From Dudresnaya verticillata (Eukaryota), in NCBI GenBank assembly GCA_977862235.1, contig OZ374563.1, positions 186,001-250,000 of the forward strand: a DNA stretch of 64,000 nt. The letters are read 5' to 3'. Positions 1 through 64,000 of this stretch are shown here, piece by piece. The notes under the pieces were generated by a model. It had not been told where the DNA came from. It saw only the letters and a list, made by a program, of their open reading frames with translations, and did no database searches. Position numbers and translations under genes: made by a program. Within the stretch, counting starts at the first letter, position 1, and each line of letters begins with the position of its first letter.

Positions 1-729
1 TATTGGTTGCAGTGGAAAGGATAGGACGAGGTGACTTGGAAGGTTTTTCCTTTCGCGTTCAGTCCTGGACAGGAAGTATGCTTCCTGCGGTAGACAGGAA
101 GTATGCTTCCTCTCTACGAGATACAGTGGAACAATACATTTTCCTCCGCGATTGTCACAATAAAATAGCTCATTTGTGTTGACTTGGTTATACCCGCGCA
201 GATATCCGTTGCTAGTGAATTGTTAACACACTACAACAATTGCGGAAGTTGGTATGGTAGCAACCGGAGTTCTCGTGCTATGTTTTCAGCTTTCGTCGGA
301 CTTCGCATACCTTGCAGTTCATCCCTTTGCGAGGGATCCGATATAGCTGCAGGATTAGACCAGAGGATGAGAAAGTGGTATGTGCAGAAGATGAGGAGGA
401 TGTCTGATGGCCTCGAAGATATTGTGTACGTAATATGAGTTGATATCCATGGACAGTGGAAACCAAAACCAATATTGAAATAAGATCATATCCGAGCTGC
501 ATGTGGGCATGAATGCAATATTTTCCAACCGGGTAGGAGATCTGAGGTTGATCTTTCTTGACAAACTCTGCCGCGGCACGTCGCGACTTTATTACCAGCT
601 CCTCGGATTTCTTTGTCAAGTGGACAACGTTTTACTAGGCTCGCCATGCCCAGGAGGGTTCCTGGTCTTCCAAAGCGCGCTGGTGTTGTAAAGGGGATGA
701 AGTAGAAGTGGAGACGTTACCGACGTGGA

Positions 730-3700
730 GTGGAAGATGAAATTTTGCTAGGAGTGTCATCTTCACGAGAACAGGATACTGCTGAGAATGGCCGTCATCA
801 GACATCCCAATTGTTTCCTGGGGGAGATATGAGCACACCTATTCCTCATAGAACCGATAATGCAGTTGCAGGGCTGCTTTTCATGGATGATGAGGGGCCA
901 TTTCTCCACGGTACTCATGAGCTGCAGCTGGAATGTTCATATGTCCTGTAAGTACCACAGGTGCTTTTGGGGATCGACCAGGAGCTCTGGATACATTAAG
1001 TCAAGAACAGGAGCCCCATTTCAGAGATCCCTTACGACAAGACGATGAGGGCCAGCAGCAGACGATAGATCGGCAAAATAGACCTCTTGTCGTGGAATAC
1101 GATGCACACAATGAGGAAGAAATAGATGGGTTTGTCATGGAAACCACAGCGCCGCCGCAGCGATGCAGAGGGGAACCGGAAGGAGGGATAGAAGAGCGGG
1201 ATGAGGAGGAAGCCATTCGTGAGGGAATACCGCAATCCGGGGCCCCAGGGTTGACTCAGGATCTCATCGAACATCCAGAAAGTATGAACACAGGTCAAAA
1301 TGACGATCGAAAGGAAGGGGGTATCGACAGTTGGCAAAAGCTCGTCCCAGTATTGTTGGTGAACGGTAGTGTCAAGTACACGAAGCTTCAGTTTGTGGTT
1401 TTTTCATCTCTGTGCAACTTCTTCAATGGGAATAGTGTATCATCATGGAGGAGATTAATCTTACCCTCGTCAGGAGACAGTCATGTGGAGGCATCAGGGC
1501 AGCGGTTTTACCCGTTCAGGAACGAACGTTCAGGAAGGTTTTCGAGTTTGAACCAGGAAGGGAAAGATTTAAAAGTCTTTCCGTGCTCTCGCACTGTGAA
1601 AGACGTACATGCCACATATCTAAGGAACAATCTCACCTGTAGGGGAATCATCGAGAGACACAAGATCAGGCACAGTGCTCCTGTTGTATCTTCGCGTTGC
1701 CTTAGGGGTGGAGATTTCGGATATGCAAGTCTCAGAATTGTCGTTGTGAGCGAGTATGCCAGAATGGATCTATCCTGCGGTCCAGTTTATAGAGCTATGC
1801 TGTCGACGAGCTCGGAAAGGTGCAGAGCCAATTCACACAACAGCTATGCTCCCGGTAGGGCTGGCAGTGCGGACTGCAGCCATGGACACACTGAAAACTT
1901 CCCTGGTGTGAGGCCGTGGGATTTTTATTGATTACTGGCCCCTTGTTGCTGCCCGCAAATATTTCTACGGAGGTCCCAGAACCGTGTGTCTGGATTGGGA
2001 CCAACGTATTAATCCATATGAAGGTGTTCAGGAAACATTTAATCGCAGGCTGGAGCCAGGAGATACAGTCAGACTCAGTTTGTTCGGGCAAGGAAAGCCT
2101 CCGGAACGAATATTGTCAATGTTCTCTATTTCTGACGGCCGCGGACAGGACGAGAGCGAGGATGGACCTTTTTTGTTCGGTACTGTAGCGGTTATATGGG
2201 ATGCTACTTACCACGCATCGGATCATCCGCTTCATACTGAAAATGCTCGAGTTGGAGACATTTCTAATTATGAGATGTCTGTGGTGAATTCATTGCACGC
2301 CAAGCCTCCTGATCTATATAACCACGAGAAAACAGTGAAGGTAGGTGATAATTTAATGATGCTACGGCCACCACACGGGAGCCATAGGAGTGAACGAGGC
2401 CATGTTATCGTTGGATACCGTTTTTTATCCAAGAAGGGGAGACCTCTAGGTATTGCTTCTTTGTTGATGGATGTGGATCCAGAGATGTCTAGGAACAAAG
2501 AAACGCCGTAAACGTCTCACTATCAAGCCGCATACAAAGCCTGGACAACCTTACTGTTCTTCCACGACGAGTGCAACGGGATTCTCAATCTAGAAACAAT
2601 CGTTCTCAAATAAGTCTAAGACCTGTAACCGAAGTCAAACTATTTCGTGCACACGGTGGTAGGAGAGATCTTTCCTCGACGAAACCCATTCCTAGTTCAG
2701 GAGAACTTCCTGATGGAAGCAGGTATTTCATTTACCGCTTCCTGCTTTTCTGGGACGGTTTCCGTATATCAGATGGAAAACAGGCCAGTGGGGAAGGCGT
2801 TTACATGATTCCGCTAAACCTTCCTCCCTCCTATCGAAATACAAGCTCTGCAGTGAGAATTTTGTGCGTTACACCTCCCGGGGTGAGCCCAAATGTTGTA
2901 TTCGCTGCGTTGTGGAAAGTTATATTGAAGGGAACAACGGAAGGGTTTCTTGACTACAACGCGAATGGTCAAGCTGTGAAAATATTCCTGGACCATGTCG
3001 GTTCAATTGGTGATACCCCGGCTATCAATGCTGCAACGGATTGCATGGGACAATGTGCAGATTCCTGCTGCCATTTGTGCAGATTTCGCACAGCAGCAGT
3101 CCAGGAAATAGACACGGGCAGAGAGAAGTACCAAACAAAAACGAGATATCTTAATACTGAGACTCATTCAATGAGCTCAGATGCGAATAGAACCATGAGC
3201 AGACATCAGGGTCTGAGAGACTGCGATGTCGATAAGGAAGTGTTTAGGTTTTTGGGAATGAAGGCAAGCGGCAAGGAAGGAATATGTCCCATTCACGATA
3301 TTTCACGTTCTCTGTCGCAGATACAGGACCCAGTGCCGAAACTATCGGATGGCCGCCCCCTGTTGCCGGCTATCATGGACCCGTACATGGGGGTGTTGGT
3401 GGCTCCTGACCATCTATTGTGTGGGCATGCGCGTGATTGCATTAATTCTGCAGTACGGCTTCTCCCGTCTCCGTTGTTCAGGAAAGCTTTCGAGACTGCG
3501 GCCCTTTCTATCATGAGTGATATACGTCTTCAAGGTCAAAATTCCCTGTTGGATTCATCAGGAACTTTGCACACTATGACTCTCAGTGAGGTGTACACGT
3601 TGCTTTATGTATCTTCTCCGTCATTTGAGATTTCGAAGAACATGGTAAGGACGAACAGGTTTCCTGCCGTTCATGCCTCGGATGGTACAGGAAGGCCACA

Positions 3701-5150
3701 AAGATCTCAGGAGGTGTCCAAAAGATGCGAAATCGCTTTCAAGGTTGTTGAATCGTTCTCAAAAGTCGTAACAGAGCTATGGTACTGGCCCCGCGAAGGT
3801 ATTGATGGTTTGGAGGAATTGAAGTATTTTAGCGCTAACAATGGGAACACCCGGATTGAAAGACTAGAACAATTAATTGAAGAACATATCGATGAGGTGA
3901 TGTTGTTGTGCACATTTAGCTCACACATGGTATCCAAACTAAGATCTATAATAGGGCAACGAGGCTCTACTGCTGTGAACAGGAGATCTGCTCTTATCCG
4001 GGACTTGAAGGAAGCTTGTCAGGCGAGGGCGTTCCTGGACTGCCCTAATATGCATCGCCTGAAGGAACTATCAGTAGTGCTACTGCCAATGGTAGGGGAT
4101 ATTGGAAGAGGTTCGGAACTGGTTTTTGAGAGAGCGCATCAAGCCATGAAGCGGGCAATGCAAAGGTCGAACCACATAATCCCACATATTGATGCCATGA
4201 ATGCAGCACAAGTTAATGATTGGAAGGGTCGGTTGAGAATGCTAATCAAAGAGCTCGACTCTCCTCACGCGGATGAAGTGCGTAGTGCATACCTAGGAAT
4301 TATAAGGTTGGTTTGTGGAAGAGAAGAAATTTCAGAAAGAGATGGGAAGCTTCTAAGAGATGATGTCAACTTCGTTCATCGTGTTATCGGCCCGAAGGGC
4401 ACCGTGGATAAGATAATCGAGATAGAAGGGCGGGATGTAATGAACACTGCTACATTGTACACATCTGAAGTTTCCTGGGAGCTTGATAATCCGAAGTGGA
4501 CTGTAACATGCCCATATTCCATCACTTCCGAGGCAGATGTCTCTTCGGCCAACTGTATAGAGTCACAGAAAGAAATGGGACAGGAAACGGTAGATATTCT
4601 ACATGGAACAGGAGGTACAAGATCAGGAACGAGGGTGAGGATGCTTGGATTCAAGGATTATGACATATATATTGGTGACGTCATCCAAGTGCTTTCTTAA
4701 CAAGGAAACGCTCGTCCTGTTTGCTGGCCATATGTTTTGACAGGAAAACCGGACGGAAGGTTTAGCTCTGGAAGTAGTTCTGAACAGGAGCGGGGGCACC
4801 AGGAAGTAACGTTTTGGTGGGTATTGTCATTGTTCAGCGCAGGAAACAATGTCGGTGCCCTTGTTCTCCCATGCAAAATCGCATCTCCTGGCTCGACTGA
4901 AGATCATGTAGAGAATGAGACTCAGTTGGATACGTGCTCATCTCCTCCGTATGAAATCAAAGTACCTGAGAAAGGACCATCCGTACTGATTTTGACACAA
5001 TTCTGTAGGCGTGTCGGGGTAGTTCACTTCTGTGGGGATGGATGCGGTCCTGCCGAGGGAAAAGAACTTGTGCAACATGACAGACACCTGCTGGAATCCC
5101 AGTTCTTCATTTACGACCGCAGAGCTGGATTCCCTCCACATAAGGGGTAA
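730..5150 (+). pseudogene. Degenerate CACTA/EnSpm (CMC/Plavaka-like) DDE transposase gene split by frameshifts and stops
   Basis: Consecutive + ORFs (730-951, 933-1931, 1984-2511, 2571-4700, 4737-5150). The 709-aa ORF has LFWDGF..SGEGVYMIPLNLP..R, IGDTPA, CHLC, APDHLLCGH, PNMHRL and ELVFERAH, the motif order of CMC transposases. 4737-5150 continues in frame after the TAA at 4698-4700. The true 5' start is uncertain. Confidence 0.7.
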
Positions 5151-5574
5151 GTTACGTGCTGTTCAAAATATGTAGAGAATGAAAGAACGTGTGCTACTCT
5201 TGTACACCCTTAAGGGTAGCAGAAACGCATTTATACCTCTATTGTCAGCGGAAGTAAGTAGCTTTCGGAACCTTGTGCTTTACTCATGAATGGAGAAAAT
5301 GGTGGTCAATGTATGAGCTTTGCGATGAGGAGGATAGAAAGTTCTGGCCCGGGCCCCTGATCGCAGAGCTAACAGCTGTTAAGAGCGTCTCCTGACAACT
5401 GTGAGAGTGGCGTATTGCATACCAGAGCCCCGCTGTAACAGGAACTAGCAGCTGCTCAAACGTGTTCCAACCCTGGACAGGAGATCATTTAATTTTGATT
5501 GCTACGCAATTGACTGGAAGCAAATGAAAAGCGAATGTTTATCATAGGAAAGACCCCTAAGCCAATGAGATACA

Positions 5575-6348
5575 CTATTTGTCGGAAGAGAGCTCTTCCT
5601 GGTCCGTCACGTCCGGGCCGCCCAGAATGATGCGGTGTGCTCCAAGTTGAGCGTTGTGCCAAAGAACGTCCATAACGGAAAAGCCAGCAACGGGGCGGTT
5701 TCCATGTGATGGTGAGCTCAGGAGCATAATCGGTCCCGAAAATGAACCTAAAGATGTCAAGAGAAGAATAAGGAAGGGCATTGCAATCTCACAGGAATCC
5801 AATACAAATATAGAAGTGAACATTTCAAAGGCCCTCCTTCTATCTCCGGAAGGACGTAGACACGACGTGAGGATATGTGCACTGATTTCTTCCATGAGAT
5901 GTGGAAATGATTCCATATCACATATCACGACATGGCACTCAGAGAGGTCCAACTCTGGATCAATGCAGTTTGGTTTCCAAGCCGTTGCGCTACGGCTTCC
6001 AGTTCCAGATCGCGACACCCACTCCGCAGTATTGAAAACATTCAGTGAAGCACTGGTACCATCGGCGGAGAAAAGCTCAACCATTCTTAACTCTCCTGCG
6101 AGATCAGCTGCGCTTTCCTGAGTGGAGGTGATGAGAAGACTAGTCATGCAGGCTTTCCTATCCGACGATTGGCATCCATTTTGGATATCCTTCCCAGCAT
6201 TGCCACACCGCTTTTCTAGCTCCCATTGCAGTAATTCCTCGCTCGCAGTAGCGGAATGGTATCCAAGTAACGTCCTTCCTGTCGGGAAGCCACAGAGCAT
6301 GCAAATAGTAGATCTGATGATCCGAACACTTTCAGTCGGAAGAATCAT
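5575..6348 (-). CDS. Hypothetical protein, possibly a degenerate DEAD-box-like RecA domain
   Basis: 257-aa ORF. LLITSTQESAADL, HVVICD, IFVLDSCE and MLLSSP fall in the order of SF2 motifs Ia, Ib, II and III; no Walker A. Confidence 0.35.
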   Translation of the reverse strand: MILPTESVRIIRSTICMLCGFPTGRTLLGYHSATASEELLQWELEKRCGNAGKDIQNGCQSSDRKACMTSLLITSTQESAADLAGELRMVELFSADGTSASLNVFNTAEWVSRSGTGSRSATAWKPNCIDPELDLSECHVVICDMESFPHLMEEISAHILTSCLRPSGDRRRAFEMFTSIFVLDSCEIAMPFLILLLTSLGSFSGPIMLLSSPSHGNRPVAGFSVMDVLWHNAQLGAHRIILGGPDVTDQEELSSDK

Positions 6349-6711
6349 CTGCGATAAATATCAAGCTAAAAAATTGAAGCTGGGACGCATGCGTCTCAAG
6401 CTGGAAAACATTTTCAATTGGAGTGGTCTTTGGGCAGTATATACTGGTGATATACTATAGTATCTTAAAATTGTAAATCACTACGTTGCTGTGTACATGT
6501 TGCAACAAATTTTCGCTTGGACGCATGCGTCTCAAGCTCCAACGCCCTTGAACTGGAGGACGCCCACAGCCTGCGTGTTAAGCTCGAAGGCATTTTCCAA
6601 TCGAAAGATGTCCCATTGGCAAGCTTATGGGAAGCACGTAAAGTACTTGTTTACTTCAAAAGATCATACGAGGCAAAAGATCATACGAGACATCGCAACG
6701 CGTATACGTAT

Positions 6712-8067
6712 CTACGCATCAACTCCACTGCTATGGTCATCCGCAGAATCTTCGGAATCGGAATCCGACGAGTTGCGAACATCCGCTGACTTCCTCCGAT
6801 CTTCGGCAGTAACTGGAGTCGTTCTCGGCGCCTTTTTGCCTCGCTGGGACGCATGCGTCTCACGCTTCTCAGCATTTCCTTGGGAAGACTCCTGATCAGA
6901 TATACTACGGGTGTCCCTTTCAGGCACGTCCAGGAAGGAAATATCTTCTTCCCAGAATTCGTTGGAGTCATCCCTGCAGACGAACGGATTCGCATTCGCA
7001 GCGCGTAGCTGGTCTGAAACTTTGTAGAAATCCGGAAGAACCCTCAACCTTTCCATATAATGCCAAGATCTGATTTTAGAAACCTTCTCCTCTTGCTTAC
7101 GACGAGCTTCACGAGCGAGACGGTTTTCCTTCTTCAGCAAGGCCTTCGCTTCGACGTACTCGCTGACCAAGTCCTCTAGATTCGGAACTTTTTCGAACTC
7201 CTCGATAATCGGAGACGAAGGTGGCGAGTAGGCTTTGTTCTTGTTCGTATGAGCAGGCAGGACCGTCCAAAACAGCATACGAGAGCCTTGCACGCGTATC
7301 TGCGAGGGCATGTCCACAGAGAAAGCGCTTCTCGGTAATATCGTGATGTCACCGGTATGCATCTTGAACTTCCTCTCGCCCTCTTCATAAGCAGACGCAA
7401 GAGACATAACTTCCGTTATATGCTCGAACATCTCCCCATCTTCATCGCTGTCTGCCTCGCTCGTTAGCGTACGAATTGCACCCCAGCCAGTTGTGACGTA
7501 CGAGAAATCCATGTTGCGCGCAGTTGGAACGGGGCACGCGTCAACGCTGCCTCCTAAGTACCAGAAAACGTAGTAGTCCATTTCCCTCTCGTCGTTAATC
7601 CGGCTTCCAGTATAGAACTTAGAATCGAACCCATACTGAGCTGGGGTTAGCAGAGACGGAGTAGAGCAGCACATCTTCTTCTTGGTGATCGCCGTTAACA
7701 TCTCGGCACTTCTGCACATGACATGGGACAGGGAAGCTTCCTTCGGGGGGTAGTGTAGGGCGATGAACCACTCTGCGTCCGGACCATGGCTAAGCGGAGT
7801 GCTGTGCGTTGTCCTCTTGGCCTTGTTGTACGTGCACATGCTGTCCCACTCCTCCACCGTTCCCCACACCCCGTCCCAGTTGCAGCTCACGTCCGGGATG
7901 CATAGGGCCGCTGCCGCATGGTTGTGCTTGAGGCAGTCCCTCATGGATTTCCAACCCCCATATGCGTAGATAGGGACATCACTCAGAGGGTGATCGTAGC
8001 CGATTGCACGCAAAGTCTTGAAGTTTGGAGCCGGAGCTCCCTTGGTTTTCTTCTTCGAGGACGACAT
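6712..8067 (-). CDS. Hypothetical transposon-associated protein (451 aa)
   Basis: Long uninterrupted ATG-initiated ORF with a globular N-terminus, a charged coiled-coil and an acidic tail; no family recognised. Confidence 0.6.
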   Translation of the reverse strand: MSSSKKKTKGAPAPNFKTLRAIGYDHPLSDVPIYAYGGWKSMRDCLKHNHAAAALCIPDVSCNWDGVWGTVEEWDSMCTYNKAKRTTHSTPLSHGPDAEWFIALHYPPKEASLSHVMCRSAEMLTAITKKKMCCSTPSLLTPAQYGFDSKFYTGSRINDEREMDYYVFWYLGGSVDACPVPTARNMDFSYVTTGWGAIRTLTSEADSDEDGEMFEHITEVMSLASAYEEGERKFKMHTGDITILPRSAFSVDMPSQIRVQGSRMLFWTVLPAHTNKNKAYSPPSSPIIEEFEKVPNLEDLVSEYVEAKALLKKENRLAREARRKQEEKVSKIRSWHYMERLRVLPDFYKVSDQLRAANANPFVCRDDSNEFWEEDISFLDVPERDTRSISDQESSQGNAEKRETHASQRGKKAPRTTPVTAEDRRKSADVRNSSDSDSEDSADDHSSGVDA

Positions 8068-9061
8068 ACGGAGCAGCTGTTGATGAGAAGAAAGCAGAAA
8101 GTGAAAGACAACGAGTGAAGTTCCTGAACGTAGATGATGACAACGCGCTTGACTGAAAATGTGGAGTCGAACCGCGCGCGGCGATCTATTTGGGGGGCTT
8201 TGTATACCCTACGGATGTTTGGGAGTAGTGGGGTTTGGAGCTTCGTATCACCTCGAGGACCGTGGGCCAAGTAACGTCAGCCAGTTTCTTGGGCCATTGC
8301 AGACACTCTGGAATATGCGTCTGAATCAAACGGCCGTTTCAACGGTCTGAAATTATACAAGAGATTGTCCCAGCCCACTGTCGCGCATGAAGTATCATTA
8401 CAGTTTTATTAGGGTGCGGCCAATCTGTTCCATGAATTTACAGCTATGACAAATACGAATACTAAATCTGTACGACGCACGCGTCGCAGCATACAGGCCT
8501 GTGGCCCGGGCCTGAAGACGCTCTAGATCTCGCCCGCGCACGCGCACGGGGCACGCAACTCGCATGCAACAGTATTTTGGAAATCATTAAAGAACCCCAA
8601 CGTCGACTCAGTTCCTGCCACGCTAGCGTCCAGCTGCAGCTTCAGAGCTGACGTGCTGCATACCACCACCGGTAAACCTCCCCCACACACACGCGTCTGC
8701 TCCTTGTAGCACACTCGTGCACTAGTGTACTGTCCAGCTGGCGCACACACTTGCGACATGGACCCACGCCGCTACCGAAGATGGACTTGGGCTGCGGCGT
8801 ACACTAGTCGTCTTAGGAATCAGGTGCTAGGAGATGACACGTTCAGCAGTGACGAAGAAGAGGAGCAAGTGGATCTACAAGAGGAAGACCAAGGCGGCCA
8901 AGTCTGCCAATCAGGAAGGCGTGTTCCGCTCGCGGGAGCGCGACCGTCGAGGGATACGACGCTTAACGACGGTGAAGAAGACAGGACTGTGATCCGCAGC
9001 CACGAGGTGCAGGGCACCCAAGTTCGCACGCGGGCACCCACGGATCTGACCATTTCGCGTC

Positions 9062-9108
9062 GTGTTCTCCTGCCGGGATTCATTGCGTGAATCCCGGCAG
9101 GAGAACAC
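9062..9108. repeat. Perfect 21-bp inverted repeat (hairpin, 5-nt loop)
   Basis: GTGTTCTCCTGCCGGGATTCA-ttgcg-TGAATCCCGGCAGGAGAACAC. Confidence 0.95.
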
Positions 9109-9169
9109 CCACCTGAACGGCAACCATCATCATGCGGTGGTGCGCGACGCAAGGGATAGACGTCAAGAG

Positions 9170-9487
9170 ACGGAGACTCCGGCGGCAACTGCAGCTGCGA
9201 CGCATGCGTCCCAATCCAACGGCGCGCCCGTCGTAGGGCGCCCCCAGTCTCCATGGGTGGCGGAGATAGCGGCGGCAACTGCAGCTGGGACGCATGCGTC
9301 CCAAGCAAACGGCACGCCCGTCGTGGGGCGCCCCCAGTCTCGACGGGTGGCGGAGACAGCGGCGGCAACTGCAGCTGGGACGCATGCGTCCCAAGCCAAC
9401 GGCGCGCCCGTCGTGGGGCGGCGCCAGTCGCGAGAGGTGGGGGAGGCAGCGGCGGCACCTGAAGCTGCGACGAATGCGTCCCAAGCC
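9170..9487 (+). repeat. 90-bp tandem repeat, about 3.5 copies (30-aa coding repeat)
   Basis: GGCGGCAACTGCAGCTGGGACGCATGCGTCCCAAG... recurs with period 90 (palindrome cores at 9199, 9289, 9379, 9469). Confidence 0.9.
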
Positions 9488-11032
9488 CTCGCGGTGGCCC
9501 TGTATTGGAATGTCCATGAGAACTGTTCTAATACTATTGTCGCAGACATTATCGACAGCATGTTGACGACGATAGTTATGAAGGCCGCGGGAGGTTTGGT
9601 GCAGGGCACTGGAGATATTGGGAAACCTACAGGTGTGGGAGAGGAAACGCCTGCATCCTTGGGACTCTTCCAAAGAAGCCATGACCCTAAAGGGGTAAAG
9701 AGAAGTGGGAACCCGGATGGCCCGGAACCACCGACCAAGAAGCCCAGATCGGACGCAATCGTAGCGGGACAGAGCAGCGTGAAACGGTTGTGCGAAGTTC
9801 TTCCGATGCAGGATGCAGTTCCGGGCCTAACCACCTCGGAACGTAAATTCGCGGCCATGAGGAGGAACATACGAGACGGGGGATTCATTGTGCGCTATAG
9901 TGAATTGCAGGTGTTTTGAAGGAGGACTACTATGGTCAACGACGAGTTCCTGAACTTATTCGTTCGAGCCATCAATCGCCGCAATTTTGAGAGTTGTAAG
10001 CGTCCAGACGGTCGCAAAAGGTCTTTCATTTTCACATCTTTCCTACTTCCCGCACTGGTGATATCTTCGAGGAAGTGCAATGGCAACGCGTATACACTTT
10101 CGAGTAAGTGGTTTGGAAATCAAGTATCGGAAAGCTATGGAAGGGAGTTTGTTATGGCTGACTTCGAGATTCTGATGATGCCCTTACACCTGGGTGGCGA
10201 TCATTGGGCCCTTCTCATCGCTAATTCTTCTCGTCGCTGTGTTCAAGTGTACGACTCACTGCAAACCACAATGAACAACCAAACCAGGGATGCAGTGCAA
10301 CTTTTTAAGAGCTACATATCAGGGGAGGACTCTAATACAAGGCACAGGAGGCGACTTACTCCTTGGACAGGGATCATGGAGTGGCCGACGCATCAGGATC
10401 AGTCCCTTCCAAGACAGGACGACGCCTACTCCTGTGGAATTTTCGTCATGTTTGTAGCCCATTACATTGAGAGGGGTTGCTGCCCCAAGTTTGGGGTGGA
10501 AAACATTACTGTTCTGCGAAGTAGAGCGGTAGCTATAGTGCAAGGTGTCGACATTTCGAAATAAATGCCCCAATGTCTTTGATGACCGATGCTAGCACCG
10601 TTAACCAAAGCTTTGACTGCCTAGCCCTTATCGGCTGATAACTTAATATATGCAATTGAATGGGCATTTGCGTTTGTTCAATAAGCAATTTGCTCGACGT
10701 TTTCATAGCTAAGGCTCGTTCCATGCACGCATGCATGTATAACTGCGCGGTTCTTTGTGGGAGGCATGCGTCCTAGCAATATACATGCAGGACATCGTAC
10801 ATCGATGTGTGTCGTGCGGAGTGGGACGCATATGCGTATATGCCGTATGCATGTGCCTTCACTTATCCGATCCTATAGCGATGACTGTATTTTGAAGTAG
10901 TTATTGTGCGAAGATATCACATTGAGGTAAACGGAATCTTTATTTTCGACATACTGGTTCCAGCTGGGCACGTGCACTACAATTATAGTACTACAAACTA
11001 GTGTGTCTTTTGTGCACACATCTTTCCAACCA

Positions 11033-14000
11033 TTATTGCTCAGCAGCAGTAGCATTTAAATTGGGACAACAAGTACAAGTAAGACGAAGGCATCCGAAGT
11101 AGCACCATTCCACATCACAGTCAGACAAAAGCCGGGCTCGGTTTTCGAATACAGATGTTTGCTTTGCCCGTGCACGAATGTTCCCTATGATGAAATGGAA
11201 AGAGAGTAGTGCAACGTAAAAGTGACATCCTGAGTTTCTAAGAGATCTGCAAAGAAGCTTGATCCCTCTGTTTCTCTGCTCATGAGAAACTGTATTTGCC
11301 AGATCCAACTCCTTATGCGAAGAAGGTATAAAGGATGGGGAGCAACCCGTATGGTTTGAGGCATGGAACTTATCTGACACAATAACTGTGTTCTGAATTC
11401 CCGACCATAATGTGTGAACAGCACTTGCATAAAGACCACAAGCAAAGTCATAGATGATGTATCGCGGGAATCTGGCAAACTTGGAAGCAATCATGTCCAA
11501 AACAACTTTTGGCCCTTCGTCACGGAAGAGAACCTTGAACCCGAGAACGACTGGATTGGAGCACGAACAAGACATCGTCATAGCTCCTGGCGTGTAGTCT
11601 TTCTGTTTCTGATAAAATGTCTTCGAGCACGGACCTAACTTCTCTCTGTTGCTGTAACTCCAATCCTCAGTGTCAAACGGAAACGGTCTGACTTGGGGTC
11701 GCCCTGGAAAATAGTTGCCAGTTACAACTGCGCAGCGAACAGTGTCTGATTCGTTCATCTTGTGTTCGATTGCCAAGTTCGCGCCATACTTCTCATTCAC
11801 CTTGGACAGAAGAGCTCCCTTGTCTGTAATACTTAATTCCTGGCAGAACTTCAGTGCCGTGAACTTCCTTGTTACTGACGATATGCCCGCTGCGACTCTC
11901 GAGGATGCATTTTCATACGATTTGTAGAACGTATCGATGCATTCTGCAGATGATGCGTAAAACTTCCCAAGTGCTTCACGTGCTGCAAAACCTGCTTCAG
12001 GTTTCCCTCTGCGTCGCGTTCCATCACAGTCACTGTAAAAATAGCTGCTCGAATAAATCTATTCGTCCTCACCACTTTGCTTTCATTTCTTGTTGGAACT
12101 ATCCCGTGCATAAATTGCACAAAGGGGCTAATGTCTTGGTTCAGACACATGCGTCCCATTCCAGAAAGTGACAGTAATTCTTCTCTTCTGATACACTGTG
12201 TCAGCGGTCCTTGAAGAACAATATGGAACAACCGGAAGATCTCATTTCTTCTGTCTCTATGGTAAGCGGTTGTACCTTGCCGAAAGGTTTCCGTCCAGCA
12301 TGTTCCTGAACGAACAATTGTACTCAAGAGCGGGCCTTCTAGATGTTCCAAAGTTTCTGAAACAGCCAACAGAACGTTTTCTGTCCTGGACTTCTTTGGA
12401 TTTGGCTCCTCCGGGAAAAAGGACGATGTCTCGCTCGAGATCTCGCTTCCAGACACATAGACACCCGCCCTTACTAGGAAGTCCTTGTCCCTATTCCTCA
12501 GAAATTGCATCAATGAGCGCAACGGTTGTAGTAGTCGATAAATCATACTGTCTGTATGGAACAAGGCATTTGGAAAGCTCCCGTATAGATTGCAGCCATG
12601 TGTTTGAACCTATGTCATTGAAGTAGTCGTTGGGTGCATTTCCGCATATAGAAGCCGGGTAGAAATGTGTAGGCAGCAAATCGGGTGAGAGTATACGAAT
12701 AGTTTGAACGAAATCCTCTATGTTTTGTTTTGTGCAAATGATGTCTTCTCCTTTTGCCGCTCCCAAAAGGATTTTGGGGACTCCAGTCCTTCTGATTAAA
12801 GAAGTCATCGGCTTTCGATGCAATTTCCCACGACCCACTTGAGACGCACGCGTCCCAGACCGATTTAGGAGAGGCTCGCAAGACTCAGAAATGTTCCGTA
12901 TCGGGAGCTGCAGTCTGCGTTTGTATCCTTGCTGAATCCCATCCACGCAAATTATTCGAAGTTCACGACTGGGACCCTCGCATCGCGAGCAAGTGAAAAG
13001 GGATTCAACAGAGTTCATAGTCATTAGTCGTAACATTAATCAACATAGTTTGCGAAGGGTTCGCACAGAACGGCACTGCGGAATGACTGGTAGTAACCCA
13101 AACTGCTGGAGCGATATTACTTGTGAATGAAAGTGTGAGAGCCGTCCACTTAAAGTCCCATTAGACAGTGCCACACCAGTTAGCTCCCGTCTCAGAAAGG
13201 CGTGCGTTGCTGCAGACGTCCCAGTGTCCAGAAGAATACAGTTTTCTCTGCCTTCTGGTTGGATTTTCGCGTCACAATCTTCAGAACTGCATTTGAATAC
13301 CTCCATCCTCATTTCACACGGGCCAATACTGCACATTACTATGCCTTCCTCGCTCAGTTCCCTCGTCTTGGGGTCTCGGGGAGATCTGCACTTCTGACAT
13401 ATGTTGGGAGCTTGTACAATATACTTCTCTCGTCGCTGCGCTGCAAGGGCGACTGCATTGCCGACATGCAGTGCTCTAGAGCAATTGACAGGGGCCAAGG
13501 GAAGGTGTGAAATGTGTTGTGCCGATTCTGATTCCTCCTTCTCCATATCATCTTGATCCTCTTCTCGGTTTTCATCAGTATCCAATAGGTTACTGTGGTC
13601 CACGGCGATGCTAGTATGTTCACAACCCCCTCTATGCAAAGTGTCACAAAACGCGCAAGCAAAAAACTTTCCCTTGTTAATAACCCTGACGGGCACAAAG
13701 TATAACCATCCTTTCTCTCCCAGAAGACAGGAGGTTAAAAGCACCCTTCCATTGTGCATTAATACGGCCTTCGGACATGACATTTTGTATGCAGAAAAGC
13801 TCACTTCACTTCTATTCTCATACAATTCGGCAACTGCTCGAGCTGTCGTCTTCGTAGAAACACTGTATAGAGAAGAGACCTTCTCAATGAATGAAATAAT
13901 TCCTTTAATATGAATGCATTGTACCTTGTCAATATTTCCATGCAGTACAGTTTGGGACGCATGCGTCTCTCCTCGTTCTTGTTCGGATTGTGCATGGGCC

Positions 14001-14956
14001 GAATGAGACTCATGCGTCCCAGTCCCCGACGTACCATCCAGATCCCTCCGCGATGAATTCGGCGAGGCTTGGTGTGCCCCGCCCATCCCGTCCTCATGCT
14101 CAGATGGACTTGCTTCTTTGTCCACGATGTCGATTTCGTCTATTAGAATTCTGAACGAAGTTATTCCAATGCAGGTGCAGAACAGTTCCCCTTGCCGTGA
14201 TATCCATGTCACAACTGCGTGCTTGTCCATGCCCTTTCCGCCCTCTGCAGCAACTTCTGAATGTGCCAATTTCGTACTAATAACAGGGTGTGGGCAGTTC
14301 GGAAGGATCTCATGTGGCCCAAATGTCTTCGTACTGGTTTTAAGGACATCACGAATAATATCCGAGAACTTCTTTAAACGTTCCCGTCGCTCATCTGGAT
14401 CACTATTATCTACACCACTCAACGGGACTAAATGTGAATCGAGCTCCTTGCAGAGATCCAAGTCATTGCCTCCGCATGCTGCGCAAAGTGTCCTAACCAG
14501 TACTTCTGGAATTTTTCGTTCCATTGCCCTCCGCCTCTGCGCTGGTGTCCCAGCATAGCGACGCCCGCCACGGTCGTGCGAAGTTCCAGGCCGGGCTTGG
14601 CGTTCAACACGGAAGTTATTTGCGTTGCAAGCAGTTCCATGATCAGATTCCTCCGTACTATGAATCACTTCGCCGTTATTTTCTTGGACCAGAGAAGTAT
14701 TTCCCTCACTCAGCCGACAAAACGCAGGATCTTGACCTTCATACATTCTCATTACTGACCATATATCTCGCAGCCCGAACTGAACTTCTTCTGGGACATT
14801 TGATATTCCTGCTTCCGTATCAATTTCATTCCATACCGTATTGCTTCCCACTTCTCCTTCTTGCAGCAACGAATGCACTTGGTGCAATTCTTGCTCAGAC
14901 CACTCAGACATTCCCCCACCTCCCAATGTCATGGAGTGTATCTCGCTAAGAACCAC
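11033..14956 (-). pseudogene. KDZ (Kyakuja-Dileera-Zisupton) transposase with SWIM/CxC-like Cys-His motifs, disrupted
   Basis: The C-terminal ORF has GAMTMSCSC..VLGF...EGP, IIYDFACGL, SDKFHASNHTGC and NTVSHEQRN (KDZ core). Upstream pieces have FTCSRC..IICVDG, LFCTC...CIH and CAFC..CEH. There is an in-frame TGA at 13040-13042 and frameshifts near 12.5 kb and 11.85 kb. Confidence 0.75.
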
Positions 14957-15615
14957 ACTTCGAAATTGCTAATGTTGTAGATTCAGAACAACAGCCCACA
15001 ACCGCAGTTCTTGGATGGGCACAAAGAAGTACACCTGTGAGCTCGAGCTCACAGATATCTCAGCTCTCGGTATTTATTTGCAGTTCTCGTCGCACTACCC
15101 ATGGAGGATGATTGGAATGCCTCGCAGACTCTGTAACGGTATGCCATTCGGGCAATTGTAATATTCTTATATCGAGAGGGGTGTACTGCATCCTCATTTG
15201 GATACAACCAATAAAATTATTTATTTGGGCCCAAGCTTCCCACATTTCTGCCAATCAATTACCGCCACTGATTGGGACGCGTGCGTCCTATAATACCAAT
15301 TTTTGTATGAGACTATATGAAGCACTGTACGACTGGTACCACCTTGTTCTGCTACAAGGAAGCGTCCCACGAATGGCGTACGCATGCATCCCGGTTTTAG
15401 CCCGGCGAAAGCTGTGATATTTTGATATTTTGATTCCTGAACATATCATTTGGTGCCGTAACAGCCTCTCGCGAGCCATAAATTCCCGCGAGACTGAAAC
15501 GAACCGAAACACCTAGAAGGTTTCAGCCAGATTGCCGCGTTATTCCCCGTAGTACCGTGTGGTGCGCACTTCTCACTCGTTGCCCCACACGCTTCTTCAC
15601 TTCTTGAGCACAGAA

Positions 15616-17081
15616 ATGGGCACTCAACTCGATAACGTGCAGAGAAGAGCATTTCAGTCCTTCCGCACTGGGCGATCGCTGGCCATCCTCGGCGGTGCCG
15701 GTAGCGGCAAGTCCTTTCTACTGCACGAAATTATTGATCACGCAACGAAAGCGGTTGGGGACTACCCGAACATTGCCGTATGCGCTTTCACGAACAGGGC
15801 GGCAAAAAGTTTGAACGGGAGAACCATTCACTCCCTCTTTGCTGCCCCAGTGAGTTGGCCTTTTCAAGTGGATAAGCTCCTCGAAGAAACTGCGAAGACT
15901 GCGGGCGCTGTTACTACACTTCGACAAATTCAAGTCCTCATCATCGATGAAATAACACACTTGACCGCAGGAATACTTGACAGCATAGATGGGGTTCTGA
16001 GGGAGCTTTCATCTTCCAGAAATTCTTCCCTCCCTTTCGGGGGACGTCAAGTAATTCTAGCAGGGGACCCGTTCCAACTCGAGGCGATCCCACAAAGGCA
16101 TGGAACATCAGAAGAGAATATGCAAGTGTTTCATGCTCGCTCCTGGTTCCTTAGCTTCGGGGGATTTGGAACGGGTGCTGTGGCGATTCTTTCGGGTAAC
16201 CACAGGCAGGCTGGTGATCAGGAGTACTTCGATCTTCTTGAGAGAGTGCGCTGCGGAACATTCAGCGATGAGGACGTCAACAAATTAACAGAACAAGTGT
16301 TGGGATATCTTCGCCTCCGTCACACTACACAAGACTTTGCTTGGAGAATAATGAAGTGGACACGATAAACGAAACATATCTGGCTAAGAATCGCAATCCT
16401 TCCTTCTATCATAGAGCTGAGGACAAATTTCACACTGCCCAGCATGGTGGAGTTCACTCCAACTGCATAAGGGTTCTGGATTCAATGGCCCGAAGGGTCA
16501 TCCACGTAAAAGTCGGGGCCATTGTTCTCACTACTATGAAAACGGGTGCGTTGCTTCCCGGCTCTCGGGGTACAATATGCGGAATTGTAACAAATGCTCA
16601 TGACACGAGTGCTATTTCGGCATTGAAGTTGAGAACTGATGACGACACAATTCACACAATGTCTCCTCGCCTGTTCTCAAGTCGAAACAGAAAAGCAGAA
16701 GTAATCGCTACGCGGAGGCAGTTCGCTATCGTCCCTGCTTATGCTACAACGATTCACAGAGCTCAAGGACTCACCCTCTCGAGAGTGGCTGTTTCATTCA
16801 AGGATATTAACAGATGGAAACCGTTTGGGATGGTATACGTGGCATTGTCAAGATGCACGTCTCTTCAAGGTGTGTGGGCATCAGGGTTAACTAGAGCACA
16901 CATTATTGTAAGCCCGCAAGCAAGGTACTGCTGCACAAGAATTTCGAAGCTGCGAAAATATTATCCTTCTCGAGTAATAGAGGACATGAGTACGTCTAAC
17001 ACTGAATCCTACATTACTGAAAAGAAGAGGGTCCGTGGAAGCGCTCACGCCGACTTTCCGGACGCTTCTGTGCCAAGGTGA
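15616..17081 (+). pseudogene. Pif1-like SF1B DNA helicase, frameshifted near 16.3 kb
   Basis: GGAGSGKS, GRTIHS, LIIDEIT, PFGGRQVILAGDPFQL and NHRQ in the first ORF; AYATTIHRAQGLTL and YVALSR in the second ORF. Confidence 0.85.
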
Positions 17082-17605
17082 CGTACGGTATAAGTGGAAT
17101 CTGTTCCTTTGGCGCGCTTAATGCACGTGCATAGTGGTAGGAAGGCACCAGCAGCAGATTATATGCACGTATAGAATACCTGTCCCACAGAAGTATATAA
17201 GAAATATAATTCCGCAAATATGCAGCAATTAATGTTTTAATCTAAGAAAAATAAATCTCATTTTTTCTGAGACGCACGCGTCTCTGACTGATAAAACTAT
17301 AATTTTCTTACTGAGACTCACGCGTCTCAGAGCACAAAAATAAAAAGTAATTTTTCTCAGACGCACGCGTCTCTGACTGACACCGTGACGCGGCGTGTAT
17401 ATGGTGCTATGTCCAGAACGTCATAATTGTATCCCATTGTGAAAGAGTGGGGCGCATGAGGTTTAAAGAGACGTGTGCGTCGCACTGTTTCCATCTTAAT
17501 GACAAATCAACCTTTATACTCATTATTTCGACTTCCTTTTCAAACCTACAGTTCATTCCGAACGAGTGAGGCGCATGCGTCCTAGGTACTCGCAACTATT
17601 GAAAA

Positions 17606-19392
17606 TCAACCTGTTGACTGAATGCATTCAATCCGACTTTTGTGCCAGAGAAAAGCCTGGAAAGGAGGAAGACCCGTAACTAGTTTCGGCACTCTTTGAC
17701 CTGAAAAGTGCAGAGTTCTCATATCCTTCAATTCTCTCGACTTATACCATTCAAAGTAGGGGTACTTAATGTCTTCAAGGTAACCGTCGTCGTCAACCTC
17801 GCCAAGATCAAAGTGGAAATCAGCCAGGAGAACTGCTCCAGTAACATGAAGGGAACCGGGTTCAAAACGCGTTTTCACATTCACTTTCACACCTTTCCAG
17901 TCAACAAGAATCGCGGTCCCGATATCCAAATATTCTCCCTTCACCCTAACCCTCCCAAGACTGTTCTTCGGCCATGACACAGGACGGCAAAGGAGGCTGT
18001 CCATGCTCGGATTTTCTTCGTGTGCACTCCACGTCCCAGAAAAAGAGGTGAGATCGTGTCCCTCTGTTATGGAGCAGAACCGAAGTGATATATTTCCGGA
18101 AGGAACAGGTCGGCCCAGGACGTGTGTTTGGAACGGGTCAACTCTTCCAGTCCCAAGCTTCATTACTCGCAAATTGTCTTGGAAAATATTGCAAGTTGCA
18201 GTTGGCTTCTCAGGACAGTTCCGAGGACAAACTGAGCAGCCTTCTCTATCGTATCCAGAGAGCGCAATGTCCCTTCAAATCTTACTCACTGCGATATGTC
18301 TCGGATTCTTCTGGAGAAGAATTGAGAGGAGAGCGTAGTGAACATCTCGTCCATTTCTGCTCACATTGCTGATCTGTAACGTCACAGAGTGAGAACCGTT
18401 AACTTGAAATGGGCGACCATTCAAGCCCTTCCTCAGTGTCAACCGTGAGAAGGACACTTTTTCCCACGAACATCGTTCGGGACAATGCTGTTGTACTTAA
18501 TTCCAGAAGTCCTTTGTCCGTCATCTTTCATTTTCTTCTTTGCTGCTTCAAACATGGCAGATACAGCCTGGTTGAGGACTGTTTTCAGTATGAGATCGAA
18601 ACTGTCGACGTCAGTACTCCGTTGCCGAGAACGACAACCAGCTGCGCTAAGCATCAGAGAAAGGCATCTTGCTGCGTCCTGATCCCGAATGTGGAACGTT
18701 GAAGAATTAGACTGGACAGCGTTTCGATCGGGTTGCACTCGGCCTATTTAGTTTCGCATAGTTGCGTCACCAACCCGGATTATACCCGGTTGATCGGTAC
18801 TAGTTCCATCAAGAATGTAAAGAATAGCCCGATCTGCGATATTTCGTTGAACAGCGCTTCTTCTCACGCCAGGAAGAATATTTGGGGTCTCGATAAGAGA
18901 CGCACGCGTCCGAAGTTGGTTTTCGACCACGTTCGGGCCCCAAAGAACGACGATGTTTTGGCTGTCCTGGCTTTGGTTGTTGTCCTTACCGCATGACTTT
19001 GCACTGAGGAGCAGTGATATTTTTCCAGCTCGCGGATCAGTGTTAATGACGTATTGAACGAACTGTGCGTTGCGGCGCATATTTTCCAATGCAGACGTCA
19101 CCAAACTGCGTTCTCTGCATTGTACGGACCCGTATATCGTGTCCACACTGTGCTCAAGACTGTTGTTAGTTCGACGCATAGTGAAGATGACAGTTATTCG
19201 CAGTTGCCGTGGGTAGGAGAAGGATGGACATGAAAGGGACAGAGATATTTGAGATCGGGTACTTATTGTTTCAAGTAGGAGAGGGGTGCATCCAATAACC
19301 AGAGGTACACTTTGACATGTAAACGTGTACCTCTCTACCCGGTGTACCCCGTCTCTGCCAATGAAAATCGCGAACGGGGTAGAGAGGTACAT
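17606..19392 (-). pseudogene. Fragmented hypothetical ORF series of the mobile island
   Basis: Adjacent minus-strand ORFs (18748-19392, 18439-18738, 18275-18457, 17606-18172) with a Cys cluster between the last two; no family recognised. Confidence 0.35.
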
Positions 19393-20378
19393 TTTTCAGC
19401 TTTTCAGCTCAAAATGCACCTCTGCTGTTATGAAAAATGTGCATTGCCGATGAGTAGTTTTGCTGTCCTGATTAACGAAGTACTCCTCCCCGTAACGGCT
19501 GTTTATACTGAGACCGGCTTGTAGCTCGCATTTCGGTTCGAGTCGAAACAATAGAATGCACTACGGGACTCTTCAATACTACCGAAGGATGGTCCCTTTT
19601 AGTTGTGGGACGCACGCGTCGTACTAAGCTAGTTTCGAATATGAATAAGTGCTTCGTACAGTTACAAAGGTTGTGTTTACTTGTTCGATACTCTATACCG
19701 TTCATGAATGCCTTTAAGTACAAGGCTGCATAGTTTACTGGGCAAAGGAGGAGTGCCACGGAGAAGATAACTCTAAAATATGCAATATGTCTATGTCTCT
19801 AAACATTCTCTTCGATCTTAAAGTCGGCTGTGCCTGTTTCGCGTGGGTGGCCTTCAACGGTCAACAATCGTACAGGCGTCATCGGTTCTGAACGTCTCGT
19901 TTACAGTGGCCTTTTTGCTATTTTCAAAGCGCTGTACTGGAGAACGGCGACGGCAGTCAGTATGGGTCTCGTAATGCCGTGGCGGGCCCTCTCAGGCCTC
20001 TCGGTTCTGCCGCCGCGTTACAATTACCGCAATTACTCGCCGTGGCGTAACGCGTAACGCTCCTGCCCTCACCGCCGCCGCAGACGTTCCATAGCCACCA
20101 CGTGTTCCGCCAACTCCACACACGCGCTCCTTCCACTCCTACACTAGCGCGGTACACCGTATACCCCATCTACCCCAAAAACTCCCGCCCAAATGTACCC
20201 CTACTATTTCCCACGTTCATTGACCCCGGAGAAGTTCGTCACTCCGCAATGCAATTGGCCGCCTAAAGCACGCCATCGTCATGTCACCCAATAGTGAGCC
20301 GAACTTTATGCTACCACGGCGCGTGGCGTTACCCAATGTTATGACAACACTTGGCGAGTCCCGAGTTGCAATTCCCGT

Positions 20379-20914
20379 AGAATGAGAAATAACTCAAGCC
20401 ATGATGCTTCCCGCAGATGGACGCATCTGCGTGGCAGAGTCGGAGTCGGCCAAAAATAAGGCCTAAATTTTGCAGCATGCACGATTCTTGCGTCAACCCG
20501 CTGACCTGTCCCGATCAAAAGCTGATCGTTCGATACTGATCTGCAATCCCTCCGAGTCCATATTCGCCTTGGAAAAGGCCTCCTACAGTTAAACTATCCA
20601 TTGCACCAATCCCACGTTTGACTCCCGGGCTCGGTGTCGGCCTGCTCAGGCAGAGCCCCCGTAATCGACCGAGGCCCACATTGCAACCGAGCAGCAGCCT
20701 TCTTGCTGCCGCTTGCCGACAGCAAGCTTGAGGGCGTGTGTTTCATGTAGCTGTCACAGCATCCGTGCTAATGTATGTGCAATTTCATAGGCGGGCCCCC
20801 GCCGTATCACGCAACAGGCAGACCGTTGATGGCTGTCAGCCTGTGGGTTATGTAGTACAAAGTCAAGTTCAAGCTCTATGAAAATTTCAACCTTTGCTTC
20901 CAAAGTGGTGGATA
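20379..20914 (+). repeat. Left arm of a ~540-bp diverged inverted repeat
   Basis: Reverse complement of 22714-23264, e.g. GATGCTTCCCGCAGATGGACGCATCTGC, AAATAAGGCCTAAA and AAGCTCTATGAAAATTTCA. Confidence 0.9.
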
Positions 20915-21809
20915 CTGGCATCGGAACAACAAAGTTTTCTGAAAGCAGAAATAGAGACAAAGATGTTGTGTGCTCAGCAGAGAGGAACAACCGGGCAGTA
21001 TCGATTTCGGTGGCTTTGAACAGAGGACGGCAGGCCCTATCGGTTTACTGTTAGCGATACGATTATAGGACGATAAGGTAGAATAAGTACGATATAGTGC
21101 TACTCGTTCTTTTGCGCTGTAGCGCGCTGCCGATGCGAAGGTTGAGAAAAGTGGGACATACAAAGCCGGCAACCGAGTCCAAGGCGAAAGAAACTTGTTA
21201 AAGATACAGATCATGGAACACCTGCTCCTTGCGGTACAATCGAGCGCAACGTGCTCGGTGTGCAGCGCCAGCATTCCTTTTGGTACCCGGGCAGCTCTGC
21301 CGTTTAGTGATTTTCGAGTGACCGGCGTCCCAATCGTGCATTACTGGCGTGTCACGCAAGCTGTTTCCCCGCGCGGCGTTTTGCAAGACTGCGTGCACAA
21401 TATATCGGTTGGCTCTAATGCATGGGCTCGTTCGTCGCACAGCTTACCAATAAACGGTTTATCCAAACGGTGCAGAATGCAGACAAAGTACATCACACGC
21501 ATCGTACTAACGTATTATCGGAAGGGCCTGCGGTCCTTCTCCAAGAAGAAAACGTTTCGACTCGATGAGGCCAGTCGCCGAATAGAGGAATTCATTACTG
21601 AGAACCGGTACAACGGGGGCTATGCTGGCAGGCACGGTTACAAGCTGCATTACTAAACGATGTTCACTCGACTTCAAGCTGCTTTCAACACTTTCTGACC
21701 ATCCCCTTTTCTAAACAGATATTCTTACAACGCATTCTTTCCCACCAGGCGTGACGCCACCAACACTGGAGAATGTGCGCAATTTTCGTATATGCTGTCG
21801 CCACCAAGT

Positions 21810-22604
21810 CTAGCAAAACACTGTAGTTTCAAGGCGGTTCCGTAAAACTTGTCCACACGAAGCGGCAGCAACTGCCGTTGTACACGGCATGCAGAACAGG
21901 CTGTCCACAACAGACTGCGGTAACGTAAAGTCCAATATGCACTGCGCTCTCGACTTGATGAAGGAACTCGAAGAGCTCCCTTCCACCTCATTCGGCCCGG
22001 TGCACGTAAACAGTAAAGTTCCGAAGGTATCACCCCCAAGAACAAAGTCGCCATCGTCGCTGACCTCGCACCTGCAAGGCGGCACCACAGCTGCACTTGA
22101 TGTCGAGGGCGAAGCAGAGGGCGAAGCAGAGGGCGAAGCAGAGGGCGAAGCAGAGGGCGAAGCAGAGGGCGAAGCAGAGGGCGAAGCAGAGGGCGAAGCA
22201 GAGGGCGAAGCAGAGGGCGAAGCAGAGGGCGAGGATGATGCCGAGGGTGACGCCGATGGTGACGCCGAGGGTGAAACCGACGGCGAAACCGACGGCGATG
22301 GTGTCATAGACGGCGTCGGACTTTGCGAAGCGCAAACTTCGGAGCACTGAGACGAAGCCAGCTCGAGCGTGAGTTGGCAACGCCTGCGATTCCTCTTGGC
22401 GCGGGAGATGCACTTCGGGCGCTTCGCCTTATTCAGCGTACGGCACTGGCGTCTGTCATCCTTGAACTGCTTTTTGCAGGCATTTTTGTTGCACCGCCCG
22501 CATCTCTTGGTCACCGCCTGACGGACATTCGATGAAGCGAGGAAAGCAGCGAATGCTTGTGACAGCGACAGGCCGAGGAGAGTGAAGAACAAGAGGAGCT
22601 TCAT
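21810..22604 (-). CDS. Secreted Cys-rich protein with (SPSA)n linker
   Basis: Signal peptide MKLLLFFTLLGLSLSQAFA, a basic Cys-rich domain, SPSA repeats and a C-terminal Cys-rich domain; TATAA about 110 bp upstream. Confidence 0.75.
   Translation of the reverse strand: MKLLLFFTLLGLSLSQAFAAFLASSNVRQAVTKRCGRCNKNACKKQFKDDRRQCRTLNKAKRPKCISRAKRNRRRCQLTLELASSQCSEVCASQSPTPSMTPSPSVSPSVSPSASPSASPSASSSPSASPSASPSASPSASPSASPSASPSASPSASPSASPSASPSTSSAAVVPPCRCEVSDDGDFVLGGDTFGTLLFTCTGPNEVEGSSSSSFIKSRAQCILDFTLPQSVVDSLFCMPCTTAVAAASCGQVLRNRLETTVFC
22105..22233. repeat. 12-bp tandem repeat (GAGGGCGAAGCA), about 10-11 copies
   Basis: Directly visible; encodes SPSA on the minus strand. Confidence 0.95.
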
Positions 22605-22713
22605 GGCGTTGTGGGTCAGATGAGAACGGCAGTGTGCAGTTGCTTGCGAAAGGTGCGACGGCAGGCTACACAAACAAAACGAATCGCATGTGCAAATCGA
22701 GGTCAAGAGGTCT

Positions 22714-23264
22714 TATACACAACTTTGAAAGCAGAAGGGTGAAATTTTCATAGAGCTTAAACTTGATTTTGCACAATACACAGGCCGACTGCCATCAGCT
22801 GTCTGCCGGTTGCGTGATGCGACGGGGGCCCACCGATGAAATTGCACATGCATTAGCACGAATGCTGTGACAGCTACATGAAACACACGCCTACAAGCTT
22901 TCTGTCGGCAAGCGGCAGCAAGAAGGCTGCTGTTCGGTTGCAATGTGGGCCTCGGTCGGTTACGGGGGCTCTGCCTGGGTAGGCCGACACCGAGCCTGGG
23001 AGTCAAGCGTGAGATTGGTACAAAATGGATAGTTTAACTGTAGGAGGCTTTTTCCAAGGCGACCAAAACTCCAACGACGGACTCGGAGGGATGGCAGATC
23101 AGTATCGAATGATCAACAGCCGATCGGGACAGCTCAGCGGGTTGACTGCCGCACCAATCGAGCATGCTGAAAATTTTAGGCCTTATTTGTGGTCGACTCG
23201 GACTTTGCCATGCAGATGCGTCCATATGCGGGAAGCATCAAGGCTTTGAGTCAACTCTCATTCT
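22714..23264 (-). repeat. Right arm of the ~540-bp diverged inverted repeat
   Basis: Reverse complement of 20379-20914. Confidence 0.9.
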
Positions 23265-26200
23265 CAACGTACAAAATATTTCCGAGCGTTGTGTCCAGAG
23301 ATCCACACCGCGAGCCGTGGGAGGGGTGGACTGTATCACGAGGGCGCAATAAGGGTTGTTACATGTGACCCACAGGTGTGAACGTTAACGTGTTGTGGGA
23401 CGTCCCACCTGGCTACCCTTACGCCCTCGTGTCGTCAAATAACCAGTAAATATAAGGACGGCATATCATCCCTGTGTCGGGTCAATAATGGTTGTTTAGG
23501 GTGGTCTTGTGCGGCGACGATGGCCCATGGGCAAGCACACCGGAAAGGAAATGTTACTGTATGTGTTTCTTTATTTAGCTACCCAAAGTAATTAATGTTA
23601 ATGTAGCCACTCCAGCAATTACATTAACGGTTTCTCATTGGCCAAGGGAGTGGTAATTGGGGAGGCTGGTAGAGGGAAAAAAAGGCGACATGTCTTCGAC
23701 TGCTCTCGCGCTTCTGGCGCTTCACAGACGATTAGCTTGTGCCTCACTCCACCTTCTTTCCGCTTCGTTTCGCACTCACCAGAGCACTCGCTATATGCGC
23801 CTGCTGTTAGGGTCAACTCCGAGCGCGTCCACTGGACGCACGTGCTGGGAATAGCTATGGGGCTGCGGTAGGGGCAACTCGATAATGCTGAACCGGCCCA
23901 TGCTCAGCACACGCGCATGATCGCGCACGATAGTCGACTGGGGCTGTCGTCTGCCAAGCTTTCTTTACCCAGTGTCGGATACCGAAGGTGAGAAAGCAGA
24001 AGAGCTCAAAACGTAGTGGAGGGGCCTGATGGCCCTACTTGACTGAAAGACAGAAAAGACACTACTAGTGAGCAAGTGTCAACTACCGAATCCACCCAGT
24101 GCGGTACTATAGTTTTACTACAGCATGGTTTGTTTCAACTCATCCTCACCTCATGCTTTTTGTGCAGTCAGGGGCGGTCCCTGAACACAGAATCGATTCA
24201 TACAAACATGAGAGAGTTTGTGTGGATTTTACGAAGTTCCTGTTTGCGGAAGTGAGTTGGGGGATGTGGTACATGGAACATGAGAGAGAGAGAGAGAGAG
24301 AAGCGGCAACTTTACTGAGGAGGTGATATGGAGCTCTACGAAGCTCCCGGGCACAGCGGGTTTATATGGGGCATAGATGTGGCGCCAGTTAATTGTCAGG
24401 GCGTGGTAACAGAGGGTAGACAAAAAGCGGACAATTAAGGGTTGATGTTTCGTAGTTGGGGTTCAACATCAGTGCGGCTTGTTCTTTATCACTGTCAGCG
24501 ACAAGAGTGTGACGGATGATGCGACACATCGCCTGTGAGGTGGCTCTGTAACCTGGCTGGAGCATGGCGGGCAAGGTAGCACAGTATTGTGATCATGGTA
24601 ACTTTATATGCTTGAAAGCAAAGATGTTGGTGTTTGCTGAAGTGTAAGGAAATCCTCGTTCCCCTGCTCTGTGAGGCCGAATTGACGTGGATGAGTACCT
24701 TAGCCAAGTTTCCTATGGTAGGAATGAGAAGGTGTGCATGGCATGCATTTGGTAGTAAGTTTGGGAAAGCTGGGATTTTTCGGTGCCGTTTGTTTGGTGG
24801 TGGTTGGAAAAGAGTAAGGGAGAGAATCAGTGGAGAAGTTTGAAGACTGGGACTGTTGGAAAGGTGAGTCTGGAGAGCAGTAGTTGCCGTGGTATTGCAT
24901 GCGTGAGTGTTGTATCTTGCTGTAGGCCAACGTTGCTGTCGGCAGGGAGACAGACAGGGAGACAGACAGGCTGTGAGGTGTTAAGTGAGCACGTGAGAAA
25001 ACCAGAGTGTACAGTAGGACGCAGCAAGACTTGCAAGCGTGATGATAGGGTGCGGGACAGCGGGCTGTTGGCACACGAGCAGATGAACGGAGATGAAGGC
25101 AGATTCAGGGAGATGTCAGGGGAGATGCAAAGGGTGGGGGTGATTGCATGAGGAGTTTGGAGGAGGCGGGTTGTGGGTAGCAGAGCGTGTGGCTGTGGTG
25201 GGAGGATGATTTGCATAAATGTTAGCGTGACGAAGATGGATGGCTGTGGACTTGGGGAGGTTGTTGGATGTTGGGGAGTGGTGGAGGATGGGTGAGTCTG
25301 GCGAGGATGCGCGGGCAAAGGGCATTGCGGGTGTTCGTGGGTTGCGCGCACGTGCTTGGTAAGGGCTTTTCAGGCATGTCTTGTAGGGCTGCTTTGATGG
25401 GATGTGATCAGATGCCAGCCTTTGTTGGGGAGTGTTCCAGCGGACGTCGGGCAGCAGCTTTGCGGTGTGTCGAAGGTTCAGACTGGACAGAAATGGACAA
25501 CTGCTCCGCGACCAGCGATGAAGGGCGGCGCTGTCCAGACGAGGAACTCCACTCCGGCAGTTGCAGGTTTGGCTGCGAGGGACGCGCGGCGGGATGCTTG
25601 AGCGGTGGAGGCGGATTCGCGTGTGGACCGAAGCGGCGCGGCAGCGGCGTGACTGGTGGACCGCGGCAGCGCGGAGCGCGTTTGCAGCCACAAGCGGCAC
25701 GAACGCGGCGGCGAGGGACGCGCCACGTGTCCCGGCGGCCGGCGAAGGACGGCTGGCGCGGGCTGCACGGCGCGCCTTACGGGCGCGCACATCCGCCGCC
25801 ATGCAAATGTGCGCAAATGGGGCGGATATGGGGAGATCTTTCGCGCAGGGGCGGCGGCCAATTCCGTTGGAGGGCGCGCCGGCGCGCGCACCGCGCCCGG
25901 CCGCCGCCACACTTGAATGCGGCCCGTTGTGGACACGGCGGGCCGCGCCCCGTCGCCGACGCGTCCAATCCGCCCGCGCCGCGCCCCCCATTCGTGCCGC
26001 GTCGGCCGCACTCGCGTCCGTTGCTGATGCAACGCACAGCGCACCACCCACGCGCGCCGCAATTGCCGACACATCTGCTGACCGCCGCGTCGCACCCGAA
26101 GCAGCGTTGTGTCACGCTTCTGCCACTCCGCTGCCCCTCCACGCCCCCCGTACCAAGCGCCCCCGCCCTTTTTGTATCACGCTGTATCTCCCCTCCCTGC

Positions 26201-26274
26201 CCAGTCTTGCGCTTCCTTCTTGTGCTCCCCTCTCTTCCCTCCCTCATTCACTCTTGCATGCCGAATACAAGCAC

Positions 26275-27885
26275 ATGTACAACTACAACAACAACAACAA
26301 CAACAACAGAGACATCGCCACCGCCATCAACACGGACGACAACCACCTCACTAACCCGCCGCCCGCCATCGTTTCGAAAATGGCGACCCGCGCAGCCTTC
26401 CCCCCACCGCCGACTGCTGCATTCCGACACACCCTTCCGACCCTACCGTTGCCACCACCACAACCAACAGCCGACATCCCACCGGGCGCGCGAAAACACG
26501 CCCCGCAGATCGGCATCCAGCTCGGCTCGGCCCCGAAGCCGAACCTGCAACACCTGCACACACGCTACGACCCCAACATCATGCACCGCGTCGTCCCGCC
26601 AACCTTGCACGACATGGTTGTGTCGCGCGACGCCACCTGCGTCGACATCGCCACCACCTTCTGCGTCCCGGTCGCCCTCGTCGCTGCCCACTGGCTCACC
26701 TCGCGCTCGCCGATGGAGCTACCGGGTTACGACCGCCGCATCCGCTCGCAGCCGCCCGAGTCGCCGGGTTACTTTGCGCAGCAGCCGCCAATGCGAAGGG
26801 CTGCGCTCAACCCGGCCGTGCTAGGCGCGCAGCGCGACCTCGCGCAACAGGTCTCGGCCAAGCTTGCCCTTTTTGCAGCGCAGCAAGAGTCGGCTGCGCT
26901 GAACGCGGCGGAGTCGTCTGCATGCTCGTCGCGCATGGTCGGACGGCCCAGCCGCGCTAAGCTGCAGCTGGCAATGGAGTCTGTGGGTGTGCCGCTGACG
27001 CGGCACGCGCCGGCGTCGTTGAGGGCTGATGATACAGGGGTGCGGACCGGGCAGTTTGACACGGACGTCAGGGCTGTAGCTCGAGCAGGGCTGAACGCAC
27101 GTTGCGGGTTTGGGGTTCTGGGGACGCACGCGGACCTGACAGTTGAGCGGTGCGGACGGATTGTTTCGAAGAAGGGCCCCGGATTGTACCGTTGCGCTCG
27201 GGCGGCGGCTGAGATTGGGGCGGACGGGGTTTGGTACTGTGAGATGGAAGTTTTGTGTCTGGGAGGCGAAGGTGGTCTCGCGATTGGTGTTTGTGACGGG
27301 CGACATGGGCTGAACCGACTGCCTGGGACGGATGAGTTTTCTTGCGGGCTGCACGCGTCTGGCAAGATAGTACGGGCGCAAGGGGAGTGGAGCGAGGTGT
27401 GCGAGGGGCTCAATGAGGGGGATGTTGTCGGGATTTTGGTGCGCCAGGACGAGGACAAGTGGGTGGCGCGGTTTTCCGTGAACGGGAGATATGTAGGCGG
27501 TGAGGAGGAGGTGATGGCGGCGGAGAAGGATGCGGACCGGGGTGTACACGTGGTGGGGTGTTTGTACCGGACAGGGTCGCGACTGGGGATGCGGTGCTGC
27601 GCGCACGAATGGGAGCACTTTGCGTCGGCGGCGGCGGTGGGCGGAGCCGTGCGTGGCGGGTGCGGGGTAGGCAAGGGGGAGGTGGAGGTGGAGATGTCGT
27701 CGACGAGCGCGGCGAGCGGGAGCGACATGGGCAGCTGCCGGCGGCGGGTGTCGCCGGCGCGGCGAAAGGGCTGCGATGCGGATGCGGACGCTGACGCGGA
27801 GCGCGGATGCGCTGACGACTCGGTGGAGGGCCGTGGGGCGGGTGTGGGCGATGGGCTGCGGTCGTGCGAGCCGGTGACGCCATGA
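26275..27885 (+). CDS. SPRY-domain protein with low-complexity N-terminus
   Basis: GVWYCEMEV..LAIGV..LPGTDEFSCGLHASG..GDVVGILV..FSVNG is SPRY-like. The start is uncertain because the ORF is open from 25561. Confidence 0.7.
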   Translation: MYNYNNNNNNNRDIATAINTDDNHLTNPPPAIVSKMATRAAFPPPPTAAFRHTLPTLPLPPPQPTADIPPGARKHAPQIGIQLGSAPKPNLQHLHTRYDPNIMHRVVPPTLHDMVVSRDATCVDIATTFCVPVALVAAHWLTSRSPMELPGYDRRIRSQPPESPGYFAQQPPMRRAALNPAVLGAQRDLAQQVSAKLALFAAQQESAALNAAESSACSSRMVGRPSRAKLQLAMESVGVPLTRHAPASLRADDTGVRTGQFDTDVRAVARAGLNARCGFGVLGTHADLTVERCGRIVSKKGPGLYRCARAAAEIGADGVWYCEMEVLCLGGEGGLAIGVCDGRHGLNRLPGTDEFSCGLHASGKIVRAQGEWSEVCEGLNEGDVVGILVRQDEDKWVARFSVNGRYVGGEEEVMAAEKDADRGVHVVGCLYRTGSRLGMRCCAHEWEHFASAAAVGGAVRGGCGVGKGEVEVEMSSTSAASGSDMGSCRRRVSPARRKGCDADADADAERGCADDSVEGRGAGVGDGLRSCEPVTP

Positions 27886-28575
27886 GGGGTTTTGCGAGTT
27901 TTGTTTTGTTTTTTTTAAGTTAAAAAGGGAGATTTTGCATTTTAATTGCAGGGCGCGCGGTGGAAGGTTCTGGAAGTCGCGCGGTTCCACCGGTGGTGGC
28001 ACGGTGGGCATTCCACTTTCGGGGCGCGACTTACAGCGCTGCGGACAAGCGTTGCGGTGTCAGGCAGCGCACGCGGGCCACGAGAATGTGACGTGGAAGA
28101 AATGCAGTGCAGCGCGCCAGCGCCGCAGAGCCGCGCTCGAATTGTGCCCCGGTCGGTCCGGCGCGCCGCAGCCAGTCGCCGAATGCACTTCGAATTCCAT
28201 TTCAAAAATTCCCAACAAACTGCCCTCGCTGCCGTTTCCCGCCGCACCTCCCCCCCGCCCGTCCGCCCCGCGGCCCGCCCGCAGCCTTCAAAGATACTTA
28301 ACATACCCCTCCCGCCCTCCCGCCTCTGCCAACGCCACCCGCCCACACACCCACACACTGCCCCACCCCACGCGAGCCCCCCCCCCCGACCTCCCGCGCC
28401 TGTGCCTGTGCCTGTGCGCCTGTTGGCCTGCCCTCCCCTCCAGCCTGCCCCCCCGCCCTTTCCCTTCCCCATTCCCCCGTCCCCACCCCACAACGCAAAC
28501 CCTCGTGCGTACGCTCTCCCCTCAACCCTCAACTCTCCCCCCTCCCCCCTTCCTCTCCTCCCTGCTTACCCCACC

Positions 28576-29301
28576 ATGGCCGGCCGCGTCCGTCCCCTCG
28601 TCCCGTTCTTCGTCCCTACCACAGACGGTTCCATAGTCGTCAACGACGCGCTACAACCTGCCATCGAGCCCGCCGTGTCTTCCGACCACCCTCCCACCGC
28701 CCCGCTGGTCGAGCTTTCGGTCCGAACCTGGGACACCGACGCAGGCGTCTTTCGCGACGCCGTCCAAGTCGTCCGTGACCTGCCCCGCCCCGCACCAACT
28801 GCCCCTGCTGTCGCCATCACTGCCACCCATGCCACGAAACCTGTTGTAGCCGTGTCGTCGTCACCGTCTACCCTCTCCTCCCCGCCCCCGAAAAAGAAGC
28901 CTACCCCTACCCGTCTGCTCACCCCCGCTGAAATCAGGCAGAAGCGCCGCGCTGCGCGTGCTGCAAGTTCTTCGCCTAAATCCGACCACGCCAACACCAT
29001 TGCAACTCCATCCCCATCCCCGTCTCGCCGCTCAGATCGACCTGCCCGTACCGAGTCCCCAGATCGTCCCAACCGCCCCACGGACAAGGCCGCTAGCCCT
29101 ACAAAGCCGCGCCCTTTCGCTGGTTCAACCTTCGAGGCTGCTAGCCCACCACCTGGAGGTCTGCCTATTCCTAGTTTTGTGCGGCGCGGCGCTGGACAAC
29201 CTGCAGACCCACAGCTACGCTCTACGTCATCGACGTTAGAGATGGATCCAGATGCAATGGAGAAGGCAGCCCTGGAACTGCGGCGAATGCTTAGGATCTA
29301 A
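28576..29301 (+). CDS. Proline-rich protein with a PNRC/Edc1-like motif (putative decapping activator)
   Basis: PFAGSTFEAASPPPGGLPIPSF resembles the YAG-x-F..SP.P..LP.P motif; C-terminal LRRMLRI helix; CCACCATGG start context. Confidence 0.55.
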   Translation: MAGRVRPLVPFFVPTTDGSIVVNDALQPAIEPAVSSDHPPTAPLVELSVRTWDTDAGVFRDAVQVVRDLPRPAPTAPAVAITATHATKPVVAVSSSPSTLSSPPPKKKPTPTRLLTPAEIRQKRRAARAASSSPKSDHANTIATPSPSPSRRSDRPARTESPDRPNRPTDKAASPTKPRPFAGSTFEAASPPPGGLPIPSFVRRGAGQPADPQLRSTSSTLEMDPDAMEKAALELRRMLRI

Positions 29302-29818
29302 GCCGTGTGTTTCGGAAGACGGGACGTAGTCCTGGTGTTTTGTGTTTGTACACTTGCTTGAACAGAAAGACGTATTTATCAAGTTTGCCGAGCGATGCGT
29401 ATGTCGATAATGTCGACCTCGCCCTCTGCTGACCCGTCCGGCACAGCCGGCACTGCCCACCTTCCACTCAAAATGAAGAAAAAGACAAAAAACATGGAAC
29501 ACTAGCTGACCTGTCGTTGGTTTGCGAGCTGCATCAAGACAACCTTCCGAGACGCTTTTATCGTCAAGGGGGCACATCTCATCCTTTCCGGTTTCATTAA
29601 AATGCGACGCCTGAACAAACGGCAAGTTGGTGAAAATACCTCTCATGCTCTTCTTTTCATGTAGTCACGTTTTTTGTTGCTGTTAGAATGACGATGAACC
29701 TGCCCTGGACCGCAACATGGGTCAAGGCCGTCAGTTCTTGCACTCGAACAAGTAGACTGCGCGGCATCACAAGGCAACCATAGACACGTCTCAATAAGCA
29801 TGAGGAGCGTTTCAAAGC

Positions 29819-30682
29819 TTACGCTGACGTCTTGATGTCAAGATTCAAAAGACGAGTGCTCTCTGTCGCAAGTTCGGGAATTGATACTCGCCCTCTCTTC
29901 TCAATGAAACGGGCCACCGCCTCCATTTCATCCACAGCAACATAGATGAACTTTCCGCGATCATCAAAAAACCCGGAAAGTGTTCCCGCCTCTTCCAGTG
30001 CAGAAAGTCTTTGAATGGCTTCCTCAGTCTTGAGCGAAAATTCCGCCGCAAGTTCCTCAAGAACCACAATCTTTGCGTCCTTGACGTAATCGCAGAACTT
30101 GGAAAGAAGTTCTGGATCTTCGACCCCCAATCCGTCTGCTTCCTCTCCAGCACCCTCAACCGAGATGAGACCTTTCCAGCTTTCGTACTCTTCTTGTTCT
30201 TTCTTCTCGCGCTCCTCTTGCTCCTTGCGTTCCTGGGCAACTTTTTCCTGACGCAGGCGTTCCTCAGTTGCCTCAAGTTCAATTCGTTCTTCTTCCTGAC
30301 GGGCTTCACGCTCTCGACGCTCTTCCAGGCGTGCACGATGGGCCTCGCGGGCTTCTCGTTTGGCATCCCGATTCGCTTCCTTCTTCCGTTTCACTCGACC
30401 GCCTTCAGCCGCAGAACCAGAGCCGGGCGTTTCTGTGTCTACTGCCTGCCGCAATCGTTCCAGCCCTCCACGGCGACGTCTGGGAGCCGGACGGAAGCGT
30501 TCTACTTCAGGCACCGGGACTGGTGCTGGTGCTGGTGCTGGTGCTGGTGCTGGAGCGGCTGTCGTCCGCTCATCGTCGGATGAGGCGACGGTGTTTCGAA
30601 CGTACAGCAGTCCGATCACCAAGCCGGCCAAAATCGCAAACAGGACGAGAAGCGGAAGAACCTCCGAGAAGGATAACGACAT
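29819..30682 (-). CDS. DDRGK1: DDRGK domain-containing protein (UFBP1)
   Basis: N-terminal TM helix, charged coiled coil, LSGFFDDRGKFIYV and FIEKRGRVSI. Confidence 0.92.
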   Translation of the reverse strand: MSLSFSEVLPLLVLFAILAGLVIGLLYVRNTVASSDDERTTAAPAPAPAPAPAPVPVPEVERFRPAPRRRRGGLERLRQAVDTETPGSGSAAEGGRVKRKKEANRDAKREAREAHRARLEERREREARQEEERIELEATEERLRQEKVAQERKEQEEREKKEQEEYESWKGLISVEGAGEEADGLGVEDPELLSKFCDYVKDAKIVVLEELAAEFSLKTEEAIQRLSALEEAGTLSGFFDDRGKFIYVAVDEMEAVARFIEKRGRVSIPELATESTRLLNLDIKTSA

Positions 30683-31542
30683 CGGGTCGCTGGCGAGGTT
30701 CCAATAGACCCAATATACAGAGAATTCTCCAACCCGATATGAGTTGCAGGTTCGTGCCCTAGAAGGTCAGCGTGCCCTGCCTAGGCCGGGTATGCGCGGC
30801 AGGCTTGTTGCTTTCTGCTTCTCCCAAAATATTCCCCTTTTGAGAGAGCGGGTCGCTAGGAGGTAGGACGGTAAACTGTGGAGACAGACGTCTTTGTTGC
30901 GATGAACCGGTCGGAAAGAGAGAAGCCGCACCCTGGTGGAACGGGACAGTTACGGACTGGGTACCAGAGTTGTGTCGAAGTCGAGAAGTCGCCTTCTGGG
31001 CAAGAGGGGCAGCACAGGAATTTTAAGGAAATACTCTCGGGCCTGGAGCGTTGCCTTCACCATCCACGTCATTTATTGTCATTTATTGCACTGCAGGCGC
31101 AGCTTTGCACCTTACTACTGCCGTTAAAGACTGGACGTCAGGAAGGGGAGCGTTAGTCTTGGTTCTTCTAAATCCACCAGCGAGAGGGAAGTTCCTGTCA
31201 ATTCGGCTATGAACGCATTTGCGAGGTTCCGCACCTCATCTCGCACCTTATCTCGAAAGAGCTTCTGAAAGTCCAACGGAACCCTGTGATGGATGGGGTT
31301 CCGACGCAATGCTCTGCAGGGCTGGAAAGGCTACTCTCTCTATTGCGTTCAACGCACTAAGAGAACGTTGGCTTTAGCCCGACTTTCTTCGCAAAAAGCA
31401 CTATAGGTTTTCGAGGCATCACTGCCATACAAGAATAGGAGCGTTACCCCGCAACGACACGAGGTAAGCCATCTTGAGTGTTGTACATGTTCAATCGCTC
31501 ATTTTAACCGTACTGTACACGAAGCAGACAGAGTTCGGCACC

Positions 31543-32709
31543 CTAACTGGCCTCTTCCAATTCCGGTATCTCGGAAGGATCACGAATACAATATCCCGCA
31601 ATACTCTCTCTCACTGCCGCTCCTACACCTTCGTCACCCAAATCGTATCCTCCCTCCAACCCAAATATAATCTTGGTGTCCTTCCCAGTTGCCTTTAGCA
31701 AGATTTCTGAGAAGAGCTTGTAATCTGCAGGTTTAAATTCCAGCTGTGCTAAAGGGTCAGCATCCAGGGCATCGAAGCCCGCCGAAACTATTAGCAAATC
31801 CGGCATCCCAGCTTCAGACTCCAGAAGAAAGGGGAGCATCTCGTCTTCGAGCCTGGTTCTGTATTGCTTCAACCCAGCACCCATGTCCAAGTTTAAGTTG
31901 AGGACATTATCAAACCGACCACTGGTACCCTCCTTCCCGGAACCCGGGTACAGGGGCCATTGATGCGAAGAAGAAAAGCGAATGTTTTCTTCGTCCTTCA
32001 CGAAGGCTTCAGTTCCATTTCCGTGGTGCACATCGTAATCAAGGATTGCGACGCTGCTGACACCCTTCTGCTTCAGAGCATACTTAGCGGCAATGGCGGC
32101 GTTGGAGAGCAAGCAGAAGCCCATTCCCGTTGCCGGAGTTGCATGATGCCCGGGAGGCCTAGCCAAGACCCACGCACACTTCTTTCCATCCATCACAGTA
32201 TCAACTGCTTCCATCCAGGCGCCAGCGGCCAATAAGGCAATCTCGTAGCTGCCCGGGGCGACATAGGTATCGTTGTCCAGCGCGCCGCCCTTCTTCGATG
32301 TTCTCTCGAGCCTGTCGAGGTAGTCTGGAAAGCGATGGACTGCACGCACAGCCTCAAGCACAACGTCCCTCCTCATGGCGTTTTTTTTCTCATCGACTGG
32401 CTTCGGGGTGACCCAATCGAGCAGCGGGGCAAGCTCGTCACTCCCTTTCAGGGCGTCAACGCAGGCATCAAGACGCTCCGGGCATTCCGGATGGTACCTT
32501 CCCGGGGGCGGGCGATGCTTTTTGAATTCGGGGGTGTAGAAGATAGTCATCCTCCGTGACGTCGACGTCTTGGCCTCGACGGCCGGCTCCAGTGAGCTCT
32601 TCGCGTTTACGACGGCATTGGGAGCGGGCGTGTCGCATACCTGCGAGTCCTTCTCTGGGGAAGCCTTCTTCATGAAATTGGATACTGAGTTGCTGACGAA
32701 ACCAAGCAT
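31543..32709 (-). CDS. Histone deacetylase family protein (class II/HDA14-like, possibly organellar)
   Basis: HPECPERL, RPPGHHA, GFCLLSN, DYDVHHGNGT, SAGFDA..DPLA and LEGGY. The start may be 32709 (MLGFV) or 32751. Confidence 0.9.
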   Translation of the reverse strand: MLGFVSNSVSNFMKKASPEKDSQVCDTPAPNAVVNAKSSLEPAVEAKTSTSRRMTIFYTPEFKKHRPPPGRYHPECPERLDACVDALKGSDELAPLLDWVTPKPVDEKKNAMRRDVVLEAVRAVHRFPDYLDRLERTSKKGGALDNDTYVAPGSYEIALLAAGAWMEAVDTVMDGKKCAWVLARPPGHHATPATGMGFCLLSNAAIAAKYALKQKGVSSVAILDYDVHHGNGTEAFVKDEENIRFSSSHQWPLYPGSGKEGTSGRFDNVLNLNLDMGAGLKQYRTRLEDEMLPFLLESEAGMPDLLIVSAGFDALDADPLAQLEFKPADYKLFSEILLKATGKDTKIIFGLEGGYDLGDEGVGAAVRESIAGYCIRDPSEIPELEEAS

Positions 32710-33392
32710 GTTTCTGCGGGCGGAGGCAGGGGGGCGGGTGCGCGCGAGCATTCGTTTCGTCTAAAGCGTGTATCGCCGACGGGAATGGGGGCGTCGCAGG
32801 AGACGGGCGACAGCTCTGCGGGGGCATTGTTCGAGGTCAAATCTGGTTTGTACAAATTCTCAAATTTGTACAGGGGCCGGTCGCTGAGAAGAAAGCTCCT
32901 CGCGGCACGGGACGTCGCCCTTGGGTGTTGTACTGTTCGTACGGCGACGCTTCGATGGAGACCTCAGCCCCACTAATGTTAGTCTGTTCCGGCCACGCCG
33001 GAGAGACGCCCCGACGCAATCACCAATCCCCTCGGGCAGACGAGCGTTTCGTGCGTGTTTATCTGTGCTGCACCGCCGTAGTGCTGGGCCCCTGCTGCAA
33101 CCAACCCTCCCACGGGGCAACCAAGAGGATCAACAACACTACAGAAGCCCTTGAACACACAAACGGAAACAAGGACCACACTACAATGCTCTACTTTTTT
33201 TTTGGCGCGAAGCGAGTCAATCTACCTTTGCGACGTAACATGGAACAATGCTTAAATCCGGACTCACAGCAGGCACTATCTTTGTCGTTGGCACCCCTGC
33301 AAATAATAAGCAAAGGCAATCAGCTTGGGTGTTCAACAACGCGCAGCACTTCCAGTTACAATTGCATGCCCTCCACCAATCGTCATGTAGGG

Positions 33393-35336
33393 CTACGCCG
33401 ATGAAGATTTGCTTTCCTGTCTATCATCGAAGAGCGTAATTCGACTTTGTTCCGTTGAAGCACTCTGCACGTAGCTATCCGCAGCCAGGCCATCATGACT
33501 ATCATCAGACGCCATGCTATGCGACGGGGGCTCTGGATCACCGGGCACCCTGGCAGATGGGTCCACCACAAACACCTCAAACGACGCTTGCGACTTCCAC
33601 ACATAGTCAGACCCTGCTGGGATTCCGCGGTCAACTACCTGTACCGGCCCGAGCGACAACGCACCTGCGCGAAGAGCCAGGCATGGCAGCTGTAGAGTCG
33701 TTTCAGATCCTGCTGCAATCCGTCCCACCCCAACCATTGTACGGAGTGCGAGCAGATCCGCTACCTTGCCTTTTTCTTGCTGCACGAGAACCGCAGCTTC
33801 CTGCAAGTCAACGCCTGTTTGGTTCAGCACGCTAACAGATATAGACAGTTGCGAGCCTACAGCAGCAACTGCTGGTCCGGAAAACGATACAATAACTCCA
33901 TCGAGTAACGCCGGAGGGCGCCAGTGTACGCTCGTGAGACGTACCGCAACATTACCTCGCTTACCAGTTGCCAGAACACCGCCAGATGACATTTCACGGT
34001 GCAGAGATTCTTGTCCCTCAAGCGTGCAGCTCGACATCTCAGAGACATTTTCTAAAGGAGTGCAATTCCAAGCTACGGCAACGGAAGTTTCTAGGCATGT
34101 TCCTGGCTTCAGCTTGCGTACAGGATTAGGGATCAGAGAAGACGAGCGACGCCTCTCGAGAGTTACTCCCTCCGTGGGGCTCGGTAGTTTTTCGCTACTG
34201 ATGCCTTTGTGCTGAGACTCTCCTCTTTGCACAACTTTGTAGACAAAATTGAAAGCTTCCCGGGGTCCAAGCGATACGGCCCGTTTCAGCCAGTGATTGA
34301 AAGACGGGATGAAAAGTCCGTAGTCATCCCTGGATGCACTACGTGCGCTTCTGTTTCTGCTAAGCTCTGGTGGAACATCTGAGCCCTTGTCACTAGGCAC
34401 ATCCTCGTCATCTTCAGAGTCGCCGACTGCGAACATTGGTACGAATTCATATCGCTCATCAAGGGCTATTTCAAACCCACCGCTTCCGTCCTGCTTCCTG
34501 GAAAAGTTGCCCATATCCATGCTTGACAATGAAGCTCGAGGGTTCACCTCTGGGTCATCTACTACTCTCGAAGCGTTCACGTTAACATAAGGTGGCACTA
34601 TAGAGAGATTTGCATCACCGGTAGAGTTTCTCGCAGTTATGCAGACAAAGGCCTTTTCGGAACATTCACCAACTCGTACTTGTCGACATGAAATTTCCAG
34701 AGGCAGATCCACCATCAGAGGTTTGGAAGCAGTGAGCGCGATGCTCTTCCCAAACAGCCTTGATGCTCTGTCTATCGTAGCCCACACGGGTGAGTTGCGG
34801 AGGCTATGCGATACCGACTTTTCGCGCAGTACGACTATTACCTCCTGCTTCCCTGATACGGACATAACGTCCGCGAGCTCGGATTGTTCTGGCGGTGTTC
34901 GTACAAGTGCCCATACACCCTTACAGAGAACAGCTGCAGGCGGAGGCGGTAGTGCACCTGTCTTCCCATTTCCGTTCCGGGTAGTACCAATCCAGGTGCT
35001 TTCGCGTAGAATGGGGAGGCTGCAAGATCCTGCGGTCGTTCGGTTGCGCCCCATAAAGACTTGAACGTCACCAAAAGCGTCGAGTGCTTGGTACAGCACA
35101 TCTGCCGAACAATTCACTCCAGCAGGACCGGTAATAGTAACCACTAGGAAGAGAGTGTCGCCTACATAAGCCTCCGTTCGCTCTCGAGGAAGGCTTTCCG
35201 CCGCCAACAGAGTTGTCTCCTCTGCAGTCGGCACGTGACTGGGACTTGCTGTTGAGGCAGCCGATAGAGACGCTGGCAGAGGTATGGACACATTGACGGA
35301 GCACTCATGTAGGGAGATACGGCTTGAGCTTGACAT
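33393..35336 (-). CDS. Hypothetical protein with beta-sandwich segments, possibly a TRAPP-complex subunit
   Basis: 647-aa ORF. The C-terminus (VGSQLSISVSVLN..LPCLALRAGALSLGPVQVVD) resembles TRAPP-type Ig-like domains. Confidence 0.5.
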   Translation of the reverse strand: MSSSSRISLHECSVNVSIPLPASLSAASTASPSHVPTAEETTLLAAESLPRERTEAYVGDTLFLVVTITGPAGVNCSADVLYQALDAFGDVQVFMGRNRTTAGSCSLPILRESTWIGTTRNGNGKTGALPPPPAAVLCKGVWALVRTPPEQSELADVMSVSGKQEVIVVLREKSVSHSLRNSPVWATIDRASRLFGKSIALTASKPLMVDLPLEISCRQVRVGECSEKAFVCITARNSTGDANLSIVPPYVNVNASRVVDDPEVNPRASLSSMDMGNFSRKQDGSGGFEIALDERYEFVPMFAVGDSEDDEDVPSDKGSDVPPELSRNRSARSASRDDYGLFIPSFNHWLKRAVSLGPREAFNFVYKVVQRGESQHKGISSEKLPSPTEGVTLERRRSSSLIPNPVRKLKPGTCLETSVAVAWNCTPLENVSEMSSCTLEGQESLHREMSSGGVLATGKRGNVAVRLTSVHWRPPALLDGVIVSFSGPAVAAVGSQLSISVSVLNQTGVDLQEAAVLVQQEKGKVADLLALRTMVGVGRIAAGSETTLQLPCLALRAGALSLGPVQVVDRGIPAGSDYVWKSQASFEVFVVDPSARVPGDPEPPSHSMASDDSHDGLAADSYVQSASTEQSRITLFDDRQESKSSSA

Positions 35337-35949
35337 GGCTGCCGATCATCGATTCAGCGTAGCGCTCTGTTGCGTGTTACTGTACCAAAACTTGAATAGG
35401 GGCAGCTCACCGCACCGAGCTGCTTGGAGGCCTTGGAACCCTTTTTGTCAGCATGTGCTGAATGATCAGGTCACCAAGCTCGATGAGAGCATCTCAGTTT
35501 AGTGTTTCCACGGAAACAGGAGTAAGATGTGCTGAGTGCTGAACAAGACTACGGATAGAGATGGATGAGTCTACAAAGCCGCATTGCGTTGCTCGCGCCT
35601 AGATTGCCATGCATGCTCTGATGGCGAATCCAAAAGAACGTAAAATTGAAAACATATTTGATCCAGCTCAATTCACTACCGTCGGGCGTCGAAGAAGGCT
35701 TTTGACTTGGGCGGGAAGTTTCCGAAGGTGTGTCCTGAAGTGATCACAAAACTGCGCGCCTAGCTCCACGCACCTAGGCTGCGCCGTTATCTACCCGTTT
35801 GCAAGAGTTTGGGGATTCACGTTCCCGCTGAGTCTCGGAGTTGCAGACGCTGAAACCAACGGGGTTACCTACATTTGTGCTACGGGTAGCAACTTGCCCA
35901 GTCCGCGCCGCTGAACCAACACGCAAGTTCGGGCTTTGGAGAAAACAGA

Positions 35950-36414
35950 ATGGTATGTCCACAACACTGGACAATGAGTATTCCCAATTCCTCTCTCTAC
36001 AACCCTTTCCCTGACTAACTGACATTGTTGTATGTTCATTATCCTCTGCCAGTCGTCCAAATCTGCGGTTGTGCATCCAAAGCCATTCTTAGCGTCCTTG
36101 ACAGGGAAGGGCGTCATTGTTAAGCTGAAGTGGGGTATGGAATATCGAGGTAAGTTCAATACGAATCCATCAGTTCTTTTCTTCCTGTTGACTCGAAATA
36201 CTGACCTAAGCAAACCGATTACAAACATATTGAAATAGGATACCTGAAATCCGTTGATGCCTACATGAATATTCAGTTGGAAGAGGCTGAGGAATGGATC
36301 GATGGTGCGCTCGCTGGAAAGTTGGGAGAGATCCTCATAAGATGCAACAACGTATTGTATATTAGACCCGGCCTGGCCTCGAGTGCGGAGAAATCAGACG
36401 ATAAGATGGAGTGA
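35950..36414 (+). CDS. SNRPF: Small nuclear ribonucleoprotein SmF; exons 35950-35952, 36053-36149, 36239-36414
   Basis: The spliced product reads [53 protein letters not shown]. Introns are GTATGT..CTAAC..AG and GTAAGT..AG. Confidence 0.93.
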
Positions 36415-36824
36415 GCAGCAGGCGATATCTCTGAAAGCCCTTGCGGTCGCCAAAAGGCGAATTTTCTTTGGGCTTGGGAATGGCGAGGGCTTCTCGAGTG
36501 AGGTGGAATCGCAGCAGGAGAGGCTGTTGTAGCCTTGTCACTAGCCATCACCCGTGCTTCCCTATTTTCAGGATGCTCGGTGCTCGACTTCCGTTTTAGA
36601 ACGGCAGAGCTTCAATACTGAAATAGTGCGGTTGTGCGGGAAATGGAAGCTGGGAATTGTACGCGAAAGGGATGTGTTAAGCGGCATGTTCGTCGTGAAA
36701 AGTTAGCTCGCTGCGGATGTGCAGGTGTTTTGTTATTGTTGTTGGATTCTTCACGTAGCAAAATTGGAGCTACGTACTGCATGCATCTACGAGACTACGA
36801 CCATGGTGACACTTGTCTAGCAGT

Positions 36825-37742
36825 CTACACAGTCGCAGCAAGAGCCGACTTGTACGAGTCAATGATCTCAAGGAAAGTTGGTTTCAGCGAGGCGCCACCA
36901 ACCAAAAACCCGTCAATGTTGGGCTTCTTCGCTAATTCTTCGCAGTTCTTCGGTGAGACCGAGCCACCATAAAGGATCCTCGTGGAATCAGCGACTGCAG
37001 TCGAAACGTTTTTCTCCAACCATGACCGCACGGCCTGGTGGACATCCTCTGCTTGGTCCGGGGTTGCGACCTTTCCTGTGCCGATAGCCCATACTGGCTC
37101 ATAAGCAATAACAATGTTGGACCAGTCAGAAATGGCGCCAGCCAAAGCGGCCAACTGGCGTTCGCAGACTGCGACGGTGTTACCCGCCTCGCGCTCTTCC
37201 AGGAGCTCACCGATGCAGTAGATAACGCTGAGACCACCATCGGACAGAGAGTAAGCGGCCTTGGTTGCTATGGTCTCATCCGATTCCTTCATGATTGGAT
37301 GGTGACGGCGTTCTGAATGGCCAAGAATGGTCCAGTTGCTACCGACGTCCTTAACCATCTTCGCGTCTAGCTCCCCGGTATAGGCGCCGCCGGCAGAAAT
37401 CCAGACATTCTGAGCGGCGGTGGCAAAGTCGGATCGGAGCTGGGCGCGGGTGGAGTCGAGGTAGATAGAGGGCGGGGCGACGACAACGTCGACGTTGTCC
37501 TGGTCCAGGGCTGGGGAGGCGTTGAAGGCGGAGACGAGTTCTGCGATAGCGGCCTTGTCCAGGTTGCACTTCCAGTTCCCGCCGACGAAAAACTTGCGGC
37601 GGCCTACGGCCATACGGACGCAGGCGAAAGACGGGGCCGGGGCGACTGGGGCACTCCTCGGGACGACGGAGCGTCCGCTCGCGCGGGACAGGCCCGAGGT
37701 GAGGGCAGAGGCGCCCGATGTGACAAAGGCGGGAGCTGGCAT
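36825..37742 (-). CDS. TPI: Triosephosphate isomerase, plastid-targeted
   Basis: FFVGGNWK, ILGHSERR, IAYEPVWAIGTG, YGGSV and GFLVGGASL; MPAPAFV transit peptide. Confidence 0.97.
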   Translation of the reverse strand: MPAPAFVTSGASALTSGLSRASGRSVVPRSAPVAPAPSFACVRMAVGRRKFFVGGNWKCNLDKAAIAELVSAFNASPALDQDNVDVVVAPPSIYLDSTRAQLRSDFATAAQNVWISAGGAYTGELDAKMVKDVGSNWTILGHSERRHHPIMKESDETIATKAAYSLSDGGLSVIYCIGELLEEREAGNTVAVCERQLAALAGAISDWSNIVIAYEPVWAIGTGKVATPDQAEDVHQAVRSWLEKNVSTAVADSTRILYGGSVSPKNCEELAKKPNIDGFLVGGASLKPTFLEIIDSYKSALAATV

Positions 37743-38265
37743 TGCGGGTCGGGGGGGTCTGTGAGGGGTTGGGGTGGGGAAGTGTGCGGTCGTTGGACGG
37801 GAGAGAGGAGGCGGCGCCAAGCACGCGGCGGATGAAGGAGAATGCGGCACGACTTGAACGGATGAGAGGATCGGAACGAGAGGCAGGGATGACATGTGGA
37901 CCGAAGCGAGATCGTTACATGAAAATCTACGATGTGGCGACTTGGCGGGCGCGCATTGGACGCGATGCCAGCCCAAGAACGCCGCTCAGTGGCCCTTTCC
38001 GCCTCTTGACTGGTCGCATCGTCCGAGCGCAGATATTTCGCGCGGTTGGACGGCCGCCTAATATCTTCAGATCCAATTCTCCAATTTGCATAAGATTGGA
38101 TCAGCAATCCATTCCGTTCGGCCTGTCCCGCATTGCTGGAGCCACGCAGCACCTCAAACGCTGATGCGAGCTGTGAGCTGCGTCAGGCGTGCATCACCAG
38201 TTCCAAGCTCCTGCCGCTTTGTGCTCCCACTCCTTTGATCCTCGTTCCTCGAGCCCCCGACCACC

Positions 38266-40104
38266 ATGCACGCTCCGGTTGCCTTTGCGGGCGCACCGCT
38301 CCCGCCTACGGCCAGATCCAAACGCCATCTTCCCCACCGCCACCCGCCACACACAAGGCCGACCCGCCAAACACCCACCTGCGCCTCAACCGTTACCGTG
38401 CTGGACTACGGCGCTGGCAATGTCCGCTCCCTCGAGAACGCCGTGCGTCTCTTCGGCCACGACATCAAGTGGGCCCGCTCCGCCGCCGACATTGTCGCCG
38501 CCGACAAGCTCATCTTCCCGGGCGTTGGGTCCTTCGGCGCCGCCATGGACAACCTCCACTCCCGCGGCTTCGTCGACGCCCTCACCAAGTATGTCCAGGA
38601 CGACCGCCCGTTCCTCGGCATCTGCCTTGGTCTGCACACCCTCTTCGAAGCCTCTGAAGAGTCCCCTGGCGTGCCCGGTCTAGCCGTCTTCCCTGGCACA
38701 GTCCGCAAGTTCCGCTTCGACCCCGCGTTGGGCCTTGCAGTCCCGCATATCGGATGGAACTGCGTCACTGCCCGCCGCGATTCAGTCCTTCTCATGCCCG
38801 ACCCGGACGAGCCGGTTGCTGATTACCTCGACCGATATTATTTTGTCCACTCTTATCGCCTGGGCATGGATGTTGCCGATCCCATCCCGGACGCCGTCCT
38901 AGGTACCACTACTCATGGGGAAGAGTATCTTTCCGTCCTGCAGCGTGGTCGTGTATGCGCCACCCAGTTCCACCCGGAGAAATCCGGCCCGGCCGGCCTT
39001 CGCCTCATTCGCAACTTTCTCGCCTCAGACGATGTCTCCGTCGCCCCGAAGTGGTCTGCCACGCAGAAGCCTGCGCACTCTTCCATGCAAGCTTCCGGTA
39101 ACGGCAAGCCATCAAGAGGTTTGGCAAAGCGCGTCGTCGCCTGTCTAGATGTCCGAGAGAACGATCAAGGCGACCTCGTTGTCACAAAGGGTGACCAATA
39201 CGACGTGCGAGAAAAGACAGGTGAAAATGAGGTGCGCAACCTCGGCAAGCCGGTTGAGCTGGCCAAGCGATACTTCCGCGACGGTGCAGATGAAGTCTGC
39301 TTTTTGAACATTACTAGCTTCAGAGGGGAGCCAGTGGGATCTGCACCCATGATTGAGGTGCTAGAGCGAACGTCCCGAGAAGTCTTTGTGCCATTATGCA
39401 TTGGGGGCGGTATCCGTGACTACACAGACCGTACAGGTAGAGAGTACTCCGCATTGGATGTGGCCGCCATGTACTTCAGAGCCGGTGCTGATAAGGTGTC
39501 ATTGGGAAGCGATGCCGTGTACGCTGCAGAGAAGTTGATGGCCTCTGAAAGCGCGAAGGGCGATGGGACGTCGTCCATGGAACGGATTTCGCATGTATAT
39601 GGAGCTCAAGCAGTTGTTGTTTCAGTTGACCCCCGTCGAGTGTATGTTGACAAGCATGAAGATACGGACCACGCAACAGTAACTCACGATGACGGACGAA
39701 TATGCTGGTACCAATGCACGGTGAAAGGAGGCCGGGAGGGGCGGGACGTAGATGTGGTACAGTTAGTTCAGGCTGCAGAAGCACTTGGTGCAGGCGAGAT
39801 CCTGCTCAACTCCATGGACAGAGACGGCCAGAACGATGGGTACGATACGAAGCTTGTTGACATGGTGCGAAGTGCCGTTTCGATTCCTGTCATCGCTTCA
39901 TCAGGTGCGGGCAAAGTGGAACATTTCACAGAATGCTTTGACAAAACAGATGTTGAGGCAGCTCTCGCTGCTGGGATATTCCATCGACAGGAGGTGTCGA
40001 TTGGAGAGGTCAAGGAACACATGTCAGACCATGGGACGCCAGTGCGACTCGCAGGCCCTTTAGAGGATGTGCTGAAGGTCGCGGCGGGTTCTGTAGAGAA
40101 GTAG
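38266..40104 (+). CDS. HIS7: Bifunctional imidazole glycerol phosphate synthase HisHF, plastid-targeted
   Basis: LDYGAGN, FPGVG, GICLG and QFHPEKS (HisH) fused to ACLDVR..VVTKGDQY and ALAAGIFHR (HisF). Confidence 0.96.
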   Translation: MHAPVAFAGAPLPPTARSKRHLPHRHPPHTRPTRQTPTCASTVTVLDYGAGNVRSLENAVRLFGHDIKWARSAADIVAADKLIFPGVGSFGAAMDNLHSRGFVDALTKYVQDDRPFLGICLGLHTLFEASEESPGVPGLAVFPGTVRKFRFDPALGLAVPHIGWNCVTARRDSVLLMPDPDEPVADYLDRYYFVHSYRLGMDVADPIPDAVLGTTTHGEEYLSVLQRGRVCATQFHPEKSGPAGLRLIRNFLASDDVSVAPKWSATQKPAHSSMQASGNGKPSRGLAKRVVACLDVRENDQGDLVVTKGDQYDVREKTGENEVRNLGKPVELAKRYFRDGADEVCFLNITSFRGEPVGSAPMIEVLERTSREVFVPLCIGGGIRDYTDRTGREYSALDVAAMYFRAGADKVSLGSDAVYAAEKLMASESAKGDGTSSMERISHVYGAQAVVVSVDPRRVYVDKHEDTDHATVTHDDGRICWYQCTVKGGREGRDVDVVQLVQAAEALGAGEILLNSMDRDGQNDGYDTKLVDMVRSAVSIPVIASSGAGKVEHFTECFDKTDVEAALAAGIFHRQEVSIGEVKEHMSDHGTPVRLAGPLEDVLKVAAGSVEK

Positions 40105-40792
40105 GACCTGTTAAGCTGCTATCCAGCAGAATGCCGAAAGGGAGCAGGTAATAAGTTGTCTGAGAATATTTAGCCCTTGAAGATATACGCGTACTACCTC
40201 TGATGGACTTCGTTTCCGGATTTGTACAGACCAGCAGATCTTTTCTGTTTCCATTAAAACCCCTTTCAATTTGTACCCTTCCAAGGAATGCGAAGTTCAG
40301 TTGAGGTAGCGAACGCCTACATCAAACTGTTGGGAAGAGTTCCATCCCAACTGCATTGCATGCACAGCATAGTACACAGTACACCGAGAATATAATTGTT
40401 GCCGATTTACCAACATGTTATTGTCCTAACAACCTTCTAGGACACCGTCATGGCATGTCGAAGATGTTTCCGGAGTCCATTCGATCTGACTGGGTAAAGC
40501 GTCACGAGTCATCCCACAATGCTAGGGACAAAGCGGAATGGTTCCCTTTGTTGATCCCACATCGACCGCAGCGACTTTATTCTGACTCTATTGAGATCGT
40601 TTAGTTTCTTTCTGAAAGGGGTTCCGATGGGCTCGAACGTACGCGATTAGGTGCTGTTTGCGGCTACGGCGCTGATGTCGTTCGGTGGCATGCGGGAGAG
40701 TTTATTTTCGACCGCGCCGTTGACACCGATGACGACCTGTTTAAATATTATTACTTTCCACCTCTTGTACAACACGTGTACACAGCGGTCTG

Positions 40793-40900
40793 GTCACATT
40801 AGCTCAGTCGGCAGAGCGTAGGTCTCATAATGACGGAAAGCGTTAGCAATCCTAAGGTCGCGAGTTCAAGTCTCATCACTCGGAACCCTCGCATGTGGCT
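40793..40900 (+). tRNA. tRNA-Met(CAT), elongator-type, with an intron at 37/38 (40830-40848) and a second insertion in the T-loop (about 40871-40886)
   Basis: Acceptor stem GTCACAT/ATGTGGC, D-stem GCTC/GAGC, anticodon arm TAGGT-CTCATA|A-TCCTA with the Met-typical U31-U39 pair, T-stem GCGAG/CTCGC, and a downstream T-run. Confidence 0.85.
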
Positions 40901-40908
40901 GCACGCGA

Positions 40909-40917
40909 TTTTTTTTT
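40909..40917 (+). terminator. Pol III poly-T terminator of the tRNA
   Basis: T9 run 8 nt after the tRNA 3' end. Confidence 0.7.
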
Positions 40918-41101
40918 CCAGTTTTGTAATTATGGTCCTCGCAGGGCTACCAAGGCTATCTTCGTCGCCGCTGGTACCGTACGGTAGTCGAACCGTGTCT
41001 TGTTGCCGCACTGTCTTACCTGCACAGACGGATTCTCTGAAAGCCGTCACGTTGTAATGCCATCAACTTGGCTCTTACAAAAACGAGCTGAACATCTTTT
41101 A

Positions 41102-42741
41102 TCAACATCCGTTACGTTTTTTTGTATCGGAACTCTTGAAGAGGCAACTGAATAGATCAGATATTTTCTCAGATGCATACTCTGCCAGTACATACGTCGA
41201 CGCAAGAGGGCCGGCCGACGTAGGCATTACTCGAAACGATGATGCGTCGATCACTCGTAGCTTTTCGACGCCACGAACTTTTAGATTTCTTCGTAAGACC
41301 GGCCCTACTGCACAGCCCCCGACGAAATGCAATCCATGCTCGGTTGGGTTCCGCAACAACTCTTCGCTTATATCGCTGGGAGTAGGGGGTCCCACAATTG
41401 TGGCCTTCAACGAGGCAGGCAGATTTCGATTGATCTTCACCGCCTGCTGCAAGCACTTCTTGAGCCGTTGCACATCTTTCTGCATCCCGAGTAGGTTTAG
41501 CTGCACGTCAGGAGGCGAGAACGGATTTGCGCCCTTAACGCGAATGGAGCCAAATGAGGCAGGATTCGTGATACATGCCGATAGCAGTGTCAGGCTCCCA
41601 AGCCCATCACCGGCTAATGCATTGACAACAGATATGTAGCTTTGCTTCTTAACCAAAGCTAATACTAATGTTGATGGAATTCCTAGAACACTGCTTTTGC
41701 CGTTTTCCCATCTTCTCCTTTGCTTCTTGGAGTTCACGAGCTCCGCATTATTAGCTGGTTCGACAGGGACGCCCGAATAGATTGAAACCACCTGATTCAG
41801 TGGTCGAGCCTGTGTCCGTTCACCAACAGGCAGTTCGACTTTGTCCTCAATTCCAACACCACGGAGAACATCCTTGCTGTCTATACCGGACAACTGCAGC
41901 AGCTTCCGAGATTCGAAGGGACCTGCTGCAATGATGGTTTCCCTGCTTGTCATTAAGACCATCTAGCTCTTCATGCTCTTGCTTTCCGTAGAAACATATC
42001 CTACTTCCAGAGCCTGCCGCGGTTGATCATCGCTCAGAATAACCTTAGTCACTGTTACGTCTTGTATAACGCAACGGTTATTCTTACACTTGCCCATCAT
42101 GGCGGGTGTTATGTAACCAGTACAGGCGTTAATCCTTCTCCCGGACGGTGTGATTGCAACGGCATTGTACCATGCAGCGAGTCGGACCATTTGTGTAAAC
42201 GGTCTAAACTGATTCATGAACCCGCTCGTCATGGCTGCAGATAGGTAAGCATCTCCATAGACATGGCGAACGGCCTGGGGTGGTTGAGCGAATGGAAGTT
42301 GTCGGTACGCCCAACGAAAGTATTTCTTCACGCGTTAGAAGAAGAAAGACCCAGAATGCGCCATTTATCCACAGATGAACCTAATGGAACAGACCACTGC
42401 ATGCCGTTCAGAGAACTAGACCCGCCCAGAGTATTTCCAGTGATGATCAGGCGTGAAGCTCCAAACAGACCAGGGTTCGGTAACGATTGATAGGATTCTG
42501 ATACCTTCGGATTCGGCCACGAGCCCAGCATTTGTCTCGGTGAACGGATAAGAAACTCAGAGTCGCGGTCACGAGGAAGGCCGCATTCCAACACAGTGAT
42601 ATTTACATGGGGAAGAGCTTCGGACAAGCGAGCGGCAATCGTGCACCCAGTGGTGCCGCCACCCACGATGACGAAGTCGGGATTCGTCGCAAAAGCGGAA
42701 GTGACGATCTGAGTGACGAGGAGCAGGGTCTGAGTCCTCAT
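41102..42741 (-). pseudogene. GMC (glucose-methanol-choline) oxidoreductase, secreted type, disrupted
   Basis: DFVIVGGGTTGCTIAARLSE, GNTLGGSSSLNGM, HFVGGC and LKVRGVEKLRVIDAS; frameshift near 42330 and in-frame TAG at 41963-41965. Confidence 0.85.
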
Positions 42742-45429
42742 GATACAAGGATACGGCCAGCAAAACAGAAGACTGCGCAACTAAAATCGTCACTTCCTGA
42801 ACACGACCTGCAACCTGAAGGGGAAGAAATCGCGTTGCGCTTGCTATCAAGCGTTGCTTTTCTGAGTAACAGTTGTATATCACTGCTGGTCCGCACCTTA
42901 AGAACCGAGCGGGATGTGAGCCTATCGTTATATGAGCAGTCACATGATGTCATCACATAGTATGTATCAGTCAGTCACATAATGTTATCACATACCACAG
43001 TATCACATGATGCGACTGCTCATATGACAATACTAACTCTGGGCCACCTGGTACACATGCAGCATTGTCTGGTCCTGTACTAAGACTCGTAGGTTTGCTA
43101 GACAAAGTTTGATATGTCAGAATGGTGTCCTACATTAGCAGTAATGTATCAGACTGTACTGGCCCTACATACAACTTTTGAAGTGGCGAGGGCTTCCGTC
43201 TGGCCAACCTTCTAACGAATAGAAAGCCACGAGCGCGAAATCCTACGAGCAAGTTAGCCAACCTAAAGCCGAGCACCGGGAGAAAATGCTGTCTGGAAAA
43301 GGCCTTGATCTTAAGATTCCAGGAGTATCCTGAGGACGGTCGGGTGCCTCGGCCGTGATTCAAACCCGCGACCACTGACTTCCGTAGCCGCGGCAACCAC
43401 TAGGCCAGGGTGAGATTTAAGTCGTCCCAGGATATGTCTGGTCCGGCCCCAAGACTCCTTGGGTGGGAAGCCATTCTCAGTTCAATGAAAGAATGCAGCC
43501 TTCCTCTCGCAATGTTGCGGCATACTGTGCACGGGTTCACGAGGTAGCAGGTCTCTCTGTCTAGGAGATTTACAGTCCTTCTACCCTCCCGGAACGCTTG
43601 TTTTCCCGGCTCCTGCTGACCCAGATCACCCAGTGTCATCGCAAGCCTTGCTACGGAAAATCCTTGTTATAAGACGGCATCATATTCCTTCATCGCATCG
43701 GGGAATATTTCGAGGAAGCACTGGATGTCAGGAGCACTCTTCCAAAACACCGAAAAAGTTGTTCAACTTGCTAAAGAAATGCTCTATCGTCGCCTGGGAC
43801 ACCTTCTGATTTCTCTGGAGCTTCAGAGAGCGCGGCTAACGTAACATCGGCTGATGAAGGGATGGATGCCTTCACAGTCACCAAGTAGCCCATTTCGCAA
43901 CAGAGATGCATTGAGCTTCTCTCCAGTTTACATGTTTTGTAGCAATCCGTTGTTCTCGTTTGCGGCTTCCCCAGTGTTTCAATAGTCGTCGCGGGGGCTA
44001 CTAATGCAAACTCTGCCTCGCATGTTTGCAGGGTGCCCTGGAGGGCGCAATGCCAACATCAACTTCAGGCACCCAACTCATATTCTTACTATCGAGGAAT
44101 GTGGCCCTCATGCGTGAGCTGTGTTGTGGGCCGCGGCGGATGACTTTTGGATTCTCTATTCCCATGTCACACATTCTTGAAGGCCTCATATTTTTGGCTG
44201 ATTTCAAAGGAACTAGATCGGTGGACGGAAGGCGTCTTCTTTTTCCGCGGATATTCCTTTATCGAAGCCTTCTCATATCAAGGATTGTCTGTATCCACAA
44301 CCGTATTGCCGTTGGCCGAGGGTCGAACGAACGGCGGCCTGGGCGCCGGACCCCGGCGATTGACCCTCTGGAGACCCTTGGGCCCCTCCTGCCGGACCGT
44401 ACTAGTTGCCAACAATCGTACTACGGTATTTCTAGAAGTATTCGCAATGCGCATGTTAGTGGCAGCGTGGCAAAGGTGCGCCATATGGCGGGACGCATGT
44501 CAAGTTGTGAACGGCTCAGAAGATGGGGTTGTGCCTGAACTTCGACAAGAATATGACCAGGTGCGCAAAACATATGGGGCGCACATGTAGCAGTCTATCT
44601 GTGTCCAGCCCCATCATTAGGCAGGAACGTATCCGGTACAGCTCTGTGCCACAAGTTTTCAACGTTCTTGTCGACGGATAAGGGAGGGGTGACAAGTAGC
44701 GCTGATTTAGTTTAGAGTTTCTCGGCGGCAGTCTGCGTAGGGCACGCCATGGCGCAACGTCGGTAACATTTTTTTGAGCATGCAAGCCTCCCATTAACAA
44801 TGATGCCCGCTATCGTAAACCACCTGTAGATACCAACCGCGACTATCTTCTTCACCACTTTCTAAACGAAATGACTGCACTTTTGCCAAACACCGATCAA
44901 GAATGTGTTATTCTTGCCGTCGACTGACGCCCAGCGAGGGTAGAGTGTTCGGCTGCAGGGGCCCCCGGAACCTCGTGACAATTGCTCCTTCATGGCCACG
45001 TCCCTCTTAATATATTAGTATATTAGCTCCCTCGGATGTGGAAATAGTCACGAGCATTTGGGCATAGACCCGTCAGAGGCAAAAGGTCCGGCCGGGAAGA
45101 ATGACTTCGTTGGTTCTCGCCTTCAGCCTTCTACATTGTACCTTCAGAAGGTAGTACGTAGACATCAGACCTTGCGATAACATTATATCGTTGTACTTGT
45201 GCTGAGAAGCCGAGCAGACAGACAGCGCTGCAAGAGAAAAATTCACGGCATTATTTTTGTCCCGGAATAATGACGTCTCAGCCACAGTCGAGCTCTTTGC
45301 ATAGTCATACTGTATCTCTCAACCTCATTCACTCAGCCGAGAGGCCTTAGCCGACAAGTCTGGCTTCGCATCACACTTGTTGTCATCGAGAGCGAGGGTC
45401 GTTGAACTCTTGAACGAAGCTTTGCAAAA

Positions 45430-46215
45430 ATGCTGCGCTCAATGCAGAAAGTGGTACGGTTGACGGGTGGCCTTGCAGCATCTTCCAGGCTGGAACGAGT
45501 GTTGCCCTCACAACCATGTCACCGCAAATTCTCGTCACCAGTCTGGCAGTCGCCACCGTCCTTGGTCGACCGGATGAGCGACATCCCTTCACCGGCAGTG
45601 GCAAACCTTGTGCCAATGGTACTGGAGCAAACTCCGCGCGGGGAGCGCGTCTTTGACATCTATTCTCGTCTCCTCAAAGAGCATATTATCTGCCTCAATG
45701 GACCGATCAACGACGGAATGGCTTCCCTTGTAGTTGCTCAGCTCCTCTTCCTTGAGTCTGAAAACCCCTCTCGTCAGATATCTATGTACATTAATTCCCC
45801 GGGGGGTGTTGTTTCAAGCGGTCTGGCTATCTACGACACGATGGAGTACGTCTCTGCAGACGTGTCAACCTTATGCATTGGTCAAGCTTGCTCAATGGCT
45901 TCTCTGTTGCTGGCGGCCGGGGCACGAGGGGAGCGAAGAGCGTTACCTAATTCGCGAGTGATGATTCATCAACCATCCGGTGGCGCACAAGGGCAAGCAA
46001 GTGACATAGCCATTCATGCGACTGAGATTCTCAACCTGCGAAAGCGATTGAACAGCATCTATGTTCAGCACACTGGTCGCCCGCTTTCAGAAGTCGAGAG
46101 CCGCATGGAGCGTGACCACTTCATGTCTGCAGAGGAGGCCCTTGCCTTCGGCCTAATCGACCAGGTTGTGCATCCACGCGATCGTACGGAACAGCCCTTG
46201 TCGGCGACACCATAG
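45430..46215 (+). CDS. clpP: ATP-dependent Clp protease proteolytic subunit, mitochondrial-type
   Basis: [29 protein letters not shown] and MIHQPSGG; N-terminal presequence. Confidence 0.95.
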
Positions 46216-46411
46216 TGGAACCCAGTTTCTTGATCTGGATGGGGTCTTACTTTGCTTTCGGCGGAAACAAATGTGGCAATATGGGCGTGAGTATTCTTTA
46301 CACCGATAGCGTACGCATCGCATCACTAACGTGACTGGCTAGCTGCCTCTACCATAGACTCGCTCAGCTGGCGCTTTACAATAAGTTATGTATGTGTCGT
46401 ATGTTATCTAA

Positions 46412-48646
46412 TCAGTGTACATCACGGATCTCATTCACTTCTACGAGAGCCTTCTCAAGCAGAGACTCTATTGCCTTCATGTCACGACGCCGTTGCGTCG
46501 TTTCATCAGCTTCCACCATGAGCTTTTCAATTGCGTTTGGCTTGTACAGTTTGGACACAAGCACGGATTGGAGCGAATCCTTAGAACGCTGCACCAAAAA
46601 TGTGATAATAGCTTTCGGAACCATGTCTTGCATGCGCTTTCGTACAATGTTGAAGTAGCTTTCAAGCAGAACGCGCAAGATATCCAGCTCTTGTTTCTCA
46701 TCGTCGTTGAGCGTCTCCGTTTTTGTAATACGAAGATGCGTTGGCATTGTGGATAACGTGGAATTCGTAGAGCTGATGGCAGCTGCTATACCATTGCTCA
46801 TGGAACGCCCGATGCCACTGGAGCCTCGTGATGGAGTACGCCGTCGGTTTCCGACACTCCCTTGTTCCTCCTTCCTTCCATAATCGTTCACATTGTTGGC
46901 AACCGCGTTACGACCCTGTTGATGAGAACCCAGCTGATGTCCAAGGAGATTCTTTTCTACCCATGCATCAGGATGATCCGCTCTCGACTGCACATGGCGT
47001 TCCCTGATTCCCTTGGGACCGAGGTGATTGGGTTCAGAATGATTTGAATCCGCCATACTCGGAACCAGCGCGCGCTCTATTATAGACGATAATGCCTGTC
47101 TTCCACCGACAAAATCGGGATGCCAAGTATTAATGTAGCTCATCTCCATTTCGACAAGGTTGTGAATCATTTCTATTGTAGGGGCCTTCCTTTCGCGAAG
47201 CAATTTCAATGTAGACTCTGAGACGGCGATTCGAAGCTTATGAAAACGCGCGAGCTCTGTGCTTTCAACGGCCTCTGCTAGTCGCGTGAGCTCGTCGTAG
47301 ACAAGGTCGACACAGGCCAATGATGGTTCAAGGAAACGAGATATTTGCTTTCTGACAAGAAGTTCGAATGCAGACTCCGGGATGAAAAGCGGGGTCCTAT
47401 GCCCTGTTGCATTACGCATCGCCGTCCGAATCTCATCCGTTCCCAAAGAATCGAATGGGTCCATATTGGAGAGATCCACGCCAAACTTGTCGTGAAAGAT
47501 GAAGCTGATCCGAGCACCACCAGCAAGCTCTGTTGTAGCTATCGGAGCCTGCGGTCTACCATCAATGGCGTCTGCGTAGGATGAAGCATACTTAGTGAGA
47601 AGGTGCAACAAGGTCCCACTTGAATCGTCCACACTTGCCAGTTCCGGGCCAAGCGCAGCGACCTGAGCGCGTACGTCGTTGAGCTGTGTAGTCAGCTTAG
47701 TGCGAACAGAGGGGAGCACAGTGCGAATATGCTCCATAAGCAGGGTGCTGAGCATTTCTGCGAGATACTGCGAACCCATCTTTGCCGCGTGCGGGGCATA
47801 AACTGGGTGGCTCTGAAAGAAGACACGTTCGGCTATACGGGCATCTGCCACAGTGGCACAGGTATCCAAATCCGCCTGAGAGCGATTAACAACGCCGACA
47901 TAGCCGCGTCGGAGCGGAATGATACGGCCCTGGAGCATATCCAGGGCATTGGTGCCTGCGTCCATGAGGTCAAGCTTGGTGATGACTCCGAGGGTGCGGA
48001 CGCCGTGAGGGTCGACACGGCGGGCCATCTGTAACGCATCAGAAGTAGCCAGATCCGTATTCGCGGGATGAACTGCGAGAATTATTGTGTTTGGCTTCTC
48101 GATGTAGGAATGGATCATGGCTCGGACAAGTTTTTCAATGTCCGGTGGCTGGTCGCCAACGGGGACTTTGGTGAGCCCTGGGAGATCAATTAGAGTGAGG
48201 TCCACGACGTCCTTCGAGAAGACCTTCATGATGAGTGCAGTTGGACTGAGACTCTTGTTCTTGCCAGCAACGCGCTCCGTCTCTGCGACGATCTCAGCCT
48301 GGATCTCCTCCTCTTTATAAAATTTGCGATCCGGGTTGTGCAGAAACTCGACCCATCGCTCTGGAGGGGGGCTCGGGAGGGACTGGTCGAGGGGTCTCGC
48401 GGGGGGTTTGAGCTTGTTGAGCTGGATGAGGATCGGGCTGCGCGTGACGACGCCCAAGCCACGTGGGAGGAAGTCGAAGCCGACAATTGCCTCAAGGACG
48501 GAGCTCTTACCGGAGGACTGGGCGCCCACGACGACAATTTGTGGAAGGTCGATCGGGTCGGCGAGGCCGCAGCGCTGGAAGATGTTGTGGAGTTTGTTGA
48601 CGACCGGGAGCAAGCGGTCCATGGCGGCGGCCTTTTGCGACGGCAT
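46412..48646 (-). CDS. Dynamin-related GTPase (Drp1/Vps1 class)
   Basis: LPQIVVVGAQSSGKSS, DLPG, TKLD, ELAGGARI and GED motif SYFNIVRKRMQDMVPKAI. Confidence 0.95.
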   Translation of the reverse strand: MPSQKAAAMDRLLPVVNKLHNIFQRCGLADPIDLPQIVVVGAQSSGKSSVLEAIVGFDFLPRGLGVVTRSPILIQLNKLKPPARPLDQSLPSPPPERWVEFLHNPDRKFYKEEEIQAEIVAETERVAGKNKSLSPTALIMKVFSKDVVDLTLIDLPGLTKVPVGDQPPDIEKLVRAMIHSYIEKPNTIILAVHPANTDLATSDALQMARRVDPHGVRTLGVITKLDLMDAGTNALDMLQGRIIPLRRGYVGVVNRSQADLDTCATVADARIAERVFFQSHPVYAPHAAKMGSQYLAEMLSTLLMEHIRTVLPSVRTKLTTQLNDVRAQVAALGPELASVDDSSGTLLHLLTKYASSYADAIDGRPQAPIATTELAGGARISFIFHDKFGVDLSNMDPFDSLGTDEIRTAMRNATGHRTPLFIPESAFELLVRKQISRFLEPSLACVDLVYDELTRLAEAVESTELARFHKLRIAVSESTLKLLRERKAPTIEMIHNLVEMEMSYINTWHPDFVGGRQALSSIIERALVPSMADSNHSEPNHLGPKGIRERHVQSRADHPDAWVEKNLLGHQLGSHQQGRNAVANNVNDYGRKEEQGSVGNRRRTPSRGSSGIGRSMSNGIAAAISSTNSTLSTMPTHLRITKTETLNDDEKQELDILRVLLESYFNIVRKRMQDMVPKAIITFLVQRSKDSLQSVLVSKLYKPNAIEKLMVEADETTQRRRDMKAIESLLEKALVEVNEIRDVH

Positions 48647-49143
48647 TGCGGGACGGCGAGTATCAAGACAAGACAGGTGGGCTTAGCTGAGCGTGGCGGG
48701 GACGTGAGACATGGCTCTGGGGCGGTGCTGCGCGGGCTGGGCGACTCGGCAGCGACGAGGCGTCGGAGGTTGCTCAGCACGTAGAGCGGGTGACGGGAAG
48801 CGGGGAAGGTGAAGCGCAAGACGGGCGGCTGGTTGGTTGGTCGGACCGGCTTGCGGCATTCCATCATGCTTGCACGTTGAGCCGCCTTGGAAGGTAGGCA
48901 TCACACACGTGGCTCGTTTTAACTGGAGGGATTGTAGATATCGATGGACCAATTACAGCTGGAACGCTTGTGTAAGCTGCTCAGTGTTTCCCGGCGGCGG
49001 TGACGGCGGTGGCGTAGGCTATGGCGTAGACGCTTTCCCGCGCGCGATGCCCCACCTCTTTCGCAGGCAAGGCAACAGGCGCCCGACTTTGCAGAGCTTC
49101 ACCATCACGGAGTCGCAACACTCCAACGCAGCACTCCAACACC

Positions 49144-50166
49144 ATGGTCTCTCAAACTGACGTGGTCCGCTATGCAGCGAAGAACCCCTCCATTACAAAG
49201 CTGCTCGCGAATGGAAAGCTTCAGTTTACGCAGACGGGGCAAGAGTTTCCCCCAAACACTCCGAAAGCAGTACTGGAAGCCTACATCTCCGGCCGCGCCT
49301 ACCGTCGTGCATTGACTGCCCGAGCGAATGAGGGCTACGATTTTGCCCAGCACAAGCCCCACATCGTCCCGCACAGGCACCGTGACGAGAACCACTTTCT
49401 GTACTGCACGCTTACCGGCGCCACGCTGCCGAAGCGCAAGGACGTCGTGGAGGGGCATGTCAAGGGTAAGCGCTTTTTGCACCAAATCAAGGAGCTTGAG
49501 CAGGCAAAGGAAAGGCGCGAGCGGAAGGAGAAGAAGCGAAAGGAAAAGCGTGAACGTGCGAAGAAGAGGCGTGAGCAGAAGGCCAACGGCGTCGCTGCGG
49601 AGGACAATGCTGAGGAGAATGAGGAACCGGATGTGTTGGAGGGGCTGATATCTGATAGCGAAGGGGAAGAGGAAGAGGAAGGTCCCGATGATCAGGCAGA
49701 GAAAGGGGATGAGGATATGGAGGATGCCAACGCTGACCAGGAAAAGGAAGACGAGGTTGAAAAGCTGGACGCAATGGACGACGGGGAGGAGGAGGGGGAA
49801 GCGGGCAGTGTGTTTTGGACGCGGGGCCGCTCTCGTGGTGTGTATGTGGAGGATGATGATGATGTTGACGATGACGACGAATGGGCGACTGCACCCAGGA
49901 AAGCGAGCGCACCAGCAGCAGGAGTTGCCAAGAAGGCAAGTCATCGTAAGGAGAAAAAGAGCGAGCGGAAGCCGAAGAAGAAGGCGGCCAAGTCACCGTC
50001 GCCAGTGGTCGAAATGGATGAGGGTAAGGATGCTAAACCGGTTGAGTCTGGGAACGACAATGGTGGTAGCGCGACAAAACGAAGCAGGTCGGACAAGAAG
50101 GTCGGGAAGAAGGCAAGGCGCCCTCGACAGAGGCGGAAAACGGCGCCTCAGGCCGTGGAAACCTGA
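49144..50166 (+). CDS. SURF2: Surfeit locus protein 2-like
   Basis: YDFAQHKPHIVPH..LYCTLTG..HVKGKRF zinc-finger-like region followed by an acidic/basic tail. Confidence 0.75.
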   Translation: MVSQTDVVRYAAKNPSITKLLANGKLQFTQTGQEFPPNTPKAVLEAYISGRAYRRALTARANEGYDFAQHKPHIVPHRHRDENHFLYCTLTGATLPKRKDVVEGHVKGKRFLHQIKELEQAKERRERKEKKRKEKRERAKKRREQKANGVAAEDNAEENEEPDVLEGLISDSEGEEEEEGPDDQAEKGDEDMEDANADQEKEDEVEKLDAMDDGEEEGEAGSVFWTRGRSRGVYVEDDDDVDDDDEWATAPRKASAPAAGVAKKASHRKEKKSERKPKKKAAKSPSPVVEMDEGKDAKPVESGNDNGGSATKRSRSDKKVGKKARRPRQRRKTAPQAVET

Positions 50167-50295
50167 GCACGTAGGGTCTTGAGGTGCAAATGAAGGATGA
50201 TAAGCATTTTGAACAGATATCTGTGCAGTTGTTTTATAGATATGATGGGGGAAGAAGATCGCAACCCCTTGGATTCATGTCGTTTTCCATTTCAT

Positions 50296-51975
50296 TTACG
50301 TAGGCTTCTCTTTTTCTTTTCGTTGGTCTGGGTCATCTTGACTGGACAGGGCTTCTTCGCAGCCAAGATCTACATCCTGTGCAAACTCCTCTTTTCTCCT
50401 GTCCGGAAGGCGTTCAAACTGGGACGCGTCCATTGCGTCACGACTGTTATCACCCCTTTCAGTCGCGGGTGGGTGAAGCCCGTGGATAAATACGTTTTCG
50501 GGCAGAGTATCGCGATCTCGAATATCCTCGAATTCCTCCAAAAACCGATCCGCCTCATCACCGTCCTCGGCCTCGTAGCGATTAGGCATCTTTCCAGAGA
50601 GACAGCGCTCCGCCTCAGTGCAGTTCGACTCGTCCAGATCCAAGGTCAACCGCACAGCATCTTCCTCTGCGACGTCTTCCTCCTTTGATCCTGTCGCGAG
50701 GACAGCCTCCTCCTCCACCGACAGCGATGCGCGGACTTGGTCGCCCTCAGCCAGGAGGTCACGCTTCTGCTTGGCTGCAACCGGACGATCCGGCTCCGCA
50801 ATGGTATGCTTCTGTAGGTCCATCACCTTGACAGCGGGCAGTGCCGCAAGGCTAACCGCGGGCGAGGGCGGCGGTGGCGGCGGCGGGGACGGGAACAGGG
50901 CTGTGCCGCGTTCCCTTGCGCCCATCTGCGTGTACAGTGCAGGACGCGGCTTCCTCGGGCGGCGCGCAGCGTCGGACGATGCAGTACCAGCGGCGGCGTG
51001 TGCAGGAGGTGCGGCAAGCATGGCGACAACGTCGGTCTCGGAATACAGGGTGAAAGGGGCGTCGAAGGTGAGACAGGCGACGGTGGCGCGCTGATTGATC
51101 TTCAAGTCCGGGACTGCCCCGGCTCCGGTGCTGCGCGCAAGTACAAACGGAAACGGAAGGCTATGGCGTTGCAACTGGGCAGCGCGCTCCGCTTCGGCGG
51201 CATCGGCGCTTTCATCGGCGTTCTCCCGCTGGTCGGGGCGCGGCAACGGTGGCAAGTTGGTGCGGCGTCTACGGCGGGCTATGAAGAGTGCCTGATAGGC
51301 GGCGAGAGTCTCGCGAAGACGGGCAGCAAGGGTCTCTTTGGTAGCGATGCGGTGCCTAGCATCGGCGACGAGAGCGCGCGGGTGGGAAACGGGGGTGTGC
51401 GGCTGGTGCGGAAGGCGGCCGTGGTGCGGAGGAGTTGGAGGGACGGGGGAGGCGCGGGCAAGGTCGGAGACGCCAAGCCAGCGGAGGGACTTGCCGTGGC
51501 GCGAGATGCAGCGGGCGGCCTCCATAACCTTGAGGGCGTCGTAGACGCGGCGGCGGGTGTTGCGCTGGACGGCGGCGACGGAGCGGGCAGGGTCGGCTGC
51601 GCAGAGGTGGTGGGCGGCAGCGGCGGCAACCTCATCGGCCAGGGCGGACGAGGGCCGCTCGCGCGCGCGCGACAAGGCAGTGACGAGGGCAATGGCGGTC
51701 CAGCGCAGGTTCTTTGTGGGCGGGGCGGCGGTTGGGGAGCGGGTGCGCGGGCGCTTGGACAGCGGCGGCGGCGGGCGGGCGACGGGCGGGCGACGCTTCT
51801 TGGAGGCGGGCTGAGGGGAGGTGGCCGGTGGCTTGGCGGCGGCGGCGGCGGCGGCGGCGGCGGTCCGGGCTGAGGGGTGCGGGGTTGCGGAGGACGGGGT
51901 TTGCGGCGGCGACGGCGTGCGGGACGGGGGAGGGGCGGTGACGCGGCGCGTGTGGGTTGGGACCGGGCGCGACAT
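50296..51975 (-). CDS. E2F/DP family, divergent DP-like transcription factor
   Basis: KNLR..ADEV..NTRRRVYDALKVMEAARCISR..LRWLG winged helix, followed by an LPFPFVL dimerisation-like region. Confidence 0.8.
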   Translation of the reverse strand: MSRPVPTHTRRVTAPPPSRTPSPPQTPSSATPHPSARTAAAAAAAAAKPPATSPQPASKKRRPPVARPPPPLSKRPRTRSPTAAPPTKNLRWTAIALVTALSRARERPSSALADEVAAAAAHHLCAADPARSVAAVQRNTRRRVYDALKVMEAARCISRHGKSLRWLGVSDLARASPVPPTPPHHGRLPHQPHTPVSHPRALVADARHRIATKETLAARLRETLAAYQALFIARRRRRTNLPPLPRPDQRENADESADAAEAERAAQLQRHSLPFPFVLARSTGAGAVPDLKINQRATVACLTFDAPFTLYSETDVVAMLAAPPAHAAAGTASSDAARRPRKPRPALYTQMGARERGTALFPSPPPPPPPSPAVSLAALPAVKVMDLQKHTIAEPDRPVAAKQKRDLLAEGDQVRASLSVEEEAVLATGSKEEDVAEEDAVRLTLDLDESNCTEAERCLSGKMPNRYEAEDGDEADRFLEEFEDIRDRDTLPENVFIHGLHPPATERGDNSRDAMDASQFERLPDRRKEEFAQDVDLGCEEALSSQDDPDQRKEKEKPT

Positions 51976-52557
51976 TGTTGGGGGGGGGGGGTGGGTCGGG
52001 GCGGGGGTTGAGCGCGTGATGAGAGCGGGGGGCGGAGCGGAGCGGCGCAACAAGAAGGGATGTGAGAAATGGCGCGGTACCGTTGCGGCGGTTAGGAAGC
52101 GCGGGTGTTGCGGTGCGGCGGTTTGGCGGGTGTTTTGGCGTTGCGCTTTGGCGCGCTTAGCGCAACACGCGGCGCGGCGCGAGCGCGTGCGGCCGGGAAG
52201 GCGATGCGTGCTGCCGAGCTCGTGCGCGCGGATCAGCGCCGGTCTCACGGATCACAGCCGCGATCGCGATCCCGACCGCGATCGCGATCCACCCGCTGTT
52301 TTGGCGCGCTGTAAGACCGGCGCCACTGTAAGCCCCCGAAGCGCAACCGCCAAAAAGACACCAACACCGACGGCCACCGACACCGTCCCGCCCGCTCCCC
52401 TCTCCGTCCCCGTCCCCCTCCCGCCCGCCGCTCACCGGGAAGCGATACCACGCGCCGCCACCGTGTGCCCATCGCCGCCCACCGCCGCCTGTCCCGCCGC
52501 CGCTCCACATCCGCTCCCGCGCTCCCGCGCTACCCCGCTCCGCCCCACCCGCGTGCC

Positions 52558-55158
52558 ATGCACCACGCTGTCCCGCCGCCCGCACTCCCGCCCGACCCGG
52601 ACGACCTGTACGCCCCGCCGGACCCGGTCGGCGCCGTCGCCCGCTCCGTGTGGCAGTCGCTGCGTCTCATCTCCACCAATACAGATTTTGCCTGGTGCAC
52701 CGTGTGCCGTCGCTGGCTGCGCTACTGTCCAGCCTTCCACGTCGCTCACATCAAAGACCTCTACCGCCACTGCCGAGATCACCACGTCCGCGCCCCGGAC
52801 GGCTCCCTCCACCCGCGCCCTTCCTCCTCCTCCGCCCAGCAGCAGCAACCACAGCAGTCACACCCACCACAACCGCAACCATCCCCCCCACCACTGCCGC
52901 CACCGCCACAACAACAGCAACCACAACAACAACAACAGCAGCAACAACGCCGACTCTCTCTCCAGCAGGCCCAGATCATACAGCAGGCTCAGCTCGAACA
53001 CGACAAGAATATTCGCCTTCACGCCGCCCTCGCAACAGAGCATCGCCGTCTGCGGGAGAAACAGAGAAGGATCCAGGCCGCGGCTTTGCAGCTGCAAAAG
53101 CAGGAAGCACTACAGCGCCAGAACCTGCAGCGCCAGCTCGCCGCCGCCAACCCGCAACTACCCTTGCAACACCCACATCCCCAACCCCAACAACTACCTC
53201 AACCTCAACAACAACTCCCGCCAAACGTCTCCCCCGACCTCGCTCATCGCTTCACAGAGCTCCGCGCCGCCGAGTACCGCGACCCAGCCCGCGCAGCACT
53301 GCCCACCGCCCCCGCCGCTTCAGCGTCGGCCCCCTCGCCGGCTGTCGTCCCCGCCACACCGGTCGTATCTCGCCCCGTACCCGTCTCCTCGCCGATTGCA
53401 AAGCCAAACCGTACCTCAGCCCAACACCTCGCTGCCTTGGAGAAAGTCCTCGCCAAGCCCGCTAACACCCCTCCCGCCCTATCCCCGGCCGCAGTCGCCG
53501 TATCGGCCCAGATGGCCTCCCAACTCCCACCCGTCGCCCCATCACCTGCAACCGCTTCCGCCGCCACCGCTACTACCCCCGCGTATGAAACCGACGGTGA
53601 CGCCCGCATGACCCCCGACGTACCCGCCGTGAGCCCCCCTGCCGCTAGCACCCCAGCTGCAGCCGCCGTCGCAACGGCCGCGATCCCACCGTTGCCGTCG
53701 AGTGCATCCGCTCCTACTGCGAGGCCGCAGCCGTCGAGTGCGGCCACGCCTACTGCGCGCACGTCGTCATCGGCCGCGCCTCGCGCGGGACCACAATCCC
53801 GCTCTGCGCCCGGCGCTTCGCGTCCGGCCGTGCAGGCCGTCACACGCTGTGAGTGTCCACCGCAGGTCCGCAAGGTCGCCGAGCGCTCCCAAAACCTCAT
53901 GTTCAAGGGTATGCACATGTTCTTCAGCCAGGCCACCTTCAAGGTGCCTTCAACTGAGGATGAGGCCATGCAGGTCATGCGCACCGGCACCTACGACGTC
54001 GACAATGATGATAACCCGGACAATGATCTCTATTTTATCAGCTGGAGTCATACCCAGTTCTTCGCCGCCCAGATGGCTGCGCTTGGCTATCGGTTTCTAG
54101 CCTCAAATTTGCGCCGCAAGGCTGCTCAGGACAAGCCCCCACCGGTGGAGAAGTGGCTTGTGTTACAGAAGTACCACTACGTTGCCCGGCCAAGAATGCG
54201 GAATGCACTTGCCGCCGCCGCTCCGGCACAGACGCAGAGACGTGCATCTTCGGCACCCGGAATGCCTCCGTTGTCATCTGTTACCCCAAACGGAGCGGGT
54301 GCAACCACGGGTAATGGCGCTGTGACAACAAGCACACCAACCGAAAGCGCACTAGCGGCAGTCGCCCCGACTACACGCACTTGGACTGCAGGCACCCCGG
54401 CCACAAGCACCCCGACCACAAGTATCCCGTCCACGGCGACTGTTGGAAGGCCGCTGCAACGGCAAGCCAGTGTACATACAGCTGCGGCGTTAACAACTCC
54501 CGTTCAGCAACCGCCGCTTCGCAAAGAGTTGATACTCAAACAACTCATGGCGGCCAAGCAGCGAAAATCCAGTCAGGAGAACTCATCTTCGACAGTCAAG
54601 CAAACTCCCACAGTCCCGCAGCCGTTTTCGGCATCGACAAGACCTGTCCCGCGCCCGACTGTGAAGCCCAACCAGGCATCGCTAATGCACGCGACACCGG
54701 CGACCACAGCTGCCAGCGCAGCTCAACTTGCTAGTCTGTCATCGAAATCTCAAACTGTCAACGCTGCTGCTGGGGTATCTGGCCCTCAGACAGCTCCTCC
54801 TAAGGCCCCTGTGGTAATCGAAACAGTGGACAAGAAACCGTTTTCACCGGTGCCCGTCACTCCTACGTCTGACCCGGCATCATCGGCAACGCCAGTGGCT
54901 TCCCCTCGTCAGAGGCCTTCGGTATCGGAAGGTACTCCAATTCTTGCCGGTCAAGACAATGCTGCAGCGCAAGCGACAAGGACTGTGTCATCAGCTACTA
55001 CCCATGTGGCAAACGGAACGGCTGGAGATCAACGGGCCGGTAACGGCAGCCTTGACATTGCAGCATCAGCGCAGCCAGCCAGCAGTCCAGCATTTTCGAG
55101 TTCTGGGCGGAAGGCGACCCCAAAGGCGAAAGAGATTCCCATCATTGACTTGACCTAA
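52558..55158 (+). CDS. Low-complexity Q/P/A/T-rich protein with an N-terminal BED-like C2H2 zinc finger
   Basis: AWCTVCRRWL..LYRHCRDHH, poly-Q, coiled coil and a C-terminal SIM-like IIDLT. Confidence 0.65.
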   Translation: MHHAVPPPALPPDPDDLYAPPDPVGAVARSVWQSLRLISTNTDFAWCTVCRRWLRYCPAFHVAHIKDLYRHCRDHHVRAPDGSLHPRPSSSSAQQQQPQQSHPPQPQPSPPPLPPPPQQQQPQQQQQQQQRRLSLQQAQIIQQAQLEHDKNIRLHAALATEHRRLREKQRRIQAAALQLQKQEALQRQNLQRQLAAANPQLPLQHPHPQPQQLPQPQQQLPPNVSPDLAHRFTELRAAEYRDPARAALPTAPAASASAPSPAVVPATPVVSRPVPVSSPIAKPNRTSAQHLAALEKVLAKPANTPPALSPAAVAVSAQMASQLPPVAPSPATASAATATTPAYETDGDARMTPDVPAVSPPAASTPAAAAVATAAIPPLPSSASAPTARPQPSSAATPTARTSSSAAPRAGPQSRSAPGASRPAVQAVTRCECPPQVRKVAERSQNLMFKGMHMFFSQATFKVPSTEDEAMQVMRTGTYDVDNDDNPDNDLYFISWSHTQFFAAQMAALGYRFLASNLRRKAAQDKPPPVEKWLVLQKYHYVARPRMRNALAAAAPAQTQRRASSAPGMPPLSSVTPNGAGATTGNGAVTTSTPTESALAAVAPTTRTWTAGTPATSTPTTSIPSTATVGRPLQRQASVHTAAALTTPVQQPPLRKELILKQLMAAKQRKSSQENSSSTVKQTPTVPQPFSASTRPVPRPTVKPNQASLMHATPATTAASAAQLASLSSKSQTVNAAAGVSGPQTAPPKAPVVIETVDKKPFSPVPVTPTSDPASSATPVASPRQRPSVSEGTPILAGQDNAAAQATRTVSSATTHVANGTAGDQRAGNGSLDIAASAQPASSPAFSSSGRKATPKAKEIPIIDLT

Positions 55159-55311
55159 CTTGCCTTGGGACGCCGGAGATTTTGTGTACAGTAAGAGAGA
55201 GTCTTGTTTGTACATATAAAAGATTTCAGCTATTGTGCAGGTGTGCAAGTGCAATGGCGATGTTCAGCATTCGTTCGATGTGTTGTTTGTGTCATGGCAT
55301 TGTACTCCCTT

Positions 55312-56631
55312 CTAAATTCCTGGCGGACTGCTCAAACTGTGTAGCAAGACCTGAATCTCAGCGCCGAAAAAGCGTGCCCCGGTAAGCGCTACTGCTACGG
55401 AAAGGAGCGCGAGAGCAGGAGGTGATACCAAGAGGGTCTCTATGGAGACTATTTCGCCCTGATCCTTGGCTTCTGTTAGCCGCTTTCGCTGCTGTGCATA
55501 TGTGTCAGCTGAGAAATCAGCGGTGATATCCGTGGGTGTGGGACGTGTTGTCGACGATGAAATTTGACGATAATCAAGATCACCGTTCTCCGAGCACCAT
55601 ACTTGCCACTCGCCCGGGAAAGCTCTGAACAAAATGCCCCTTACTGGGTACAACTTGGGACACAGAACAATAAACAATGCAAGTTGTGGTTATGCAATAT
55701 CAGGTTAGTCAAGAAGTATTCGCTTCCGCGGCGGGAAGAAAATCGATGCAAAGCGTACCGTTCCAGCTTTGAAGAGCAATCGCAGATAGAATATGTCTTG
55801 CACGGCCTCCATAAAGCTTATCCGATCCGAACGACCTGCAACCTGCATGACACCACTGTGACTCGGAACATCTGTCAACTTTGGATTGATGAGTATAACA
55901 GGTCGCCCCTGGGCTCTTCCAACCATGTCAACCAAGCTGTCAATAACGGGGATAGAAACGGCATTCGTCGGGGACACAACGATGACAATCTGATCATCCG
56001 CATCCAAGTCATCCTCATTCTCCAAAAACCCAGAACGAATAGCGCCCTCGGGCCACAGTTCACTCGAAGCATTCAGGTCAGCATCCAACATACGGCGCAA
56101 GCCCGCGACCGAGAGCGGAATGGCTCCAAAGGCGCGCGTGCCCTGGACCAGGACCCTGGTGCGAAGGTTGCACGACGCCGCAGTGATGTCTATGACAGCC
56201 CATACAAGCTGCAGAAGGAAGCGGCGGTCGTACACGTCCAGCGAAGAGTTGAGCTGCGGCACGAGGAGGGTGACTTGCGAGACGGGGGCGGAAACGCCTG
56301 GGGTGTACTCGGAGAGGTACTCTGCCGTGGCTGCAGCGGCGGCGTGCAGGTACTCTGCGCGATGCGACTGGGGCATCGGGGAGGAGATGACGCGCGGGGT
56401 AAAGCATGGGGTGTTGGGAATGCGCGGAGATACTGCCGCCACTGGGGCTGGTGTGTCGGGTGGGTTTGACTGCTGAGGTGGAGGGGGTTGAGGTGCAGCG
56501 CACAAGGCAGTCCGGTACGGGCGGGCTGGGGAAGCGGCGGGCAGTGGCTTGAAGGGTGGTGTGAGGGGCGCTGCTTGGGGATGGCGAGGGCATCGTGGAA
56601 GAGGCAGAGCGAGTGCGAAGGCGGACGGCAT
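55312..56631 (-). CDS. LPA3-like DUF1995 plastid protein; exons 56631-55759 and 55653-55312
   Basis: LNSSLDVYDRR and RPVILINPKLTDVPSHSGVMQ, spliced to LYPVRGILFRAFPGEWQVW. Intron GTACGC..GACTAAC..AAG; MPSAF transit peptide. Confidence 0.75.
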
Positions 56632-56953
56632 CGTGACGGGGGGGTACCAAGCAGCGCGATGAGGGCGCACCGCGGGACAACGGAGGGCAGGGAGGCGGGG
56701 GAGTATCACGTAGTACCTCCGAGGGAAGACGACAGGGCTCATACGCATTGCATGCAGCCAATGGGCGCAGCTCAATTTTGGCGCCAAGCGCGAGGAGAAA
56801 CCGAAACGCAGCGCATGTACCCCCCGGCGAACGGCCGTCCGCTCCCGGAATCTGCGCAACGACGTATACGTCCAGCCGCAAACATCGCACCTTTCCCTTC
56901 GCCACGCCCTCCACCCCGTCCTGCTTTCCCTCCACCCGCGAGCCGTGCGCACC

Positions 56954-58333
56954 ATGTCCACCTCAACCTCCCCACCCCCACAGCTGTCCCGCCGCGACCT
57001 CTCCAAGACCGTCTCCGCGACGAAGAACCTGCGCGCCATCTCCATGTCGCTGGTGCGCAAGGTGCAAACGCACCCAGGCATGTCCTCCACCGACGTCGCC
57101 AACGCCCTCGCGCGAGAGGCCGTCCGTGACGTGCTGCGCGTCGTCAACCCGGTCTCGCCGACCGACCTTCACGCCATCGAGAAGAACATCCGCCGCCGCT
57201 TGTACGACTCGCTCAAGGTCCTCATCTCCGTCGGTGCCATCACCCGCAACCCCTCCACCAAGCACCTGCTTTGGCGTGGCATCTCGCACCTCCTCCCGCC
57301 ATCCTACCAACCCCATCCGCGCGCGCGCAACGCAGCCGCCGTCCGTGTCGCGCTCGAGGCCGTCCGCGTGCGGCTCGGAAAGAAGACAGACTTGGCTGCC
57401 GGCCTGCGCAACCAAACCGCCGCAATGACAATGCTGTGTCGAAGGAACGACACCTGCCCCGCCCCGCGCGCGCTCCGCATTCACCTTCCGTTTGTGGTCA
57501 TTCGCACCCCGGCCAACACTGACATAACACTGGACGCCACTCCGGACGCGCAGAGGATTGCCTTTGAGTTTAGCGGGTACTATGAAATTGTGAATGACTC
57601 ATCCATTCTAGACCGTCTATTTGTCGTCAAAGACCGGCCGGCGTCGCGCGGAAGGCCCGTTCCGGTGGCCGCGCCAAGACCACGGCCTCCCGCCATTGCT
57701 CCACCGCCACCGCTGGCAGAAGACCCCTCTCCAGGCTACGACTTTAGCTCACCAAAGCGTCGGCGTATCGCGTCGCGGTCGCCTTTTGCAAAGTACACTT
57801 CTGGTGCAAAGCCGCCACCCTCTCCAGCTGCCCCACATCGGCGCAAACGTATTACGCTGCCGACGCCACCGTCATCTTCGCCGGAAAACGCGGGATTGGA
57901 GTACAATTCTCCACTCAAGGCTAGTCTACGTGCGTTGGCGGAGCCTTCTGTGGACTCGCCGGTGCGGCACAACACCAGGGTGGCGAGGAGCTTATTCCGA
58001 AGCGTAACGGGGTCACCGGGAGCGGCGGGTTCATCTATGCCGGTACGGAAACGTCGTTCCGAGTATGGTTTGATTGGATCAGAAAGTTCAAAGAGCGGTC
58101 GTGTACAGGACAATGACGCAGAAGGGCTTAGCCCGCAGGTGACGAGGGGGTTTGGGAAGAGATTGTATGGGCCAGGGTCTTCATCTTCTTTGAGAGATGG
58201 TAGGCAAAAGGGGTCTCCGGATGTGGCGAAGGGGGTTGTAGACTTGGGTGGTGGAGTATATTCGGGGAAGGCGGGAGATGGCGAAGCGCTGGCAAACGAG
58301 TTTTTGCTGTCGCCAGGGGTTTCGCCAATGTAG
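56954..58333 (+). CDS. E2F/DP family, DP-like transcription factor
   Basis: KNLRAIS..VANAL..KNIRRRLYDSLKVLISVGAI..LLWRG, followed by IHLPFVVIRT..FEFSGYYEIVND. Confidence 0.85.
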   Translation: MSTSTSPPPQLSRRDLSKTVSATKNLRAISMSLVRKVQTHPGMSSTDVANALAREAVRDVLRVVNPVSPTDLHAIEKNIRRRLYDSLKVLISVGAITRNPSTKHLLWRGISHLLPPSYQPHPRARNAAAVRVALEAVRVRLGKKTDLAAGLRNQTAAMTMLCRRNDTCPAPRALRIHLPFVVIRTPANTDITLDATPDAQRIAFEFSGYYEIVNDSSILDRLFVVKDRPASRGRPVPVAAPRPRPPAIAPPPPLAEDPSPGYDFSSPKRRRIASRSPFAKYTSGAKPPPSPAAPHRRKRITLPTPPSSSPENAGLEYNSPLKASLRALAEPSVDSPVRHNTRVARSLFRSVTGSPGAAGSSMPVRKRRSEYGLIGSESSKSGRVQDNDAEGLSPQVTRGFGKRLYGPGSSSSLRDGRQKGSPDVAKGVVDLGGGVYSGKAGDGEALANEFLLSPGVSPM

Positions 58334-59789
58334 ATGTGCAACACAGCGAGGCATGTTGGGCGGCGGTTGGTTGGCGTATCTGATGTAAGTTGTGAAGAGG
58401 GCGGGGGCTGTAGTGTGTTAACAAACAGGTGATGCGGTTTACGTGAAGGGAATTGAGAGTGGTGCAGGTACGGTGCAGGTACGGTAGGTTTGTGAGCAGT
58501 GTGGTTGGTTGACGACGGTTGAGCGGCACGCAAGCGGGTAATTTATGTTATCGGCTGCAGGCGCACGGAGCATGGGCACTCGCACAGTGTGGTGGGAGGC
58601 GGAAGCACACTAGACACAGTGTGTGTTTTTTGGAAGCAGTTGTGATGATGCGGAAGCGTGATTGATGAGGTTGAGATGAAGGTTTTTGTGAGTGAATTTT
58701 GGTGACAAGAGATGGTACTCGCAGTAAACATGGTGCGTTGTTGCTGTGGATGAAGGCAGGCAGGCACCTGGTGGCTCAGCAGCACGACATGGCAGGCAGC
58801 AGAACATGATGGTGGGGTTTTGGGCGGTGGTGTCGCAGCGGGGGGAACAGGCACACGCGGACGCAACGGGATTTGCAGGTTGCAGGTTGTAGCAAGTGCA
58901 GCAGCTATTGGAAATGTAGTAGGAAGGAAGTGTTTTGGTCCTTTGTGCCGTGATGAGATGCCGCGGGTGCAATGCAAGGGTAGGTTTCGGCGACTGGCAA
59001 CGACCACCACGCCACGACGCGGTGGTCTTTGGCCGAGGCAGATGCAGGCATGGTGGAGAAGTGCAACCGTTGTTTTAAACGCAATGGCAGGGCGGTGGTG
59101 GAGCGCAAGTGCGGCTGTGGTACAGTTCAGGAAGAGTGCTGGACGTCGAGTTGGCGGCAACGATAAGCACGGTCATAGCTGATCAGCCTGCAGCTGCGCC
59201 GAGATATTATTTGCCAAATACAAAAAAGGGATAGTATCAGAGCTCCATCGCTGATGGCCGCACTGTCCACCTCACCGCCGCAGGCACTCTCCTGTTGGCC
59301 GTGTCCGACGCGCGACCATAACGACAGACGGCGCGGCGCGCCATGCCGCCGCGCCAAGTGGCGCGGCGCCGTTGGTTGGCGCCGCCGCCCGTTGGCTCCG
59401 TTTGAGATCATCTCTCTGGCGCCGCCTCCTGACACATTCGAGACGAGAGATACAGTATCACATGATACATAGAAAGATACCGCTCCTGCGTCCGCACGCA
59501 CAGCCTGCACACGCGCACGCGCACACGCACCCCGACTGCCCGCTGGCGAAGCGTACAAGTACCTTCTCCAACCAAATCAAATCTTCCGCGATAATTAGCA
59601 ACAGCGCACACCACAACAGACCCCGTTGTTCACCGCTACGCTCCTCTGTTGCATCCGCCTGTTGCATCCATACCGAGACTCTTAAAAGTCACCCCGCACC
59701 CGATCCCCACCGCAACCCGACCCCCCCCACCGTCAAACACCAACCCACCCCTCCCCCTCCCCGCCCACGCCCCGCCCCGCATCTCCACC

Positions 59790-61772
59790 ATGGCCGACAC
59801 CTCCCTCCAGGCCGGCCTCCGCCAGCGCAACCCGGTCCCCCCGCCGACCGCCACCACCACCACCACCGCCACGCGCACCGCTGCCTCCACGCCGCCCGCG
59901 CGCGCCGCCCCGGCCCCACCCAACCCGTTCTCGCTGCTCTCCATCCTCGGTTTCAACCGCGTCACCCCGACCCTGCCGGCCTCCGTGTCGCAGGCCGACC
60001 GCGACGCCCGCCAGCAGGAGCTGGACGCAAACCGCGCCCTGTACATCTACCAGTCCCCGCCCACCATCCCGGGTGTCGCCTTCATCCAGGGTCCCGTCGA
60101 CGCCCTCCCGCACGAGATCCCGTCGCGCGCCTGGGTCCTGCGCGCCGGCCTGGCTGGCGCCCGCGTTGTCTTCAACTTTTCCGAAAACCCCATCGTCGGC
60201 TTCTTCAAGGCAATCGCAGTCTTCATCCGCGCCATCTTCGTCGACCGCTCCAACGAAGCCGCCCTGGTTAACGCCCGCTCCACGTACAACGCCGGCGCAG
60301 ACACAGAAAAGGCAGAAAGGACCGTCATGCGCCGCTTTGAGAAGGCAAACGAGGCCGGATCCCAGTTTGAGGAGCGCAACCCCATCCTTGCGCCGTACCG
60401 CGCCCTCTACAACATCCTCCCGTACCCCAAGATTGCAGATATCTTCCTCGAGGACGACGTGTTTGAGCGCATGCGCGTCGCGGGCTTCAACCCCATGTCG
60501 CTCTTCCGCGTGCGAGATGCCACCGCCACCCCGTTCCCTGTCACGGACGAAGACCTCCCGCATCAGGGCGACACGCTCGCCGCCGCTGTCGCCGAAAACC
60601 GCCTATACGGAGTCGACTACTCGTTTCTGGCCAAGGTCAAGCAGACCAACACCGACGGAAAGTTTGCAGTCGTCACCAAGGGCCTCTTCGTCGTTCCCCC
60701 GGGAGGTGGCCTCCTGCAGTCGGTCGCCATTGAGATGGCCGGTCGCATCGTGCGTCCCACTCGCCTGGGACAGGAGGACGATTCCACCACGTGGGCCATC
60801 GCCAAAATGGCGCTCACCGTGTGCGACTCGATCCACCACGAGCTGATCGCCCATCTGGGGCGCACGCACCTGCTGGTCGAGCCGTTTGTCGCGGCCACAA
60901 TGAGGCAGTTGCCCAGCAAGCACCCGGTGCACGTGCTGATGCGTCCGCACTTTGAGGGTACGGTTTTCATCAACGACACGGCCAGCAAGGCGCTGGTGGC
61001 GCCCGGCGGCGACGTGGACCGGATCTTCGCCGGGGATATTGCGTCTGTGATGGCGTGGTGCGCGCAGGTGGTGATAAAGAATCCGTTCAACTCATCCATG
61101 CCCGACGTGGAGATGGAGGCACGCGGGCTGATGGACCCCGTGCTGTACATGCCGTACCGCGAGGACGCACTGGAGCACTTCAAGGTGATGAACGAGTGGG
61201 TGTACGACTTCCTGTCGCACTACTACAAGTCGGACGCGGACGTGGTCGGGGACGAGGAGCTGCAGATGTGGGTGGAGGAGCTGATGGACCCTGCGCGCGG
61301 GCGGCTGCGCGAGTTTGGAGACAAGGGGGACGGCAAGGTGTTGACGGTGCGCTACCTGGCCAGGGCCGTGGCGTTTGTGATCTTCTCCGGGTCTGTGCAG
61401 CACGCGGCGGTGAACTTTCCGCAGTACGACTACATGTCGTACCCGCCGTGCGCGCCGGCGGCGCTGTGGGCGAGCCTGCCCGACCACGACAAGCACGCCG
61501 ACCTGAACAAGTGGGCGGCCATGCTGACGCCGATGAAGACGGCTGTGGAGCAGGTGCAGATCCTCGGGGTGATCGGGACGCTGCGCCACACGCAGCTGGG
61601 CAACTATCGGCCGGGGCAGCTGCCGGGCGATAAGGCGATTTCGACGGCGCTGGCGGCGTACAAGAGCAAGTTGGGCAAGATTGACGCGCGCATCGAGGCG
61701 CGGGAGCGCGATGAGCGACTGCCGTACACGTTCATGCGGCCGAAGAATGTGCCGCAGAGCATCAACATCTGA
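59790..61772 (+). CDS. LOX: Lipoxygenase (no PLAT domain, prokaryote-like)
   Basis: WAIAK..HHELIAHLGRTHL, HPVHVLMRPH, QHAAVNFPQ and C-terminal PQSINI iron ligands. Confidence 0.95.
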   Translation: MADTSLQAGLRQRNPVPPPTATTTTTATRTAASTPPARAAPAPPNPFSLLSILGFNRVTPTLPASVSQADRDARQQELDANRALYIYQSPPTIPGVAFIQGPVDALPHEIPSRAWVLRAGLAGARVVFNFSENPIVGFFKAIAVFIRAIFVDRSNEAALVNARSTYNAGADTEKAERTVMRRFEKANEAGSQFEERNPILAPYRALYNILPYPKIADIFLEDDVFERMRVAGFNPMSLFRVRDATATPFPVTDEDLPHQGDTLAAAVAENRLYGVDYSFLAKVKQTNTDGKFAVVTKGLFVVPPGGGLLQSVAIEMAGRIVRPTRLGQEDDSTTWAIAKMALTVCDSIHHELIAHLGRTHLLVEPFVAATMRQLPSKHPVHVLMRPHFEGTVFINDTASKALVAPGGDVDRIFAGDIASVMAWCAQVVIKNPFNSSMPDVEMEARGLMDPVLYMPYREDALEHFKVMNEWVYDFLSHYYKSDADVVGDEELQMWVEELMDPARGRLREFGDKGDGKVLTVRYLARAVAFVIFSGSVQHAAVNFPQYDYMSYPPCAPAALWASLPDHDKHADLNKWAAMLTPMKTAVEQVQILGVIGTLRHTQLGNYRPGQLPGDKAISTALAAYKSKLGKIDARIEARERDERLPYTFMRPKNVPQSINI

Positions 61773-63233
61773 GCGGTTGTTTTCGATGTTATTGTAAAGG
61801 ACAGTTGTGATTTGCTCGTATTTATAAATTTTCGTTAAAAACGGAGCACTTTGGTTTTAAGGTAATTTTGACGAGTTTCGCTCCGGGTCGACACGTGGCG
61901 GGGTTGTTGCAGCTACAGCAGCAGCACAGTAGCGGCACAGTAGCAGCATGTGCGGCAGGCATTATAATGCTGTACACAACTGTAGGAGAGAGACTGTGGT
62001 TTTTGTCATTGTCATCGCTTGCCATATGCTCCGGCGGTACCTTCGAAGGTACCCCGCTGCTGCCTGCGAGGGTAGTCACAATTGTTTCTGCTTTGCATCT
62101 CTATAAAGATCGTTATAAACATGTCTATATTGTTCGACTAATCGCGTCGCGCATATGAACAAGGGCATGCACGCAGAGTACTCACAACACATAAAGTTTT
62201 ATATATACAGTACTGTATCGATAGGAATACCGGCCCAACAGACTCGGTCAAAAGCGTTAAACGCTCTACCCTACGAACATAGGGTACTGCGCTACGTCTT
62301 CGTCCACGTTTATTGCACGCAACAGGCTTTCCATTCGGAAAATGGAGAAATGAAGCAGACCACATTGAAAGCTTGCAGCGATATCTTGTTCGTAACTTGC
62401 CGCCTCTCTCAGGATTGCTCTGCCTGACATCCTTCAGGACTGTCCGTCGAGCGCATTGTTTCAAGTGGTGCACTTTTTGCGCGCAAAAACTTGGTTATGA
62501 CAAAAAACCAACTTGTACTACAGTCCGTTCGGAACTGCTTCTCGGGAAGCAAATCTGTTTTCGCGTTCTGCGAAGATTGTCCGCCTCTTCACATGCGGGA
62601 CACCTGCACCCTCGAGGGTATGCGCGGCCGCATTCAACACCTTGTGGTGGAAGACTACAGTATACCAACTACAAAATACAAAATATGCACACTGTACTGT
62701 ACCCCTTTAGGGGGCTGTCGGGCTCGTGACTACGGTCTTACGGTCTCAAGTCTGAGTCATGCAGCGCTGTATCCCATTCTTGTAACAAGGATCGCCTAAA
62801 ATCGCAAACGCCGACATCGTTGCGTGTACTGCATCGACTCCGCACCATGATTGCGGGGGGGCCCTTTCTCCATGCGCCCGTTGATCGACCAACACACCAA
62901 GTCGGATCGACTCCTGGCCTTCGCGTTGCGCCGCATTTGCTTCCTCTTCGCCTGTCCCGAGCAGCGTACGAAAACAATAGACTTTTTGACCACATCACCA
63001 TCATTCGATGCCGACAGAAAACCAAAGGAAAACAACCTACAGTCACTGTCACACTTGCAGATTGCTCTCTTCTCACACTACCACGCCCTGCAACAACTAT
63101 ATAAACCAACCAGCACCACAGAGCCGCATCCATCCATCTTCACATTCACCAACCTTTCCTCTCCCAGAAAAGCTCCAGCCAACCCTCATCGTTTCAGTCT
63201 TCCTTCACCTGTTACCAACCATAGTCTCTCACC

Positions 63234-64000
63234 ATGTCTAGCTCTGCGGAAACTGCAATGGACCTCATGCGCAAAATGGCAGCCAGCCAGGTCCCCTTGA
63301 CCCCTGCCATGGAACAACTCATGGCAGAGCTTGAAAATCTCGTTCAAAACCCCGTCATCGAGGCTGCTTTCAATGAAGCAGTTGCTCATGTGACTCCCAA
63401 CACCACCAGCGGCATGGAAAACCCATGGCAATCCTTCACCATTAACCACTTTGTTGAGTACTTCCGTCATTGGTTCACGTATTTGCCCCAACCGAAGGGT
63501 GGTCTGGGCTACATCGTTCCGTTCACCTGGTTCTACCTCAACAACACATCGGCATATTACTTCCTCAACACCCTCAAAACGAGAACGGGCCGTGCCAGAC
63601 AGCACACAAGAGAAATCTTCAACTGGACAGTTCGCTTCATCATGGAACGCGGCAATTTCATGGATTCTCCAGACTCTCTCAAGTACGTGGATGAGTGGAT
63701 TGCAGACCCGGCAACACAAATTGACCAGTTTGTAATCCCGAAGGGTGGATTCAAATCATTCAATGAGTTCTTTGTGCGTGAGTTGGACTATTCCAAGAAT
63801 CCCAGGCCGATCAATGAGCCTGACGACGACATGATCGTGACTGCAACTGCAGACACGATCCTGAACTTTATTCTTTCAGACCTGACGCTCAAGACGGAGA
63901 TGAACGTCAAGGGCCGCCAGCTCAACGTCCGTCAGCTTTTGCACCGGTCCAAGTATGCTGAAAAGTTCGTTGGCGGCACAGCCGTGTCCTGCGTTCTCAT
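63234..64000 (+). CDS. Phosphatidylserine decarboxylase-family protein (truncated by the window end; absent from the ORF track)
   Basis: Open frame from ATG 63234 reading ..GNFMDSPDS..GGFKSFNEFFVREL..RPI..IVTATAD..VKGRQLNVRQLL..FVGGTAVSCVL; TATATAAA near 63098. Confidence 0.8.
   Translation, partial: MSSSAETAMDLMRKMAASQVPLTPAMEQLMAELENLVQNPVIEAAFNEAVAHVTPNTTSGMENPWQSFTINHFVEYFRHWFTYLPQPKGGLGYIVPFTWFYLNNTSAYYFLNTLKTRTGRARQHTREIFNWTVRFIMERGNFMDSPDSLKYVDEWIADPATQIDQFVIPKGGFKSFNEFFVRELDYSKNPRPINEPDDDMIVTATADTILNFILSDLTLKTEMNVKGRQLNVRQLLHRSKYAEKFVGGTAVSCVL

Follow-up and report, generated by a model that had tools for sequence, protein, structure and literature searches.

A decayed giant KDZ transposon, most likely of Zisupton type, with Pif1 helicase and SUMO-protease genes beside a probably separate CMC transposon in Dudresnaya verticillata

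Two unrelated DDE transposase genes, a SUMO-type protease gene, a Pif1 helicase gene and several orphan reading frames lie together in the first 20 kb of a 64,000-nucleotide stretch of Dudresnaya verticillata DNA (assembly GCA_977862235.1, contig OZ374563.1, positions 186,001 to 250,000; hereafter the window), which raises the question of whether they form one giant element with two transposases or belong to different elements. An initial annotation, made from the letters of the window, had left both readings open for positions 1..19900. We favour, with a probability of about 0.72, the reading that 5400-20341 is one decayed cut-and-paste transposon of the Zisupton type (KDZ), adjoining or lying within a separate CMC transposon, that its Pif1 helicase likely helps to recopy it into the emptied donor site, and that its SUMO protease, an oxygenase-fold protein and private palindromes likely keep it unsilenced. 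The window thus probably contains two separate elements, a CMC part and a KDZ giant, rather than a single composite, and the two-transposase arrangement, which would be the more surprising reading, is probably mere adjacency. The features are as follows.

1..5392, plus strand: part of a CMC (EnSpm/Plavaka-like) DNA transposon, by transposase homology, position outside the target-site duplication and absence from 43 KDZ loci
72..110, no strand: two copies (72-85 and 97-110) of GGAAGTATGCTTCC, a near-palindrome in the CMC part resembling the motif of the KDZ element
646..5150, plus strand: broken gene for a CMC-type DDE transposase, with six homologs at 31-43% identity and the motifs in alignment
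5393..5399, plus strand: left copy of the likely target-site duplication TGACAAC, top score among 30 duplications
5400..20341, no strand: KDZ giant DNA transposon, most likely of Zisupton type, 14,942 bp, decayed, by the gene set common to relatives, its ends and the confinement of the palindromes
5575..6348, minus strand: orphan C, open frame of 257 aa, no relatives found
6384..19620, no strand: 21 dispersed copies of the palindrome GACGCRYGCGTC, with a consensus that extends to 18 bp, TGRGACGCRYGCGTCYCA
6712..8067, minus strand: orphan A, open frame of 451 aa, with a predicted 2-oxoglutarate/Fe(II) oxygenase (PhyH-like) fold
8758..10564, plus strand: stand-alone Ulp1/C48 SUMO-protease gene, broken (Pfam Peptidase_C48)
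11033..14932, minus strand: KDZ DDE transposase gene, most likely of Zisupton type, about 1300 aa, by alignment to the intact relative P0013
15616..17081, plus strand: stand-alone Pif1-family helicase gene, about 490 aa, without a Rep domain (Pfam PIF1, E = 5e-21)
17271..17581, no strand: five-palindrome cluster in AT-rich spacers, where the 3' ends of Pif1 and orphan B face each other
17606..19392, minus strand: orphan B, a single gene of some 550-600 aa, both halves of which match single regions of loci L002, L005 and L006
20324..20341, minus strand: right terminus, reading inward TAACATTGGGTAACGCCA, in agreement with the end motif of GC-rich KDZ-Pif1 relatives
20342..20348, plus strand: right copy of the likely target-site duplication TGACAAC, paired with 5393..5399

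The presence of CMC, KDZ, Ulp1/C48 and Pif1 genes together with orphans, as first annotated, was borne out by Pfam, homolog and profile matches; among the profiles, Peptidase_C48 and PIF1 matched directly, KDZ and Transposase_21 weakly and in relatives only, and Plavaka not at all. Of the three or four orphan frames counted initially, three stand: by their single-region matches, the ORFs at 18439-19395 and 17606-18274 belong to one broken gene, which removes the fourth. The decay, described as light and comparable throughout, is indeed light but uneven: the CMC, Ulp1, KDZ, Pif1 and orphan B genes each carry one to three or more breaks, and orphans A and C are open.

The KDZ gene is no longer intact: a stop lies at 13040-13042, and the frame shifts near 12570 and again near 11980. 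Its pieces have no direct Pfam match and are 39-61% identical to a full-length relative of 1316 aa. A KDZ match in Pfam, weak at E = 8e-5, was obtained for one of the six aligned relatives (P0009), and profile comparison of the catalytic part with fungal CxC4-KDZ proteins gave a probability of 98.7 (E = 2e-16). The motifs CVDG, IYDFACG, DKFH..H and SHEQRN are present, with D, D and E in place. The fungal CxC4 region can be aligned with a cysteine cluster of the protein (hhalign, E = 6e-4, probability 29), SWIM-like C-C..C-H motifs can be recognized by eye and the nearest named relative is a SWIM/CxC4 protein, while neither Pfam CxC4 nor SWIM matched any of the six KDZ members. Zisupton transposases are described as having SWIM and CxC4 domains ahead of the KDZ domain, with a reported 8-bp duplication (10.1101/2024.08.15.608186), and the layout of SWIM-like, CxC4-like and DDE parts makes the protein most likely of this type. 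A Kyakuja reading was dropped, since SWIM plus CxC4 is the Zisupton architecture and CA..TG ends are lacking, the only such pair among 118 duplications falling on the palindromes themselves.

Orphan A has 47 homologs. An AlphaFold2 model of its residues 1-366 (pLDDT 81; a three-sequence model with pLDDT 32 was set aside) returned 244 Foldseek matches at E <= 0.001 and a top VIA match with Z of 12.3 (rmsd 3.6, 206 aligned), the top rows of both searches being nearly all 2OG oxygenases. The predicted fold is the double-stranded beta-helix of these oxygenases, and a 'PARP-like' Atlas lead (score 0.83) was dropped after the fold search. No His is conserved in the alignment, the best column reaching 15 of 33, and the putative triad positions, assigned by pattern rather than by residue-level superposition, read W/F/R-x-D and D, with G at the Asp column in the window copy; the modelled protein is likely devoid of iron ligands and non-catalytic. 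Orphan B, which has two stops, one frame change and an uncertain start, gave no family or PDB match of weight. Orphan C gave no Pfam, PHROG or Atlas hit and only chance-level PDB and NCBIfam matches, and is missing from the 43 KDZ loci. Searches of both proteins detected no DNA-binding domain, ParB-like or other; a match to an EspK/GogB model in these searches (E = 0.033, cut-off 977 bits) is at chance level.

The Ulp1 gene has a frame change near 9070, a stop at 9917-9919 and its Peptidase_C48 match at 9920-10561 (Pfam, E = 6e-17), and its low-complexity N-terminus includes 3.5 copies of a 90-bp repeat (9171-9487) with a palindrome in each. Fish Zisupton elements are linked to Ulp1. The chances seem to us evenly balanced that the protease would act at the element by removing SUMO from proteins of chromatin or repair.

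At no more than one mismatch, the palindrome GACGCRYGCGTC is found 23 times in the window against 0.97 expected, a count reached by none of 100 shuffles; 21 of these sites fall in 6384-19620, none in 1-6383 and only two in the other 44 kb. Spacers, which constitute 26% of the element, contain 11 of the 21 sites (p = 0.008). Six spacers include a gene start or separate two genes, and every one of them has at least one site; a copy is situated 36 bp upstream of the ATG of orphan C. All sites are internal, none within 700 bp of either end of the KDZ element. Close KDZ relatives lack GACGCRYGCGTC; locus L005 shows a similar cluster, GACGC-N4-GCGTC in three copies, downstream of the corresponding gene, L005 and L003 share a marginal recurring palindrome of their own (five copies, reached by 4 of 100 nulls), and none beyond chance was found in L002 or L006. 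We lean towards the palindrome being a putative self-binding site for an element-encoded protein: the zinc clusters of the transposase, or else orphan B or C, would bind it at the promoters of the element, as VANC does in VANDAL.

The palindrome might instead be unrelated to anti-silencing and serve transposase end recognition or a host transcription factor. Such a role would suit the lack of detectable DNA-binding domains in orphans B and C, the predicted loss of iron ligands in orphan A and the fact that the CMC part, which at first seemed poor in CpG (observed/expected 0.78 versus 0.97), no longer differs from the KDZ element when GpC is taken as the reference (p = 0.51). It is rather unlikely, given that the sites are internal, that every promoter-side spacer has one and that so few occur elsewhere in the window.

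The 43 KDZ loci were retrieved with the C-terminus of KDZ alone. Pif1 is present in 17 of them: four of the seven AT-rich close relatives, 13 of the 22 GC-rich ones and none of the 14 that are more distant; many GC-rich loci are near-identical re-assemblies, and independent families number about seven. Ulp1 lies beside KDZ in L002 and L003, with a fragment in L022, orphan A in L002 and L006, and orphan B in L002, L005 and L006; none of these three was found in the GC-rich relatives, whose third gene is a different one. The shared accessory genes have 22-50% identity and occur in at least three gene orders, so that the conserved order by which the initial annotation proposed to recognize a single family is shuffled among these divergent relatives. 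The locus is not a simple nesting of plain known families, since the KDZ part alone amounts to a multi-gene giant with recurring accessory genes.

These data also bear on the possibility that Pif1, Ulp1 and the orphans travel as passengers and contribute nothing to KDZ movement, either as a roving accessory cassette or Helitron remnants picked up by red-algal transposons. Gene order and orientation do vary between families, transfer of accessory genes from one red-algal transposon family to another has been reported (10.1101/2025.02.11.637652), and the homologs of orphan A were recorded without their neighbour genes. Against this, the same four genes recur, at the identities just given, in up to three AT-rich families, no remnant of a Rep is seen, and trees built from partial, query-anchored alignments group the window with L001/L003 for Pif1 (support 0.83) and for KDZ (0.93) alike. 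We consider passengers improbable.

Within the Pif1 gene, the Pfam PIF1 match covers 15553-16365 and a C-terminal helicase piece 16272-17078, with one frame change near 16280; L003 retains Pif1 as an open frame of 507 aa. The absence of a visible Helitron Rep, remarked upon initially, was confirmed in that no HUH Rep gave a Pfam hit and Rep motif patterns are missing from the six frames of 1-24000, which argues against this Pif1 being part of a Helitron; a stand-alone Pif1 in a repeat is, by itself, no sign of one. As a rule, cut-and-paste transposons depend on the host for DNA repair and for any gain in copies, and Pif1 is a helicase of 5'-3' polarity that in yeast powers long-tract repair synthesis. 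Going by such established knowledge, the DDE transposase would cut at short, offset terminal motifs and insert the element with a staggered cut, and Pif1 might, with a chance just short of even, assist gap repair from a sister copy so that excision gains copies. The retention of Pif1 across deeply diverged KDZ families makes a need for the helicase in the restoration or copying of giant elements testable.

A replicative route, in which Pif1 unwinds the element at a nicked end for copying out while integration falls to the DDE enzyme, would accord with the persistence of Pif1 in the KDZ clade across three deep lineages and with the shortness of the ends and the asymmetry of their first bases. 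It looks improbable too: no Rep, polymerase or primase gene was found in the element, the fungal-type CxC4 relatives are without Pif1 (0/14), so that the transposase family works without it, and a staggered-cut duplication fits ordinary cut-and-paste equally well.

Turning to the other transposase, the CMC gene changes frame near 1920 and once more between 2200 and 2600, and has a stop at 4698-4700 and an uncertain start. Its alignment contains FWDG, GDTPA, CCHLC, PDHLLCGH and ELVFE (D, D, C(2)C, H(4)H, E), and CCHLC and PDHLLCGH sit between GDTPA and ELVFE and are conserved in the homologs, as in CMC/CMCT transposases under the definition that we applied (PMC12730594). The window protein has no direct Pfam match, its homolog P0002 matches Transposase_21 weakly (E = 0.001), and Pfam Plavaka matched neither the window protein nor the six homologs. 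Plavaka elements are marked by this Pfam domain, by clade placement and by TGT..ACA or CATCA..TGATG ends with a 2-3 bp duplication. The gene may itself belong to a red-algal giant element of Plavaka type. The CMC element probably continues past the left edge of the window, within which no ends of it were found. No relative of the KDZ or CMC protein was found among viral contigs.

The boundary between the two parts was sought among duplications of at least 7 bp in the allowed intervals (n = 30), scored against the terminus of the relatives. This terminus, GAGTGTGGGTAATGCCAGGG, was defined where the sequences of L012 and L014/L015 start to agree, from one base on, and the motif recurs, inverted, at the far end of L009. 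TGACAAC ranked first: its end has 12 of 18 matches by the pre-set score, a null frequency of 0.0011 that becomes about 0.03 over 30 candidates, and the duplication is 7 bp if perfect or 8 bp with one mismatch, in a single decayed copy. The sole match in the window to the relatives' end motif coincides with one of the 30 candidates, and the core of the right terminus is common to the L012/L014/L015/L017 junction. The pattern AACAN{1,2}GGGTAAYGCCA, composed after both sequences had been seen, matches once in the window, in 0 of 100 shuffles and in one of the 43 loci (L009). The proposed ends read TG..TA and the defined end of the relatives begins with GAG, a type of end that the other window end resembles. 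No clear inverted repeat was found between the two window ends; GC-rich relatives have a short inverted core a few bases inside their ends, as pieced together from two different families. Taken together, the ends and the 7-8 bp duplication appear supported, resting on one copy. An alternative duplication, AAATATG with 5-bp inverted TAGAG..CTCTA ends (5173-19775), was rejected for want of the relatives' end motif (at most 7/18).

The boundary at 5400 falls within the 5.2-6.3 kb suspected initially, the right end most likely lies at 20341 rather than before 19900, and the flanks display a likely target-site duplication, with no clear terminal inverted repeat. This duplication leaves the CMC gene outside and agrees with the earlier option of nested or separate elements; the idea of a multi-gene giant survives for the 14.9-kb KDZ part, not with the CMC gene included. 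One giant of at least 20 kb that uses or stably carries both transposases, including a KDZ insertion fixed in a still-moving CMC family, may be regarded as quite improbable, since the CMC gene is in none of the 43 KDZ loci by tblastn and profile search (most contigs being short, the AT-rich ones 3-13 kb with none spanning both ends, so that a CMC gene further out is possible), the duplication with a relative-like end motif excludes it and GACGCRYGCGTC is missing from the CMC part as initially noted, although the look-alike GGAAGTATGCTTCC occurs there twice, the two parts are alike in light decay and GC content (47% and 49%), and fixed nested insertions in still-transposing giants are described in Ectocarpus (PMC12477816).

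The favoured reading of a KDZ giant beside a CMC transposon could be carried further, into a tentative scenario that we regard as doubtful as a whole: an old algal Zisupton-like giant lineage in which a DDE transposase and an obligatory Pif1 would amplify the element by self-copying, and an element protein would bind the private 18-bp palindrome at each promoter and recruit the SUMO protease and a dead oxygenase-fold reader against silencing, as a red-algal counterpart of VANDAL/VANC.

Accessory genes in giant KDZ elements are known already, and no description of a KDZ-Pif1 pairing was found in the literature. Zisupton elements such as KDZx1 of Cryptococcus deneoformans resemble the window element in a DDE transposase roughly 1300 aa long, in which SWIM-like and CxC4-like clusters precede the KDZ domain, in extra ORFs, and in what seem to be weak or absent terminal inverted repeats and a 7-8 bp duplication (10.1101/2024.08.15.608186). 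The window transposase differs in being very divergent, without a Pfam CxC4 match, the perfect duplication is 7 bp versus the reported 8, and the element adds stand-alone Pif1 and Ulp1 genes, an oxygenase-fold gene and 21 internal palindromes. Red-algal giant Plavaka elements (EnSpm/CMC) with PAG1-3 share the 15-19 kb size class, several accessory genes and palindrome arrays beside an accessory gene, and PAG2/PAG3 are reported with Zisupton in Bangiophyceae (10.1101/2025.02.11.637652). PAG3 combines an N-terminal ParB-like domain with a 2OG-oxygenase domain; compared with it by description, orphan A is likewise 2OG-oxygenase-like, and PHYHD1 (2opw, Z 10.7), one of its structural neighbours, is the named best hit of PAG3 (10.1101/2025.02.11.637652). 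Orphan A is, however, short and without a conserved His, and its model suggests no separate N-terminal domain. The KDZ element also differs from these Plavaka elements in having a KDZ rather than a CMC transposase, no methylase-SET gene and no detected ParB domain, and the words 'helicase' and 'Ulp1' do not occur in the main text of that report (10.1101/2025.02.11.637652).

The TET/JBP-carrying Kyakuja, Dileera and Zisupton elements of fungi similarly pair a KDZ transposase with a passenger of 2OG-oxygenase fold, Kyakuja being described with 7-bp duplications and no terminal inverted repeats (PMC12730594), whereas the passenger in the window is PhyH-like and likely inactive, the ends are not CA..TG and there are helicase and protease genes. 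Helitrons, with their Rep-Pif1 fusion, have in common a Pif1-family helicase, which in the window is stand-alone, without an HUH Rep motif, and accompanied by a DDE transposase and a target-site duplication. VANDAL elements (MuDR) with VANC share family-specific short noncoding motifs, partly multiplied in tandem, that vary between related families (PMC5735166); they belong to another transposase superfamily, no VANC homolog was seen in the window, and the palindrome of the KDZ element is a putative binding site. A private palindrome at every promoter offers a concrete candidate site and may extend sequence-specific anti-silencing beyond the VANDAL elements of plants.

We interpret the left part of the window as carrying a helicase-bearing, multi-gene transposon of the Zisupton type with a private palindrome (the KDZ element), beside a broken EnSpm/Plavaka-like transposase gene, hereafter the CMC gene. 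The genes are as follows; of the orphans, B and C lack an assigned family.

~646-5150, CMC transposase gene
5575-6348 (-), orphan C
6712-8067 (-), orphan A
9920-10561, Peptidase_C48 (Ulp1), Pfam E 6e-17
14932-11033, KDZ transposase gene
15553-16365, PIF1, Pfam E 5e-21
17606-19392 (-), orphan B

Pfam and homolog alignments bear out the co-occurrence of CMC and KDZ transposases, Ulp1 and Pif1 that the initial annotation had read in this stretch. Its report of no visible Helitron Rep motif also holds, as a search of window 1-24000 with motif patterns found none. Of its three or four orphans, three stand and the fourth does not: two of the ORFs belong together as the halves of a single broken gene, B. 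The proteins of the two transposase genes have no Pfam match in the window. The CMC gene has six homologs with 31-43% identity, one of them weakly matching Transposase_21, and the alignment contains the residues that PMC12730594 gives as the CMC signature, D, D, C(2)C, H(4)H and E. The KDZ gene can be aligned with an intact relative of 1316 aa (39-61% identity) and is interrupted by one stop and two frame changes; a profile comparison links its catalytic part to fungal CxC4-KDZ proteins (probability 98.7), its cysteine cluster weakly resembles their CxC4 region (E 6e-4), and Pfam detects neither CxC4 nor SWIM in the six aligned KDZ members. We call this transposase Zisupton-type, since SWIM, CxC4 and KDZ form the canonical Zisupton architecture according to 10.1101/2024.08.15.608186. 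The copy in the window is dead, with four of its six genes broken, including the transposase.

With the C-terminus of the KDZ protein as sole query, a metagenome collection yielded 43 loci (numbered L001 onward): seven AT-rich close relatives, 22 GC-rich loci and a more distant group of 14, which includes at least two with CxC4. Independent KDZ families number approximately seven, because many GC-rich loci represent repeated assemblies of one site. Pif1 adjoins KDZ in 4/7 AT-rich, 13/22 GC-rich and 0/14 distant loci; most of the algal-clade loci that lack it are short or break off close to the transposase gene, and it is also missing from four distant loci of 8-20 kb. In FastTree trees of partial alignments (rows with <140 or <150 aligned residues left out), the window groups with L001/L003 for both KDZ and Pif1, and the GC-rich families stay separate. 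Among the 43 loci, Ulp1 is found in L002 and L003, orphan A in L002 and L006, orphan B in L002, L005 and L006, and orphan C in none; Ulp1, A and B were not seen in GC-rich relatives. The order of the accessory genes differs among these loci and the window.

Gene order in the window and in AT-rich relatives
Window: C-A-Ulp1-KDZ-Pif1-B
L002: Pif1-B-KDZ-A-Ulp1
L006: Pif1-B-KDZ-A
L005 and L003 (overlapping): B-KDZ-X-Pif1-Ulp1

Between Pif1 and gene B, L002 also contains a nested element (525-1589) with inverted ends of ~100 bp and remnants of a SWIM-bearing, Mutator-like gene. L003 has an extra 170-aa gene at 1759-2268, common to L001 and absent in the window, and an imperfect, probably subterminal repeat array of roughly 60-70 bp units at 6444-6581 and 8537-9133. 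A 104-bp non-coding stretch, 81% alike between L002 (10200-10303) and L006 (1362-1465), lies at opposite family ends in inverted orientation and may be a subterminal repeat. A different third gene, encoding 570-770 aa, is conserved in the GC-rich KDZ-Pif1 families. It is arranged tail to tail with Pif1, does not match the window orphans and has no Pfam, PHROG or real NCBIfam match:

L009, 9143-11263 (-)
L019, 8431-10734 (-)
L012, 10859-12571 (-)

These families also carry a 90-bp tandem array between KDZ and Pif1 (L009 3913-5054; L012 5779-7483 and copies); the array in the window's Ulp1 gene has a 90-bp period as well.

The palindrome GACGCRYGCGTC has 23 matches in the window at no more than one mismatch, against 0.97 expected, and 21 of them fall within the proposed KDZ element (extended consensus, TGRGACGCRYGCGTCYCA). 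Spacers form 26% of the element and hold 11 of the 21 (p 0.008), and only the 175-bp spacer at the left end has none; the others are in frame within genes, four of them in the 90-bp tandem repeat of the Ulp1 gene. The exact motif occurs in none of the AT-rich relatives. In L005, three GACGC-N4-GCGTC sites lie downstream of gene B, where the window has its palindrome cluster. A separate palindrome in L005 and L003 reaches five copies, a marginal result given that 4/100 nulls do so, and recurring palindromes in L002 and L006 gave nothing above chance.

Among relatives, a terminus starting GAGTGTGGGTAATGCCAGGG is defined by L012 versus L014/L015, which are alike only from one base onward, and the far end of L009 shows its inverted core. 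In the window, 30 duplications of at least 7 bp connect two intervals, one from the CMC stop to orphan C and the other from the last palindrome to the next element. Compared with the terminus of the relatives, TGACAAC (5393-5399 and 20342-20348) comes out on top, scoring 12/18 (null frequency 0.0011 per position, ~0.03 over 30 pairs). The right end, read inward, is TAACATTGGGTAACGCCA, and the left end resembles a GAG-type end. The pattern AACAN{1,2}GGGTAAYGCCA, composed with both sequences known, matches once in the window, in 0/100 shuffles and in 1/43 loci. On account of this duplication (7-bp perfect or 8-bp imperfect) and the relative-like ends, the element most likely spans 5400-20341 (14,942 bp); a second, weaker duplication pair is present as a rival boundary. 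The CMC gene lies outside these ends and is found in 0/43 KDZ loci, and no AT-rich contig shows both element ends. Hence, of the two possibilities first proposed, one giant two-transposase composite at 1-19900 or nested elements, a multi-gene giant survives for the KDZ part and the two-transposase giant is improbable, the arrangement probably reflecting adjacency or nesting of KDZ and CMC elements, with the KDZ element either within the 3' arm of the CMC element or directly behind it.

At window 72-110, two copies of GGAAGTATGCTTCC, with three mismatches to the KDZ palindrome and its flanks, may serve the CMC element as a binding site. Upstream of the CMC gene, a 117-codon open frame at 278-631 (-), with no family match of weight, might be what is left of an accessory gene's end, without recognisable continuation. 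A scan of viral contigs returned no CMC relatives.

To the right, a third element (20379-23264) has terminal inverted repeats of ~550 bp, 85% alike, no transposase and no target-site duplication that we could find. By its sequence it looks like a Pack-type non-autonomous element with a secreted-protein gene.

~22604-21810 (-), ORF with signal-peptide-like start, cysteine-rich ends and Ser-Pro-Ser-Ala repeat
21123-21656 (+), second ORF, no assigned family

Ordinary eukaryotic genes with hardly any introns fill the 40 kb at the right of the window (histone deacetylase, triosephosphate isomerase, ClpP, dynamin, lipoxygenase, E2F/DP); among them, the E2F-like (50296-52251, -) and DP-like (56714-58333, +) winged-helix genes fall within a span of ~8 kb. 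This gene style, together with published work on comparable elements, suggests a red seaweed as the host; ten window proteins had no exact match in the sequence collection searched.

Sequence searches assigned no family to orphans B and C. Orphan A has 47 homologs by profile search, and its AlphaFold2 model (pLDDT 81, alignment of 49 sequences) has 244 Foldseek matches at E up to 0.001, with 2-oxoglutarate oxygenases on top (VIA Z 12.3, with an rmsd of 3.6 for 206 residues; Z 10.7 against PHYHD1, 2opw). Because His reaches at most 15 of 33 sequences in any alignment column, the iron triad appears to be lost, and the protein likely binds without catalysing. For PAG3 of red-algal Plavaka elements, too, the best match reported is PHYHD1 (10.1101/2025.02.11.637652).

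Brown, green and red algae are known to contain giant KDZ and EnSpm elements that carry accessory genes and nested insertions (PMC12477816 and PMC6431247), and Zisupton elements with PAG2/PAG3 are described for Bangiophyceae (10.1101/2025.02.11.637652). We found no description of the KDZ-Pif1 pairing in the literature searched, mostly outside subscription journals; such families may already be deposited in Repbase or in Supplemental Table 6 of 10.1101/2025.02.11.637652.

The DDE enzyme would cut out the KDZ element and insert it elsewhere, a reaction established for KDZ elements (10.1101/2024.08.15.608186). Copy gain would require refilling of the 15-kb donor gap from a sister copy. In yeast, Pif1 drives long repair synthesis, and for this reason we favour, at about 45%, a role of Pif1 in donor-site repair over its serving replicative copy-out or being a passenger, both of which we regard as improbable. 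By analogy with VANDAL/VANC (PMC5735166) and with what has been proposed for PAG3 (10.1101/2025.02.11.637652), the promoter palindromes would likely act together with the SUMO protease and the oxygenase-fold protein as a kit for self-recognition and anti-silencing.

What the first reader, a model, noticed from the sequence alone, without database searches (positions are those of the whole stretch)
6384..19620. About 20 copies of a 12-18 bp palindrome (GRGACGCAYGCGTCYC) scattered through one transposon island, including inside coding frames
Seen: the core GACGCAYGCGTC, with flanks often extending to TGRGACGCAYGCGTCYCA, occurs about 20 times between 6384 and 19620. I saw no full copy in 1-6.3 kb or in the 44 kb of host genes. 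Copies lie in intergenic gaps and also in frame in unrelated ORFs, where they give (E/G)THASQ or TRAS peptides in the 451-aa orphan, the Ulp1 N-terminus and the KDZ gene. Inference: this is an element-wide cis-tag rather than a subterminal repeat. It could be a dimeric binding site for an element-encoded protein involved in self-recognition, anti-silencing (conceptually like VANC target motifs in Arabidopsis VANDAL elements) or synapsis. Its distribution may also mark the true extent of the KDZ/Ulp1/Pif1 element.
Basis: partly seen in the sequence, partly recalled or inferred. Interest (0 to 1): 0.85.

Follow-up and report, generated by a model that had tools for sequence, protein, structure and literature searches.

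The report
Palindrome tags woven through seaweed transposon
A decayed five-gene jumping element, likely from a red seaweed, carries 21 copies of one palindromic DNA word along its whole length, ten of them inside its genes, while related elements carry different words; these are likely docking sites for a protein the element makes to recognise and keep active its own copies.

Summary
GACGCAYGCGTC (18-bp form TGRGACGCAYGCGTCYCA) has 14 exact and 7 one-mismatch copies in 6384-19620 and one weak copy elsewhere in 64 kb. Ten lie in coding frames, mostly in loops or extensions, with fixed synonymous codons, so the constraint is on DNA. Half-sites vary independently, which argues for protein read-out, not hairpins. 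The span matches a five-gene cassette: 2OG-oxygenase-fold orphan, Ulp1, KDZ-type transposase, Pif1, ORF-X. The cassette recurs in another assembly. None of 43 related loci has the exact motif. One, L005, has four in-gene copies of its own palindrome GTCGTATACGAC (1 of 5321 null runs). Two others have local triplets downstream of ORF-X; four of the seven closest show nothing above chance. Best reading: a family-specific self-tag read by an element-encoded dimer, probably to keep copies expressed, working like VANC/TnpA and the proposed red-algal PAG3 system. New variant of a known kind: tags recoded into gene bodies.

The parts
6384..19620 (.). Span of the palindrome tag; minimum extent of the multigene KDZ-type element (ends not found)
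6384..6531 (.). Sites 6384 and 6520, non-coding, between the 451-aa gene's 3' end and the ORF at 5575-6348
6848..6859 (.). Site in the low-confidence C-terminal extension of the 451-aa protein (ETHASQ); the extension is absent from homologs
6712..8067 (-). Intact 451-aa gene; 2OG-Fe(II) oxygenase fold at residues about 28-289, iron-binding histidines likely lost; candidate reader
8474..8485 (.). Site in the gap between the divergent 451-aa and Ulp1 genes; L002 has a copy of its own palindrome type in the same gap
8759..10564 (+). Ulp1/C48 peptidase gene, broken (frame change near 9060-9090, stop at 9917-9919)
   Evidence: (PF02902 E=6e-17)
9199..9480 (.). Four sites (9199, 9289, 9379, 9469) in a 90-bp coding tandem repeat of the Ulp1 N-terminus
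10761..10772 (.). One-mismatch site between Ulp1 and the transposase gene
11033..14944 (-). KDZ-type transposase gene, broken (stop at 13040-13042, frame changes near 12570 and 11980)
12144..12155 (.). One-mismatch site inside the transposase gene (GRMC frame)
12843..12854 (.). Site in a variable transposase loop (GTRASQ); the closest homolog reads GNRVPR here
13956..14018 (.). Two sites (13956, 14007) in a transposase insertion absent from P0002-P0004
15276..15287 (.). Site in the gap between the divergent transposase and Pif1 genes
15616..17081 (+). Pif1 helicase gene, one frame change near 16300; no site inside
   Evidence: PF05970 E=5e-21
17271..17581 (.). Cluster of five sites (17271, 17315, 17360 at 44/45-bp spacing; 17470, 17570) downstream of ORF-X; L004 and L006 have palindrome triplets downstream of their ORF-X
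17606..19128 (-). ORF-X, conserved accessory gene of unknown family, broken into three frames; second candidate reader
18899..18910 (.). Site inside ORF-X (RTRAS)
19609..19620 (.). Last site, upstream of ORF-X

Best explanation
The 21 palindromes tile a decayed five-gene transposon about every 1.2 kb, inside genes as well as between them, and are likely family-specific docking sites for a protein made by the element, which would bind as a dimer and likely keep matching copies expressed. Shown: the sites exist, stop at the cassette, are fixed at synonymous codon positions, lie mostly in gaps and permissive loops, and have independently varying half-sites; a related element carries a different palindrome of the same build inside its transposase gene. 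Inferred: selection for more sites acts on active copies, sites arise by point change or short duplication where the protein tolerates them, and motif and reader drift together between families. Step odds: protein-binding sites 0.85; element-encoded reader 0.7; role in expression or anti-silencing rather than transposition chemistry 0.5.
For: Confinement and excess. All 7 T[HR]AS peptides in the element's ORFs use the motif codons, although ACG is 30% of Thr and GCG 25% of Ala codons. Coding DNA is 9917 of 13401 bases but holds 10 of 21 sites. Eleven clusters, gaps 688-1984 bp, CV 0.35, P=0.0006, 0.010, 0.058 for minimum separations 0, 330, 500. No covariation between arms: position -1 paired in 8 of 21 against 8.2 shuffled. 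L005 has 4 copies of GTCGTATACGAC within one mismatch in 3.2 kb; 1 of 5321 null sequences and 0 of 43 real tiles reach 4 copies of any palindrome. Both motifs fit G-W-CG-Y-AT-R-CG-W-C. The family sister to the window's branch (support 91/94) carries the same GACGCA half-site with a 2-bp longer centre (L004). Precedent: inverted-repeat arrays next to PAG3 in red-algal transposons; family-specific motifs for VANC and TnpA.
Against: No binding data. No known DNA-binding domain found in any accessory protein. The 2OG fold starts near residue 28, leaving no room for PAG3's ParB domain. Of the 7 closest relatives only L005 beats the null for a dispersed palindrome; L002 and L006 carry the 2OG-fold gene without dispersed sites above chance. 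CpG at codon boundaries is not clearly protected: 0.85 tagged, 0.77 untagged neighbour, 0.91 host, and relatives sit at 0.96-1.07 with or without tags. Kin share labels, so the tree does not show co-evolution. Only one copy of the element was seen.
Confidence: 0.5

Rival explanations
1. The sites are transposase-binding sites that condense or pair the long element for cut-and-paste, an element-wide version of subterminal repeats.
For: Motif type follows the transposase tree; the outermost sites bound the cassette; the transposase has many conserved Cys/His clusters.
Against: Sites are not concentrated at the ends: the densest clusters are internal (9199-9480, 17271-17581). Most relatives have no dispersed sites yet belong to the same group (82, 105).
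Confidence: 0.2
2. The element has collected sites for a host transcription or chromatin factor in order to be expressed.
For: There is a site in both divergent intergenic gaps and upstream of ORF-X; no DNA-binding domain was recognised in element proteins.
Against: No full site in 44 kb of host genes. Elements from one other assembly carry at least two different palindromes (L004 against L005/L006), which a single host factor would not explain.
Confidence: 0.13
3. The palindromes are recombination or replication signals, such as hairpins exposed by Pif1 or crossover sites that invert gene modules.
For: The Pif1/ORF-X and 2OG/Ulp1 pairs are each inverted as blocks relative to L002, and sites flank both blocks.
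Against: No compensatory change between arms; 9 of 21 centres are mismatched; fold z-scores of three sites are -0.6 to -2.9; no recombinase or HUH domain was found; sites lie in every gap, so flanking is expected.
Confidence: 0.08
4. The motif is a neutral by-product: excision footprints, relics of a tiny insert, local duplication, or a site favoured by a DNA methylase (HIP1-like; recalled).
For: Seven of 21 copies come from two tandem duplications; two sit in a lineage-specific insertion.
Against: Flanks of sites in different clusters are mostly unrelated (mean 7.7 of 30 identities, best 16 of 30) and show no consistent duplication; the 12843 site aligns without a large insertion; L005 has a site at VVCD, residues shared with L006, which uses other codons; spacing is more even than random.
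Confidence: 0.09

Closest known systems
PAG3 and its adjacent inverted-repeat arrays in red-algal Plavaka and Zisupton elements (10.1101/2025.02.11.637652; section 8 and passages read, supplements closed)
   Same: Giant algal DNA transposon with accessory genes, one with a PhyH-like 2OG-oxygenase domain, plus inverted repeats proposed as its binding sites; the paper also finds PAG2/PAG3 with Zisupton elements in Bangiophyceae.
   Different: Here the 2OG-fold protein has no room for an N-terminal ParB domain and likely lacks iron ligands; partners are Ulp1, Pif1 and ORF-X; the repeats are spread over 13 kb and recoded into genes, not only arrayed beside one gene.
VANDAL/VANC anti-silencing (PMC5735166, passages read) and Spm TnpA or Mutator transposase activation (10.64898/2026.08.24.746577, abstract and passages read)
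   Same: A short family-specific motif, enriched in cognate copies, partly amplified as tandem repeats, differing between related families.
   Different: Those motifs are 8-10 bp; VANC sites are in non-coding regions and TnpA sites at termini, with binding and demethylation shown. Here the motif is an 18-bp palindrome, half of it in coding frames, and nothing is shown experimentally.
KDZ (Kyakuja-Dileera-Zisupton) transposons (PMC12730594 and PMC12477816, passages read; Iyer 2014 not held, recalled)
   Same: Large Cys-rich transposase, accessory genes, over 10 kb long; fungal members carry another 2OG-oxygenase, TET/JBP.
   Different: No TSD or termini found here; the oxygenase is PhyH-like and likely inactive; no internal motif lattice appeared in the passages read.
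F-plasmid sopC/SopB and dispersed phage centromere sites (PMC3177203, passages read)
   Same: The palindrome TGGGACCACGGTCCCA shares the outer 6 bp of each arm with the commonest form here; 43-45-bp repeat units; dispersed versions exist in three phages.
   Different: 16 against 18 bp with a different core; no ParB or ParA recognised here. A resemblance only, possibly chance.

Membership tests
KDZ transposons | KDZ-type transposase | tested here: met
   Through relatives only: P0003 hits Pfam KDZ at E=8e-5, below the curated cut-off; P0005 carries PF18717 (15); window frames align to P0001-P0004 over most of their length. No direct Pfam hit in the window.
KDZ transposons | 7-8-bp target-site duplication with TIRs (Zisupton) or CA..TG ends (Kyakuja) | tested here: inconclusive
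   No convincing pair between 5100-6384 and 19620-20650 (65); ends may be eroded or lie outside those ranges.
PAG3 system | 2OG-oxygenase domain | tested here: met
   Model pLDDT 74.6 (101); VIA top Z 11.4, rmsd 4.0, 192 aligned; Foldseek E=2e-5 (118); Atlas PhyH 0.94 for homolog P0009, 152 shared features.
PAG3 system | N-terminal ParB-like DNA-binding domain | tested here: not met
   Matches span residues 28-289 from the start of the ORF (117). An unseen upstream exon is not excluded.
PAG3 system | Sequence homology to published PAG3 | not testable with these tools
   PAG3 sequences are in closed bioRxiv supplements.
PAG3 system | Tandem inverted-repeat array adjacent to the gene | tested here: inconclusive
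   Three sites at or in its 3' end and one upstream, but the true tandem arrays lie in Ulp1 and downstream of ORF-X.
Active Fe/2OG dioxygenase | HxD/E...H iron triad | tested here: not met
   No conserved His pair in 44 aligned rows; the four columns with over 30% His are mixed. Ligand positions were placed from the recalled PhyH layout, not by superposition.
VANC/TnpA-type self-recognition | Family-specific motif enriched in cognate elements | tested here: met
   21 sites here, 0 exact in 43 related loci, other motifs in L004, L005, L006 (2, 76, 74, 128). Only one copy of this family was seen.
VANC/TnpA-type self-recognition | Element-encoded protein binds the motif | not testable with these tools
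   Needs DAP-seq, EMSA or ChIP.
VANC/TnpA-type self-recognition | Loss of silencing marks around sites | tested here: inconclusive
   Only a CpG proxy: overall o/e 0.95-0.98 against 0.78 (122), but 0.85 against 0.77 at codon boundaries.
ParB/sopC centromere | Cognate ParB (and ParA) gene | tested here: inconclusive
   No Pfam, PHROG or PDB-sequence match for any accessory ORF (12, 97-100); ORF-X and the 5575-6348 ORF were not folded.

The most novel reading that the evidence does not exclude
Red-algal KDZ transposons run a fast-evolving self/non-self code: each family writes its own palindrome into its gene bodies by synonymous and loop-tolerated changes, and a catalytically dead 2OG-oxygenase-fold protein, acting as a new kind of sequence-specific DNA reader, coats cognate copies end to end to shield them from host silencing.
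Probability: 0.15. Interest if true: 0.9.

Novelty: new variant of a known kind. Interest (0 to 1): 0.62.

Why it matters
How red seaweeds silence transposons, and how giant elements escape, is stated as open in the Bostrychia paper, where binding of PAG3 to nearby repeats is only a proposal. This finding gives a sharp 18-bp motif, a second family with a different 12-bp word of the same build, and three candidate readers, so a swap experiment can test self-recognition directly. It also shows a cis-signal reshaping protein loops of several unrelated genes in one eukaryotic element, and offers a way to delimit degenerate copies whose ends are lost.

Tried and rejected
No whole genome is held and no sequencing run was listed, so copy number, background and expression are untested. 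TIR/TSD search found nothing. Single-sequence fold of the 451-aa protein failed (pLDDT 37) and its Atlas PARP hint (0.83) was rejected once the alignment-based model gave a 2OG fold. Sequence searches for it and for longer ORF-X relatives found none; profile searches of solved structures gave nothing significant. No relative of the transposase in viral contigs. Exact 18-bp scans gave 5 single sites in viral contigs and 29 stretches in prokaryote genomes, a few in repeat-like settings; not linked to this element. GGCATATATGCC in L001/L003/L004 (2, 3 and 1 copies within one mismatch) is not above the null and was dropped. In the high-GC relatives the signal in L011 is one 90-bp tandem array; L012, L014 and L021 were not inspected singly. 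Positional conservation was rejected: two of four L005 sites lie about 10 codons from window sites, none on the same codon. Host proteins were not in the cluster collection, so the red-algal assignment rests on recall. Five look-ups of earlier findings returned nothing. Not in print as far as searched: the three motif strings hit 3 unrelated papers by listing; topic searches listed no description of a gene-body palindrome lattice in algal KDZ elements. The journal version and supplements of the Bostrychia paper, and Repbase entries, could not be seen and may describe similar repeats.
Full report
Observation. GACGCAYGCGTC occurs exactly at 14 places, all between 6384 and 19620, against 0.01 expected. 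One mismatch adds seven more in that span and one at 28738. A matrix from the 21 sites separates them (17.9-31.9) from everything else in 64 kb (10.5 or less). The consensus is 18 bp, TG(G/A)GACGCAYGCGTC(C/T)CA. Four copies belong to a 90-bp tandem repeat and three to a 44/45-bp repeat, leaving about 16 independent sites in 11 clusters.

The element. The span holds five genes: a 451-aa ORF (-), Ulp1 (+), a Cys-rich transposase (-), Pif1 (+) and ORF-X (-). All but the 451-aa gene are broken by stops or frame changes, so this copy is decayed. The transposase aligns to P0001-P0004. One of them hits Pfam KDZ below the cut-off and a distant relative carries CxC6. A scan of metagenome contigs gave 43 related loci. 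The seven from one assembly carry parts of the same cassette: L002 all five genes, L006 four, L003 three, L001 and L004 two, L005 and L022 the transposase only. No TIR or TSD was found. The host looks red-algal by recall of its plastid-targeting peptide and gene style; no call names it.

DNA-level constraint. Ten of 21 sites are in coding frames, though coding DNA is 74% of the span. Nine share one frame. All seven T[HR]AS peptides in the element use the motif codons, where ACG and GCG are 30% and 25% of their amino acids. Where homologs allow a check, coding sites mostly lie in parts that they lack or vary: the C-terminal tail of the 451-aa protein, a transposase insertion and a loop that reads GNRVPR in the closest homolog; the 12144 site is in an alignable stretch. 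Pif1 and the catalytic ends of Ulp1 and the transposase have no site inside but are flanked by sites. Cluster gaps are 688-1984 bp, more even than random under two of three nulls (P=0.0006, 0.010, 0.058).

Sequence, not hairpin. The two arms vary independently at every position (for example 8 of 21 paired at -1 against 8.2 shuffled), and 9 of 21 centres cannot pair. Flanks of sites in different clusters are mostly unrelated and show no consistent duplication. This fits half-sites read by a symmetric protein and not a stem-loop, an insert or a footprint.

Relatives carry other words. None of the 43 loci has the exact motif; four have one copy with one mismatch, none among the seven closest. L005, 3.2 kb of transposase gene, has four copies of GTCGTATACGAC within one mismatch. 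With a maximum-over-all-palindromes test, 1 of 5321 null sequences and 0 of 43 real tiles reach four. Both words fit G-W-CG-Y-AT-R-CG-W-C. Two L005 sites are about 10 codons from window sites and none is on the same codon, so sites were likely gained separately. L006 has three degenerate copies of the L005 type between Pif1 and ORF-X; L002 has two weak ones. L004 has three copies of a 14-bp GACGCAATTGCGTC type downstream of ORF-X, where the window has its five-site cluster. On a tree of the catalytic region (24 rows) the L004 family is sister to the window plus P0006 (91/94), and L002, L005 and L006 group together (84/83); kin share labels, so this is only consistent with co-evolution. Against the reading: L001, L002, L003 and L022 show nothing above the null, and L004 and L006 only local triplets. 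Of 39 loci tested, five exceeded the null; four of these are high-GC relatives, and the one inspected is a tandem array.

Candidate readers. A profile search found 48 relatives of the 451-aa protein. Folded with 44 rows it gives pLDDT 74.6 and matches Fe/2OG dioxygenases over residues 28-289 (VIA Z 11.4; Foldseek E=2e-5; Atlas PhyH 0.94 for a homolog). The family has no conserved histidine pair, so it is likely a pseudo-enzyme; ligand positions were placed from recall. ORF-X is conserved in L002, L004 and L006 but matches no family and was not folded. No recognised DNA-binding domain was found in either.

Mechanism. Most likely an element-encoded protein binds each palindrome as a dimer and, with sites every 1-2 kb, covers cognate copies to keep them expressed or unsilenced; Ulp1 may help by removing SUMO marks (inference from family function). 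The CpG proxy gives little support. Rivals are transposase pairing sites (0.2), host-factor sites (0.13), recombination or hairpin signals (0.08) and neutral origin (0.09).

Comparison. The closest report is in red algae: PAG3, with a ParB-like and a PhyH-like 2OG domain, has tandem inverted repeats beside it and was proposed to bind its own transposon (10.1101/2025.02.11.637652, section 8; methods passage; supplements closed). The window protein meets the 2OG feature but not the ParB feature, so it is not filed as PAG3. VANC binds non-coding, tandemly repeated, family-specific motifs (PMC5735166, passages); TnpA motifs cluster at Spm termini and mirror element phylogeny (10.64898/2026.08.24.746577, passages). 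The system works like these but is not shown to be a member. The outer arms match sopC (PMC3177203, passages), a resemblance only. KDZ termini and sizes are from PMC12730594 and PMC12477816, passages only.

Verdict. A real, sharply bounded, family-specific palindrome lattice in a KDZ-type transposon, with independent support from one relative and partial support from two. The kind of system is known or proposed; dispersal through gene bodies and motif turnover between families are the new parts, as far as searches show. New variant of a known kind; interest 0.62.

Noticed in passing
window 921-5150 (+): Four long ORFs with no Pfam hit at the cut-off; the 735-aa one resembles an EnSpm/Plavaka-type transposase by recall only. 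No palindrome here; CpG o/e 0.78 over 1-6300 (122). Likely a separate element.
   Followed up: partly
window 5575-6348 (-): ORF of about 257 aa with no family match and no hit in related loci; it may belong to either element, and sites 6384 and 6520 lie just upstream of it.
   Followed up: partly
window 9062-9108: Perfect 21-bp inverted repeat with a 5-nt loop (z=-9.65) at the frame change in the Ulp1 N-terminus.
   Followed up: partly
window 19321-19396: Imperfect 23-bp inverted repeat upstream of ORF-X.
   Followed up: no
window 20396-23246: Arms of about 500 bp, 87-97% complementary, enclose a gene for a secreted-looking protein with a Ser-Pro/Ala repeat (21810-22712): a foldback or Pack-type element (9, 10).
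   Followed up: no
window 6384-19620: The centre is CATG in most left-hand sites and CACG/CGTG in most right-hand sites, which suggests local homogenisation.
   Followed up: no
window against L002, L006: The Pif1/ORF-X pair is inverted relative to L002 and L006, and the 2OG/Ulp1 pair relative to L002; the L001/L003/L004 family has a third order.
   Followed up: partly
L003 6444-6630 and 8592-9185: About ten direct repeats, mostly at 72-74-bp spacing, around an imperfect inverted repeat, in two groups downstream of Ulp1; possibly subterminal repeats.
   Followed up: partly
L011 3757-5002: 90-bp tandem array (13.8 units) with a 14-bp palindrome right after the transposase gene in a high-GC relative.
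   Followed up: partly
L056-L058, L062, L064, L070: The same 18-mer occurs in repeat-like settings in a few gammaproteobacterial genomes (three tandem copies in L057; three contigs of one genome).
   Followed up: no
window 50296-52251 and 56714-58333: Two E2F/DP-family genes within 8 kb among host genes (TIM, HisHF-type, dynamin, HDAC, DDRGK, lipoxygenase).
   Followed up: no

What the first reader, a model, noticed from the sequence alone, without database searches (positions are those of the whole stretch)
40793..40900. tRNA-Met gene with two introns, one at a non-canonical T-loop position (59/60)
Seen: the cloverleaf closes only if 19 nt after position 37 (40830-40848) and 16 nt in the T-loop (TCTCATCACTCGGAAC, 40871-40886) are removed, which restores the T-loop TTCAAGC. 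The insertion's CGGA can pair with T54-C56 (one mismatch at 57), leaving a 3-nt ACC bulge, i.e. a relaxed bulge-helix-loop junction. Known: ectopic and multiple BHB-type tRNA introns are characteristic of archaea and Cyanidioschyzon merolae. Inference: such processing may extend to this macroalga-like genome, and standard scans would miss the gene. The junction also repeats GTCTCAT from the anticodon arm, which suggests how the insertion arose. The discriminator would be U, which is atypical for Met.
Basis: partly seen in the sequence, partly recalled or inferred. Interest (0 to 1): 0.75.

Follow-up and report, generated by a model that had tools for sequence, protein, structure and literature searches.

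The report
Red seaweed two-intron methionine tRNA
A red seaweed's methionine tRNA gene is interrupted by two short insertions, one at the usual anticodon position and one in the T-loop, and both are likely cut out by the tRNA-splicing enzyme; this layout is already published for the same tRNA of Irish moss (Chondrus crispus), so it is real but not new.

Summary
Window 40793-40900 (+) is a eukaryotic elongator tRNA-Met gene whose stems close only after removing 19 nt at 37/38 and 16 nt from the T-loop. ARAGORN and Rfam thresholds miss it. Neighbouring proteins place the host among florideophyte red algae, nearest named Eucheuma. One contig from a public DNA run carries both insertions unchanged but a different 3' flank. 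Open points: the cut site (59/60 fits splice geometry best; C. crispus is given as 58/59), a weak junction helix (3 of 4 pairs, P about 0.06), U73 (0 of 37 comparators) and no RNA data. The insertion's first bases keep the B box intact and resemble positions 60-64 of C. merolae eMet, so a T-arm duplication is as good an origin as the anticodon-arm repeat. The scan noted this gene class before in C. merolae. Verdict: new member of a known kind, low interest.

The parts
40740..40753 (+). AT-rich TATA-like element at -53 to -40, likely the upstream Pol III promoter element (inferred)
   Evidence: Sequence. C. merolae tRNA genes show TATA-like elements at varied distances upstream (PMC3728597 text and supplement).
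40793..40829 (+). Exon 1: positions 1-37 (acceptor 5' strand, D arm with A box at 40800-40811, anticodon CAT at 40826-40828)
40830..40848 (+). Insertion 1, 19 nt, canonical 37/38 intron; C32-G pair and 3-nt 3' bulge, central helix 3 of 4
   Evidence: 19 of 37 comparator eMet-type genes carry an intron here
40849..40870 (+). Exon 2: positions 38-59 (anticodon stem 3' strand, variable loop, T stem 5' strand, T-loop to G59)
40864..40872 (+). B-box consensus (GWTCRANNC, motif recalled) intact in the unspliced gene, because the first two bases of insertion 2 stand in for Y60 and C61
   Evidence: an insertion starting Y-C arises in 22% of shuffles, so this is not significant on its own
40871..40886 (+). 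Insertion 2, 16 nt, T-loop intron, best register 59/60 (alternatives 40868-40883 to 40870-40885, or 40872-40887 to 40875-40890)
   Evidence: no differences listed across it in contig 2 of run X1
40887..40900 (+). Exon 3: positions 60-73 (T stem 3' strand, acceptor 3' strand, discriminator U73); no encoded CCA
40909..40917 (+). Run of 9 T, likely the Pol III terminator
   Evidence: contig 2 of run X1 matches to the end of this run and then diverges

Best explanation
This is a nuclear elongator tRNA-Met gene of a florideophyte red alga interrupted by a 19-nt and a 16-nt insertion, and both are likely introns removed by the alga's tRNA splicing endonuclease to give a normal 73-nt tRNA. Shown: the anatomy, the stems, the A and B boxes, the T run, the host group, and a near-identical second occurrence. 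Inferred steps: Pol III transcribes from the AT-rich element to the T run. The T-loop intron sits after the sixth base of a 7-nt loop on a 5-bp stem, the same geometry as 37/38, so the T arm can present a relaxed helix-bulge-helix (HBh') site: native T stem, 3-nt bulge holding the 3' cut, U54-C56 paired with the intron. It is probably cut first, as in C. merolae, after which the L shape forms and the 37/38 intron is removed. The register 59/60 is my pick at about 0.6 within this explanation.
For: All stems close and the invariant bases are kept; the cloverleaf energy equals the minimum free energy for each of three spliced forms tried. Exon 3 fits eMet comparators (C61 37 of 37, U62 33, C65 32, G71 35, C72 35). 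Among nine registers only 59/60 keeps the native T stem (5 of 5) under a 3-nt bulge with helix 3 of 4; U54-C56 all pair in 1.2% of shuffles. G59 occurs in 12 of 37 comparators against C59 in 2 of 37 and in C. merolae eMet. A 248-nt contig in public DNA run X1 matches 40795-40917 with 1 difference and no gap, none listed within either insertion, then has another 3' flank; it is the only long near-identical piece in 18 kb. C. crispus tRNA-eMet has two introns, and T-loop splicing was verified there for tRNA-Trp (pre-tRNA-Mete drawn under a BHB legend). Host: dynamin 78% to Eucheuma denticulatum, in a 14-row clade with SH-aLRT 99 on a quick tree. Non-canonical introns are cut before 37/38 in C. 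merolae.
Against: U73: 0 of 37 distinct comparators have it, C. merolae eMet has A73, and A73 is a listed identity element of eukaryotic tRNA-Met (PMC9976931 Table 1). The junction is weak: 3 or more of 4 helix pairs arise in 6% of shuffles, no outer helix forms, the 59/60 helix has pairing probability 0.14 in the precursor ensemble against about 0.5 for a competing helix, and the lowest-energy folds bury the 5' cut site. The published C. crispus position is 58/59, which fits poorly here (helix 1 of 4). The second occurrence is one contig of depth 2.2 and could be a recent duplicate in the same species, which would not show selection. PMC4090602 notes that D- or T-arm insertions in eukaryotes are mostly pseudogene features.
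Confidence: 0.8

Rival explanations
1. The gene is spliced, but the T-loop intron is cut one to three bases further upstream (56/57, 57/58 or 58/59, which all give the same product with C59-C60), matching the 58/59 position published for C. crispus. This rival concerns the register only and is part of the 0.8 above.
For: Cognat et al. state that all C. crispus T-loop introns lie at 58/59. The equivalent register 56/57 has a perfect 4 of 4 central helix; that helix, extended to 5 bp, is in the minimum-energy fold of the precursor; 56/57 is a known archaeal site.
Against: At 58/59 the helix is 1 of 4. At 56/57 the flanking exon helix is 2 of 5 and the T stem must open. C59 is in 2 of 37 comparators, and this product scores 37.8 bits against 40.2 for 59/60 on a profile of positions 38-73. 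I could not see the C. crispus sequences or figures, so their numbering could not be compared.
Confidence: 0.27
2. It is a pseudogene or poorly charged copy: a canonical intron-bearing eMet gene hit by a local duplication in the T arm and an A73-to-U change, while other copies supply tRNA-Met.
For: U73 (0 of 37). The insertion begins with bases matching positions 60-64 of C. merolae eMet and is flanked by a 3-nt direct repeat (registers 60/61 to 63/64 are equivalent), as a duplication would leave. The junction is weak. Run X1 holds another eMet-like gene with a shorter 37/38 intron whose contig ends at 40870, so its T-loop cannot be read.
Against: No stem damage anywhere, with promoter boxes and terminator intact. 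A two-intron layout is published for the orthologous tRNA in the same algal class. MetRS reads mainly the anticodon (PMC9976931 section 13; data mostly bacterial).
Confidence: 0.16
3. Only the 37/38 intron is removed and the 16 nt stay in the mature RNA as an enlarged T-loop, or the first bases of the insertion serve as the T-stem 3' strand.
For: The Rfam tRNA model aligns the start of the insertion as positions 60-65, and the T stem can extend into the insertion.
Against: That alignment pairs 4 of 5 with a C-A mismatch and leaves the acceptor stem unclosed (model positions 8-63 only). A T-arm intron blocks Psi55 formation by Pus4 in C. merolae (PMC9602550), and the homologous introns are spliced in C. 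crispus.
Confidence: 0.04

Closest known systems
Chondrus crispus nuclear tRNA genes with D-loop (20/21) or T-loop (58/59) introns, including two-intron tRNA-Tyr and tRNA-eMet (Cognat et al., PlantRNA 2.0, bioRxiv 10.1101/2021.12.21.473619; PMC13578239 Appendix Fig. S4)
   Same: Same algal class, same isotype, two introns, missed or called pseudogene by standard tools. The text says tRNA-Tyr and tRNA-eMet carry a second intron in the D or T loop and that Tyr has the D-loop one; that eMet has the T-loop one is my reading of that sentence, as the figure was not visible.
   Different: Geometry here favours 59/60 rather than 58/59, and U73 is unusual. The host could not be shown to be, or not to be, C. 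crispus itself. Splicing of eMet was not among the three tRNAs tested in that paper.
Ectopic and multiple BHB-type introns of Cyanidioschyzon merolae nuclear tRNA genes (Soma et al. 2013, PMC3728597; Soma 2014, PMC3978253)
   Same: Multiple introns, four in the T-loop, relaxed HBh' or no-H motifs, upstream TATA-like element and T run; 59/60 is a known junction of permuted genes. Its eMet has the same anticodon arm and variable loop as this gene.
   Different: C. merolae eMet has its second intron in the D loop and an uninterrupted T-loop with A73. There, A and B boxes are often broken; here both are intact in the unspliced gene.
Non-canonical introns of crenarchaeal tRNA genes (sites include 56/57 and 59/60; PMC4090602) and of the Guillardia theta nucleomorph
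   Same: Same sites and relaxed HBh' junction class; nucleomorph eMet also has several introns.
   Different: This is a eukaryotic nuclear gene with eMet-type U31-U39; no sequence kinship with archaeal introns was tested.

Membership tests
Eukaryotic cytosolic elongator tRNA-Met gene | Cloverleaf with invariant bases and CAU anticodon after intron removal | tested here: met
   ARAGORN calls tRNA-Met on in-script spliced forms (it does not tell registers apart)
Eukaryotic cytosolic elongator tRNA-Met gene | Elongator rather than initiator traits: G1-C72, U54, U31-U39 (traits recalled; counts from comparators) | tested here: met
   U54 37 of 37 and U31-U39 37 of 37 (both partly fixed by the search pattern and parser), C72 35 of 37
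Eukaryotic cytosolic elongator tRNA-Met gene | Discriminator A73 (identity element, not a family-defining structural base) | tested here: not met
   U at 40900; A73 in 37 of 37 comparators; listed in Table 1 of PMC9976931
Eukaryotic cytosolic elongator tRNA-Met gene | Pol III signals: A box, B box, downstream T run, no encoded CCA | tested here: met
Eukaryotic cytosolic elongator tRNA-Met gene | Expressed and charged with methionine | not testable with these tools
   No RNA holder listed
Endonuclease-spliced tRNA intron at a non-canonical site (red-algal type) | Removal restores a 7-nt T-loop and a full T stem | tested here: met
Endonuclease-spliced tRNA intron at a non-canonical site (red-algal type) | Host in a lineage with verified ectopic splicing | tested here: met
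   Florideophyte placement; verified in C. crispus
Endonuclease-spliced tRNA intron at a non-canonical site (red-algal type) | Relaxed HBh' junction: 4-bp central helix, 3-nt bulge, flanking exon helix | tested here: inconclusive
   At 59/60: bulge and exon helix (5 of 5) present, central helix 3 of 4, P about 0.06. The class also admits no-H motifs.
Endonuclease-spliced tRNA intron at a non-canonical site (red-algal type) | Position 58/59 as published for C. crispus | tested here: inconclusive
   A 16-nt deletion at 58/59 restores a 7-nt loop but has no junction helix; published sequences not seen
Endonuclease-spliced tRNA intron at a non-canonical site (red-algal type) | Spliced product observed in RNA | not testable with these tools
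   No RNA holder listed
Strict archaeal hBHBh' intron | Two 3-nt bulges, a 4-bp helix and two flanking helices | tested here: not met
   Outer intron helix 0 of 3 and central helix 3 of 4 at 59/60

The most novel reading that the evidence does not exclude
Florideophyte T-loop introns really sit at 59/60, where the T arm copies the geometry of the anticodon arm. This one arose by duplication of the 3' strand of the T stem, which left the B box intact in the unspliced gene. Red seaweeds could then gain T-loop introns without losing TFIIIC-type promoters or needing an archaeal-type enzyme, and this copy would be a working tRNA-Met with U73.
Probability: 0.2. Interest if true: 0.45.

Novelty: new member of a known kind. 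Interest (0 to 1): 0.2.

Why it matters
Practically, such genes are dropped by standard annotation, so red seaweed tRNA sets need intron-aware searches; this is already known from C. crispus. What this gene adds is a clean test case: its candidate cut sites give different mature T-loops (G59 or C59), so one sequencing read would settle the register, and it asks whether a eukaryotic tRNA-Met tolerates U73.

Tried and rejected
Whole genome: none held, so other eMet copies and endonuclease or TFIIIC genes could not be sought. Expression: no RNA holder listed; not evidence either way. 98 of 120 parsed, 72 lacked encoded CCA, 37 were distinct; 22 did not parse (cut off, long introns, atypical). None of the 128 loci matched a T-loop-insertion pattern, and in L029 and L045 the T arm was not reached in the 95 nt printed. 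These served only as comparators. The prokaryote-genome scan gave 6 matches, all repeats on one contig; the 3 inspected were an uninterrupted tRNA-Met. The viral scan gave 2 uninterrupted genes. Contig 3 of run X1 looks like a bacterial tRNA tandem by its loose ends and was set aside. ARAGORN at lowered thresholds gave 192 and 429 calls and was useless. My intron-aware scan is not significant against its null. Folding z-scores of the precursor and its two arms were only -1.6 to -1.7. Host species: no row named C. crispus and no row of 90% identity or more among 120, 120 and 67 listed hits, and the window's TPI as I delimited it is not in the collection; this neither shows nor excludes C. crispus. 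The Plant Journal version of PlantRNA 2.0 is not held. Supplements of PMC13437025 hold no C. crispus sequences that I found. A search for non-canonical introns with Gracilaria found 0 papers; a TFIIIC and Chondrus search found 2 papers and no statement on TFIIIC in florideophytes in the passages read. No earlier scan note matched by sequence or place.

Full report
Observation. The stretch 40793-40900 (+) lies between an imidazole glycerol phosphate synthase gene ending at 40104 and a GMC oxidoreductase frame ending at 41102. It reads as a tRNA with anticodon CAT, 19 extra bases after position 37 and 16 extra bases in the T-loop. ARAGORN found 0 genes in the window, with or without its intron option, and Rfam found nothing at gathering score. 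With permissive filters Rfam gives a partial tRNA match of 26.2 bits over model positions 8-63. The acceptor pairs 7 of 7, the D stem 4 of 4 and the T stem 5 of 5, the last only with 40888-40892. An A box, a B box, an upstream AT-rich element and a run of 9 T are present.

Host. Three neighbouring proteins have red algae as best named relatives: HisHF 69% to Gracilariopsis chorda, dynamin 78% to Eucheuma denticulatum and 74% to G. chorda, and TPI 73% to Agarophyton chilense. A quick 54-row dynamin tree (SH-aLRT only; the careful search did not finish; rows were the top 45 hits, less P0169, plus P0171 and 8 further picked rows of the 120 listed) puts the window in a 14-row clade with Eucheuma (99) inside a clade with Gracilariales. 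The host is a florideophyte, probably near Gigartinales. No listed hit is named Chondrus crispus and none reaches 90%, so I cannot say whether the host is C. crispus or a relative.

Identity of the tRNA. Against these, exon 3 fits well (C61 37 of 37, U62 33, C65 32, G71 35, C72 35), and 19 of 37 have a 37/38 intron. Positions 39-43 and 54-58 were constrained by my parser and carry no weight. The exception is the discriminator: A73 in 37 of 37, U here. A73 is listed as an identity element for eukaryotic tRNA-Met (PMC9976931, Table 1), though the anticodon dominates in the studies described. This is the main point against function.

Where the T-loop intron is cut. Terminal redundancy allows three 7-nt loops: cuts at 56/57 to 58/59 give C59-C60, 59/60 gives G59-C60, and 60/61 to 63/64 give G59-U60. 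Under the usual bulge-helix rule, 59/60 alone keeps the native T stem as flanking helix (5 of 5) with a 3-nt bulge and a central helix of 3 of 4. This is the same geometry as 37/38, where the first intron also has 3 of 4. At 58/59 the helix is 1 of 4; at 56/57 it is 4 of 4 but the flanking helix is 2 of 5. The evidence is modest: at least 3 of 4 pairs arise in 6% of shuffles and the three pairs at 54-56 in 1.2%; the 59/60 helix has probability 0.14 in the precursor ensemble; a competing helix with a 2-nt bulge is slightly more stable; the lowest folds pair the 5' cut site. G59 is commoner than C59 among comparators (12 against 2 of 37) and is the base in C. merolae eMet. I put 59/60 at about 0.6.

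Second occurrence. One public DNA run was listed, with a word share of 0.05. Laid on the window, it gave a 248-nt contig of depth 2.2 that matches 40795-40917 with one difference and no gap, then runs on with another flank. The difference is not listed even at a 1% share; all listed rows lie more than 30 bases from a piece's end, so I infer it lies near an end and both insertions are identical. Whether U73 is shared cannot be told. In 18 kb laid at 88% likeness, 3 records fitted: this one, short pieces of a diverged TPI gene, and short pieces of what looks like a bacterial tRNA tandem. The contig is a paralogue or a close relative's orthologue; at this depth it is a single weak witness. A second contig (depth 11.4) is a more distant eMet-like gene with a shorter 37/38 intron, and it ends at 40870.

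What is known. Cognat et al. (bioRxiv 10.1101/2021.12.21.473619; whole text read, figures and supplements not seen) found C. crispus tRNA genes with introns at 20/21 or 58/59, state that tRNA-Tyr and tRNA-eMet have a canonical plus a second D- or T-loop intron, and verified splicing for Cys, Trp and Tyr. Since Tyr has the D-loop intron, I read eMet as the T-loop case. PMC13578239 (passages; first part of supplement 1) repeats this and lists pre-tRNA-Mete in a figure on BHB motifs whose drawing I could not read. Soma et al. (PMC3728597; parts 1-3 of 6, legends and part 1 of 2 of the supplement) describe ectopic and multiple introns in C. merolae, with non-canonical introns removed before 37/38. 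PMC3978253 and PMC4090602 (passages) give 59/60 and 56/57 as known sites. PMC9602550 (passages) shows that a T-arm intron blocks Pus4. PMC13437025 (passages and supplement search) and PMC12530127 (one passage search) added nothing.

Mechanism. Shown: anatomy, signals, host group, a second occurrence. Inferred: Pol III transcription, cleavage of the T-loop intron at a relaxed HBh' site by the algal endonuclease, refolding, removal of the 37/38 intron, end trimming and CCA addition, in an order borrowed from C. merolae. Two side observations. First, the insertion starts with Y-C, so the B-box consensus is intact in the unspliced gene, unlike many C. merolae genes; by itself this has a 22% chance. 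Second, the first five bases of the insertion equal positions 60-64 of C. merolae eMet (compared by eye), and the insertion has a 3-nt direct repeat at its ends. Both origins are speculation.

Verdict. Real feature, likely a functional two-intron elongator tRNA-Met (0.8), pseudogene 0.16, retained insertion 0.04. It is a new member of a known kind, and possibly the published gene itself. Earlier notes of this scan record the same class in C. merolae and in giant viruses; I did not test them. Interest 0.2.

Noticed in passing
window 43345-43416 (-): Degenerate tRNA-like element with A-box-like and B-box-like words but no cloverleaf fold; single copy in the window; possibly a tRNA-derived SINE head or pseudogene.
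   Followed up: partly
window 20379-20914 and 22714-23264: Inverted repeat of about 550 bp at 85% identity flanking about 1.8 kb, as for a DNA transposon.
   Followed up: no
window 15553-17081 (+): PIF1-like helicase in two overlapping frames, likely a broken Helitron-type gene; a hairpin with short repeats follows at 17239-17380.
   Followed up: no
window 9171-9487: Tandem repeat of about 90-bp units at 85-89% identity inside long overlapping frames.
   Followed up: no
window 42924-43031: Long AT-rich hairpin, weakly matched by a microRNA model far below its threshold; possibly a miniature inverted-repeat element.
   Followed up: no
window 36825-40104: TPI and HisHF genes lie head to head, each with an N-terminal extension that looks like a plastid transit peptide.
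   Followed up: no
window 50296-52251 (-) and 56714-58333 (+): An E2F/DP-domain frame and a DP transcription factor frame lie within about 5 kb of each other.
   Followed up: no
L121-L126 (contig CBDDFR010000002.1): A contig filed under a bacterial MAG carries a 3.7-kb unit repeated six times with eukaryote-type tRNA genes (Val AAC, Met without CCA); probably a mis-binned eukaryotic tRNA array.
   Followed up: partly
L029 and L045: tRNA-Met 5' halves followed by at least 95 nt without a T arm; possibly long introns or fragments.
   Followed up: no
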